The notes under the pieces: generated by a model
Database searches by the model: none
Seen by the model: only the letters and a program-made list of their open reading frames with translations
What the model was told of the DNA's origin: nothing
Source: Psilocybe cubensis
Lineage: Eukaryota
Assembly (NCBI GenBank): GCA_017499595.2
Contig: CM039007.1
Coordinates: 1,550,001 to 1,614,000, forward strand
Length of the DNA stretch: 64,000 nt
Reading direction: 5' to 3'
Made by a program: the position numbers and the translations under genes
In this document: in pieces, positions 1-64,000 of the stretch
Layout: each line of letters starts with the position of its first letter
Numbering within the stretch: the stretch's first letter is position 1

Positions 1-2625
1 CTCGGCGGCATCGGCGGCGGATGCGGTGGGTGCGGAGGGTGCATCGCATACCCCTGCGAAGGGTGCGGAGGTGGTGGAGGCGGAGGCGGCTGAGCGTATT
101 GACCATGGTACGGCGCGCGCGGCTGCGGCGAGCCCGTAGGTGCGCGATACGACGCGGCGTAGTCGTACGCTCCCGGTACAGGTACAGGTGCGGGAGGAGG
201 AGGTGGTGGAGGCACAGACGCCGCGTTCGGAGGCGCGAGCGGTGGTGGGATGGTGCTAGGCGACGAGTTTGCCGTGGCTGAACCTGGGACGGGCGGCGCA
301 GGCGTAGCATACTGGGGTGGCGGGGGCGCCATGGCGTGCGGTGGTGGTGGAGGCGGCGGCGCTTGCTGGTGCTGAGGTGGAGGTGGAGGCGGGAGGGGCT
401 GCCCCATCTGTTGATGGTGAGGATGCGCCTGTGGAGGCGGTGGTTGCTCATAATACCCATATTGATGCGGCGGCGGCTGTTGCGCGTACATTGCACCAGG
501 GTAATCGTACCTTCCCGGAGGCGGCATCGGCGGCGGCATCGTCTGCTGGGGATAAGCAGCGTAGTACGGGTGCATGCCTTGCTGCTGCTGCTGCTGTTGC
601 TGCTGTTGCTGATGATGGTGGTGGTAAGGGTCATAAACAGGCTGTTGTGGGTGCGGTGGTGCCCATTGCGGGTACGGCGCGTATCCCTGCGGGGGAGGCG
701 GCGGGGCACCGTGCATAGCATGCGGCTGCATGACGTGCGGGGGCGGAGGCATCGGCTGCTGCTGCGGCTGCTGTTGCGGCTGCATCTGCTGAGGCGCATA
801 CTGCTGAGGGTGCTGCTGATGCGGCGGGAGCTGCTGCTGCTGCTGCTGGGGTGGTGGCGGCGGTTGGCTTGGGTCGCGGTACATCGGCGGCGGGCCCTGA
901 GGGATCGGCTGGGGTTGCGCAATAGGTTGCTGCGGTTGCGGTTGCTGCCCAGGCTGCTGCTGCTGCTGTGGTTGTTGCTGTTGCTGGGTATCGTAACCGG
1001 ACATAAACCCGCCGCCGCGCCCGTCGAACACACTGGGACCAGGCAACGGCGCAGGCGTCGAGCTCATACTCCCAGGCGGCGGGATCTCCTGCGCAGCTTT
1101 TGGTGGTGGAATACCTTGCGGAACAGGCGGCGGGATCGTCGGGCCCATACCCGGATTACTAGACGCAGCCGGCGGCCAGGGCTGCTGCTGCTGCTGCTGC
1201 TGCTGTTGCGGCACAGGCGCCAGACCAGGGGGCGGTCCAACGCCCGGGGTCGACGCGCCGAGATCGATGATATCGTCTACTCGGCTCCGCTTGGACTCGC
1301 GTCGTTTGGGCTGAGGACGCATGTCGTCGTCGTCGTCGTTGTCCGATGTGACGTCCATGGGCACGACCTGCGTCAGCTGTGGATTCGGCCGCTTCCGCAC
1401 ACGGATGTCTTTGCGTATACGGATCTTGATACCTTGGTCGGCCAGCGAACATGATAGTGGTGTTGACTCTAAAGTGAGAGAGTGAATGAATGTTTGGTAA
1501 GCTTTCCGGTGAAAAAGGGAGGGGCCATGATCATGGACATACCCTCCATTCCAGGGAATTTTTTTGCAGTGTACACGTAGAATGGTGCGGAGTAGATCGA
1601 TTTACAGTGCCGGACATTATTCCTGTAAATGAAAAAGAAAGAGTTAGAATAGAAGAACAGTGATAGTGATGTCTGTCATAGTCCGGCGTTGCACTCGCCC
1701 GCACGTGGAAAGGTGCAGCGAACGGTGGATCTGACCGACAGCTCGGTGCGTGATTGGTGCCTCGATCAAGGGATTGGCGCCAACGAAGCAGCATCAATCC
1801 CCGTGAAAAAGGGCCCCGCTTGGCGGAGACGCGGAGTGAGGCGGAGATACAGGGAAATTGAGTGTACTCACGCAACGACCTCGAATAGACTGAGTTTGAG
1901 GCGGTAGCTTCCTTCAGTCCTCACACTTAGATCAGGGAAAACGAAGAAGCCCGCATCTTGATATGGATGGATCAGTGGAAGCGAATAGCGGCAGCTTGCC
2001 AAGACTGACTGACCTTCGTTGTTGTGTTGAGGATCTTTCAAGTGGTATAGTGATGAAACGACAGAACCTGTCGTGCACCTTGTCCGGCCGTCCTAAGGCA
2101 GGCAAGATTAGACATGAGAAAGGGAAAAACAAAGGGCGAATAGTCGGACCTTTAGCCAATGCAATTCATTGTCATCATCCGGGCGAGCGAGACTTGCAAA
2201 CATGAAATAATACGGATTTTGGAGGAATGATTGGGCGTAGGCTGCGCCTTCGTTGTCGTCCGAGTGCTGGCGGACGGTCGAGCTGGAACTGGGTGTAGGC
2301 GAGCCGGGAGGTGAGCCCGTAGAGCTGTTTCTCCTGCGACGAGAGGGAGAGATCTGGGAGGGCCCGCCCTGGGCTGCTGGGTCGATTACGCGGAGCTGGA
2401 CGATAGGCGGTGGATCTATGGGTCGGCGGTCGGCTGGCGACGAGGGGTCGGTTGGGATAGAGTATGAATAGATTGGGATTTGGAGGACGGACCTTTGCCT
2501 CCGACACCACACATGCGGGCCTGCTTTGGCTCCTGGCGAACGACGAGCTCATATATCCTGCGGTGGCCGGGATCGTAGTTGTTGATGAGATCGCACGGGT
2601 GGAATTGGGGTATAGAGATGGGCAT
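1..2625 (-). CDS. Velvet-domain transcription regulator with long Q/P/Y/H-rich C-terminus (3' end outside window)
   Basis: Spliced translation gives velvet motifs YELVVRQEPKQARMCG, DRRPIDPPPIVQLRV, FLQNPYYFMFASL, GSVVSSLYHLKD, GFFVFPDLSVRTEGSYRLKLSLFE, VYTAKKFPGMEESTPLS, QGIKIRIRK; ATG at 2625; GT-AG introns. Confidence 0.93.
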
Positions 2626-4136
2626 GGAATAGAAGAGTGAGCGGTGGAGAAAGAGAAAAGGAGAGAGATATAAAAGAGAGAAGAGAGAGACTCCCACAGA
2701 GGGCGACCCACAACCAAGGATTCGGAGCGGGTGAGGAAAGAGAGAAAGGGGACTCACAGTCTGTCTCTGTCGTAGGAGTAGTGGGCAGCCATGGGGCTGA
2801 AGGGGGCGAACTCTGGGGGATCTGAAGGATGGGTGGTGGTGGCTGGATGGTGCAGCGGGGGAAGAGACTGCTGATCCATCTATCTTGCTGCTTGTATGTA
2901 TTAACTACGGCGGTCAGTTCTAGCGCCAATTAGGGTTTGTCCGGCGCAACAATCCACTCTTCCGGGTCAACTCCCACACCACCTTGCTGGGTCCCCACGC
3001 CGTCTTCTAGGGTCCACTAATCGTGGAAATCAATCCATCTTATCAGATCAATGTCCCGTTTCCTGGGTCTCTTTTCCAACGTTTAGCCCAATGTCAATGT
3101 CACCGTATATTTTTAATTTACCCCCGGGCACCCGCAGGGCCGTCTCCTAGGTATATCGCTTGCCAGCGCCGCCCTATTGTGCCAATGCCCACTGCATTGG
3201 CGTTGTTCACCTTACGACATCCACAATGCTTTGTATAAAGGAGGGGCTTGTTCCAAAATTCCATATATCCTGTCAACACTTACTTCACTTTTGATGCGTT
3301 TCACAGTCCACTCCACGTAGCCCAAAGCCTTATGTTCCAGAACACACAAACTCAAAAAACACGCCGCCGTCGACAAAAATGCATCTGATCCATCACATCC
3401 TTCCTTCCTAGCTACAACCTACCACCTACCACCCAAACCACTGGTACACCACCTGCCGTTGCCCAAATCCACACCATCCCTTCACACGCACATTTCCACT
3501 TCATCTCGCGCCGTATATAAAAACAACGACATCCCAGAGCCTCGTAAATGTAATCTCACGTAACGACGTGGACTTCGACCTCGAGCGCGACGTACATGAC
3601 AAGACAGACCCCAGTGCTGGGTAGCTGGGTGCTGGGTGCCGAGCTAGGTCCCAAGAACCAAACCCACAAATAATTTCAATGAACTGCACTGGGACTGAGA
3701 CTGATGGCCGGTCCAATATTGAACACACCACACCCATCTCATGAGCATGAGCATAATATGATCAGCTGGTGCGGTGCTGTTATCAGATTAAATTCCACTC
3801 AACACTCAAGGTTTCCTGCATGCAATGCAAAGATAGACTCGGACTTATCAGATAACACCCCTCCGCCTCGAGTTCATCGTTTGCGTCTTAAGCCCTCAAC
3901 GTCAATGCTGGAGGCTGGTACACACCCATCCTCAGGGGGCCATTCCGACCCGCATGCCGGGGTTGGAGTTCTAATCCGAGCGCTCGAATACCCACGTACT
4001 AGCTTCTCGGGTCGACCGTCGCTTTTGCCATCCGCCATCCGCCATCCATCATCCGTCATTTGAACATTCGCCTTTGCCATTGCCGGTTAACGCGTCGGCC
4101 CAAGACACTGGGCCGCGTCGTGGTCGTGTCACGAAC

Positions 4137-4392
4137 CCAGAAATACAGAAATACAGAAATTGACGATCCAGAAATACATGTTCCAAGATCCAGAAATACA
4201 TGCCGAAACATTCTAGGACCTAAGACCTAAATATTTAATCCAGGATCCAGAAATACATGCCTTGCCACACCCTGCTTAATTCTAGGACCTAACCCAAATC
4301 CCGAATCCCAAATTCCAAATTCCAAATCCGCAGTGCCGGCTCACATTCGCATTCGCATTCTCATTCGCATTCTCATTTTCATTCTCATTCGC
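4137..4392. repeat. Short tandem/dispersed repeats (CAGAAATA units, GATCCAGAAATACATG x3, CATTCG/CATTCT array)
   Basis: Repeat units read directly upstream of the velvet gene. Confidence 0.7.
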
Positions 4393-5751
4393 ACTTTAAG
4401 TGTCTTTGAGTGTCTTTGAGTGTTTTTGTGTGCGACGGTGGGACGGTGGGACGGCGCGACGGTGCTGAGAGGACTGCGTTCCCCCTCGGAAACGAGTTCC
4501 CAGAATCAGAGACTAGATAGAGGAAGGCTGGCACCCTGGACTGGAACACGAACGCGAACACGAACACGAACACGAAATTGCGCTGCGCTGCGCTACGGTG
4601 CGGCACGGTGTGCGGTGCGGTGTGGTGCGGTGTGGTGTGGTCCACAGGGGCGGCTGAGGGCGGCTGGCAATGCGCAAGGTAACAAGTTGCCGCCCCATCC
4701 CACGATACTTGAATAAAATAATAATTTTATGCATTATGACGCACCGAGGAAAAGGAAACAAGGCATCGGTTCTCGGGTACGGTACGGTACGGTACTTGCT
4801 GTACTTAAGTTACTGTACTTGCTAAAATGATGCGAGCCGACTCGCACGTCGCATGTCGTATTGAGCCGAGCTGTGTCTGTTTCTGTAACGGGTCCCACAT
4901 TGACGATTGGCGGGATTCTACTGGTAAGTTCTGTGTCGTTGTAGTGTTACTTACAATTGAATGTACATGTCATTTTCAGATCTGGCAACTACACCGCACT
5001 GCGCTGAGCTGCGGGGTGCATCGCGTTCCTACCTCGAGAGTGGAACTCTGAACGTGAACTCTGAACTCTAATTTCGAGGGAGAACTCACGGGCAACTCAC
5101 GGGTGTGAGTATCAATGTCCCCATCAGAGTCGGGCTTAAGTATGCGTGAAGTCACTTTGTTTCTGGATCGGAACCCGAATCCTGGGATCTCTCAGCCTTC
5201 AGGCTTCATTCAGGTACCAAACTTGAAGATCAAGAATCAAGGATCAAGAACGCATATATATACGGCTCTTTTTTCGCGCCTGTCCAGTAAGTTCTTACCG
5301 CTTACCGGGACTTCTCATGATGGGCCTTTTCGACTTTTCGACTTTTCCCTTTCATTCCATTTCATTATCGAGGGAAATTAAGATTCTAAGGACTCGGAAT
5401 AGTCACTTTGTTCCGGGCATCAATGTTCATTTTCAGATCTTTTATAATTACCCAGAGATTCGGTGCTAAGTAAGTATGTAACACGACACGACGACACGGC
5501 ACGACATGAACATCGACATCGACATAGTTGACGAGTCCGAGTCGGATTTCATTATATCACATCACATTACATTACACTCAATCACTCAATCTCGAATCTG
5601 GATCACATACCCTCTGTGTCCGTGCGAAATATAATATTCGCGCCATGCTCCGCGCACGCGCGATGCACATGCGTATCATGTCAATGTTCTGTCTGAAGAT
5701 TTGAAGCATGAAGGTTGAAGGTTGAAGATTTGAAGATTTGAAGATTTGAAG

Positions 5752-6423
5752 GGATTATTCTATTCAGAAACCCCAGAAACCCTAGAAACCCCATAGACAC
5801 CCTCAAAATTCATAAAATCGTTATGAATGTTGCGATGAAGGTGTGATGAATGTTCAGAATGCCGCTACGGCGGATTAAGTAGGAGCTTGTATTCTCATGC
5901 GGGCCGTTTCAAGTGGCCACTCGGGTGCGTAGGCGCAACTTCGCTCGAAAATGAAAAAAGCAGTAAGTGAACAACTTAAAAGCCTAGAAACCTATGTATA
6001 ATGTATTTCCTTGTACCTAACACCACTGCTATACTCTCTACTTCCTGTATCTTATAGTGCTCTGGATGCCCTACCTCGGTGTTCATAAACATCAAATATG
6101 ATATCCCTTCGAATAAATAACCATTAAACGACTCGAAGGTTCCTGAATGGGTTTGTTGAGTTTTATTGGCACTATGGGTTGCATTAGAGACGTTAGCGTA
6201 CCGGAATTGAACAATTGAATGTATTTACATGAAGACGATCAACCATTGATTCAAAGGCAACAACGACGGCACGACACGGCAGACCAGCAAAGCTAGGTCG
6301 GACCTTAAACCTCCCATAAATGTTCAAGCAGGGGTTTAGAATGTTGCTTCGAGGACTATTTAGAAACCCCTGGGGTTTCTAGGGGTTTCTAGGGGTTTCT
6401 GGGGTTTCTGAATAGAATAATCC
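5752..6423. mobile_element. Non-autonomous TIR DNA transposon (Mutator-like MITE), 672 bp
   Basis: Left end GGATTATTCTATTCAGAAACCCCAGAAACCC matches the reverse complement of the right end (...GGGGTTTCTGAATAGAATAATCC); 9-bp direct flanks GATTTGAAG (5743-5751, 6424-6432); no ORF. Confidence 0.85.
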
Positions 6424-6756
6424 GATTTGAAGATTGAAGGTTGAAGTGAACCATCCGACGTGGCCGAGGACTCGGATCATGTCACCGCCAACGCTCAGAC
6501 AAAAACAGACAAAACGGTCGGCGGTGGCAGTCATACATGACACCTCTCCAACAATGTTAGGAGAATATTAAATAACCTGCGAGTGTTACGGGGTTTAAGC
6601 ATTCCAATTTCCGGCACCGTCGACAATGGACATGACATCCCTCTACTACACCTTATCCTACCCCTCACCCCTCTTGACTCCCCCCCACCCGCACCCCCAC
6701 CCACCGGCGCGCGCGTACCGCACGCACAACACGCGCATGGTACCACAGCATCTCAA

Positions 6757-6856
6757 GGCCGTGTGGCGAAATGGCATCGCGTCTGACTACGATTAGTTGT
6801 ATCTCATACGACTCTTTGAAATCAGGAGATTGTAGGTTCGAGACCTACCTCGGTCA
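6757..6856 (+). tRNA. tRNA-Arg(ACG) with ~28-nt intron (6793-6820)
   Basis: Acceptor stem GGCCGTG/CTCGGTC (one mismatch), D-arm TGGCGAAATGG, anticodon arm TCTGA-CT-ACG-A..A-TCAGG, T-arm GTAGG-TTCGAGA-CCTAC, oligo-T terminator immediately after. Confidence 0.9.
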
Positions 6857-7024
6857 TTTTTGTTTTATTTTTTGTTTTATTTTATCAACTTTTGGAGGTT
6901 TAAATCAGAGTTTATCCACCAAAAGTTTTCTTTCTTATGTTTTTTTTTTCGATAAAAGAATACTACGACTTCTCGTATACATACTTCGTATACATTTGTC
7001 AGGAATCAAGCTTTTCTCAGATCC

Positions 7025-7058
7025 AGATTGTAGGTTCGAGACCTACCTCGGTCATTTT
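7025..7058 (+). repeat. Duplicated 3' part of the tRNA-Arg gene
   Basis: 34-bp exact match to 6827-6860. Confidence 0.85.
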
Positions 7059-7559
7059 CTGTATCAAGTTAAAAGTTTATGTGACTCCACTTGGACTCCA
7101 CCGGAAGTTTTTTTCTTTGTATTTCTTTGTCGGATAATGGGTTAGCTATAAATGGAAGGAAAGAAAACACTCGACACTGCCACCGAGCTTCGATAAAGAT
7201 GAACAATGACGCTTGAAGCTCTATCGATCGATACTCGCAGTAGATGAGTATGGGTTGGTGTAAAAGGTGGCGGCCGATGGGAAAGTGATATGTGGCATTA
7301 TTATTGACACGTTTGGTCATGGGATGGCTATAAATGGAAGGACTGACAACACTTGACACTGCCACCAACAAGGTGCATGAAATTGCTTTTGATACAATTC
7401 GAGTGCAAAAGATCCTCTTGAAAATCACTTACAGCGTTTCTGATTTCCGAAAAGCATCGATAAAAGCAATGAGACGACTGCGAGTCTATCCAAATACATG
7501 AAATATACACGATATCTCTTTTTGTTCCCTTCCACCTGCCAGTAACGACGACCATCCCT

Positions 7560-9762
7560 TTAATTCCCGACAATAAACGCGCCAGTGCCTACAGAATCAA
7601 ACAAGAGCTGCGTCCGCGCAGCATCCGTCCGCGCACCGCTATCCAACACCTGCGTGACGGAACCCGGAGGCCCCACCGGCTTCAAGCCCAGACTCTGCAA
7701 GCTGACCGAGGTGCTGAAGTAGTTCATGTTCGTCGCGAGCACCAGTGTCTTGGGGCCGACGGTCCATAGGCCGATGTCGACGCGGTTGATGGTAATTTGG
7801 CGGAAGGTCGCGGAGGGGCTGAGGATGAAGGGGGTCATTTTGGGTAGGGATTGGGCGAGGAGAGATGCGGAGGCTTTGATGTCGGGTGTTGTGGGGTCGT
7901 CCCATGATACGACGCCTAATTTTCGAGGATAAGTGTGTCAGATAATCAGTACCAGTGTTCCTTGAGTATAGCGTACCTAGACCACCGTGGTTGATTCCAA
8001 CGACACTTTCAACGACAAATTCTTGGCCCGTTGGGAAACGCTATAAAAACAATTTGTTAGAGCCAACTAGATATATCAATTTTCACCGCCGGACCTTCCA
8101 ATAGCTACAAAAGAGATCATCAGTACGCCGAATATCATCAAATAAAAAAAACGACGAACGTGTCATTTCCGAATCCTTGAGGAACAGTCCACACAGCCTT
8201 TGTACGTTCCCATCCGTTGATAAAGTTGCGTTCCCTGAACTCGTCCATTCTCGTGGATATATCTTCAAATGATCCTTTGCAATTATCGCATCTGGAGTAA
8301 TGGTGTCACAATGCGAATATGTTGAAGTAGAAGATAAGGACGAACCCGCAGTCACCGTAGTCGGGTGTACAAACGGTACCCCACTGAGACGAAAAAGTGA
8401 CGTTGTTGCCGATCATGTACGTGTCCTGCAGGACAATGTCTGCACCACTGGCATAATCACTAAACAGATTTCTTTCATGAGAAACTGTTTGCCTTTGCAC
8501 ACTCGACCAACAAAACGTACGTGTAATGGAAGTTTTCACAGTTGAGGACCAGGGACACCGGGTGGTAGCCTGCACCTCCCAAACCGTCTCCTCCGTCCAA
8601 GGATTGGATCAGGTTGGACGACTTGAGGGTGGCGTCGAGAGGGTCGGATGTGCCGTCAGGCTCGTCGCCTGTGTACCAGAGTAGTAGGTTTGGTCGCGAT
8701 TTGATACGGTTGACTTGTTCGGTTACTGCAGTCGCGTTCATGTAGTCCCTTGTTATCTCTGTCAGTTGTTTTTACAGCTAGGCGATAAACATACAACACC
8801 TACAATCGCATGTCGTACATCAAGTACAAACCAGCTTCCTGCATTTTGTCTAGTACAATGTCGAGGGCGGTCAAGTTGTCAAACGATGGAATGGGGTGCA
8901 CCTTTGAAAAAATACATTTCAGAGAAAATTAGGTTATATTTTTGGGCAAATGGCATACCACAGTGAATCTATTAAAAGATCATAAGCGATGAACGTTGAA
9001 TGGCAGAGACAAAAACGCACCCTTGAGCCTTCAACTGAGACGGAATGGTGAAATCGTTCACCAAGTAACCTCCAAAGTCTGTGTAGAAACCAATCGGGAA
9101 CACTGGCGCAAATGGACCGGGCTCTCCAGTTGCAGGCCGAGCCAACACTGCTCCGGTTCTCAAATCCATCTTCGTCACCGATCCAATATCAGCAGGTGGA
9201 GGGGGAAGGAAGCTCAGCGATCCTGAAGCCTCAAATTTCTGCGATTGGAGAGTCGCGGTACATGAGATATTGAACGCCTTGGTCTGTGGTTTCAAGGCGG
9301 ATAGCTTGAATGGTAGTGCGTGTTTTGTCGCGTTGAGAGGTACATTTCCACTGGCGAGTTTCTTCCCATCGACTGTAACGGTGACTGAAAGCGAGGTAGA
9401 GGTAAGATCGTTGAGATGGGGAAGGCTGATTGGCGCTGCATTTGCTATCTCAGAGAAAGTGACAGGCGTGTCAATTAGAATAGCGACGTCATCTGAATCC
9501 GAGTTGGCGTCCTCTTCTAGGTACGGTCTGATAGCTGGCGAGCAACGCAGAGCAAGAAGAGGCGTTTTGGAAACAGCGGGTATAGGGAACAATCCACCTG
9601 GTGGGACGATGGGGGATGATGCCATATAGTGCTTGCCGCACCTGCATATAATCAATCAGGATCGCCCTTCCAGTATTTCATAGTCTGAAGGCTGCTCAAT
9701 ACTTACCATGTCTGTGCTGATACACCAAGTACCAAGCTCACTAGAATGAACAGCCGCTGCAT
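7560..9762 (-). CDS. Secreted uncharacterised glycoside hydrolase-like protein (probable TIM barrel)
   Basis: Signal-peptide-like MQRLFILVSLVLGVSAQ; motifs PVFPIGFYTDF, LLLWYTGDEPDG, YHPVSLVLNC, DIVLQDTY, AVWTVPQGFG; canonical introns. Confidence 0.75.
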
Positions 9763-11546
9763 TGCTGTAGAGGTGTAGAAAGAAAACTTTCATACTTGAT
9801 GTCCTCTTGTTATAAGCTACGCCCGCACGGAAAAGCCATGTGGAAGAGAAGAGGCACTATGCCAATTCGCATGTTGCACGCATGGAGTTGGGTCACCCCA
9901 CCTCCAATTCGTAGGTTCTAATCTCCGTAAAGTATGATAATTCACATAAATAGGTTAGATAGTTTGTTCTGCACGTCAAAATGTTGAAGAAGGCCTTCGA
10001 TTTGCTGGCATTTACGTGTTCGACCGTCGACAGTGGGAGTAGCGGTGTGCGATATAAATGTATCTGCAGAGATATGACAAATATAGATAGATGAGCGGCT
10101 CGGTGACTACCAGCGAAGAGGTGTAAGGCAAAGTCTGTAGGTGGGCGCGGGAAGAGAAAACCTCAAAAGGGGCCGCCGCGTCGCGATCGTCATGGCACGT
10201 GCTATTCTCAATCGGCCCGCCATAATTACGCTCTATTTTTAGAACAGCTGGGGTCAGGCATCTGTCATGAACGTCGGCTTCGGATGAGGCTATTTTTTCT
10301 GCACCTTGTTACAGCATTATTGGTTAAATGAGGAACCTTATCTCAGTGGTACGGGTCGGTAAAAAGACATCTACATCTATCCATGCATCCTAGAACTAGA
10401 AAGCGACATTACTCGGTTTTCATCACACACGTGCCGTTTCCTACTAATTAAACATACCGGTCTGCTTCAAAGTCAGCAATACACACGGCTAGATCTACGC
10501 GACTGATTGGATGCACTATATCTCAGTAGAAGTATGCCGAAAAATTGAATGTGGAAGCTATGGCTTACCCAGCAAAATTGAGTCTTCAAGGTCACTTGAA
10601 CCAATAAAAATTAAAACACGACTGTGACATATCCAAATCCGCGGTAGATAAAGGTGTAGACACTAGTTGCATGGTACTGAGGAGTTTTACGGAGGATGGT
10701 TCCAAGCTACTGAAACTTTCTAACCTGCAACACGTTCTATCCTGAGTTAGCGATGCATAGAATGTGCAGGGAGCCAAACGCATATCAATGAAATTAATCT
10801 CAATGCTACATTATAGGCGGAAGGAACAGTACATGTATTCAGTCCATCGAGGCCTAGACATGTTTTAAAGGGGGAATTGCTGCAAAAGCATTCAGCTAAC
10901 CTGCCCACTGGCGAACACAACGCGAACGTGCACCTTCTTAGGTTGCCATTTCCGGTAATGGGCCAAATAAACAACGGCCCTTGGCTCTGAGTCTTTGACT
11001 CTTGAACCCATCTCCACTTCAATTCCCAGAGCGTACTCAAAAAAAAAAGAAGCATCGAATGGATCTATATATTTCTTCAAAGCTTCGCATACCTCTAAAA
11101 CTCCTTCTTGACTTCCCCTTGTCATTCCGTGCTCACAAAACAACATATATGCGCGTCGAATGGACTTTTTCATCATTTTTCGAGGACTCGACACGATCGG
11201 TTTATCAACGTTGGATGCGCTTTGCACAAGGCACCACAACTTCATAGCGGCGACTTGATCTGCTCATCTCTACGTGGTTTGCCTCATCCGGTTTGCAGGG
11301 GCATGTCCATCCCGTCATAATCACATTGGGGAGCCAAGAGCGCATCCCACAGGACCCGTCTCTGACGTCCTTGGCAAAGGATTGCTATTGACTCCACTGC
11401 ATGGATATTTGACGAACGTGTTCAAACGGCTTTGTAGAAAAGAATTGGGTCGTAGTCCTTTCTCTCCAGTTACGCAAGTTCCCCGCAGTCCCAACTCAAC
11501 TCAACTCAACTCCCTTGTTGCAGTCGCCTCCGCCTAGTTCCTTACA

Positions 11547-14032
11547 ATGGGTAGAGTGAGCGAAATCTGGTATTGTGCGTGTTCTTTCCCCGCGTCAATT
11601 CGGATATACTTACATTGGAGTGTTTAGCCTACACGGCTGAGCAGAAGCGCAACATGTGAGTTACCTCCCCAACTTTGTTTCTGATGTCATTGCTCATACA
11701 TCATTGCAGTGGCTTCTACGTTGCTGGAATCATGATGTACAAGTTCGGCCTTGAGTTTTTCAACGGCTCGATCACGACTCTAGCAACGGATCGCTTCAAG
11801 GCCACGAACGCTTTCACCAAATGTACATTATATCCTGTATCTAATTGTGACGTACCCTGAACTAATCATATTTCATTATCAGTGGGTGCTGCTCAGGGTG
11901 TCAACCAAGCAGCCCAGTGCGTCGGTGCGATTCTCATCGCACCCCTAATCAGGAGATGGCCCACCCGTTCCGTCCTTGCTGGCGCCATTTTCTTCTTCGG
12001 TCTGATGACGGCTATTCTCCTCATCGTCGATGCATCTACCGGTGTGTATCTCTCTAAAATCTAAGACGCGATGTTAACTTATGCGCATCACAGGCGGTAA
12101 AATCAAACCAGATGGTGCCAAGACCCCTGTCTATGGAGACTGGCACCCCAACTTGGTATGTGGAAAGGCATTTATGCGCATTATCCTAGCATTTATCCGC
12201 ATTTCATTAGATCTTTGTCATTTGGACTCTTTCAGGTGTATGTTACGGTATGGTTGAACTCATCCGCCGTGTCATGTGAGTGTTATGAATTGTATCGCGA
12301 GCAGTAGACGTTAATATTTTTTGACTGAAGCCCTGCAGACATTGTCGGTGGAAATGCCGGAAAGCTGCGTCGAATGGATGCCGTTGTGGTAAGTCTTGGT
12401 GAAAATTACTTTCTTGTAACGCAAATTGATTCAAGGGTTTCGCAGCATATATTCTATGAAGTTGCTGGAACATCTGGCGCCTTTTCTTCATCTTCGGCAA
12501 TCAGTCGGTTTGGAAACAATTATAGCTTTTTCATGACTCCTGGTACGTTAATGGTAGGACTATGCTCTTGACAGTAGACTGACTAATTTGATTTTTCTGC
12601 CCCTAGTGTTCTTCGCGCTTGCAGGAGTACGCATATATTCATGTTTTAATCCGGCCTTGGAATTAATTTTTGAATCCCTAGACTCTCTGGATTTTCGTCA
12701 GTACGCTGAGTTTCAAAAGCAGTGAAGCCATTCAGGAAGAGCTTGAACAAGCTGGTCTCGCCGAGGTCGACAACAAGAAGGCCCGTTCAAACAATTATTT
12801 GGTTCAAGTTGGATATGGTGCAATTGCATTCGGAGAGTCGATCTATGTTGGCTCGAAGATTGTTTTAACGAACAGGCGCTTCATCTGTGAGTGTCAATAT
12901 GGAGCGCCTGTAATCATTATACTAAATCGAGCCGTTGTAATACACAGGGCTCCTTCCTTCATAGTATGTTCAAACCTAACCGTCTTGCACCTCGACCATA
13001 TACTGATCTTGATGAAGTGCGATTGCTCTCTATATGCACAGATTCTTGGAGAACTCGCTCGCACCTGCCTTTGCCAAACGAATTCTTGGCACCTCTGCTT
13101 GGAGTCAGATCATCGTTGGTGGCTCAAATTTCGGAGAGCTCCTCGGTGCCTTTGCCGTTCTCATTCTTTCTGACCTTGTAACCACCCCTGTAAGTATTTC
13201 TGTCGAACGCAAACTGGCGCTTCAATTGCTCAATTTGCTTTTAGCTTCCTTGGTTGCGCCTCGATGCTCTTCTCGTAAGTCTTCAAACAGTTTCAATCAC
13301 GCTACAAACTCTTATGTATGCGTGACTTCAGTTGAACATCGTCTGGATTCTGCCGGTCTTTGCCAAGTCTGCCACCAAAGATGTCTCTGTGGCATGGAAA
13401 ATTGCAGGATGCTTCATTCCTATCTCTTGGGTGTGTAACTTCGAATTACTAGCATTTTAGAACGCCGCTTATAGCCTTTACAGGGATGGGCAGCTGGCGA
13501 CGTCTCTCTTGCCGCATACATTCAGTCCACCTTGTCATCTGATCCTAAATTCCGTGGGTTTATGAATGCGCTTCGCTATACGACTTTTATTAAATTAAAG
13601 CCTTCTGTTTATTTAGGTCACGCAAATGTCTCTGCTCTCGGAGCAGTTATGGCGTTCTTGTACTCGACATACATCGTCCTTAATGCCGTTTTCAGCTCTG
13701 TGCTCGGCAAGGTCTTCGATAGAGACTTTTCAAAAAATGGAAACATCCTACATTCGCTCAAAACAGTGGGAGGGTAAATAATATTGTGACCTTCTGATGA
13801 CAAGGAATTGTGCTGATTTTTGTTATCATCCAGTGTACACTTCTCCGTTGCGTGCGCAGTCATCCTTCTATCTACGCTTATACCCAAAGGAGCCTTTGCG
13901 CTGAACCCCAAGACTCTCGGCTCTCCAAGCGCTCCAGAACAGGAGCAAACAAACTCAGAAAGCGAGGATGGAGAAGATATGAAGAAGAGCGTCCCTGCTG
14001 ACTTGGAGACTCTGGAGAAATCTAGATCATAA
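11547..14032 (+). CDS. Multi-pass membrane protein, MFS-like transporter
   Basis: Many hydrophobic segments across exons (GIMMYKFGLEFFNGSITTLATDRF, QCVGAILIAPLIRRWP, GGSNFGELLGA, GWAAGDVSLAAYIQ); many short GT-AG introns. Confidence 0.7.
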
Positions 14033-15247
14033 GAATACCCATCTCTCCTATCTCCCAGGGTGTATATGACTTATTGTATCATTTTGGAAAAATATGACCA
14101 CACGGATAATGCGAATTAATTCCCTATTGTCTACTTCGCTACCTAACTACCTGTCTTTGACTCATATTCTTTGTATTTTATCATATTTTTAGACTGGAAT
14201 ATGACTATTGGATTCAATATTTGTGGAAGCGACTTCGTTTTATTGATTGATTGCCCTAAGAAATTGAGATAAGAGAATATATTTTAATGTTTAATAGTAC
14301 AGCTTTTACCTGTACGTATTTTATGGCAAAAAGGCTGTATCTCCTGCCATGCTCATTGGTGACAAGTGCTGTGAATGAGGCGTGGGATTATGAAGTGCAC
14401 ATTAATCTATTGTTAGCACATCAAGCTATTTATAGAACTACATACACGAACACTGATTTTTTTTGCAAGTTGGAGCCTGATATCTAAAAATTTGACATTT
14501 TGACTCGTTTTAATTCAGTTCCGAGCTGAGTTCCACTTGCATATAAGATGGGAGTCCGATGAAGGAGGAAGCAAGTTACATAACATCGCGGGGGTTTGAC
14601 GCTGTTAGCCTGTTCCTTAATAACAAACATAACATGTAGATGCCGATGGGCCTGGTCATCGTGATCTTCTCTTGTCCGTCTTTACCCTGCGATTGCTGCC
14701 GAGAGGTCTTCCGTGCTATTCGCAGAACAACTCGTGTTCAACACGACTGGACCACCTTTTGTTAAATGATTTAATAGTAAATTTATCAACGATGGAGTAT
14801 TGTAATACAGCTTTTAGCACAATGCATTTGGTTTCCATCTACTCCAGACTCTGTCTAGCTTCACATATTTTTGGAATCTGTGGCGTTGTACGAGTTGTGG
14901 CGCCTCGTGGCCTCGGTAGTTATAGTGGGAGACAGATCGTTGATCTTATCTAAGGGAGGGACAGTCCTCCATCAATATTACCACACAATGCACCTTCACA
15001 ATGACTCTCTCGCTTGCCTTTCTCCGGATTTCGGGATATGCACACGTTTATTTTTAAATAATTGACAGATGAGATGGGTGCTTTCATTCAAATCTTCCCT
15101 CATTGTGTTTCCCTTCCTCTTTTCCCATCGTGCTACCTCCGCCTCCGCCTCCCGCCCTCCCGCCCCTCCCACTTCCCCACCTCTCTCGGTTCTATTCCTC
15201 GCATCCTGTATCAGCGCTAGGCTGTAAGTGGGCTGCAAACAATAAAC

Positions 15248-17811
15248 ATGAATACGACGGCTACGAACTCGACTTTGACGACTTCGGGATACAATATCTC
15301 CGCTGACCACCTGCACTCGACTTTGGGAGCAGCCTTCTTCGGATTTTCTGCCGGAGCCATGTCGGTTCTCCTTGCTATCCATCTACTATCAGCTTTAACA
15401 CAGTGTCCTAGATTGTTTGGAATTACTATCAGACAGGCGTATCAGTACTACGCAACATCTGGTACTCAGGATGGAATCCAGCGGAAATTGATTGTACGCA
15501 TGCCTCTGTGTTCGCTCTGTCTGATATCCGCGTCTGCTAACGTCGGTGCTGTGATTGTCAGATTGCACTTACATGGCAAGTCGTCTTTTGCATCTGAAGC
15601 TGCGTCTGCGTCTGATAAGACTGTTTCTTCAAGTCTACTGGACACACTTCATTTCGTATTCTCAATGTATCTGGTGTATAACCTGATACTTCAATTTGTG
15701 GGCTTTGCTGGAAGTGCTTCGAAAGTCTTATGGTGTGTTGGAGCATTTTGTTACTTTGCATTATAATCCAGCGATTCTGAATGTTCACGTGTAGGAGTTT
15801 GAAGGTACATCACGGCTTCCGTTCCCCGTCTGAACCTCCCACCCACCCACAAACCGCATACATCAAGTTACTGAAATGCGTATCATACACAGGCACTCGG
15901 ATCCATCCAGGTGGTCCTGATCATCTTCGTCCAAGGGTAAGCCCATTCACCCATTAGCCCCCTTCACCCCCGCGCCCCGCGCACTCTCCGGCGTGCCTTC
16001 GGTATTCTTCATCGTCCGGCCTACGTTGGGCATAAGCGACTAAAACTGACGAACACGTTCCTCACCCTGTCCATTCCATCTCATCAGCTACTACCTCTCG
16101 CAGATATGGCGCCGTAAGCAACCACCCTCCATCCATTTTCCACGCCGTTTCATGTTCTCATCAACGGTCTCTTAATTAATTTTTAAAGTCTCGAGCAACA
16201 TTTTGTTGGCTGACCGGTTCTCCCGCGCTATCCATGTACGTTATATGTTTCGTTGCTTGTAGTTTGAACGTGTTGCGGTGGACTGACGGATGCTCGGATG
16301 TAGGTCTTTGTTATACTCATAGCTATTCTTGCTCTGGGTGAGTCTGGCTCTATTGCTCCAAGCGATCCGATGCGGATGCGGATGCGGATGCGCACAACCT
16401 CCACTGGCGCGCGTGGAGCTTTGAACCGTCACACTGCGCGCGCGCGCTGCCTGCCATCCGTCGAAACACGCTGATAACGATCTTTCTTTCTTTCTGTTTT
16501 TGTTTTTTTTTTTTACAAATTTAGCTGTGGCGATCAGTGAGTCGCTTTATCTACGCGTAGTATCCCGCAGGAAACGCGATCATACTGACTTTTCTTTTTT
16601 CTCTTTTGCGTTTTCGTTCCAGTTTTCATGATACAACTGTACATACCATCCCACCTCTACTTCCACTCCAACACCACCACTGATACCCGTTTTCCAGACA
16701 GACCATCCAGCAGATATCGAGTTTCAGCTCTGGATTCGAGGTACATTTCTTTCCTCCAAATTCCTCCATCCATCCTTACGTTGGCGTTTACGGTTTATCC
16801 ATTTATAGTATGTCGTATACCTCGGATTCGGCGCAACGGCTTTCATCGACTGTGCAATCGCCGCCGCCATGTGTCTGATACTGCACAAAAGCTCTGCGGG
16901 CGTCGGTGAGAGGTACGTACCACTCCACCACTGGGCATGAACACCCGTCGAAAAAATCAAATTAAACCAAACTGATGATCATGATACTCGTATTTCACAT
17001 TTTTCTATTTCATAGGAGTGAAAGCGTTCTCGAAAGCATCATCCAATATTTCATCGGCTCAGGATTGACCACAAGGTAAGTTACATACATAAACTTCCAA
17101 CCATAAAATTCCTTCGAAATCCAATTCCTGACGACAATCCTTTTTCTATTTCTATAAATACAGCTTCGCCGCGATTTTATGCATAAGTCTGGCAAGTACC
17201 ACATCCACATTCTACATCTTGACAAGCGAACGGTGAATTAACCTTCATATCAAACAATACAGTTCGTCGCTCAACCCGATACACTGCTCTACCTAGGCAT
17301 GGAATTCTCCGTCACACGACGTTGGTGTTAATCTTCTCTTGCTTTATCGCTCAACAATCTAATCTAAACTTTTCTTTTTTTTATGTTTATGTCTTATCTA
17401 GTATATGCCAACTCGGTTTTAGCCATGTAAGCAGACAATGTCATTTCGAGTTGGTCCATCTTTATTCTTTTTCTGACAAAATTAATCTACGCAGGTTCAA
17501 TGCGCGCCGTAGAAACAATGAAAGGATGAACAAAACCATCGAACTCAAATTCCCGAGCGCTGTCTTATTCGGAGAACCAGGAACAATGTCCCACACGGAA
17601 TCTCTCATTTCCGATCCCTTCTCACCTGGACAGGAGACAAAATACTCAAAGTGTAATCAGCGCTGTCATGATGAAGATTACTCCGATTTGAAAGGTATGC
17701 AGTCGTGATTCCTTTCAAGTGCGCTACGCCGTCAATATCAAACTCATATTGCCGCTAATAGGTCATCATGAAAAACGCATCAGTGTATCTTCGAGAGGCT
17801 ATACTGTGTAG
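15248..17811 (+). CDS. DUF6534-type Agaricomycete integral membrane protein
   Basis: N-terminal TLGAAFFG..LFGITIRQAYQYY; C-terminal DCAIAAAMCLILHK..SGLTTS..LYANSVLAMFNARR; several micro-exons. Confidence 0.75.
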
Positions 17812-18077
17812 CCACAAAACTCTAATGACCACCAAAAAGACATGATTAGACGGACAGTGTAACGCCAGTGTATTGTACACCAGAAAGCTTCCGATTAATA
17901 GGCGACCTTTCAAACATGTTAATTTCTTGCACAATGGAGATGAAAGTTAATTAACAGGCAGAGCAAAACAGTTTCGACAGGTGTACATGTAGCAATTCAG
18001 CAATCGACATTTGTCCATGAGCAATGTTTTTTAAAGTTCGACAACCAGCAATAGACTTCATACCGAACGCACTGTTT

Positions 18078-20270
18078 TTAACGACCGCCGAGATTACGAA
18101 GCATCACATCGTGCAATGCACATTCATGGTCCTTTGAGCAGCAAAAATGAGATGTGGCATGTCGGACAGAAACGATACACAAATACCTGATCCAACGACC
18201 ATGTGAAGCATCCACCCATCCCCGATTTCTTGGCAAACAAAGTCTTGCTGGCGATGCTAGAAGGATCATCATAACTGACAACAGTAGTTCGACTGACATT
18301 GAAAAGATACTAATAAAGCGTCAACTTTCACATAATTCTCATGATATCGACGAAAAGGTCTCGAACCGGAGTATCGCTGCAGTCATCCCATCCTGGAAAA
18401 CCGGAATGTGTCAATTAGGCGCCTATCATCAATGTTTGGCAGACTTTACCCATTGTATATCCGTTAGCGGCAACATAGTGCTCCCCTCTCTTTTCCAAAG
18501 CTCCAGCCTCAACCAACTGGCAGAACGCAATTTGTTGCCCCCACAGCTTGCTAAGGTCGCCTGCAGCACCTGACAACGATATCGGGCGCTTTGATTTCGG
18601 GTGGGCAACATTTAGTATCCGTCCAGACGGAGCAAAGCTGCCAGAAAGCTTCTTGTCTGTGCTCTTTGAGACATATCCATACAATGGGAGTCCAAGGAGA
18701 AGCTTGGAAGCAGGCATCCCTGCCCGAGTCCACTGTTTGAAAGCAGCCTCAGCTGTTGCTTGTGGCTGACGACTCGTTCCACATGCATCGCCTTGATACA
18801 ATGAGATAAGAAATAACGTCGATCTTTAATAACTCACTTAGTGGGGCATTGGGACCAGGGTGAGATGAGGAGGTGAAAACGTCGTAATTCCTATGACCAA
18901 ATTATCAATGGAATTGCAATTATCAGGTTGTAAAGACACTAACATGATGTTCACGAAGCTCATATACTTTGCGTACTCTTCGACGTTTGTGAGAGGTAAG
19001 CCTTTAGGTCCTAGCCACGGAAGCTGGGTTACTGCCGCAGATATAATTCTCGAATTTCCTTTACAAGATCAGGTCAAAATACAAGTCTCGGAAAGAGAAA
19101 GGGAAGCTTGCCAATGGCGCTGCGAAGCGCTTTGAAAAAGGACAAAAGGTTTGCAGCGTCTTCGGGTGAATGAGGGTTACCAGACCCTGGTGAATTTGGA
19201 TACTCCTTAGGTTCAAAGTATACATAAGCCGCTTTCTGAAGCACAAAGTGCATTAAACATTTACCCAGTCAATATCAATTCCTACATTGGAGGCAATGTT
19301 AGTATCAGTCTTTTCATTGCTAAAACATGCCTACCATCCAGACCATACGATTCAATCGTGTCGCAAAGAGTTTTCACAAATTTAGTGCGACTGGCTTCGG
19401 TGGACATAACTTGACTGTACCAATGACAACCACCCCAGCCACCTTATATGGCGCATACATTCCAGTGAAAACGTAAGTTTTTTGAGAAAATGTCCACATA
19501 CCAACAGAAAGAACTATCTTGGTCGGATGACCGCTTCTTCGGACGCAGGAAACAAGGTTTTTCAAAGATTCCTGAGCGCCACTGTCCCAGTTTATACCAG
19601 CCTCTCCGTTCGGAGTAGCGAATGCTGTAGAATATTTCGTCAAATACTTTTCATCAGCAACTCTATGCACTTACCAAAGAAAAGGACATCGAACTTGGAA
19701 AAGTCGATCTTGTGCGGCGGGCTGGAATCAGACGCCCAAGATGGATAATAAGCAGCAGCGATAGGCTTAGTCGTCCTTTCTGGCTCATTTTTGAGGATTT
19801 CCTTGGGCATCAAAGTCCCTTTGAAGGACATCTCAGGTAATCCTGCTTTGGGCCAGAAGCAGGATTCATTCATCACAAGGTCGCTGGCTCCAATAAACGC
19901 CAGAAAGGTCGCGGAAGAGCGAGCATCCAAACGATGAAGCAAGTGGGTCAGAAACATTTGCAGTCCTCTCTTTCTTTCTTCGATCAGCTGGTTGTCGACC
20001 CATGCCGAGGGTAAGAACGAAGTGGCAAAAACATGTTTTGGTGGTAATGGAAAAGGAACTTCGAGGGCTTCCTTTAATGTTACAAACTATACAAGCAAGT
20101 TAGAGCGCATATATGCACATAAATATCGGAATTACCTCAGAATAACGGCGAAGGACTTCATATTGATTCCCATTCTCGCGTATCACATTGATGATGTACA
20201 CGACGTGAGGTTGGGGGAACGATGAAGTGGTATGGTTGTAGATGAACAGTGAGTCAATAGCAGAAGACAT
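18078..20270 (-). CDS. PX domain-GH18 chitinase fusion, copy 1
   Basis: PX: PHVVY..RRYSEF..LPPK..IEERKRGL; GH18: AAYYPSW, KIVLSVGGWGG, LDGIDIDWEYP, NIMNYD, KLLLGLPLYG, VSYDD, GCFTWSLDQ; no signal peptide. Confidence 0.9.
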
Positions 20271-20524
20271 CGAAGTAATTGGGAAAGAGGTGAATAAAGA
20301 ATATGGATTAGACTCGAGATTTATAGGCCACACAGTTTGTATGCCTTTGTACAAATGTCATTCAAAAAAAGAAGCTTCTTTTCCGAATTTGGACGTTGTG
20401 TAACCTCGACCAGCCCAGGTCCATCAATATAATATATATCCTATTAGAAGTCGGTAGTAAGTCGTACAAAAGGTCGTAAAGGTCGTAAACTATACATCGT
20501 AAAAAAGACACGCGCGATATGCAA

Positions 20525-22995
20525 TTATTTACCCATCGCTGCTCGAATCACATCTTGCAAAGAAGTTCCATCATCCTGTAGCCATGAGTGTTGCAATGAG
20601 CATGGTGAAGAAACTGGAACGTTTCAGTAACTTGCCTGATCAAGGGACCAAGTGCAGCAACCTGCGAGGTCATTCTCCTGCGCAAACTTTACTTTGGCGG
20701 CAAGAGATCGAGTATCTTGGGACAGGGTTAGCTCTAATCCAATGTAAAACGAAGATCCAATCTTACTATCAAAAGTAATCAAGGTCTTCTTCTCAACGTT
20801 AAAAATGTACTGCAGGACGTTGTCAATTTATCTGCCAAACAATATCGAAACTATTTAGCTTACAGGGGTAGAGCTTGGATCATCCCAACCTGCAGCAGGA
20901 TGATCAGTAACAAAGCGAGTATACATGAGGAACAATACTTACCCATAGTAAATCCATCCCCGTGGCCATAATTCCCATCGAATCTTTTCACAAGCGCACC
21001 CGAGGCAACGATGTCCTTGAACGCAATGGGTTTGCCCCACCAAGCAGACAATGCTCCTCTCGAATTGGGTTTCTTTCCGAGATCCTTGACATAGACAGCC
21101 TTATGAGCACCTTTGAAGGTGTGGCTAGCGAACGACAGAATGTGATCAGTTGGAGTAGGAGGCGTGCCTCCGTTCAGAGCTGTTTTCTTGCTTTTGAATA
21201 CATGGCCAAACAATGGTAAACCAAGTAAAATCTGATGTCGTCTGTTGAGCGAAGGTGATGGCGCAAAAAGAAGAAACGAACCTGTCCGCTTGGGAAGCCA
21301 GCCGTTTTCCAACGAAGAAGAGCCGCTTCCGCCGTGGTCTGTACTCTCCTCTGGTTCTTGATAGCGTGACCTATGGATGATAGACAATTAATGGGATAAG
21401 TGAGTTGGGTAAAGAGAAAAATGCCTACCTAACGGTGCATTAGGTCCTGGAGCAGACGTACCCCATACGCTATAGTTCCTATAGAAAATGCAAGGGTATT
21501 CAAGATTAGCCCTTAAAAAAAAATTTAATCTTACATGATGTTGATATAGGTCAAACTCTCTGCATAAGCCGAAACATCGTTGAGGGTCGTTCCATCTGCG
21601 CCTGCCCAAGGGGCGTGTTGAACGGCAGCAGAAATGATTTTCGCAGGACCTGAAGAACATATACAATTGCAAGTCAAATTCATATTCTTGAAACAATGCT
21701 TTAAACACTAACCCAATGCGGAACGGAGAGATTGAATCAACAGCAAGAAATTTGCGGCGTCATGAGCAGAGTACGGATTTCCTGCCCCTTTAGCGTTGGG
21801 GAATTCCTAACGAAATTATCATACAATTAGCTCTCATAATCCAACAAATTGCCTAGAGGAGAAACATACCCAATCAAGATCAATACCTACAGATAAGTCA
21901 ATAAATTGTCTTTTATGATGAAAAAGAGAACAGACCGTCTAGTTCGTATGTGTTTACAACGTTTTGGATCGTTTGCACAAAAGTCATTCGGTTGTTGGCC
22001 GAAGCGCAAAGATGACTGAACCATTGACTTCCATTCCAACCACCTATATAATTCGAGAATGCGGTCAGGAAATTGACTATGTCGTCAAAACCGAATGATA
22101 CTTACCGATGGACAAAGCTATCTTAGTACCGAAACCGCTAGCCTTCGCACAGGCAATCAGGCGCTTCAGAAGAGCCAAAGTATCACGCGCCCAGTCAAGT
22201 GTCGACGAGGCGTTAGGTGTGGCGAAACCTATATTCAGACAAAAGGAAAAATTGTCAAGTTGGCACTGTCAGTTAAGCAACATGTACTTACCAAAGAAGA
22301 TGATATCGAACTTGGAATAATCCAAGCTCTCGGGAGGAAGCGTTCCAGCGCACCACTCAGGATAGTAAGCTGCAGATACAAGCTTCTTCTTCGGTGGTTC
22401 CTCCTGAACAGGTACTTGTTCCTCTTCGTGGTCGTCCTCTACCAATGACAGAGATTGGACCTGATCACGGAGAGAAAAAAATGCCGAAACATCCTTTCTG
22501 GTCAGTGTCGAAGGAAGAACGTCTTCAACATCGATATTCTCATCGGGCTTCAGCGCATCGCGTTCAAGGAACCCTTTAATGATCGGAGTGTCCCTGAACT
22601 CGGGTGACCATAACAAGGCTGCGAGATATTTGGCTAGGCCAACCTTGCGCTCCGCGATCAACGCGTCGTCGAGCCACCCAGAAGGAAAAATAGCAGTGAG
22701 GATCGCGTGCTTGGATGGTAGCGAGAAACCATCTTTCAGAGCAGCTGGAGAATGAACGGAAATTTAGAAGACTTTTATGTCAGGACAAAAGCTAGAAGAA
22801 ATCGTACCATGAAGCGCTACAAACTGCACATTCCATGAGATCAGACCAGATGAAATATTGCGAAGCACGTACCTCTGAATAGCGTCGATGTATAACAATC
22901 TTCGTCGTTCCCGTTGTGATCTCAACGACATAGACGACGTGCGGGTACGGCTTCGAGGTTGTCGTGTGCTTGTTGATAACCACAGAAACACCCAT
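20525..22995 (-). CDS. PX domain-GH18 chitinase fusion, copy 2 (divergent)
   Basis: PX: PHVVY..RRYSEF..LPSK..IAERKVGL; GH18: AAYYPEW, LDGIDLDWEFP, NIMNYS, ILLGLPLFG, GCCTWSLDQ; last intron GC-AG. Confidence 0.88.
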
Positions 22996-23726
22996 GATGA
23001 TAGACGCCTCGGAGCGAGAAACCAGGAGAATAAGGTTGAAAACGCAGCATAACGATTATAAGAGCATCTCGAGCCTCCAACGCTGCCCTCGAGTCCCCGG
23101 CAGCACATAACCAGCCTTCTCACTGCAGAGCATCGTGTCTCACAGGGCCCTCCGCCGATTTCCCATTCTGGCCTACACACAGGCGTTGGCGCTAATTTTG
23201 TTTGCGAGGGTGAGACCACTGTGGTTGAGTCCTGGGCAGGCGAACCCAGGTCGCGAAAAAATTGTCATGATTTGGAGAGGGACGCTACTAGCCACCATGT
23301 CTGACAATGTTCACAGAAGAAAGCGACCAAAGCAAGAAATCCAGGTTCCGAAGGGGGTCGTTGTTAACAAGGTAGCTATTGACATGAATGTTTGAGAAAA
23401 TCAGTGACGCGACTTGGACGCGACCCTCGCGTGCGTCGCTAAATTCGCGAGCACCCCATTTATGGTAATTTACTTTTTCGAAAAAATATGAGTAAGAACA
23501 AATAATCACATTCAATCAGGTTCTGAGGGCAAACAAAAGTACTACTATACTCTATCGGTACGAGAGGATATAGCGCTACGTATATACAGAAATATATTAT
23601 ACATCAAAAAAACGAGGTCCATCATAATCATTACACAGTCACGAACAAATCCAGGGGCCATCGAGGCCATATTGCCAGACCGGCTGACATACAAGTGCTC
23701 GGTGTAGTCCAAAGAGATGCGGACAT

Positions 23727-26174
23727 TTACTTTCCGAGACCTTTGCGAATGGCGTTGTGCAAGGTAATTCCGTCATCCTAAAGTTGAAACGCACAAGTTA
23801 ATACGCGAGGGGAAAATGAATAAATGAAACGCCAAACCTGATCAAGGGACCAAGTTGCACATCCAGCCATGTTGCTCGAAACAACGAGCTTGGCTTTGTC
23901 GGTAAGAGACCAGGTATCTAACGCGAAAGGCATCGTTAATATGCTTTGTTTGAGACGGAACTGGGGATAACTCACCGTCGTAAGTAACAACCGTGCTTTG
24001 GTCCTTGTTGAAAAGGTACTAAAAAGGAAGAATTTAGCACCTAAATAATCAGCTGAACAGGTTAAATTGAACGCACAGGCGTGTTGCTGCAATTATCCCA
24101 ACCTGAGAGGGAAAAATTAGCTCTTTTTGGTGCCCAAAGGCGTTCGAGAAGAGTAACACATACCCATTGTAAATCCACCCGCTTGTCCATAATTTCCATC
24201 AGACCTCTTGACAAGAGCGCCGGCCCCGACGATATCTTTGAACGCGATTTGTTTGCCCCAATATCCGGTCAGATTGGCAGCAGCGTTGATTGTGGGCGCG
24301 TCGGCCTCGGGATTGGTAACTTGGAGAGTCGTATTTGGGTGTGCGCCATTCAAAAATTCTGTTACCTCGACCTTGCCATCAGAACCTTTAGTCTCTGTCT
24401 TCTGAAGGAGCAACATCTCAGGGGTAGGCACTGAGCTGCCTGTCAAGACAGTCTTGGTACTCTTCGAAACGTATCCATAAAGCGCACATCCAAGGATGAG
24501 CTAACAATAAATGTACACAGATTATAGTCAGAAAGAAATATTGTAGGCAGGCTCGATAATTAGACTTACTTTGTTGCCTGGGAACTTAGCAGCAGTCCAT
24601 TGCTTATACGCGGCTTGTGCGCTTGCCTGAGGTTGCCAGGAAGTTCCGCACAAATTACCTGCGAGCGTTCAAGATTCAATGCCATCCATCTAGAATATTC
24701 AATTGAACGTACCATAAGGTGAGTTGGGACCAGGAGTAGCAGAGGCCCCCCAAACATCGTAGTTCCTGGAGAAGAAATTAGGAATGCGTTGAAAACATAC
24801 AAAAAGTCCGGGAAACAAACATGATTATGACGTAATCCATCTCGGCCGCAAATGCGGAGACATCGGTGAGCGGTTTACCGTTGGATCCCAACCAGGGCAT
24901 GTGGGATACAGCAGCAGAGATGATCTTGCATGGACCTGAGAGGGCGAGGAGATGAGCGATAAATTTGGGGGTATGGTTTGAAAAGACATCATCGTACCAA
25001 GAGAGATCCTCAACAGCTTGATTAGACTGAGGAGGTTGGCTGTGTCAGCGGCAGAGTAGGGTTGGCCAGCTCCTGGAGAATTCGGGAATTCCCAGTCAAG
25101 ATCAACACCTAGAGACGACGAGAATTGTCAGGGCAGATCAAAAAATGCACGAGATGTACAAACCATCGAGGTTATAAGTGTTGATGGCAGCAGCAATCGA
25201 ATTTGCAAACTTGGTTCGGTTTGCAGAGGTCGAGCAGGCCTGGCTGAAGTATTGGCAACCACCCCACCCACCTGAAATGGTTGAATTATCAGAACAATAT
25301 TTAAACAAATCTGTCGTCATTGATTGACGTACCGATAGAGATGAGGACGCGGGTGCCATGTCCACTGGTACGAGCTCCAGTAACCAGGCGCTTCAATAGT
25401 GCAGTGTTGCTGATATCAAGAGTATTAGACGAGGTCGGGACACCAAACGCTAGAAAAAAATGTTAGGTTCTCCACGAATAAAAGATGAAACAGAAGACAA
25501 AAGCTAACCGTAGAAGAGTAGATCGAACTTGGAGTAGTCGATACTCTCAGGAGGGCGAGCGCTACCGCCCCAATAAGTATAATAGGCACCAGCAATCTTG
25601 CTTGCGTTCGCATTTGCGGTCGAGAGTGTTGCCTCGCTAGGCTCTCCAGCTGCAATTTGCATTGCCTCTTTCCTGGTGAGAGTGGATGGCAAAGCGTCCT
25701 CGGGGTCGAACTTCATATCGCGCTCGATAGTTTGAGCAGAGAGGAACTCGTACAGAAGGGACTTGTCCTTGAATCTAGGGGTAGAGAGCAAGTCGACTAA
25801 GTACTCGGCGAGCCCGACTTTGCGTTCCGCGATGAGCTCATCATCAACCCATGCAGAGGGGATGAAAGTGGTTGCCAAAAGGCGCTTAGGAGGAAGGGTA
25901 TAGGGGTCCTTTAGGGCCTCTGTAGTGCGATCAGCTTTGCATGGAGAGTGTAAAAGCGATGATTATACTTGCCATGGAGTGTCACAAACTGAGATAAATG
26001 ACGAGACAGGTTCAGCAACTAAACAAAGGAATAAATAGGGAAAAAACCGACCTCAGAATAGCGTCTATGCGCAATCAATTCTTTACCATCAACTTTGGCG
26101 TTGATAGTGTAGATAATATGAGGGCGAGGCTTAGAAGCGGTGGTGTGAGTGGAGATGGTAACAGTAGGCATCAT
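23727..26174 (-). CDS. PX domain-GH18 chitinase fusion, copy 3
   Basis: PX: PHIIY..RRYSEF..LPPK..IAERKVGL; GH18: GAYYTYW, GGWGG, LDGVDLDWEFP, MNYDVWG, GCATWSLDQ; one GC-AG intron in PX. Confidence 0.9.
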
Positions 26175-27363
26175 TGCAAGAAAAAAGAAGGGCAGTAGCA
26201 GGTACCCTACCTCGACTGGATTGGATTGTTAAATACGACACAAATATTTCCATTCATGCGTTACCAGGCCACTGAGCCCCAGATGATGACAGAGGTGGAG
26301 GAGTTGAAGCCACTCTGGGCTGTCTCACAAACAAGAATGCCTGCATCCGCGATAGTTCCACTTGTCAAGGAGACAGGGTGCCTGGAACGCGACTGAAAAA
26401 AAATTGAAAACAGGGGTGCTACTCAAGACGCTTGAGCGTCTTGGGATGCATATTGAACAGTAAATGTGCAAGAGTCTGTACATACAGCAACTGGAGACGT
26501 GAATTGAACCCTTCCAAGTTTCTGTATCCTGGACGAATTCTCTTGAGCAGGCTTGTCGAGTTGGTGCAACCATCTCAGCTGGATAGGCACGCGGAACCAA
26601 TCTGTGGCGGCTCCAGGAGCCAGCACCCGACCAGAGAGAATATTAGCAAGCACGTACGCACAACAGTGTACCTGTTGTGGCTTCTCAGACATCCAAGGAG
26701 GTTCGGGAGCGCCGAAAGAAGGCTTGTCATAGCTTGTCATTCAACAGGTATGATGCGCAGCGGATATGTACCAAGCGGTAGAAAAGATCACATAGATCAG
26801 CCAGGCGCATATTTGGAGATGATACAGACATCAGTGACTATCTTTGAAGTCCGAGCTAGTCCGAGCGAAATAGTTTCAATGACTCGTTTTCCACTGAAAT
26901 AGACCAGTGAATTTGTCGCTCTTGTTGGCTCCTTGAAGAGCGTGCACTGCTGGCACGTCAATTTTGCCTTCCGTTGTCGATTACAGCCTGCAAGATAACA
27001 AAAGGTGTATTCGTAATGGTCTGAGGTAGAGATTGCGAAGCATAATTGGCCTGGACTGTGGAAGAAAGAAGGAGGCGTGCCGCTGCCCCTGTGTTCGGAT
27101 GTTTTTCCGGTTTTCCAAGTGACGTGCCGGCCAATTCCAGGATCGACGAAATGAATACGATGATGCGGGATGCCCATTTAAACCTTTACGACAGTAACTC
27201 AAATTTACGACAATGTTCGAAACACGGCAGATGAGAGATTCATTGACGTATTTCTATATAATGCACCGTATTCGTGCTGCCCTCTCTCTGCCTTCCCGGT
27301 CTAGTTTAGTGGGGTCTTCCTCCCTACTCAATTTTGGAACACTTTGAAGCTAGTCGAGCTTCT

Positions 27364-29100
27364 ATGGCATGCTTTTCTCTTTCCCAACAGTTCCGCAAGG
27401 TTTCTCCATGGCAGGATGCCCCTAGCGACGTCCTCATCGAAATTTTTCGCGAATGCATCGAGCCGTTGAAGTATGAGCAGCCCAACACCACCGTAGCCCC
27501 GATGCTCCTCTGCCAAGTTTGCTCTTACTGGCGATATGTCGCATTGGGTGCCCCACAGCTCTGGGATTCGCTTTATCACACTTGTAAAATTATCCCTCCG
27601 AAGGAACACACAGAATCCAGTGTGCTGAAAAACTGTATTCGTGCAAAAGATGTCCGCTTTTTGCAATGGTGGTGCAAGAACCTTGGGACGAAGAGTTCCC
27701 AGCTACGTCTCCGGCTGGACTGGTCTCATGTTGCCCGTAAATCCAAACACCCGGAGCTTGGTGTTAACGAAGACAGTGATCAAGCTCCGCATCCGGAAGA
27801 GCAATGTCAACTGTTCGAATCCCTCATCTCATCTGCAAAATATCTCGACTTGGATCCCTCCTATGTTACCGTTTTATCAAACTGGACATCCTTGCGCCCT
27901 TTCAGCTTCCCTAACCTCAACACGCTCGTCATGCGCCACGATACATGTACTACCAGAAGGCAAGGAACACTATATAGAGGCGTTCTAGCCGTGCCGATGA
28001 ATGCAGCGCACACACGTCCTATCCAGCAGTTGTATCTCGAAGCATTCAGATTCCCGGACAGCAAGTCCCTTGCTGCATTCAACTGGATCCATTTGACCCA
28101 CGCGAGTCTGCTGCACATACACATCCCTCTTCCAGTGTGGCACCACCTTATTCGGTGTCTAACAAGTATGCAGAGCGGCTTTTTCCAAATCTGCTCATTC
28201 GAAATGCCCAATGCAAATACGCACTTCATGAACTCCAGAAACGATGACGGCTACAGTCACCCTCCTATGGCCATCCTACCTTTTCTGCACACCCTCCATC
28301 TCTCCTTGCCACCACACCGCATATTGACCTCCCAAATCCTACTCGCCCTATCCTTACCGTCTCTCCGGCATCTCCGCCTCTCAAGTCTCGGCCTTTCCCT
28401 GTCATCTCTGCACGCAATCCTCTCCTCCACCCCCTCACTCACACAGTTACAGCTCTGTGGCAGCATCCCTTTCTGTTGGACCTCACATACCATTTCCATC
28501 CCACCCGCCATCCCGCCACACCCAACCCAAAGCGCCTGCACACCACTCACCGAGATCCTACCCAACCTCACTCACCTACTCCTAGACGGCAGCATGCAAA
28601 ACAACCACATGGTTTTATCTTGGGTATGTGCTGTGCTCTCTTCGCCGTGGCTGCAATTGCCCATGCGGGGCGGCCACTACCAACGCCACCATTCACATTT
28701 GGATTCATCCGCTACATTCGCTGCTGCCACTTCCACGGAGAGCGACGCCACCAATGCAAAACGCAGGGGTATCACCCACCTGCATCTTGCTATCTCCAAC
28801 CCATCTGATACCATTCCCGATGGCGATGACACCAACATCTCCGCCCAACAGCAATTTCCGTTGACATTATACAATTCCTCCAGCACGCACAATGAATGGA
28901 TGCCCTCACACCTCTTTTCCATGGAACGCTCGAATTACGTGATGCAGAAGCTAAAGAGTATTGTCGCAAAATGCGACTTGGATCCAACTGTGGAAGTTGT
29001 CATTCGCGGACCGGATGCTCCAAAGCTGTGGTCAGGAAACCTCATTAACGAAGACGAAAACCCCGCCTTCGAGGTTTCAGGGTTCTTCCCACTGAATTGA
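27364..29100 (+). CDS. F-box-like protein with degenerate LRR-like repeats, single exon
   Basis: PSDVLIEIF..APMLLCQVCSYWRYVALGAPQLW motif; repeated LPxLxxLxL units; uninterrupted ORF with first ATG at 27364. Confidence 0.85.
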   Translation: MACFSLSQQFRKVSPWQDAPSDVLIEIFRECIEPLKYEQPNTTVAPMLLCQVCSYWRYVALGAPQLWDSLYHTCKIIPPKEHTESSVLKNCIRAKDVRFLQWWCKNLGTKSSQLRLRLDWSHVARKSKHPELGVNEDSDQAPHPEEQCQLFESLISSAKYLDLDPSYVTVLSNWTSLRPFSFPNLNTLVMRHDTCTTRRQGTLYRGVLAVPMNAAHTRPIQQLYLEAFRFPDSKSLAAFNWIHLTHASLLHIHIPLPVWHHLIRCLTSMQSGFFQICSFEMPNANTHFMNSRNDDGYSHPPMAILPFLHTLHLSLPPHRILTSQILLALSLPSLRHLRLSSLGLSLSSLHAILSSTPSLTQLQLCGSIPFCWTSHTISIPPAIPPHPTQSACTPLTEILPNLTHLLLDGSMQNNHMVLSWVCAVLSSPWLQLPMRGGHYQRHHSHLDSSATFAAATSTESDATNAKRRGITHLHLAISNPSDTIPDGDDTNISAQQQFPLTLYNSSSTHNEWMPSHLFSMERSNYVMQKLKSIVAKCDLDPTVEVVIRGPDAPKLWSGNLINEDENPAFEVSGFFPLN

Positions 29101-29398
29101 CTTAGCTTAGAAACATGACGATGGATGTCGTAACTTACACCTGTCTATGCCTTTAATTTGCTTTACGACATTCAATTAATCACACACTCATACATTCATT
29201 TCGTTTTTTGTTTCATTACTCTTCATTTTTTGCTTGGGAGAAAAGTTAGAGGACAAAAAATGCTGGCTAAGTATGTGTCGTGGCACCAAGAGGAAACAGA
29301 AAGCAAAGTGATGCACAGAAAAGAAAAAAGCTACATTCTAGATTTCCCATCTTCCTCATCAATACAGTTACAAAAGGCACAATCCAATACCCAGACGT

Positions 29399-31077
29399 TT
29401 ACTTCAACTGAGAAAGCAAAATAATTCCGTTAACAAACTAACTTCAGAGCAAAGATTTTACCAAAAAGACTCACGTTCTTGCCATCAACCCACTTCTTGC
29501 CATCGATTTCGAGATCCCAGGCAAGGGCAGCCTCGAAGAAGGCCTTGTCAGCAGGGGAGTTTTTCACGTCGAGCTTGGTGTACGAGTAGGACTCGTAATC
29601 GGGAGCAACGTTGATGACAGGGATGATGTCCTGTCCACGAGCGATGATGATGCCAGAGATGGCAGAGTCGCCAGTGGTACCAAGAACACCGAGGGATCCG
29701 AAGACATACTTGCGGGAAGCCTCGAGGCGGTTGAAGAAGCCGCCAATCTGGTTGGAAGACATGAAAGTCTGGGTCAGTTCATCGTTGTACTTGAAGTCAA
29801 CCCTCCAGACTGAGAAACCATCGTAGTCGAAGCTACACGCAGAGAAATGAGAACATGAGGATCGGCAGACACAGCTAATAACGAAATTCTTACTTCTCGT
29901 AGAACCATTCGATAGAACCACCGGCACCGCGGGTTTCCTTGTTGGAGTACGCGCGTTTCCAGTCCTCAAGGTTGAAGGAAGACTTAGGGAGGTCGTCAAG
30001 GGGGTTCTTGACTTTGGGTTCGGCTGGGACAAGATTGTCATCCTCATCATCGTCCTCTTTGGCCTTTGGCTTCTTCTCAGCCTTGGGAGCAGGAGCAGCA
30101 GCAGGCTTGGCCTCTTTCTTTTCCTTAGCGGGAGGAGTGAATTGGATGGCCTTGTCAACGTAACTGGTCTCGCCGAAGACAGCCTTAAGTTTGGGCTGGT
30201 TGACGATGGTCTCGAGATGGCGGATAAGGTTAGGGAGTTTGGCGCGAAGGGCAGCATCAATGGTGATTCCAACGGCTTTTTGAACGAGGCCAGCAACGGT
30301 AAGGTCAGCAAGGGTAATGCGTTCACCAACAAAGAAGGTACGGGTGGCAAGATGGGCTTCGAGGGTGTTCAAGGTGCGAGTTTGGCGTTCAACAAGGGTG
30401 GTATGGGTCTGGGATTTTAGTCAAATTTTGGACGAAACAGAAGAGAAAAAAAATGATGCTTACAGCCTTGTTGTAAGGGTAGAGGCCGACGCAAAGGCCA
30501 CGGATGAGATCGGTGAAAGTATCGACCTCAGCTTCCGTCAAGTGAATCCATTGGTCGACGAGAGCGGCATCCTCAGGGGATCCTCCGAGCAGTCCAGAGT
30601 TGGGGGCAACACTGGCAACTGGAGACAAGAGATAAGTTAGCAAGAAATATATTAAATCAACGTAAATCGAATTCAGGAAAAGTATCTTTGTAGGTAAGGA
30701 CGCATATAACAGCACACGTCAATGTCTCGATATCAACGAAAGATTCCCTGAAGTTGTTGCGATCGATAAGATAAGGACACTCACGGTAACGAGCAATAAC
30801 GGTGCCCTCGAAGAGCTTGAAGCCGTTGGCGCTTTCCCAGGCAGGAATCTTGCCATGAGGGAACTTGGACAAGAACTCAGGCTTCTTGTTGTCAACCATG
30901 TGCTCATAGGCAGCAGGGAGGGCGATCTCAACACCGCTCAAGGCAGCGACGGCCTTGATCTAGAGTTTACAGCAAGAATTCATTAAGCACCCGATATTAA
31001 GTCTTAATGAAAGTATAACGTACGATCTTGCCCTTCGCCTGGTAATCGGTGGTCCACAAAGTTCCAGCTGGTGCCAT
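29399..31077 (-). CDS. TEF4: Translation elongation factor 1B gamma
   Basis: GST-like N-terminus (KFPHGKIPAW, FFVGERITLAD), Lys/Ala linker, C-terminal KNPLDDLPKS..WKRAYSN..FMSSNQIGGFFNRLEASRK. Confidence 0.96.
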
Positions 31078-31555
31078 TTTTTAGTATTGAGAGTGGGTAG
31101 ATGGTAAAGATGAGGAAACGAGATAACTTTGCAATTTTTTCGTCGACTCAATCGGTGATCTCTGATCAGGTCCATCACGTGTTTCTTCAGGGTCGGTTTT
31201 TAGCCGACCAGCTTGCAGTGATCTATCGTCCATGTGCGGCAAACAATTTTCGTAGCACAGCGTGGAATAATCTCGAATCCTGTCAGCGCATGGGAGCATA
31301 TGCAACCATTTGAATCTTATGCAGTTATAGCATCCAAAATACTTAAGAGCCGACAATCTGGCATGCGCATTGATGATGGTAGAAAGAATATATCAACAAG
31401 TACATGTAAAGTGGTTTATTGTGTATAGATAGACACGCCATGACGTTGGTGAAAAAGGTAGGACTCACCTAATATACCCGAGGTCTTTGAACAAGCTGAA
31501 GTGCCTGCCAGAGAAAACAATCAGCAATCACGCGACGAGAGACACCATAAAAGAG

Positions 31556-31630
31556 GGATATCAGATTTTCGAAATCTCGACAGAAACATTAAGACAGGGA
31601 TAACTGAAAATATACGTCTCATCTTTTTTG
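31556..31630 (-). ncRNA. snR38: Box C/D snoRNA, snR38-like (copy A), predicted guide for LSU rRNA Gm2815 (yeast numbering)
   Basis: C-like AAGATGA, guide CAGTTATCCCTGT antisense to rRNA ACAGGGAUAACUG, D' CTTA, D CTGA; the D+5 position pairs with the middle G; lies in GT-AG intron 31505-31676. Confidence 0.82.
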
Positions 31631-31784
31631 ACACCTCCGTCCAGGGATGTCCAGAAGAAAAAAAAATTGAACTCACATATTTGCCGATACCCGTGCCAAA
31701 TATCAAACATATTTGAGGGAGGACTGAATGCGCCTGAAAAAACTTGATTAGCCAAAGATATCGATAAGGGTTTGAAAATGTGAA

Positions 31785-31862
31785 AGAAATCAGATTTCAA
31801 AGGTCTCGACATAACGGTGTTAAGACAGGGATAACTGAAAGGTAAATGTCTCTTCTTGTAGA
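31785..31862 (-). ncRNA. snR38: Box C/D snoRNA, snR38-like (copy B)
   Basis: Same 13-nt guide, D' CTTA and D CTGA; degenerate box C AAGAAGA; lies in intron 31734-31912. Confidence 0.75.
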
Positions 31863-32076
31863 AAAGCCATGCCACGGGAACAATGCAGCAGGACGAACAA
31901 AAATGCAGTTACGATTGCTCACCAGTCAAAACCTAATTCTGATAAAGAAGACCCAGCACATTCGTGTAGTAGATGAGAATGGGATACGAAACGGTTGCCC
32001 AAGTGTTAGAACCTGATGTATGTGGAAAGTTGGTCAGAATTTGATTCGAATGCGTAAAGTGGGACAACAATTAGAA

Positions 32077-32175
32077 AGGGATCAGATTGATTTTCTTCTC
32101 ATAGGTTTGTTGGGGCGTTACTCCCTCCTCAATGAGCTGGGTTATCGAGCATTACGCTCTTTTTCATCGCGTCGA
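32077..32175 (-). ncRNA. snR69: Box C/D snoRNA, snR69-like, predicted guide for LSU rRNA Cm2948 (yeast numbering)
   Basis: C-like GCGATGA, guide AACCCAGCTCA antisense to rRNA UGAGCUGGGUU, D' TTGA, D CTGA; D+5 G pairs with the C of GAGCUGG; lies in intron 32013-32221. Confidence 0.72.
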
Positions 32176-32645
32176 GTCCGTTGGCCGAAGAAAGAAATAT
32201 GACCGCAAAAAGGATACTAACCTGACTACACATCTTCAACACTTCCCTCAACAAAACTATCCATCTGCAGTGTCAGAAAGGCTTGTCCATGAAGTCCGGC
32301 TACGGTGTCCACGCAAAGAGCAAGAGCGAGTTGGGTGGTTCTAAAAATTGCAAAAAATGAGATTTTTTCAACGGCCAACGTGAGTGTTTAGGGTAGGCTC
32401 ATCAAAGCATCACTGGCTTTACGCGTTTACTTGTTCGAATCAATTTTTGGCTCTGTTTTCTTCCTCCGTTTCCAATGCTTTTCTCATAGTCCCATACCAA
32501 TTGGTATCTCGACTGACTGGTGCAATTTTTACCCTGCTCGGAATTTATTATGGACTAATTGATGAACAACTTCCTTGAAAAGTTGTAATCTAGCTATCGT
32601 AATTAATACATTGCTAATGAATCCTCTTTGCATGGCGTACATATC

Positions 32646-33558
32646 TCATCCCAGGAAGTCTGTTTCTCCTTTCTTGATGAAAGCGTCCAAACCTTCTTCG
32701 ATTGGTGTATCTCCTCCTACAAAGTCGATTGCCAGACCAGCTGCGTCTTCTCGATCAGCGAGAAGCGCGAGAACTTTGGCCACATCGTCGCGCTTGTAGG
32801 AAATATCACTGTTAATAGCCAGCTTGAAGTGGGTGTCCTTCTTATACTTACAGATATGTGATTGCTCAAATGTGCCCTCCCGATGGAAGCTGTCCCTTTG
32901 CCGGGATTGTTGCTCAGAGTTCCAGGGCGGAGGATAGTCCACTTGAAAGCAGTGCGTTTTGTCAAATTTTTGTCCGCCTCATACTTCCAGTGCACGTATG
33001 TCTTGAGAGCCTCTCTATATTTCTTAGAGCGGGCAATATCATCTTCATTCTGCCGTTCGAATTGTTAGCTCGTCGGTTCAAGGAATAATAGATGTTCTCA
33101 CGTAATGGGCAGGAATCTTCTCTGGGTCCCGAATGTCGATGGCTGATACGAGGATCAACCTAGGCTTAGCGCTGCTTACCCCTTCGATAGCGTCAAAGAC
33201 CTTGACGGCGCCTTCATAGTCGACCTTTTTCGTCCTTTCTTCTCCGCCTTTGCCACCCGCTCCAGCTGAGAAGTAAACAACATCTTGGCCTGTAAAGGCT
33301 TTTGTGAAATCAGAAACCGGAGAATCCTCCAGAGAAAGGACCAGAGGTGTTGCAGATACATCCATGATATCATTATTCTGTGAGGCATCTCTGATTATGG
33401 ATGTGACGGATTTTGTCGCCGAAAGTAGTTTGGCGAGCCGCAAAGAGACCTATGAGAACATCATCTCAATTTGTCTGGACGCATATGCCAATTGAAAAAG
33501 TTTGAGTAAATATACATACATTTCCATGTCCGCCAACAATTATAACCTTTTTTGACAT
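32646..33558 (-). CDS. NAD(P)-binding atypical SDR protein (YMR090W-like)
   Basis: MSKKVIIVGGHGN, VVYFSAGAGGKGG, VDYEGAVK, KYEADKNL, WTILRPGTL. Confidence 0.88.
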
Positions 33559-34051
33559 TGTAGTATGAGGAGAACGTATGAGGAGGTTCATGGGGTGTGA
33601 GTTTGCCAGAAATGCCCCTAATGAGTTGTGTCAATGATGTCACCGGGTCACATCATGTGAAGATAAGATTATCTTGGAAACGCGATCACGTTGGACTGGC
33701 GGAACTTTTCAGTCTCGACCACAACAATAGCGTACCACCCAGCCGCTCAGGCATGGTCATTTCTTCTGTCGATTGGGCTATCTTAAAACTTTTTCTCGGT
33801 TCAAAGGTCCTGTTACTGACGTTCTCCTGATGTTTGCATCGGGCCTGCCTGGGTTCTCCAAACCCGTTGGCTGACCTGGACTGACTTGGGCTGACTGCCA
33901 GGATTTCAACGACAGTCCGTGTACTAATGTCAGAACGTATATAACATGCAAACTAGCTGCGTTATTCTACATCGAACTACTTGGTTCTTTCTTCTTTCTC
34001 TCTTGTTTTCGAGTTCGCTTTCGTCTTTGCTCAGATTTCAACACCACCGTG

Positions 34052-35849
34052 ATGGGTTCCATGCCTCGTCTTTTGATCTCTTTATTTGCTTGTCTGGCCT
34101 TAGTTCCAGCGATCCTTGGTGCCTTACATACTAGCTTCCCTTACGGCGAGGAGAAGATTCGCGGTGTCAACTTGGGTGGCTGGCTCGTGCTAGAGGTGCG
34201 CTTCATTTCCCTCTTCTAAGTGTACTTCACAAACGCTGACTCGAAATTTCAGTCTTTTACCACTCCTTCGCTCTTTGATCGGACGGGAGATGTCCGAGTT
34301 GTCGATGAATATACCTTTGGAAAATACATGCCTAAGCTTCGCGCCGAAGAGCTTCTCAAGGAACACTGGGACACCTTCATCACCGAGAAGGATTTCGAAG
34401 ATATTGCTGCTGCAGGGTGAGTAGACTTGTTAAGATTGCAAGCCAAAATGCCGCTGAACTCTACTCAATAAATAGTCTCAACCACGTTCGCATTCCGATT
34501 GGGCATTGGATGTTCGAGCGTGGCCCAGACGACCCTTACTACCAAGGCCAGCTCCCTTATCTCCTCAAGGCCGTTGAATGGGCTAGGAAATACGGTATCC
34601 ACATCATTGTGGCCTTGTATGGTAAGCTCCGCCGTCTGTCGAAATCGTAAACCGCGGTCTCATTAAATTACGCGTTTTAGGTGCCCCTGACAGTCAAAAC
34701 GGGTCAGTCATTCCATTGATAATACTCTACGTATTCTTAAGGTCTGCACAGATTCATCAACTCTGGTCATTTCCGTGATGCCGCGTAAGCTTCTCTGTGA
34801 AAACAATCCCTGTGCGTTAACTAAATTAAGTTATCCGATTAGGTATTGGCACAAGAACGGGACCAACGTCGACCGTACTCTCAACGTGATGAAAACTTTG
34901 ACCGCGATGTTCGAGGACCAGACTGACGTCGTCTCCATCATTCAAGTTATGAACGAGTGAGTTCCATCGTCCTTGAAGCATTACTGAATTTTTCCAACCT
35001 TCCCATTTCTTAGAGCTGCTGGTTTCCGCAAAGCAATTCTCAATCCCGAACTTCTTGAGGTTCTCAAAAAGGTATGTTACTACTTTTTGTGGTTTTATCT
35101 GCATTCTAATTGTTCCTTCGGTAGTACTACTATGATAGTTACAACTTCATTCGGTGAGCTATTATTATCTAGCTACGCTTTGAAATAACTCCTGATATCT
35201 TTTCTTTCTAGTAACCCTCTCGGCGGAAAGAAGAAGAGCAACCTGATCGTCATGCTTCACGATGCCTTCCAACACTTGAGCTACTGGAACAACTTCATGC
35301 CCAACAATACCTACGAAGGTGTTATGATGGATACCCACATTTATCAGATGTTTAATGATCACGTTGAGTGCTTTTGTTTTCGACTTCTGCCAAAACTCAC
35401 ACTGCGCAAACACTATCCCACAGGACGCCCATATGACCTACGACGAGCACATCCAACGCGCCTGCGCCAATGCCACTATCATGTCCAAGTCTCCAATGAT
35501 GACCATCATCGGTGAATGGACTTCCACCAACAATGACTGCGGTCCCCATCTCCTCGGACGTTTCGTCGGCCAACGCTATGATGGCACCCTTCCCGGAACC
35601 AACCGCGTCGGCAGCTGCATTGGCAGGACTGGCAAGGCCTCCACCTTCAGCGACGACTACAAGGAGTTCATGAGGAAGTACTGGGAAGCCCAAACTCAGT
35701 CTTACGAGAAGGGTGGAGAGGGTTGGATCATGTGGACCTGGAAGATGGAGAATGCGGACGAGTGGTCGTACAAGGCTGGATTGGAGAACGGTTGGATTCC
35801 TCAGGACCCTACCGACTACAAGTACCCCAACGTTTGTGGTACGAGTTGA
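34052..35849 (+). CDS. Secreted GH5 subfamily 9 exo-beta-1,3-glucanase-like protein
   Basis: Signal peptide; IRGVNLGGWLVLE, HVRIPIG, SQNG, VMNE (acid/base), DTHIYQ, IIGEW (nucleophile), GWIMWTWK. Confidence 0.9.
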
Positions 35850-36224
35850 TCTGGTGGGGAAGTGTAATCTTTTCGGGTTCGCTTTCTCTTCTTTTTTATT
35901 CTACCTCTTTTTTGGCTTTTTTTTCGTCTTCAGTCAGGGTCATCAAAGTCTTGTTCTGACTTAAATGATTGTTTGGAAGCTTTAGGATATAGCTTACTTT
36001 CATCGATGGCTTTCTGTATTTTGTATTTAATTTTATCAAAAACTGTTTGAGCTTCCAACGAGCGACCTGAGATAAGTACATCAGTGGGCACATAGATCTT
36101 ATCAGGGGTATTATCATCCCCAGATTAGATCAAGATTATTCGGGCCTTGCCACTTTCAACACTTGAATGTTGGACTTCTTGGTATCAGCACGACCACCAT
36201 CACGTCTACCATCATCCTGTGGAT

Positions 36225-38753
36225 ATGTATACGCAACTCGCTGAGATCCCAGTTCCAACCGGAGCGCGTTTCTTGGCCCGTCATGCTCTCGGTAATTGTC
36301 AATCGCTGTTCAAGAATACCCCAAATGCGACTTTGAATTGCATCTGCTAGATTCGAGGCCTGCCGCCGTAGAGGTCACATACTCAGTGAAAGACCACTTA
36401 AAGAACTCTAAACGGAACATGATCAAGACGATAGTATTTTCCACGGAGGCGACACATGGTCCAATCTCTGTTTCTACTGCTCTTCAAGATGTCGATATTG
36501 TTGCACAGCTTATCTCTCCGTCAGGCCAACGGCGAGCCATCCTGCGAAGCCCAAAGTCAGGAACCCCACGATATGTTGAAATTTGGAGAAATGGACTTCT
36601 GGAAACTTCCCTAGATGTGACGGACCTCCATGGAGATTTTTACTCGGATGGTAAGTGTAAATGATGTTTAGTAGAAGTTTCGCACGACCGCTCAAATGTC
36701 TGTGCCTCGTCATTGTCAGAGTTCCTTGGATCACTATCCTTTTCGCCTTCAGAAACCACAGTGCTGTATACAGCAGAAGCTAAGGCACCTGAGACGAAAG
36801 ACCCATTTGAGAAGTTCAAGTTCACTCCCGATTTCGGCGAAGGTCTAACTGGGAAACGTCGACCAGTCATCTTCATCTTTAATTGGGAAAATCCACCCAG
36901 TGAAGACGGCGACAAGAGAACTTTGGTACAGATAACTACACCAGATGGTGATACTCGGTTCGGCCAAGCCGTATTCTCTTCCAACTCGGATAAGGTCATC
37001 TACGCAACGGGATACGATTTCACTGCAGACGGACGGATATTAGGCATTAAAGGCTGTTTCAATCGCCCTTCGGGTATATGGAAGTTGAATATAGCTTCCG
37101 AGCCACCCACTCGTACGGATGACTTTAAAATTCGTCCAGTAAAGGTGGACGCGTCTGTGCAAAAACTGACGCCACGCCATGTCTCATGCCGTTCTCCTCG
37201 CATTTTCACCCATAACGGACGAAGCACTTTGATCTGGCTATCTAGTGCTAGTGGTGGTGCCCATCTTGCTAGTTCGACATTGTACTCTCTCGATGTCACT
37301 AATGATTCCTCTGAGCCTTTGAACATCCCTTCTCCTCATGAGCCATTGGTGGGAATTGTTGATACACCAGGGCCCCAAACAAACGGCTTTCCGGGACTCT
37401 ATCCAACCTACAATATTTTACCAGACGCAACTGCGATTTCTCCTGCTGGGCTTTCTGTCTTGGTGAGTTCTCACTGGGGCTCCCGCACCACCGTTCTTCA
37501 AATATCTTTGAAAGACGGTCTGGTTAGGGACCTTATTCCCATTTCGACATTGTATAGCTGGTCGGTTCTAGCTACGGATGGTTTCACTCGTGTAATTTGT
37601 TCTTGTAGTTCCCCTTCTTTGCCTTACGAAATTGTGCTTGGAGAGTTCGATGAGACAGGGGCCATTAGCTGGCGAGTACTCGATAAACCTGAGCTTCCTG
37701 AAGATGGTTTGTTATTCTTAAGGCCCTATCTATCCAGTCATCCTAACCCAAGCATATGACAGTCAGTTCAGCTTTGGCAGGTATTCGTACGAAGATCGTT
37801 CGAATTCCTGGGCGTCCTGGTGTAGAAACAATTGTCGTTCAGGGTGCTAACAGGGGAAGCGGGACGATTCCGCCTTGCATTCTTTCTCCTCACGGTGGAC
37901 CACATGGTGCTAGTACCACTGCATTCTCACCAACTACAGCTGCATTGGTCATTGAAGGCTGTAAGTAAATATTGCTACCAAGCTTCAGAAACTTGCTTAT
38001 ATTGCATCTAGACACAATTTCCTTCCCAAATTATACAGGATCCCCTGGATATGGAGAGGCTTTTATCCAAGCCTTGGTTGGTCGATGCGGAGAACTCGAT
38101 GTCCAAGATTGTATAGCGTCTGCCCGGCACCTCATCTCTCTCGGGATTTCCAAGGAAGGCCCGGGAATGCAATTGATAACGGGTGGAAGCCATGGAGGGT
38201 TTTTAACGGCGCACCGTATGTTCTTGGCCTCACGCAGACAAACTACATGCTAAAAAACCATGCAGTCGTTGGACAGTTCCCAAATTTCTTTTCAGCCGCT
38301 ATTTTGCGTAACCCTGTTATCTCGGTCGGAGAGATCTCGACCAGCGACATTCCAGACTGGTATTTTTCCGAGTTCGGTTTCGACTACCCAGTGTTTTCGT
38401 CTTCCATGTCAAACACAGAACAACTTGCGTCGTACCCAAACCCTCCGTTGGTAACCCCAATGACATTTGCCACCCTCCAAGCTGCTTCGCCCGTGGCATA
38501 CATCGACGCTGTATCCGTCCCTGTCTTACTTTTGATCGGCGCAGAGGATCGGAGGGTGTCACCAACTCAGGGCATCGAATATTATCATGCTTTGAAAGCG
38601 CGGTACTCGGCGAAATCGAAAGCCAGCAAGGTAGAGATGCTCGTGTTCGAAGGCGAAAGTCATCCTCTCGATGGTGTGGAGGCAGCCAAGGCGAGCTTTG
38701 AGGCTACGGTGCAATGGTTTAGAGAAGCAGTAAACTCAAAGAACCATTTGTAG
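36225..38753 (+). CDS. Acylamino-acid-releasing enzyme (S9C peptidase); start approximate
   Basis: HGGPH, NYTGSPGYG, GGSHGG nucleophile motif, RNPV, EDRRV, ESHPLD. Confidence 0.92.
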
Positions 38754-39409
38754 AAGGTCTTATGGGATGATTTTGCAATTTGAAAATTCTGTGTTAGGGC
38801 AAGGACTCGTAAATCTATGATGTTCCTCGTCAGACGCGTCACCTGTTCAATGAGTAGTTTATATTGAAGAGAATGGCACGTAAACTAGTATATAGGACTA
38901 GGAGGAGCACGCGCACTTGCAAACTCAGGATGAAAAGGTAGGACGTACGCGTGTCATCGTTGCTGTTAACTACACAAAGCATTGTATTTACATCGCAAAA
39001 AATAAGTGTGTACATCAGTGGGACTGTTGGTTCTCAATTTAGTGAGAAATAGCTAGTAGCAATGTCCCTCAATGATAGTAGTAACAAAGCATGATGTTAG
39101 CAAACAAGATAGTGTGGCGCATAGGCCCTAAACTACTGATTTTTCGCGGGGGTATAGGGGTATAACAGATATCCATCCATCCATTCACTGTCTTGCACGA
39201 AGTTCGAACGAGGGTGGTTGTTGACATAGAGGATAGTGATGACAAAAGAAAACAAAAGATAGGTAAGGGCAAGTTGGTTGATGGTCATCAAACCATCTGC
39301 CGTCGTAACTCGGTCGAGTTCAGTAGGTCCGTGTCTAGTCGTGTTTGATGTTAGAAAAGGACGTTAGCGGGCTCTTATGAGCGATGGGAGAAAGCAATAA
39401 TCTCCAAGG

Positions 39410-41444
39410 CTATGATAGGGCATCATGATGACTATACGGAGGTCGCAGAGAGTCGCCTGAACTTCCAGTGGTTGCGGTATGATAGGACGCATTTGTCCCA
39501 CGACTACCTGCCGTGCCAGTCGAAAATGTATCAGTAATGGGACTACTGGGTGGCCGATCTGGTATACTGTTGGGGGTGGACATCCTCCGCATCGCGCTCG
39601 GGTCTGACCTACCCACCATGAGCTCTCCATGTTCGGTGGCGCCACCCAAGAGCAGCTCAGCACGAGCGGACAGGCTGTTTGCTCTACTGGGTGGGTTACT
39701 TCCGTTGGCGGGCATCATGTCATAGTCGGTGCTGGCAAAAGAGAGAAGCGTGTTGCGGGTGGGTGGTCTACTGGACGTATACATGCTTCCACCTTGGCGG
39801 ACGCTTGATGCTCCTATGCTCGACGCGATTTCCCCCGACCCCATCGATTCGATTGTGGGCATACGCCGTATATATCCATTGAGCATACGCACATCCTGGT
39901 CAGGAGGATACGGCAGCCCGAATTCGTTATAGCCAAGCGTCGGCGCAACGGGAGGGAGATTGAAAATATTGCTGTTGTGTCGGCCTTGTGTGTGTTCGTG
40001 AATGTATACGTCGTCATTGTTGTCGTCATCGTCGTCGTTGCCTGGGGAATAAGAAGGAGGGAGGTGCGCGGATTCGGAAATGTTCTCAGGAGACTCGTGT
40101 CGGGCGTATTCCACCGCAGCGTCTGTTTCCTGACTGATCTGGGATAGAAGCGACCGGAAGCGTTCTCCATAGCCGCATTGATCGTATTTGCCCTCTGACT
40201 CGACAGAGCCCGACGGCGTGCGGCCGTATCCTTGGGCGTCACCGTGAGCGGTTTCACCAGAGAAATCTGAGGAGTGGGACCGCGCTGGTCGTATGCTACG
40301 GCCCGTCGCTTCCTTCAGCGTTGCGCCACCTAAAGATACATCTGATGGTTGATGATAAACTCGCAAATCCTGTTGTCGATCCTGATGTGGTACTATTATC
40401 GACGAAGATATTGGCGTCAGTGTCTCTGATCCTGACCGAAGGCGGTGATGGAGTGGAGGGCGTCGAGGAAAGTCAGGATGAAGGAGTGTGAGTGTATGGT
40501 ATATGGCCTATATTTTCCATAGTTAGTAACATGTAGATAACGAATATTGAGATACTCACGATAATAAAGAACGTAATGGCGAGGCGAATACATGATAATA
40601 GGAGCCAAATAGCCCATGAGGAGGCACCGTCATGACAAGGATTGGTGGTCACCGACCAAACAATGTCAACAGACAAGTGGCATCGACTGTGCACGTTGTA
40701 TCGGTGATTCGGTGAATTCTTCCAGATAAACGTCAAAGCAAACGCTACAGCAGCAGGCGCAAGGAGTGTAAACGATGCTAAGTGCTGCAACAGGAAGAAA
40801 AATTGAAGTATGCGCCTTAGAGCAGGGCTGTGAACTTGAAGATGCTGCTTTATCCCAGAAAGAACCAGTGTTAAGAAGGTAATGGCAAAAGTGATGCCTG
40901 CACTGATTCCCAATGCCAGACAAATTGAACGGCCAGCGAGTGTATCGCTTCCATACAAACGAGACGCGATGAAATAGCGAGCGACGTTGTAGGCGGACCA
41001 AATAGCTTGCGGTGGACAAAAATTAGAACTGATGCCAAAAATGCCACATCACTCCAACGACTCACCTATGACGACTTGAAGTGAGAACCGTATTCTCTTT
41101 CTCCGTCTCCAGGGCTTTCGAGTACCTTGAAGCGATGTTCTGGATTTCTCGCCAGGGCTGCTGGATCCCTCAAAAGGTGCAGGAGGATCTGTCCATCGTA
41201 ACTGTGGCACAGTTTCATGTGGAAGTCTTGTTTCGTGAAACGAACGTTGATAAACTGACACAGTGCGTTGAGGCGAGCTTGGATGAAGAAGTGGCTCGTT
41301 CGGTTGCGAATGTGCACTGGTAGTGTTGGTATGCAAAGTAGTTGTAGATACGGTGGAATGGTGTCTAGAATGTTCGGGTAACTCCCCTTGTATGTCCGAT
41401 GAATCCCGGGTGTTGAGTGCGTTGTGTAGATAAATAGCGGCCAT
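39410..41444 (-). CDS. Uncharacterised membrane protein (~4 TM) with long Ser/Pro-rich tail
   Basis: Three long same-strand ORF segments joined by plausible introns; hydrophobic central exon with RCHLSVDIVWS; tail with RRMPTIES. Confidence 0.7.
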
Positions 41445-42170
41445 CCAATTCCAAGGTTACCATTCGATACTGTAACGGTATTTAACTTGAACTTTCGGCG
41501 CTCAGGAACAGTTACCAGACATGGACCTGTAGATTAAACTTCATTGAGCATAAGATATCGTCGTTAAAAGGATCAGGAGACTTACCTGGCTGAAATGAAT
41601 TCCAACCAAGACGAAGTTGAGAGACTCCTGAATTTCAAAGTTTGTGGCATGCCATAGTTTTATGTTTGGCTAAATGATGGCAACCAAATAAACTACCGCG
41701 CTAAAGCCGCCTATATATTGACGACATGATGATAATGATGTAAATCAGATCTAGGCAGTAAGTAGACTAGTAGACTAGTAACGCTTATAGAAAGTCAGAC
41801 CCAGGAAAAGAGGGGCGCAAATCAATGAAAAACGAAACGTAGTCGAAGAAGTTAGGAGCTTGGGAGGGAATTGTCAGCGCCGTTAAAAATAGATTCGATG
41901 GGGTCGACTTATAAATAGTGCAACGGCCGAGCAATAGTCCATGTTTGATGTGATTCAACAAAGAACATACAACACAATTATGTGATAATTGGTATTCGAA
42001 AAGGTTTTCTTATGATGACTAGTCATTCGTCAATCGTGCATTCAATATCAAAATTTTGATGTTGCTAACGTCAGGCATACTACAATTCAGCACACTCGCA
42101 ATATATATCTGGTCGGCCGTTAATATCTATTGCCAATAAGATCTGAAAGGATAGTCGCTGAACATTAAAG

Positions 42171-43271
42171 GGGCACTGGAAAATGTCAGTGCAATGTCAG
42201 TGCGGTCAGTGCATGTCAGTGCATACCACAGTAATGTCAGTGCAATGTCAGTGCATGTTTCCAATAATCTATAAGTTGGTCATGGTGTGTCAGTACATGC
42301 CTGTGCGTGCAGGGTTATGTTAGTGCATTGGTTAGTTCATCGTGATGGTGTGGTGGCAAAATTTGAACTTGTTAAATTGGGGCCGTGAGAAAGTTAACTT
42401 GGGATGATTAAAGCATACGGTCTCGGAGTTTCTGGGTCAGGCATAGCTAAATAACAAGATATAGAAGTAAATATATATTCTCTACATTTTCAAGTAACAG
42501 TCTGGTGTACTAAATCAAGCATAGATGTGGGAAGAATGAATGAATTGTATTGGAATCATTAAATAGGCGCCTCAGAGTATTCCAGTGTATAACTGATCCT
42601 GTTTGACAATGATTTGGGATCGTCCTTGGCTGCAGGCGCAACAATGCTTTGGTATTGGCCTTGGCTTGGGGTGCGGATTTCTAGTAAGTATTTCGATGTC
42701 CCCATGTCACAGCTGAAAGTGAAAGGGAATTACAAAGTCCCATTGAAGCACCCTAGTCAAGCGGGTCTTGGGAACAGCTGATGGACCAGAGGAAACTCAT
42801 ACAGTCTACTTACCTAAAATTGTGTCCTTCATTTGAAATAAAAGATAACATGATTATAAGGTAAAAACTATGTCAGTGCATCGTCAGTGCACCATTAATG
42901 AAGGTCAGTGTATGTCAGTGCATGTGAGTGCACCGTCAGTGCATGTAAGTGCACCATCAGTGCATGTCAGTGCAAAGTCAGTGCAATTGCTTGGCGGTCA
43001 GTGCATGTGTCAGTGCATCAACTCTTGGTATTCAGTATAGAGATAATTCTAGGAGGATAGTAGATTTCTAGACACTTATAATACATTCAAAATCCGTCTA
43101 AGTAATCCTGCACTGAACACAGTTTCATTTTATATAAGTACAGACTTCAACTTTTTCACAAATCCTAAGTGATGTCAGTGCATGTCAGTGCATAGACATT
43201 ATATTGTCAGCGCATGTCAGTGCCGACGTGCACTTACATGCACTGACATGCACTGACATTTCTTGTTGCCC
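42171..43271. mobile_element. Non-autonomous TIR DNA transposon (Mutator-like), 1101 bp, with many TGTCAGTGCA repeats
   Basis: Exact 9-bp flanks ACATTAAAG (42162-42170, 43272-43280); imperfect TIRs GGGCA(N5)AAATGTCAGTGCA; no ORF. Confidence 0.87.
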
Positions 43272-43915
43272 ACATTAAAGAAGCCTCGAAGAGAAGGCGA
43301 TGGATTTGGAGCACGTGACCCAGCATGGACCATAGCTCTATTATCCAACAAAGAAGATGTTACAGACCCACCTGAATGAAGAGCACAGGGATATATGAGG
43401 CTCATAAAGCTTTCCCCGACGTGTAAAATGCCGACAATGTGATGCGATGGTGATGGCGACCTTCATTGAGCATGTTCTGAATAGCACCAGGTGTGGACTA
43501 GAACGTAGATGGTGCCCGAGAAAGTTGAAAGTCGATCCTGGAGCACCTTCACGCAACCTTTCTCCACCCTCTCTGACAAAAATCATTCCGACTAGACATT
43601 TTCAGGGCTGGCGACACTTTATTGGTATCCCAAGTATGGTTGTGATTCTGAAAGTTTCGAAAGTCACCAGGAGGGGTTGCGATAAAAGTTTCGTAATGAA
43701 TTACTTTTGCATATTCTGGTGTTTTTCAAAGAATATGAGCTATGAAGAAGGGGCACCGTCGTGGAAAGTCGTGAAACCGTCATGATGGGCAAAATAGAAA
43801 GAATAATTTTGGTATAATTTTACAATAATTTAAATTTGATTAGGTAATACGCTGATTCAATTGTGCAACACCGCCGCACCGATCGCTTTCAGGTTGGTTG
43901 TACTCGGTCTCCATC

Positions 43916-45085
43916 ATGTCCAAGCTAGCAAAGGATGCCGCAGCCTTCAAGAGCACTCTTCAACGACAGGATTATACATCGTGGCATTCTCAACCAAAGC
44001 CATCTACGTCAAGTTCAGCCGCGCCTTCATCTTCTGCAGGAGCTGGCTTGGCCATAGCAGGGGAAAGTCCTAACGCTGGGAGCAAAAAGAAACGCCCAAA
44101 GACGAGTATGCTTGCATCCTCTTCTATGGTTAACGTATAGGCAAATGGTGAACGTTTGTTCAGATATCGTGTACTCGCAGCCTGCGGACACGGGGACAGG
44201 GAACAACATCAACACTCAACTGGTATATGCTGTGAATCACCTGAAGGTGTGTCGCCGGCAGGGATCACATAATGAGAGTGTACTGATCCAACAACATCGC
44301 TAGTCCACCCCTAATCCTATGCGATTGCAAGACTTAGCTATCGTCACAAGTACCCCTCTTGATACAGACCCCTTACTTCTCGAAAAGTTCAAGGCCCATG
44401 ATCGGATTCAGTGGGATCCTAAGACAGATCTGTACTCATACAAAGTATGCATCTCGGTTGACTTTCGTTCCATCTGTCTAACCGTGCTGTGAAGCATGAA
44501 TATTCTTTCCGAAACAAAGCTGCTCTCTTGACGGAGATCCAGCGACAAACGAGAAAGGGAGGAGGAATATCCGTTCGGGCCTTGAAAGAGTCGTGGAAAG
44601 AGGCACCACAGGCGATCGAAGAGTTGGAAAAGGAGGGGGAGGTGTTAGTAACACGGACCGTTAAAGATGGACAACTTCGAATGGTTTTCTGGAATGAGAT
44701 CAAGCCGACGGAAAACAGCGGCGGGGCCCCTGTTGAAAAAGGTACGAATCTCATTCAACCCACCACATTATCAAGGGAGTAAGATGCACGTCATTTCAAT
44801 TTTAGAATTTCACGACCTCTGGCATTCGCTCAAAGTGCCCAACGATGTCGATCTTCTGAAGCAGCTTGCCTCCGGTAGGTCTATGTCAAGGTTCTTTACC
44901 CCATGCTGACGTTGGTTTCAGAGGGTCTACAGGTGACAGCGGCAGAAACGGTAGTTCCAAAGGCTCCTGCAGGAAAGAAGAAGGGCAAAAAGGGAGGGGC
45001 ACCACGCCAACGCCAAGTGAGGATAACAAACACTCATTTGAAGGGCGAGATCGACCTCCACTATGCTGCTGCTCATGCGAAGTAG
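43916..45085 (+). CDS. TFA2: Transcription initiation factor TFIIE beta subunit
   Basis: QLVYAVNHLK, winged-helix segments, LKESW..IEELEKEGEVLV, VFWN, EFHDLWHSLKVP, C-terminal RITNTHL. Confidence 0.9.
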
Positions 45086-45336
45086 TTGTTTCACTTTCCG
45101 GTAGCATTTACATTGACCATTTCTATACCTGTACATTATTGTTTGCTGAATATAATTTTTTCCAATACAGATGTTTGAGTCATCTCAGAACCAAATGCTT
45201 TTTGTATGTAAGTCAAGCGCTGCAGGTATACACCATGAAAGTTGTTTGCTCTCGTAACCAGGCAATACTATCCATGCACCAATACCGCTTATTCTCACAA
45301 CCGCGAACGAACTTCCCGGCGACTTTCAAATGAATC

Positions 45337-47546
45337 CTACAGCAGCCTATTCAGCTCTGGCATTGCAGAGGTGCGTATCAATTTCTCAGCCTCTTTTGAA
45401 CGCGGCTTAATCGAGCATTCGTATGGCCTAGGAACACTGATTTGACTCAGTTAGCATCGATTGCATTTAGAAAGGAGTCCGGAACTAATTTAACGAACCT
45501 TATGAGTGCAGGGAAATATTCATGCGTGAGTTCAATCACATTGCCATCCTTGTCGGTCGCTTTTTCAATATCAAATACAGCAAGCATCGATGCCAATGTA
45601 ATCCAGATGGACGAATAGGCAAGATATCGGCCCGGACATATCCTGTGACGACATGGTTCTCTGGTCAGTATGATACCTTAGACCATTAACAATTGTCAGC
45701 AATTACCGCCTTCCGAAACCCCAACAAGCATGGGCGGGATCGCGCACAGCTGAGTTCAATTTTCCATCCTTCATGAATCTATCTGGATTAAAGGTAAAAG
45801 GATCGGGGTAGGTTTTTTCGTGGTGTAGCATGGCCCTAATAAAGTTTCAGACAGTAAACTCATACTACAACTTGAATGACAATACCAGGAGTTTGCGATA
45901 ACAATCGACCCAGCTGGAATGCGGTACCCTTTGTACTCGTCTTCGACAGTAACAAGGTGCGGAATCCCTATCAATCATCAATATTCATGGTTTGAGCTGA
46001 TTTTGTGCGATAAATGATGAAGACCTACCAATCGGCACAATGGCCCTCCATCGAAGAGCCTCCATCGCTATCGCAGTGATATAATGCAGCGAATCTTGGT
46101 CTTCAAACTCGGGCAGGTGTCCAGGCTTTATTACTCTGTCAAGTTCCTCCTGAGCCTTCTTCATAACCTCTGGCCTTTCTAGGAGACCCAGGATACACGA
46201 TGCTAGGGCAGACAGCGTCTATAAACAGTAAGTACATCATTCCACCGTCCATAATATCCTTGGAGAACTATGACCTACGGTATCGGTTCCTCCTAAAAAG
46301 ACGGTGTTACCATTGCCCAACCCTTACGTTTATGCTCTTACCTGCGTACATTGTACCCGCAGCATGCTTCACTACCTCTTCTTGCTCTGGATCGCGACCG
46401 TCTATCTGCCGAAGATGAGAGCACACCATCGAATGCGGAGAAGTTCCATCCGCCTGATCAAGCAAATGAATGAATTCAATGCAATTGAGTAAAGTGAAAC
46501 GATAACCTACAATAATCTTCTTTGCCGCTGCAAAGGGTGTCTCTATCATGGAAATGGTAGATCTCTTCCATTCCCGTGCCTTTCGTTTGAAGCTGGCACC
46601 TGGACACCATTCTGGGACGTACTTCAGGGCAGGGATTGCATCCACCAGGAACGTTCCCGGTACTGCCGCGATAGAAAACCCCTCCACACCGTGCTCTGCG
46701 ACTTGAATATACGGGTCGTCATGCGGTTGTACGTCCAAGCCATACGTGACCGACATGATGGTTTCAGCAGCCATGCTAGGTAGTAAAACTGTTGAGCGCA
46801 AATTAACCAAGAAGCGAAGGGCTCACTAACTGTCTCAAATTTCCCACTATATCCCTCGGAATCTCGAGACAACGATTGAGTAGGTTGCGTGCTGATTTGA
46901 GGACATGAGGTCGGAAGAGCAGTGCTGTACCAGGATGGAAGCTATGGTGCACTACACGTCGTCGCTTGCGCCTGTTGCATACATTTCACATTTAATTATT
47001 GCGAAGCTTTTCAGAAGTATCAGCGCTTACCAACCGTCGCCTGACAGATTCACGGGTTCGTGTCAACCTTTAGTATGGTAAAGAGAATGCCAATTGACTT
47101 CAGATTAACGAACCGTATTTCATGAACCCGAACGCAAATTCCCAACCTATGAGCTCATTCACCATGGGAAGCCGAGCTCTGCTGGAGTATATGGAAGAAC
47201 GTTTCTCGAGCAATTCAAAGGCTGCTTCTGCTGAGTCGAGAACAATAATATCTGTACCAGCAGCATTAAGGTAGAGGATATCGGTATCTGATAAATAATG
47301 CACTTCATTGGTCAACGCGAATTGATTTTTACATCCAAGCTGCTTACCTAGATCCTTTGACCACTGATGGTAGGCAACCCATTCTGGATTTTTTGGCATA
47401 TTGAGCAGGTTGCCTATCAGCGGTAACCCTTTGGGGCCGGGGGGAAGAGGGAGGTGAGTAAGTGGACCGGTGTTCGATCTTTTAGAATAGATAAAGAGCA
47501 CTGTTGTCAATGCCATGAATATGGCAATGGTTAACTCTTGCTCCAT
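45337..47546 (-). CDS. Cytochrome P450 monooxygenase (Agaricomycete expanded clan)
   Basis: TM anchor plus PPGPKGLPLIGN, I-helix AGGTDT, MEALRW (ExxR), FNPDRF, heme motif WGFGRRICPG. Confidence 0.93.
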
Positions 47547-50500
47547 GATGATAAAGATGGGAAGAAAGATGGGGTGAAAAGCGGCAGAATATCGTCTTTG
47601 TGCAGTTTTAACATGTGTCTGTAGTGTGTCCGGCGATCACGTATATATGCACTGGAGCCGTTTTACCTTCTATTTCTGTTAATATATCTCTGACGTACGT
47701 TCGGGGATCAGTGATAATTTTTACGAAGAGAGTCCTTCATTTCGGGAGTATTTGTTCCAATCTTCCTTTCTCAACGTTGCTTATGCAACACTGGTTGGAG
47801 TTCGGCCAATAATTTGGAGCAGACTCCCAAAAGATGATATGCTGGCTCTCTGAAAGCCATAACCATTATCAGAATCCGACATTGGACAACTCCCGTATCC
47901 AGATTATCATAGGACATTGGGAATTTTATTGCCTTGTCGCTGTCTCCTTGGCTCGGAGCCACTGCCACGCTTATTGTAAACTTATTGACATCTTTCGCAC
48001 AGATATTCTTCTGATCTTTCTTAGAGTATGGACCCTTTTTGATGATTTCAACGTGGGGTGTCAACCCAGAAATTTGCCTTCAAAGATACTCGCCTTATTA
48101 TAATCATTGGATGAAAGCATATGGATCCTCAATTGGGTTGCGTCAGAAAAATGTATTGAAAAGCCGGAGCAAATGTATTGCTACAGTGTTAGCGCCCGGC
48201 TAGTCTGCGGAACAGTCAGAATTCTGGTTCCGCTGTACATCTTTCCCTGTTACAGAGAGCTGCGAAGACACAAATCGGTATTGAGCTACATCATTCAAAA
48301 AACACGTCATTTAGAGTGGCGCGTGTAAGCTTCTCGGCTTCTGTATATCGAGGCAGAATAGAACATTTGTATGGCTTGGGTACACTACAATCATATTAAT
48401 AAACTCTTTAAATCGCTCTTTTAGAAATCATATCAAAGCTGGATGATACTCATGATCATGCGTCGGTTCTACCATGTTTCCATTCTCGCCCAACTGCTTT
48501 TTGCAAAACGGCGAGTATCGCAGCAAGGCTAATCCAAACGGAAGAAAATGCATTATATCTTCCTGGTCATATTCTGCATATTCAAGTTGTTTTTGGTTGA
48601 ATCGATGGAATATGCAACAAAATATTCACCTTCTACCAAGTCCCCAACAGGCATGGCCAGGGTCCCGTACCTATGGGCCGAGTTTTCCATTCTTTATAAG
48701 ACGACACCACCTCATTGTCTTTCGTTTTTGATCAAATTATTGGTAAAAATGACAGGTTGATACTTTTCAACCCAACACGATGACCACTCACATCAAATAA
48801 ATTATACTTATGTAAAAGCAAATTTTCATGCATGGATGTGCTTTTCCAATAATTCCGATGACTTTTTAAAAGTTCATCAGCAGTAGAAACGGTCTATACC
48901 GACTAATCGCTCTATTTAGTAAAAAAACAATGCCAGTGACCTACCATTGTCAGGCAGGAAAGATTGAAATTACTTTCTATCTAGTCGAGAGAGAATTTGA
49001 CCCGATAGAGCAAGAATTGACTCGTATCCGTGCTCTACGCTCTACTCTCCCACTCTCAACAAAAAACCATCGCATGAAGTGTGGCCCATGCCAGAAGTAC
49101 CTAGACAGCTGACTTAAGCGCCCATGTAGCAACAACTTTGATTATTGATCGGGTGATCGACTTTCAAACACATGTTAGTACACAAGTTGGGTAACAAATC
49201 ATTTGGCCCAATAAGATAAATAATATCATCTTATCATAGCATTCAGACAAGTCGCCGCTCTGATCATGAGTCATTACATACACGCATCTGTACATTCCTT
49301 GCAATGTTTCTGATGGTTAAGACACTCTGGAAAACTTCAAATTTCCGTCTGGTCGTATTGTATCGATGGCATCAGAATATTCGGTTGGCGCTGAGCTGGC
49401 AATGGCAATCGGGGACTTTGCAATTCGATCAGCAACATCTCCTTCGCGTCCGATTGGAGGAGATGTTCATTTACGAGAATTCGGACCGTAGTTCCATTCA
49501 ATGTATTTCGATCACCAGTTTGAACTGGTCCAACTTCTGGCGGTGGTAGAAAATATCCGTCCGCCCTGATCAGCTCGATCAAGTTATTAGTATTGAGAGA
49601 TAGCGAGATAGCTATCATGAAGGTTGATAGTGGATGATGACTTTATTGCTCATTACTTCGTTATATTTCATCCCATGACACTGTCATTCGTGCCGTAACG
49701 AAATGGTCGTTTTATTACCTCACCATGTAGAATATATATTACCTTTTAATTTCCGATAGCAGCCATTCCAGGCCTTTGAAAGAGCTCCGCAGAGAATATT
49801 TGGAAGTTCATGGTACCCAATGTAGTACACCAAGGTTTCACAGCTTCTAATATAAATTTTGAGGTGGGTAGCAGCATTAGCTACATAGTAAAACAACCGG
49901 TACCGTGTGGCGTCCAAATTGGAGGTAGAACACATCCTGTGATTTTGGCCATCAGCCATTTCAGGTTTGATGCGTATTGCGTCAAATTCTCTACCGCAGT
50001 CTGATTCCTCGAAGGCATCGGAACGCCTGAACTTGCCGTCCCCAGGTAGATAATTATCGGAAATAGTACCAAATTAACCAGAACGAATCAATTCGATCTT
50101 TTATTTATTATTACTTCGATCATGTTTCGATGTTACGTGGCATTAGCATCTACGTGTGTCAATCGGAGAACCAATGTGGTTTCGTTGGATATATTTCGGC
50201 AGCGAAAAACAACGTACATACACATCCGTACATCCGTCATTGGATTCACAAGTTCACGTTAGCAGGACTAAAAATAGAAGCACTCGGAATAGAATCCACC
50301 CACTTCCCCAGACGTTGACATAATAGGACGTCTTGCATGGTCTTTCCAAACTGGTGCCGTACTCCATAGCGTGAAATTACACTGGGTCACCGGTCAGTAG
50401 CCACAGGTCGGTCTATCGCCAACGTTCGCTCTTGTGAAAAGGTATCTACTTGATAGTTAAATCGAGTTGAGTGATGTCTGTGGAGCCAATAGATATATTG

Positions 50501-50875
50501 CAAAGAGACCAATGCCCAAGCTTTGTCATTTGGGACTCGGAAATCATACGTGCCTGAAATACACGACTTGGAACCAATTAGGTTCGAGATGCCAATAACA
50601 TAGCAATCTTACGATAGGCAAGTAAGACGAAGGGAAGTTGTTCTTGATAGGCCAGTGACCAGAAGTGACAGCCTGAAAGAGGACAATGACCGGCAAGTCA
50701 AGCTGAGGCAATAGAAAAGTTCCAGCCACCAAGAAACCCTGCAAAAAATTGACGGACGCGTTTGGGGCACACGCCTTGCAAAAAGCACTGTCAATGTCAG
50801 CCCTGAAAAAAAAAGACGACCCTCGGCGTTTGAGATGAAGTGACTTGCTGAAAAGTATTCACCTGGTATATAAAT

Positions 50876-51759
50876 TTATTCCGGATTTTTCCTTTTCTTT
50901 TTCTTCGATTTCTTCGTCGTGTCGTTTGTATCATCTGAAGGAGCCTCGCGTTGACGCTTAACTTTTTTCTCGCGAGCACCAGAGATGATGTTGTTCTGAG
51001 ACGACACGGCGGAAGACACATTCTTGACAGGTTGAGGGTCATCGATCCCAGCAGGCTTCATGAAGGTTGCTTTTGGAGGTTTCTGTACTTGTCCACGAAG
51101 GTCAGTACCAACACCACCGCTTTCAAACATAGCCTGTCTGGCAGTTAACCGAGAATCTTTGGAATCATTGAATTCTTCGAATCCCCGTAAATGTCCAGAC
51201 GCCCCTGATGCGGTTATCGAAACAGGTCTAGGGTGAACTTTGCGCCCTTTCGACGGCGGTGGGTCAACTGATGGAGTCGAAACGTTGGCAGTGGCCGAGT
51301 CCGATGTAGAGGGCTTGACGAAAATCTACATCAGTCTAAATGCGCGAGGGGGGGAAGAACGAATTTGGAGCCACATCTACCTCTAATGAGATATCCTCTC
51401 CTTTTTTGTTGAAGGTCCGTCTGCCTGTCGGTTTTGATGTAGAGGCGGTAACATTACTGTTGGTGTTGGTTGAGGTGTCACCCGAAAATAGAAAGGGCAA
51501 ATAAGAGGCTTCATGCACATCGGAAGACCTTGGTATTCGCGTTATTGCCGGAAACTAAAAGAGCCTCATATAGTACTCACTCAGAAAGCCTCTCATTTGT
51601 AATTCCCCAAGAATCTCGGATGTGTTGACTGATCTCCCACTTTCCATCGTCCTTCACTTCTGCTCGATCTAACTCGACTTCTTTTAGGTTCTTCGCTCGT
51701 TGCGCATTCTGCATAAACTTCAGACTGAGCGTGCTGGTACTGAGACTTTTCGCCGCCAT
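50876..51759 (-). CDS. Mpp6-like nuclear exosome cofactor
   Basis: N-terminal LSTSTLSLKFMQ and internal GRRTF resemble Mpp6 motifs; Lys-rich C-terminus. Confidence 0.65.
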
Positions 51760-54700
51760 CGGGATCCAGGGGGTGGGTAAAGATAACGCAAAAGTGTGGC
51801 AAGTGTCGTATACGAAGACCAACTTGTAAAAAGCCTTGAACGTGCCCAACGCAACCCAAATGATTACGAATTTTGATTTAATTATGTAACTAATTATTTT
51901 TTTCAATTGCTTTGCCGCTTCTGCCGAGTTTACAACATAAGAACTCCGAAACGGACTTTAAATAACTTGCAAAAAACTTGTCAGTGACTATAACAAGGTC
52001 CACTGTAGAGATGCCCGTACTACTATGATTCTCTGTTCGGTTCCATAACACGTTTCCCAGTGACCCTGAATCAACAAACGTTAGCTCATTAGGGACCATT
52101 TTCAGTTTCATCCGTCATTCCCAGTCGCCGTTGGGTTGTCGTAAAGATCAATCGAAAATTCGAAAACGTGTCTAGGTTCCCCAGAGCGCCCTCCCAATTC
52201 CAAACCACCGCCCATTGCACTATCAATCGCACTCTTCGGGCGAGTGTTATTACCGTTACCTCAGAGTTAAAAGAGTATTATTATGATTTGATTTGCAGGC
52301 CAATGTTGGTATAGCGGCGAAAGCTACGGTCCTATGTGGAATTTTGAATGTGCCGGTTCGGGATGTTATTGGTTGTGGTCGCGTCCCTGTACTCGCTAGA
52401 TATAGCGGCTGCCGTCATCCCTGCAAAGCATTGAGAGTCGAGACAGACGGCCAATAAAATTTCCAGAAGTCTATTTCGACCCTTAAATCGCTATGACATT
52501 TAGCTTTCCAACTTTGCTACTGGGCACAGACTGCGACCCGATTACGACTCGCCCTCGCCTAAGCTACACAAGTATGTACGCGATGTGCGCATCTTTTCGA
52601 AACTTCCCTCATGATCATAGTGTAATATTCTGATAAGATGAACCACACCGTAATTAAGGGCAGCTATCCAAAATAAACGCTTGATGCTTTGCGAGCTTGC
52701 TACATACACGGTGCCGAACAATGAACAAGGCTGCAAGTTACAAGTTTAACCTGCCCCTGCATCGCAAAAAAAAACCAAGGATCGGAAAAGGCGATCGTCT
52801 CCGCGCCCCTTTCCAAATACACACATAGAACCAGCAGATCTGGAATCCCGAAACGGCTCCCGTGCGCGGTGCGCCACGAACCACCGCTGACTGGCACTGA
52901 AGTGGAACGGAATTATGATCATCACAATATAATAGACACCGAGTATGTACGCACGACCACGACCACGACCTGACTAACCCGAACATCTGCATCACCAGTG
53001 GAATCCGAATGAATATGATTCGCTCACGCGAGCCGATTCATATTCATACATAGACATAGGCAAGTTAGAGCATGGGAAGGAAGCACTGTTCCAAGGATAT
53101 CATGCCGATAGTGTTGCTTCCCATGCTGTATGCTGTATGGTCCAGGTGAGGCCTATGATAAGTTATCTCGTCCGTGACTCTACGGTTTACCCACTGAATG
53201 TCGAACTGCTCTTGCCGTATTATCTTGGCTCGGATCCGCTTCGCTTTGATTGGGCATGTGCACAGAAGTCATCGAATTAGCGACGCTTTGACGATATTGA
53301 ACGGATGGAGCGAGATTGAGAAATGTATATATAGACAGGACGGTACAGCAATCTGTGTTCAAATAAAAATGAACGCATTAGTTTTTCTCAACACCACACC
53401 ACACCTTGAGGTTAATTAAAAAGCTATTATAGCATGTAACATGTAGTGTCTAAAAACATAAGAACAAGGTGCCATTGGGCGGCGTTATGATACTCTTCTA
53501 ATAATTCTGTTTGTCTGACATAACATTCTCAATCGGCAGCGCTGTCAAAGCAAGAAGCTCAGATAGCAATTTATCTGCGCTTAACAGTGACACAGGTGCT
53601 ATCACACAATAATATACATACACTTTCATATCATAGCATACCCCTACACCGCTCGACGCATAGATACTATCTACTATCTGTCAGGGCCGAGCAACAACAA
53701 ATCTTCAAAATAAAAACGTTAACGTTCCTATAGGACAGATAGATAGAAGTTAGCCGATAAGCCGCTGGAAGGAGTGGCAAGGCCATAAAAAAAATCGCGG
53801 CGGTTGCAATCCGCTCACAGCACACAGCAACATTATAGCAGTTTGCGATTTGACGCGACCTGTCAGTCAGTCAGTCAGTCAGGTCAATCGACAGCAGGCA
53901 TGAGCCATTGTACGATATATTTACTTTAATCCTGTGAACAAAACCAGCGTTACCTTCTTTGTTATTCTGAACTTGATTCAGAAAATGCGAGCGTCATGTC
54001 GTGTCAAAAAGCGTTACCCTTACGAAACTCAAAAACGATAATGATACCGATAAGCCTTTTACTATTTAGTATTACTGTACTAGATAAACTATGACGACGG
54101 GATCAAGATAGGGTTGTATGTAATTGATATCAAAACAGACTCATATCTGACTTTTACTCCAAGATTCCGAGAGTTACGCTCACAAGACCGCCACCTCGGT
54201 CTTTCAAATTTACAGTTCCAGTTCCCCACCAACCACAGACAGCCACAGCCATTGACTCGCGCTTCCAAGTTCCAGGTGATAGGATCTCCGTCTCCGTCTT
54301 CGTCTTCGTCTTCACCTTGATCTCCATCTCCATCTTCTTAATCATAATGCTATCTATATGACATTTTATCTCATCTTTCAAGCTTCAACTGACAGCACAC
54401 TCAAAGGTCTCAAACGTCTCAAACAGGCGAGCTGGGACCAAAAAAAATCTGATGATGATGAAGATGATCGCATTTTTTTGCTGTTCTTGTTCTGTTCTTA
54501 AAAAGAAGAAGGACACATTGCACGATTGCACGATTACAAGCCGGGCCTGAAGTTTTTTTCTCACATCAAACATCAAAAATCAACTTGAACTCGAAGCAGA
54601 CTTATATAATTTTTCAGTTTATTTCAAGTTTGGCACATCGCTAATATAGAATCTAATACCGGCATTTTGGCATTTGGCATTTGGCGTTGGACATTGCTCA

Positions 54701-57125
54701 CAGGACCTCAGACTGAAAAAAAACGGATAACAGGTGCATACAGAGCACAGTGAGAAGCTTGCTGTGTGACTCGGACAGCTGCTTTTATTTCCACTCAGCA
54801 GGCAGGTGCAAGAAATTACTATGGTTATAATTGTGTTTACGATCGTGATATGATGGTCGTCGAAATCGAGCGCCGTATCATATCATATGGTGTCGTGTTC
54901 GGTTTCTTAACTGCTAGCTGAAGTCTAAGCCTGAGCCTAAGCTTGTAGCCTGAAGTTTGAAATTTGGAGCCAGAGCCAGCAACGAAAAAACAAAACACCA
55001 AAAACCTCATACACCCACCCTCCACCATGCGCCTTTTCTTTTTCCTTTTTCTACTTTTCGTGAACATGCATCTGCGTCTGCGTCGAACGCAATCACAATT
55101 GCCTCCCTGCTCTCGTCAATGGTGTGGATATAGCACATAAAAATCCAGAAGACAGAAGAAATATAAATATAAATATAATTATCATGGGCATCATCAAAAG
55201 TCATAAGTAACTGTGCGTGTACATATACCGTACGCACACCCAGGCCCAGCTGGACTTTGACTTGACCGATGAAAGCGGGTGGGGGTTGAGTGGTGGGAGG
55301 GGAAGTGCGAATGGGAAATGGGAAGTACGAAGTCGGAAGTAGGCAGAGAAGTGGGAAGTGGGAATGGGAATGGGAGGGCGGTGAGAACGAGAGAGTGTAT
55401 CGAGTAGCAAGTAACAAGTTGTGATATAACTAATCATACCAATGGGGATGGGGATACCCATACAAATCAAATCCCGACTCCGACCACAGAGGAGCGCCTT
55501 CAGCTTCAACATTTCACCGTTCCACCGTTCCACCGTTTCAAATTCAACTTCACTTGAAGTTATTTCCAAGTTTCCTCGAGGCTTGAAGCGATAATGAAAT
55601 GAATGTCGAATCTTGAATCTTGATGATATGATGCGCGTTCCTTATTAATTATATTTATAAGTGTATTAAGTATACTATAAGTGCGCGTCTGAATCAGGGT
55701 AATAAGAGAATCAGAATCAGAATCGGAATGGCTTCTGTTTTCTGTTTTCTCGTTTCTCGTTTCTGTTGACCGAGTCTTTCCTGGTTCCTAGATGTTTTTA
55801 ACACGATACGATGCGACTAGCAAGGAGGATGAGTCTACGCTGATATACAAAGTAGGATCACCCAAAGTTCACAGCAGATTCAAAATTTCTTGGTTTTCGA
55901 GGGTTGAAAGACTCGTTAAATTAAAATTATGGTTGTGTTTGTTGATTATATCACGAGTAACATATCACCGTTTATTCACCTTACTTACATTTTCATTCAA
56001 GATTCCCAAGTTCAAGTCAACGACACTGCAAGCTTCAAGCATAAACGCCCCGCCCCGGATCTTGAAAGACCTGTCATTGACAACTTCTTCGAACACGCGT
56101 ATTTTATGTCATGAACCACCCAACACTGAACAGCCAAGATCCGTGTTACTTCGTGCCGTGTCGCTTCCTGTCGTGTCCTGTCGTGTCGTGTGCTGGGGTG
56201 GGCTCTCATGTCTGTCAATCACACGAACAAGCGGTGAGCGGTGAGTGGGTGGAAGAAGGGAAAGGGGAAGGGGGATGGATTGGACTTGGGCTATGTTTAT
56301 CTCCGCGACAAGACACGACATGACAGGACAGGATACGCAGGAACGAGCGCGGGGGGTGTTGAGAAGATCCGTCTGCCGTCTGACCTCTGAGGCCTGAGGA
56401 TGGCTTGTGTACACTGAGTCAATGAATTCGATCAGGATAAGAACACCGGGCACAGAAAGAGAAAAAACACGAACGCGAAGGAAGTACAACGCAAGACAAA
56501 GAATCGCGACATTGCGACATATGAAAGCCTTATATGATATGTTATCTTATCTTGCCCTTTCCCTTGCCCCTTTCCCCTTGGGCACACTCTAATCGAAAGA
56601 AACAACAAGACTTCGAAGAAGACGAAGGAAGAAGAAAGGAGAAGAAGAAGAAGGAACATCGCGGGAGAGAACGTCCGTTTTACCTATAAAACCTGCGCAG
56701 AAGCGGTAGCGGTGGTAGTAGTAGTGCGGCATGTGGAAAAGTGGGGGTATTTGTGAATGGGAGAAAGGAAGAGTATGTGAGGCCAGGTCGGCGAGTCGAA
56801 AGAGAAGCAGGATGATTTTGCGATGATTGTCCAGGGTATGGATCATCTGATATAAGTGGAAAAGGGGGACGGAAGAGACCGCAAAGGACGGGAGATATAA
56901 TTGATCCGAGTATTGGGTGCCTTGAAGTTGGTGGGATCGACTCGGACTGAAAGGACGGTTCCCATCTGAGCGGTTTCTGTCAGAGGATGAGCCAGCGCTT
57001 AGTATAGGTTGTCAAGGAGCAAAGTGAGCTGGATCTGCGATCTGCGAAATATGAGCCAGCTCCCGATCTGATGAACCGATTCGAGAGATATAAAAGAGGA
57101 ATTAGAACAGGTGCGGCTTTCCCCA

Positions 57126-57953
57126 ATGTCGGCCACCTATCATCTGCGCCAAGTCTCGCCCTCGCCCTCCCCGACTGCCTCTACCACTGACCACTACAAG
57201 CTGCCGAACCACTCGCCACCAAACCACCGACTCCGCAGACCGCTGTCCCCCAGTTCGCTCAGAGGTGCCGTCCCCCCTCGCTCACCCAACTCAGCCACCC
57301 ACTGACCCCCCGCAGATGTCGACCTCAGCCAGGCCCCCGACATGTCCCATCGCAAGTACCCCACACCCCCGACCGGCCACGACCTGATGGCCATGTTCCC
57401 CCCCGCGCCCCCCGACAACTTTCCAGAGATGCGCCCAGGGCCCACCAGCGGCTTCTTCCAGCGCCAGGAGCGCGCCTTTTTCGCACAGGCTGGCAAAGAA
57501 ATCGTCCGCGTCCGCGTCGAAGTCGACTTTCCCCACGGCGCAGAGCCAGAACAACTCAAACCCCGCACACAAACAACCCGCCCCTGGCTCAACGGCCCGC
57601 CCCCTGCTACCCCCGCCGCTGCTGCTGCTGCCGCTCCGCCGCACCACTCCCCCGTCCAGTCCGCCCCGCCAACATTGTACCCCTCGCGGCCCACCCCACG
57701 GCCATCCACCATCGCCGTCTCCCCCGCACCCCTCTTCACCTCCTCCTCCACATCATCCTCCCATCACTCGCCCTCGCTGCATCAGCCAGGCATGCGCACG
57801 CCCCCGCAGGACCTCATCCCCCCTGGCCCACCCACCACAAAACCCGAATATTCCGCGGAAGAGTACGACGACGAGGCGTGGAAGCGGCCTATGCCCTTTG
57901 CTGAGCGGAGGCGGGCGGGCAAACACACAAGGCGTGTGATCGTTCGAACATGA
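57126..57953 (+). CDS. Small Pro/Ser-rich protein of unknown function (intron 57265-57315)
   Basis: TATAAAA near 57089; in-frame splice; strong C-ending codon bias; non-repetitive blocks TSGFFQRQERAFFAQAGKEIVRVRVEVD and WKRPMPFAERRRAGKHTRRVIVRT. Confidence 0.8.
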
Positions 57954-60900
57954 ATTGTCCTGCCCCGTCATGACCAACCCACCACATCCCCCCACACACC
58001 ACTTGTGTCATATAGATAATGAATCCACCCGTTCATGCGCTGCGCACGACATCACGCGTCACGCCCTGGTCTCGCTCTCACTCCTACTCTTTGTTTTGTT
58101 TTTTTTCGTTTTTTTGATTTCAGCAAGATACCATCCATCCCCATCCTCCATCTGTCTATCTATCTATACCTTGGACTTTCTGTCGTCGTCGTCGTCGTCT
58201 TCTTCAAGTCCGTCTATTATGCCCCACCCATCCATCCATCCAACAGCAACCGCCAACCGCCTACGTCCAAACAACGTCCAACTTTTTTGCGCCGCCGCCG
58301 CCGCTGCCTCGCTAATTCTTGAACCCGGTCGCCTCTCCACGTGCGCTCCATCGAATCTACTCTACACGTCGTCTAGTTACTCTCTTACTCTCTACTCTCT
58401 ACTCCCTCCCTGCGCTCTGTATCAACCAACTCACTCCCCATCTGCATATTTCACATCCCGTTATCGTATTCTTGAAAATCTCAATCTCACTCTCAATCTT
58501 CATCTTGGAATATGTGTATTGTACGTATACAACAAGACACAAATCGTTAAAACTTGTATGCATTGAGAATGATATTTGTGAAATTAGAAGGAAGATGACG
58601 GTATGTATTTGTATACGAGATATGCTTACGCTTACACACACAGCCTACCTTGGAATCGTAGTAGTACTTGGTATGCCTATGCTATGCGTATGCTCCGTCA
58701 GAAGCGTGTGCCTTCCAAGTAGGGAAATGACAGGGTTGTAATCGGCGATCATGAGGACTGCTAAGGTTGCCTAAGCCCTTACTTCACTTACTTCACTTGA
58801 TTATGTACCTTATGCCCTTGTGTATGTTATGTTACTTACGAAGATGGATGATGATGACATCCGACGACGCACGACACGACGCGTTTATTGCGTCCTTGAT
58901 CAATTGAATTTACTTATATACTTACTTATATAGTATTGAAGAGGTATTGAGCCGGGTAAGGTGAGAATTTGGGTATTACATTTGAGAAATAGAAAATGGT
59001 ACGTACTACGTCGATGTTCACGGGTTCACGTCACTGCATGCAGTTGCAGGTGCAATTGCGGTGTACTGTCATTGATCAGTGGGGAAGGAAGAAGGAAGAA
59101 GAACCTTGCGTCGTCTGGGTTCAAACTTCAGACGGACGGAGCTTCTGAGATTAAGATCGAGCTGAGCTGGGCTGTGTGTTACACAGTATGGGGGGGCAGG
59201 CAGACGCAGAGAGACTCACTCGGAGAACTGGGAGCTCCCAGCTTCCAGTTCCCAAAGAGAGAAGAGAGAGAGGGAAGAGCGGAAGATGCGTCATCTTGCG
59301 GGACTTCAGCTTCTACGACTACATAGTACATCATGATCGTGATTCGTGATTCGTGATGTATGAAATGCGTGAATCCGCGAATGCATGAACGTGAATCCAC
59401 GCGTTTATAGAAATAAGAATACATGAATACATGATCATCCCATTCCATCCCATTCCATCTGTCCGTCCGTCCATCTGCAGTACTGCCAATGCTCATACTA
59501 CCTGGTCCGAGTCCTATTAACATTTACCCGTACTTATATCAGAACCTCCGAGTGCGAGTGCGGGTGCGCACTGCACTGCGCTCGCTATCCTCATCCTTGT
59601 GCTTGCTTGCTTTGACGTCCATTCGAGTTCGAGTTCGAGTCGATCTGGAATGGAATACCATGCCTTTGCCTCTCCTCTTCCCCCTCTCCTCTCCTCTCCC
59701 CTAGGCTCCCAGCGAGTCCCCTGTACCCCTGTACCCCCTATCCAATGCCCACCACATCCGCCCTCATCCGCCCGATCTCACAATTGCAATCGCAATCGAA
59801 CTCGCAATTGCCAACGCCAATGCCAATCATGGCGCCGGGCGCACGCGGCGGCACTGAGCGGCACTGAGCGGCACTGTCGTGGCACTTCCACCGGCATACG
59901 CAATGGCAGGTGCAATGGCCACAATGGCAGAGAATGGCGGGTGCAATGGCAGGGCGGCTTAAGGCGGCTTTTTATATTTCAATGTCATCGTCATTTCATT
60001 TTCTGATCATGATCATGATCGTGCCGCGTGCGACAGTGATGAGTGATCGATCGAGTGACGATTTCAATTTTTCAATTTTGAATTTTGAATTTTGAATTTG
60101 GATTTCTCCGCTTTTTTTGTTTACCTGTGATTTATGTTTTCAAATTTGCACGTTGTCATCATTATCATCATTATCATCGTCATCATCGTCAGTAGCAGCA
60201 GCAGGAGTAGCAGTGTAATGGTTTTGCGGTTTTGCTCCTTTGCTTTACGTTCACCAGTGTGACGAAGATACAAATATTTGATTCACTGGCAATACTCCCA
60301 TGGCTGACATCGATATGCCGCTTTCGCTTCGGTTCTTCGAATCTCAGAATCCCAGAGTATGAGAATGCGAGAATGTGAGAATCCTAATCCTTGAAATATA
60401 CATTTCCGTTGGTGTCTGCAAAAAAACAAAGAAGAAGAGAGGGGAAGAAAAAAAGTGGTCCGCGTTGTGCGTCGCTGAGCGCCAAAAGAACAAATTGAGG
60501 TATGATATTAATTAATCAAGTACATATATCTGAGTTTGAGTCGGACCTATAATTCGTAATATATACATTCAAAGAAAACAGAAACAGATTGATATTTTAT
60601 ATAACAATTTGATGGCAATGTTTCGGAGTGTAATTTATTATTCGGCTTGTGACTTTAACCGCTTTCGTTCTCCGTCTGAAGCGGTATACGCACTTTACTT
60701 GTCTTGTTCTTGTCCAATGACAATGCCAATGGACTACAACCTGTACCAGGGTGCTACCAGCTAAGTGCGAAAACATGACACCGATGATGGATGATATATG
60801 ACGATGGGTATAGCTCAAGTCATAACATTGATTTATTGATTTAGATGACAATGGGGAAGGATACTTGGAATTTAATACGTCAGGCTGTAGTACCTGACAC

Positions 60901-62634
60901 TGTCGCCGCGACTTGCGCTCGGTGCGAATCACGATCATGATCGAACAGTAGTAGTACTTCAATACTAATTATAAGCACCAAATCGTCGGGCGGGGCTGTG
61001 GGCGGGTGAGCGGTCGGTCGGGCGCTAGACGTTAGACGCTAGCTGCTAATAGCTATTGCTATTGCTATTTTAATTTGCTCTGGTACTGATATTTGACTAT
61101 GCGATGCGATGCGATTTGTATCCAACGTCCAGTCACAATGTTGATAACACACGATACACCCGGGCAAAAAATCTACAGAAGATGTCTCCTATCTCCTATA
61201 CCTGAAGCAGAAGCGAACCTCTTCCGTCATCAAGGGGACGTCGGACAGTATCAGTATTACTATACTTACCATACCGCGTAGACACGTTTTTTCCTGTTTT
61301 TTCTCGACCTCGAAAACACATGCCCTATATTGATATGAAATTATTCGTCATTCCGACTTCCGAGCCCCTTGAAGCCAGGAACTGGGCACACTACAGCAGC
61401 ACGCCGGCACGCCAGCACACATTCATTCAGTCATCAAGGATACTATAATATAATGTAATATAAAAAGTGATCATGATCGTCGACCCACTTGAAATGGACG
61501 TTCTCCGCAGTCCCAGGGCTTTCCTTATCTTACCACCCACCCACATCCGCATCACATTATGATTTAGTATTACGCAAAACGCACATGCGCAAATGGCACG
61601 ATCGCCATTGGCATTGGCATCAGCGATACTGATTACGATACCGGTATCGATGTCGGATTTGTAGTCGGATTCGGATTCGGATTCAGATTCGAATTCGCAC
61701 CATCGGTACATGGTATCAAAGGCCCTGATAGTGAACAATGCGCGCTTTTATCTCCGCATTTGCAATGGGCTAGCTGCCGGGAGAGCGATTTGCTACTGAT
61801 CATGCACCAACAAGTTCGAGTTTTTCCTGAAGGCTGATCTTTATTCTTATCCTTATCCTTGCCTGCATGGACATGTATACACCGGGTTCCTACTAGCGCC
61901 GTAACTAGCTGCTGATCGCTGTACGCGTCCGGTGCAAAAAATCGTTATCATTATCAACATGCTGCTCAAACTTGAAATAATCCTCGGAAAAGACGGTTAT
62001 GCTGGCTACGCAGCCTTCGGACTCTCAGGATCCGTCATATTTCCGTGAACAGCGCATTTCATTTTTTGCGTATTGGCTGGTGGCAGGCGAGTTGAACTGC
62101 GGCGGTACGATCACGATGTTGGAAGGTGGAACCAAAAAAATTAGTCCGAGTCGAGTCGATCGAGTTTTGTTTCCTTACGGTACGTACACAGCTAGCCTTG
62201 GTGTATCTCGTCGTAACTCAGTAGACTTGAGTACTGACGCGTTCGCCAGCAATATAGCAATATAACATGCTAATATACCATGTTAAAGTCGCTTAGAGTT
62301 GTACAGCCTGAGGTTTACGGGTTTACGGACTTGTAAATGGATTCATTTTTTTTTTTGCTAAATTGTTCGTTCGTATCAACAGGAAGCAAGAAGCATGGGT
62401 AAGAAGTACAATTGCACGATGATGCAACCGCCACCCACGCGTCACCGATTCGCCGTCATATCCCGGTCCCCTAAGATGACGATATGCAGACATCACTAAT
62501 AGTAATAGTGCACTATGTGGACATCTGCACGACTGAGTTTCCTCACCACCGCACATCCTTCAAGCTTCTGCTTCAGTACTCAGTCCTGCTCACATCGACG
62601 GCGACTAAGGCCATCGACGGCGATTAAAGGAAGC

Positions 62635-62696
62635 TCAGCCTCAGCCTTTATCTCAGTCTCAGCCTCATCATCAGCCTCAGCCTCAGCCTCATCCTC
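62635..62696. repeat. Imperfect (TCAGCC)n microsatellite
   Basis: Read directly; one of many SSRs in 54-64 kb. Confidence 0.7.
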
Positions 62697-64000
62697 AAAA
62701 CCTTGCCTGCTCGCTCGCGCGAAACGCAAATGAACCGGGCAACGGCTACTCAAAGAGTCAATAACCCAAAAACAAAGTGTGGATGTAGGACGGTTGTGCC
62801 CGCTCTGTTCAGATCGCGGGGAGTATCTGTATCTGTACATATATACATAACATTACAGTTTCGAATTTATGCTTCTTGATTCTCGATTCTCGATTCTTGA
62901 TCCGTCGCGAGTTCGCCTTCACCTTCTCGCTTCCCCCTCTCCCCTTCGACACCGTAAAACCCCTAAAAAGCAAAGAGCCTAGACCTGGGCCCTCGTCGAT
63001 ATCTTCCTATTCGGCCTGCTTACTGCCAAACCCAAACTACGTAAATCGTCTCGCCAGGCAGGTGTACATATGCTACTTATAAGGGTAGGGCCCAGGGGCA
63101 GGGCAGGGCAGGGCGCCACACTACACCATTTCAAGACGCTTCGTTTCTGGCTCTGGTTCTGGGCTGACTGGATATGTAATGATGATAATATGATGGATGA
63201 TGGATGATGGACTCATAAGATTTAAGAAGCACGGGGAGTGAGCCAGGCTGACTGTGCGCATTGCTATGAATGAAATCATGAAACCGGGATTGAAGTCGCC
63301 TGACAGTGCAAGTGTGAGTGCCATGCAGCCGATTCATTGATTCATTCCACTGTTATTACAATACCAGTCCACTGCTGTGCTATATTCGGATTTCGCATTT
63401 TTAAACCAACGGCCAAATTTAGGGAAACCAGAATGGGCCAGATTTTCGTCTTTTTCCTTTCAGCCTACCTAGTACCAATAACCTATAACAGTGCAATGGG
63501 TCACTGGACTGGAGTGGACTGTCTGGAAACTGGGACACTCCGTATGTCAGTAATTCATTCCATGCTCATCTTTTTTCACATTCTATTAAGTTGGCCATCG
63601 GCGCAAATTAAAAGTCCCTTGAGAGTGTGAAGCGTCGAGTAAAATAGCCCTTCCGCACTCCCCCTTTCAAATTTCTAGTATCGGAAGGAGGCCGTGAGTG
63701 TCATGAGACTATAAACAATTTTTTTTGCCCTTTCCAACAGTATGCCGACCAAGTTGAATGAAAAAGATCTCCTGACGCCGTAAATGAACAGCATGGAAAT
63801 TTGGGCGAGCTAGGAACAAGGAAGAAGTGAAAGTCGAAGTACCAGGTGAATGCTAGGAAGCCCCTTTCTCAAAGAAAGCATGCGGACATGGGTGACAAAC
63901 GGGAAAAAAAAAGAAAAAGATCTGCAGGCAACAACCGGCCTCTTTGTCAGGGCGGTGCATGTCTAACTTACGTGTAGAAAAAAGAAGAGCGTTGACAGGA

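What the first reader, a model, noticed from the sequence alone, without database searches (positions are those of the whole stretch)
18078..26174. Tandem array of three PX-domain/GH18 chitinase fusions: candidate membrane-targeted intracellular chitinases
Seen: three head-to-tail genes, each starting with a PX domain instead of a signal peptide, followed by a full GH18 domain with intact DxxDxDxE (LDGIDIDWE, LDGIDLDWE, LDGVDLDWE). All share an intron right after RRYSE, so the fusion predates the duplications. Known: PX domains bind phosphoinositides, usually PI3P on the cytosolic face of endosomes, vacuoles and autophagosomes, while chitin is normally extracellular or lumenal. Inference: this topological mismatch suggests chito-oligomer or N-glycan processing at endomembranes, delivery to the vacuole, unconventional secretion, or a lysis-released defence/autolysis enzyme. 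I know of no functional characterisation, but the architecture may already be in domain databases.
Basis: partly seen in the sequence, partly recalled or inferred. Interest (0 to 1): 0.85.

Follow-up and report, generated by a model that had tools for sequence, protein, structure and literature searches.

The report
Tandem PX-domain chitinase genes in Psilocybe
Three neighbouring mushroom genes each encode a chitin-cutting enzyme that carries a lipid-binding PX domain where a secretion signal would normally be; the design is real and expressed, but it belongs to a gene family already catalogued across mushroom-forming fungi.

Summary
On the minus strand lie three intact head-to-tail genes: C 26174-23727 (559 aa), B 22995-20525 (558 aa) and A 20270-18078 (533 aa). 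Each has an N-terminal PX domain, a linker and a complete GH18 chitinase domain. None has a signal-peptide-like N-terminus. Spliced RNA contigs join the PX and GH18 exons in single contigs for genes C and A. The window is Psilocybe cubensis (100% match).

The architecture is not new. 118 of the 120 best homologues listed carry PX+GH18 in precomputed Pfam, and all the named ones are Agaricomycetes. An ESM Atlas cluster has 175 members. One paper passage cites a PX-carrying chitinase of Phanerochaete chrysosporium as "expressed but chitinolytically inactive".

New here:
- a corrected gene model with a 16-nt micro-exon;
- the closest relatives outside Agaricomycetes include signal-peptide chitinases (U. 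maydis cts3 type);
- a Cys pair shared with those relatives is kept;
- a near-invariant ED..PST..R motif sits in the linker;
- paralogue B has lost the Cys pair and the MxYD aspartate.

Best reading (about 0.4): the PX domain replaced a signal peptide and gives a PI3P-dependent, non-classical route to the vacuole lumen or the wall. Localisation and activity are untested.

The parts
23727..26174 (-). Gene C: PX-linker-GH18 chitinase, 14 exons, 559 aa. It is the canonical family member, 91% identical to the first third of the merged P. cyanescens model P0001.
   Evidence: Model. RNA contig X1 record 3 (1837 nt) runs from exon 1 to 23527. It matches NCBI model P0002 except in the micro-exon. Tree placement.
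25973..25988 (-). 16-nt micro-exon of gene C, encoding FVTLH(+1 nt) inside the PX domain. It is followed by a GC-AG intron (25972-25920). The public model P0002 lacks it.
   Evidence: table 5c: 15 letters lie between the joint 25920/26052 in X1 and X2, and they are the reverse complement of this exon; model C has FVTLH where P0002 has V.
25714..26174 (-). PX-domain coding part of gene C (residues ~1-115, interrupted by two introns). It holds RRYSEF, LPPK and ERK.
   Evidence: Pfam PF00787, 25.2 bits. The PX part of orthologue P0003 hits solved PX domains. Residue counts.
25669..25701 (-). Linker motif EDALPSTLTRK of gene C. It is near-invariant in the family. Gene B has EDVLPSTLTRK starting at 22526. 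Gene A has diverged here.
   Evidence: E 133, D 133, P 135, S 133, T 130 and R 128 of 135 rows. pLDDT is 51-60 over this stretch of the P0003 model.
25089..25170 (-). Catalytic motif LDGVDLDWE of gene C, split by intron 5.
   Evidence: Family counts: D 121, D 131, D 133 and E 135 of 135.
20525..22995 (-). Gene B: a divergent PX-GH18 paralogue, 15 exons, 558 aa. The DxxDxDxE motif is intact, but MNYD has become MNYS (Ser codon 21471-21469) and both family cysteines are lost. The last intron is GC-AG (20635-20576).
   Evidence: It clusters with the P. cyanescens B part and with Agrocybe pediades P0057, support 100.
22808..22823 (-). 16-nt PX micro-exon of gene B (FVALH), at the same position and phase as in gene C.
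21870..21886 (-). 17-nt micro-exon of gene B encoding (G)IDLDW. The catalytic Glu codon is the first codon of the next exon (21806-21804).
18078..20270 (-). Gene A: a divergent PX-GH18 paralogue, 12 exons, 533 aa. It has only one intron in the PX part, its linker motif is degenerate, and the catalytic motif and Cys pair are intact. Intron 6 is GC-AG (19111-19059).
   Evidence: All 11 introns appear as joints in X1 contigs. X1 record 2 (840 nt) links exon 1 to the GH18 exons.
19265..19281 (-). 17-nt micro-exon of gene A encoding (G)IDIDW.
   Evidence: table 5c: 15 letters lie between the joint 19206/19334 and are the reverse complement of this exon. Model.

Best explanation
What is shown. These are three paralogous, intact genes of the Agaricomycete PX-GH18 family. 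Two of them have RNA support. Each protein has no signal peptide or transmembrane-like segment. Each consists of a canonical PX domain, a roughly 40-60 residue linker, and a group-A-type GH18 chitinase domain that has the insertion domain and a complete DxxDxDxE centre.

What is inferred. The PX domain took the place that a signal peptide plus a Ser/Thr-rich linker occupies in the closest relatives outside Agaricomycetes. It binds PI3P on endosomal, vacuolar or autophagic membranes. In this reading the PX domain does not hold the enzyme at work in the cytosol. It serves as an entry ticket to a non-classical route: capture into multivesicular-body or autophagic carriers, or a CUPS-like secretion compartment. 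That route would end in the vacuole lumen or at the cell wall, where chitin is found and where the conserved Cys pair could be oxidised. The near-invariant acidic linker motif ED..PST..R would be the sorting or partner-binding signal.

Predicted roles of the three copies. C is the conserved working copy. A has lost the linker motif. B has lost the Cys pair and the MxYD aspartate and probably has altered or reduced activity.
For: Anatomy: intact spliced ORFs.

Single transcripts: one RNA contig joins exon 1, the micro-exon, the PX exon, the GH18 exons and the 3' end of gene C. Another joins the PX and GH18 exons of gene A.

No signal peptide: the best 10-residue hydropathy in the first 35 aa is 0.69 (C), 1.47 (B) and 1.65 (A), and at most 1.72 in all 55 rows of alignment A1. 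The six signal-bearing relatives used as positive controls score 2.48-2.81.

No upstream exon seen for gene C: an unspliced RNA contig covers 26102-26240 across the ATG, and an in-frame stop lies at 26231-26229.

PX identity: Pfam, and matches to solved PX domains of SGK3/CISK, SNX22, KIF16B and SNX3.

PX lipid-binding residues: R 130, Y 126 (+4 F), K 134 and R 135 of 135 family rows, and all four are present in A, B and C. That these four are the PI3P-binding positions is recalled from p40phox and comes from no call.

GH18: the best solved relative is Rhizomucor miehei chitinase RmChi1 (E 3e-47; Foldseek E 6e-29, target TM 0.79, on the model of orthologue P0003). The catalytic Glu is present in 135 of 135 rows.

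Signal peptide in relatives:
- The best non-Agaricomycete relatives are GH18-only proteins of Ustilaginomycotina and Pucciniomycotina.
- The U. maydis member is UMAG_06190. PMC10617569 equates it with cts3 and says it has a signal peptide.
- P0359, P0303, P0299 and P0284 begin with hydrophobic signal-like segments followed by Ser/Thr-rich linkers.

Cys pair: both cysteines are present in 130 of 135 family rows and in 5 of 5 outgroup rows. Both are lost together in the three B-type rows.

Linker motif: near-invariant, yet modelled with low confidence, pLDDT 51-60. That pattern fits a motif read by a partner.

Precedent: U. maydis Cts1 is a GH18 chitinase without a signal peptide that is exported unconventionally, and it binds PI(4,5)P2 liposomes. 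One search also notes a signal-less GH18 chitinase in the agaric Hebeloma cylindrosporum. states that Acb1 uses a di-acidic motif to enter CUPS.
Against: Nothing here shows lipid binding, localisation, export or enzyme activity.

Most PX proteins stay on the cytosolic face of membranes (recalled). I know of no PX domain shown to carry its own protein across a membrane.

The ancestral state is not settled. The Pucciniomycotina models P0077 and P0093 and the Polyporales GH18-only models P0071 and P0073 have no signal-like N-terminus. They may be truncated gene models.

The family is not orthologous to the unconventionally secreted Cts1 (UMAG_10419). Its closest U. maydis relative is cts3.

The Cys-pair argument rests on one co-loss event, and I could not measure the Cys-Cys distance because model coordinates are not returned.

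A passage in PMC8097845 says the P. chrysosporium PX chitinase was chitinolytically inactive (second hand).
Confidence: 0.4

Rival explanations
1. Resident cytosolic-face enzyme. The PX domain tethers an active chitinase to PI3P membranes, facing the cytosol. There it trims chito-oligosaccharides that reach the cytosol (imported, or made by chitin synthase in transit) for GlcNAc recycling or signalling.
For: This is the simplest reading of the anatomy: no signal peptide, a canonical PX domain and an intact catalytic centre.
Against: I know of no cytosolic chitin pool (recalled). The Cys pair shared with signal-peptide relatives is kept in 130 of 135 rows, which is unexpected for a long-term cytosolic resident. 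This reading does not explain the near-invariant linker motif.
Confidence: 0.25
2. Autolysis reserve. The enzymes are kept latent inside living hyphae, parked on endomembranes, and reach wall chitin only when cells die or vacuoles rupture. This would happen during hyphal or fruit-body autolysis or in damaged compartments. The tandem copies would supply dosage or stage-specific variants.
For: There is no export signal. Three diverged copies are conserved in the same order in P. cyanescens (the merged model P0001). RNA contigs show that genes A and C are transcribed.
Against: No developmental or expression data were obtained. The strict conservation of the PI3P-binding residues and of the linker motif suggests more than passive storage.
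Confidence: 0.15
3. Mainly non-hydrolytic. The GH18 domain acts as a chitin or chito-oligomer binder or sensor, or as a regulator, on endomembranes. This is most likely for paralogue B.
For: The passage in PMC8097845 cites the P. chrysosporium PX chitinase as expressed but chitinolytically inactive. Gene B, its P. cyanescens counterpart and P0057 have Ser in place of the MxYD aspartate. That this aspartate contributes to GH18 catalysis is recalled and comes from no call.
Against: The catalytic Glu is invariant (135 of 135) and the two flanking Asp are present in 131 and 133 of 135 rows, including A, B and C. Lectin-type GH18 proteins usually lose these residues (recalled). The cited inactivity is second hand, and its assay conditions are unknown to me.
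Confidence: 0.12
4. Annotation artefact. Either PX and GH18 are separate transcripts, or an unseen upstream exon supplies a signal peptide.
For: Gene B has no transcript evidence. The 5' ends of A and B are not covered across their ATGs by the pieces listed.
Against: Single spliced contigs join PX and GH18 in C and A. A contig runs unspliced across the ATG of C, with an in-frame stop upstream. Only 254 nt separate the stop of B from the ATG of A. The same architecture is modelled independently in 118 of the 120 listed homologues.
Confidence: 0.03

Closest known systems
Agaricomycete PX-GH18 proteins. In public annotation these are 'glycoside hydrolase family 18 protein', e.g. P0008 Hypholoma sublateritium, P0022 Pleurotus ostreatus, P0273 Phanerochaete sordida and P0241 Ganoderma sinense. 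They form an ESM Atlas cluster named 'putative Chitinase'.
   Same: The architecture, length, motifs and intron-rich structure are the same. Gene C is 69-72% identical to the Strophariaceae-type members over the exon tested. All three window proteins align end to end with the family profile.
   Different: Nothing essential differs for gene C. Genes A and B are fast-evolving paralogues: A lacks the linker motif, and B lacks the Cys pair and the MxYD Asp. The tandem triplet is shared with P. cyanescens.
Ustilago maydis cts3 / UMAG_06190 type chitinases (Ustilaginomycotina) and their Pucciniomycotina relatives
   Same: They are the closest GH18 catalytic domains outside Agaricomycetes. P0082-type proteins are 43-49% identical to the PX-GH18 proteins listed. 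They share the DxxDxDxE, MNYD, LCG.S and WDDCSDTP motifs.
   Different: They have an N-terminal signal peptide (stated for UMAG_06190 in PMC10617569; hydropathy 2.48-2.81) and a Ser/Thr-rich linker in place of the PX domain and the ED..PST..R linker.
Ustilago maydis Cts1 (UMAG_10419), a chitinase secreted unconventionally by a 'lock-type' route
   Same: It is a basidiomycete GH18 chitinase without a signal peptide that still acts outside the cell. Its export depends on phosphoinositide binding, through Jps1 with PI(4,5)P2, and Cts1 itself binds PI(4,5)P2 liposomes.
   Different: It is not the orthologue, because the closest U. maydis relative is UMAG_06190. The passages I read describe no PX domain in Cts1. 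The lipid involved is PI(4,5)P2 rather than the PI3P expected for this PX type.
Rhizomucor miehei chitinase RmChi1 (PDB 5xwf, 5yuq, 7fbt)
   Same: It is the best solved relative of the GH18 domain by sequence (E 3e-47) and by fold.
   Different: It has the catalytic domain only, with no PX domain. The alignment shows it lacks the two family cysteines.
PI3P-binding PX domains: SGK3/CISK, SNX22, KIF16B, SNX3 and fungal Vam7-like PX-SNAREs
   Same: These are the best sequence matches of the N-terminal domain and its nearest structural clusters (row 1, TM 0.61 by query, is a basidiomycete PX cluster with the automatic name 'Syntaxin'). The R-Y...K...R set is shared.
   Different: Here the partner domain is a glycoside hydrolase rather than a kinase, BAR, motor or SNARE domain. 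That the basidiomycete 'Syntaxin' PX cluster is Vam7 is my reading and was not tested.

Membership tests
GH18 chitinases (Pfam PF00704) | Profile match above the curated cut-off | tested here: met
   A single exon of gene C scores 31.3 bits against a cut-off of 29.6. An exon of gene A scores 22.0, below the cut-off because it is a fragment. Full-length homologues carry PF00704. Spliced window proteins could not be handed to Pfam, but they align end to end with the family profile.
GH18 chitinases (Pfam PF00704) | DxxDxDxE catalytic motif with the acid/base Glu | tested here: met
   LDGVDLDWE (C), LDGIDLDWE (B) and LDGIDIDWE (A). Glu is present in 135 of 135 family rows.
GH18 chitinases (Pfam PF00704) | SxGG, MxYD and the C-terminal Trp of the -1 subsite (the motif roles are recalled) | tested here: inconclusive
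   C and A have all three. B has MNYS in place of MNYD.
GH18 chitinases (Pfam PF00704) | (beta/alpha)8 barrel with the alpha+beta insertion domain | tested here: met
   The AlphaFold2 model of orthologue P0003 (pLDDT 81) matches RmChi1, ChiL and class V plant chitinases at target TM 0.79-0.84. This was tested on the orthologue, not on the window proteins themselves.
GH18 chitinases (Pfam PF00704) | Hydrolysis of chitin or chito-oligomers | not testable with these tools
   The only statement found is second hand: the P. chrysosporium member is called 'chitinolytically inactive'.
PX domain (Pfam PF00787) | Profile match above the curated cut-off | tested here: met
   The exon translations score 25.2 (C), 25.8 (A) and 20.2 (B, below) bits against a cut-off of 21.6, and they lack the first 46 residues of the domain. 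The PX part of P0003 hits 37 solved PX sequences at E<=1, best 5.6e-10.
PX domain (Pfam PF00787) | PI3P-binding residue set: R and Y of RRYSEF, K of PPK, R of helix 2 (set recalled from p40phox) | tested here: met
   All four are present in A, B and C. Family counts are 130, 126, 134 and 135 of 135.
PX domain (Pfam PF00787) | Phosphoinositide binding | not testable with these tools
   This needs liposome or lipid-strip assays.
Agaricomycete PX-GH18 family | End-to-end match to the family profile, with PX at the extreme N-terminus | tested here: met
   Profile positions 1-553 (C) and 2-553 (B). Gene A matches 6-409 plus 446-552.
Agaricomycete PX-GH18 family | Linker motif ED..PST..R | tested here: inconclusive
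   It is present in C and B. In A the six positions read K, A, P, E, M, K.
U. maydis Cts1-type unconventionally secreted chitinase | Orthology to UMAG_10419 | tested here: not met
   The U. maydis protein in the closest clade is UMAG_06190, which is cts3, not cts1.
U. maydis Cts1-type unconventionally secreted chitinase | GH18 enzyme without a signal peptide | tested here: met
   This was a hydropathy test with positive controls; no SignalP was available.
GH18 endo-beta-N-acetylglucosaminidases (the ENGase reading) | Closest sequence or fold relatives are ENGases | tested here: inconclusive
   The top sequence and fold matches are chitinases with the insertion domain. PF23916 (EndoS TIM barrel) appears only as a precomputed hit on the merged model P0001 and below its cut-off on outgroup P0077 (22.4 against 27). 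No direct comparison with a fungal ENGase was made.

The most novel reading that the evidence does not exclude
In the ancestor of Agaricomycetes a secreted chitinase exchanged its signal peptide for a self-contained ticket to unconventional transport. The ticket is a PI3P-binding PX domain plus a near-invariant di-acidic linker motif (ED..PST..R). The pair would load the folded enzyme into PI3P-positive carriers (CUPS-like, multivesicular-body or autophagic) for delivery to the vacuole lumen or the wall. This would be a one-polypeptide counterpart of the Jps1/Cts1 phosphoinositide-dependent export seen in smuts, and the first PX domain to act as an export or import signal for its own cargo.
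Probability: 0.25. Interest if true: 0.75.

Novelty: new member of a known kind. Interest (0 to 1): 0.38.

Why it matters
Chitinases act on wall chitin, which lies outside the plasma membrane. This whole Agaricomycete family has a cytosolic-type lipid-binding head and no secretion signal, while its nearest relatives elsewhere are classically secreted. Working out where these enzymes end up would show one of two things: that mushroom-forming fungi have a PI3P-based non-classical route for wall or vacuolar hydrolases, or that there is an unrecognised cytosolic chito-oligomer metabolism.

On the practical side, the corrected model of gene C restores a PX domain that the public annotation lost, because a 16-nt micro-exon is followed by a GC-AG intron. 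Similar errors may hide PX domains in the 'GH18-only' models of other species.

Tried and rejected
- Whole genome: none is held for this window.
- RNA for gene B: the two spliced-contig runs (X1, X2) have no contig over 20810-23338. This says nothing about expression. The look-up of sequencing runs listed no run on record as RNA. I read X1 and X2 as RNA only because their contigs skip GT-AG and GC-AG introns that the DNA run X3 keeps.
- PX+linker against the GH18 domain (collected): the verdict was 'no answer' (score 0.00). It counts neither for nor against docking.
- Cys-Cys distance: it could not be measured, because structure prediction returns no coordinates.
- Karlsson et al. 2016 (Fungal Ecol 22:52): not held. 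I know it only through passages in citing papers.
- Literature searches with no relevant result:
  - 'PX domain'+chitinase+GH18+fungi: 0 papers.
  - 'PX domain'+GH18: 0.
  - 'phox homology'+chitinase+basidiomycete: 0.
  - 'PX-domain'+chitinase: 0.
  - phox+'glycoside hydrolase family 18': 1, irrelevant.
  - 'PX domain'+chitinase: 12 papers, of which I opened only PMC8097845; the other 11 looked unrelated by title and abstract.
  - phox+GH18+chitinase: 6 papers. Only the Jps1 paper and its preprint version bear on this, and I read passages of the paper alone.
  - Subscription journals and supplements were not searchable.
- Origin of the PX domain: the ESM Atlas feature search of residues 1-150, leaving out GH18 clusters, gave no usable hit. 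Only structural neighbours were returned.
- Timing of the A and B duplications: the FastTree tree puts A and B on long branches, and B joins Auriculariales at support 80. I do not trust those placements. Only B+P0057 (support 100) and the cubensis-cyanescens pairs are used.
- Earlier notes of this scan: none.
- The hydrophobic-looking translation upstream of the ATGs of C and B (LLLPFFFLA, CCVFNLILLV) was considered as a hidden signal peptide and rejected. There is no in-frame ATG between the upstream stop and the annotated start, and the stretch is a CT-rich tract.

Full report
OBSERVATION

The window is fungal and intron-rich. A 152-aa exon translation from the region is 100% identical to a protein named 'Chitinase A1 [Psilocybe cubensis]' (P0002), so I take the window to be P. 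cubensis.

I built exon-intron models on the minus strand from the sequence and checked them in a script:
- Gene C: 26174..23727, 14 exons, 559 aa.
- Gene B: 22995..20525, 15 exons, 558 aa.
- Gene A: 20270..18078, 12 exons, 533 aa.

None has an internal stop. Of the 38 introns, 35 are GT-AG and 3 are GC-AG (C intron 2, B intron 14, A intron 6), and all are 46-69 nt long.

The quoted catalytic motifs are present: LDGVDLDWE (C), LDGIDLDWE (B) and LDGIDIDWE (A). The phase-0 intron after RRYSE is shared by all three genes. tblastn with the three proteins finds no further copy in the window outside 18000-26300. The paralogues are old: C-B are 50% identical, C-A 48% and B-A 44%.

TRANSCRIPTS

No run is on record as RNA. 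Two runs, X1 and X2, nevertheless hold contigs that skip exactly the predicted introns (CT..AC on the plus strand), while the DNA run X3 is colinear with the window.

- Gene A: all 11 introns are seen. One 840-nt contig joins exon 1 (118 nt), the large PX exon and the GH18 exons, including the 17-nt exon that encodes (G)IDIDW.
- Gene C: an 1837-nt contig runs from exon 1 to 23527. Between 26052 and 25920 it carries 15 extra letters that are the reverse complement of a 16-nt micro-exon (25988-25973, FVTLH). That micro-exon is followed by a GC-AG intron.
- The public model P0002 skips this micro-exon. It has V where my model has FVTLH and is otherwise identical. This explains why P0002 carries no precomputed PX hit.
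- A 139-nt contig of X2 covers 26102-26240 unspliced across the ATG of C. An in-frame stop lies at 26231-26229.

So in C and A the PX and GH18 exons sit on one spliced contig. For C, no upstream coding exon is spliced on in the contig seen.

DOMAINS

PX domain:
- Pfam finds PX on the large exon of C, A and (just below the cut-off) B.
- The PX part of the close orthologue P0003 matches solved PX domains: a designed CISK-PX at 5.6e-10, then SNX22, SGK3, KIF16B and SNX3.
- In a 135-row family alignment, the four positions I recall as PI3P-binding in p40phox-type PX domains are R 130, Y 126 (+4 F), K 134 and R 135. All four are present in A, B and C.

GH18 domain:
- Its best solved relative is Rhizomucor miehei chitinase RmChi1 (E 3e-47).
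- An AlphaFold2 model of P0003 (mean pLDDT 81, pTM 0.69) matches RmChi1, ChiL and class V plant chitinases.
- Spliced window proteins could not be given to these tools, so the fold evidence comes from the orthologue. P0003 is 69% identical to gene C over the exon tested.

N-terminus:
- The best 10-residue hydropathy in the first 35 residues is 0.69 (C), 1.47 (B) and 1.65 (A).
- It is at most 1.72 in all 55 rows of alignment A1.
- Six signal-bearing relatives score 2.48-2.81.
- No 19-residue window in any of the three proteins exceeds 1.45.

HOW COMMON, AND WHAT IS IN PRINT

- 56 of the 59 hits to the PX exon carry both PF00787 and PF00704.
- With a 55-sequence profile, 327 proteins score E<=1e-40. 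Of the 120 listed, 118 carry both domains.
- All the named hits are Agaricomycetes. By my recalled taxonomy of the genera they span Agaricales, Polyporales, Russulales, Gloeophyllales, Auriculariales, Atheliales, Gomphales and others.
- The ESM Atlas has a cluster of 175 members with GH18 in 100% and PX in 99%, all Basidiomycota.
- P0001 of P. cyanescens (1615 aa) is a merged model of the same three genes in the same order.

The library searches are listed under Tried and rejected. The only relevant text found is a passage in PMC8097845. It says that a PX-containing chitinase of Ganoderma boninense is up-regulated in planta, and that Karlsson et al. 2016 described a P. chrysosporium PX chitinase that was 'expressed but chitinolytically inactive'. 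That paper is not held. The family is therefore catalogued and has been noticed in print. I found nothing on its localisation or on the role of the PX domain.

EVOLUTION

The closest GH18 domains without PX are basidiomycete proteins outside Agaricomycetes. The U. maydis member is UMAG_06190. PMC10617569 equates it with cts3 and says it has a signal peptide. It is not the unconventionally secreted cts1, UMAG_10419.

P0359, P0303, P0299 and P0284 start with a hydrophobic signal-like segment followed by a Ser/Thr-rich linker. The Pucciniomycotina models P0077 and P0093 do not. The ancestral state is therefore likely but not proven to be 'secreted'.

Two cysteines (LCG.S and WD.CS) are present together in 130 of 135 family rows and in all 5 outgroup rows. 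They are lost together in the B-type rows only (gene B, its P. cyanescens counterpart and Agrocybe pediades P0057). Two further rows lack one of the pair, and one of those is a mis-modelled slice. This pattern suggests a disulfide that predates the PX fusion, shared with the signal-peptide relatives. It is an inference from a single co-loss event.

The linker holds a near-invariant motif ED..PST..R, with 128-135 of 135 rows at each position. The structure model gives it low confidence, pLDDT 51-60.

Gene A has lost this motif. Gene B has also replaced the Asp of MxYD with Ser.

MECHANISM

Shown: the anatomy, joint transcription for two of the three genes, conservation, and the relation to signal-peptide chitinases.

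Inferred (about 0.4): the PX domain binds PI3P and, together with the linker motif, replaces the signal peptide as the means of reaching an extracytosolic site, the vacuole lumen or the wall. The route would be a non-classical one.

Precedents:
- U. maydis Cts1 is a signal-less GH18 chitinase exported unconventionally. Its export depends on PI(4,5)P2 binding by Jps1, and Cts1 itself binds PI(4,5)P2 liposomes.
- The same paper notes a signal-less GH18 chitinase in the agaric Hebeloma cylindrosporum. A PX-GH18 protein of that species is P0014. Whether they are the same protein was not checked.
- Acb1 uses a di-acidic motif to enter CUPS.
- That CUPS and autophagic membranes carry PI3P, and that yeast Ams1 and Ape1 reach the vacuole lumen without signal peptides, are recalled and come from no call.

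Rivals:
- a resident enzyme on the cytosolic face that trims cytosolic chito-oligomers (0.25);
- a latent autolysis reserve (0.15);
- a mainly non-hydrolytic binder or regulator, most plausible for B (0.12);
- an annotation artefact (0.03).

VERDICT

The architecture is a known, widely annotated Agaricomycete family, so this is a new member of a known kind rather than a discovery.

It is now sharper in four ways:
- the relatives with signal peptides;
- the retained Cys pair;
- the near-invariant acidic linker motif;
- the Cts1/Jps1 precedent.

Noticed in passing
window 25920-25972, 20576-20635, 19059-19111 (minus strand): Three of the 38 introns in the array are GC-AG (donors GCAAGT or GCAAGC). 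Spliced RNA contigs confirm two of them, C intron 2 and A intron 6. Gene finders that allow only GT donors will mis-model such genes, as happened with P0002.
   Followed up: partly
window 25973-25988, 22808-22823, 21870-21886, 19265-19281: There are 16-17 nt micro-exons: one inside the PX domain (genes C and B) and one encoding the IDxDW core of the catalytic motif (genes B and A). Gene A lacks the PX micro-exon intron, and gene C lacks the intron after DW. Introns have therefore been lost or gained differently among the paralogues.
   Followed up: partly
window 26180-26228 and 23000-23055 (minus strand, 5' of the ATGs of C and B): CT-rich tracts just upstream of the start codons translate in frame to hydrophobic strings (LLLPFFFLA, CCVFNLILLV), but there is no in-frame ATG after the upstream stop. 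They are probably pyrimidine-rich promoter or 5'UTR tracts rather than coding sequence.
   Followed up: partly
window 26211-26400 and beyond: RNA contigs of X1 and X2 continue upstream of gene C to at least 26400. This is either a long 5'UTR or an overlapping neighbouring transcript.
   Followed up: no
window 3-1601 (minus strand): A GC-rich stretch (GC 0.62 over 1-2000) holds an open frame of 533 codons that runs off the window end and encodes an extremely Gln/Pro-rich low-complexity protein. It has no Pfam hit.
   Followed up: partly
window 27310-29100 (plus strand): A 596-codon open frame lies divergent from gene C and has no Pfam hit.
   Followed up: no
window 29430-30368 (minus) and 36665-38753 (plus): Neighbouring housekeeping-type genes: an elongation factor 1-gamma domain (PF00647, 2.3e-26), and an acylamino-acid-releasing enzyme / S9 peptidase (PF19283, PF00326).
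   Followed up: no
window 42870-42987: A short tandem array with a period of 10-21 nt (unit GTCAGTGCAT, about 8-11 copies).
   Followed up: no
proteins P0006/P0057, P0026/P0030, P0048/P0049, P0042/P0054, P0242/P0338, P0031/P0236, P0024/P0259, P0027/P0266, P0023/P0243: In nine other species, two PX-GH18 paralogues are listed with the same 'longest contig' length. This suggests that linked or tandem copies are common in Agaricales. It was not checked at the DNA level.
   Followed up: no
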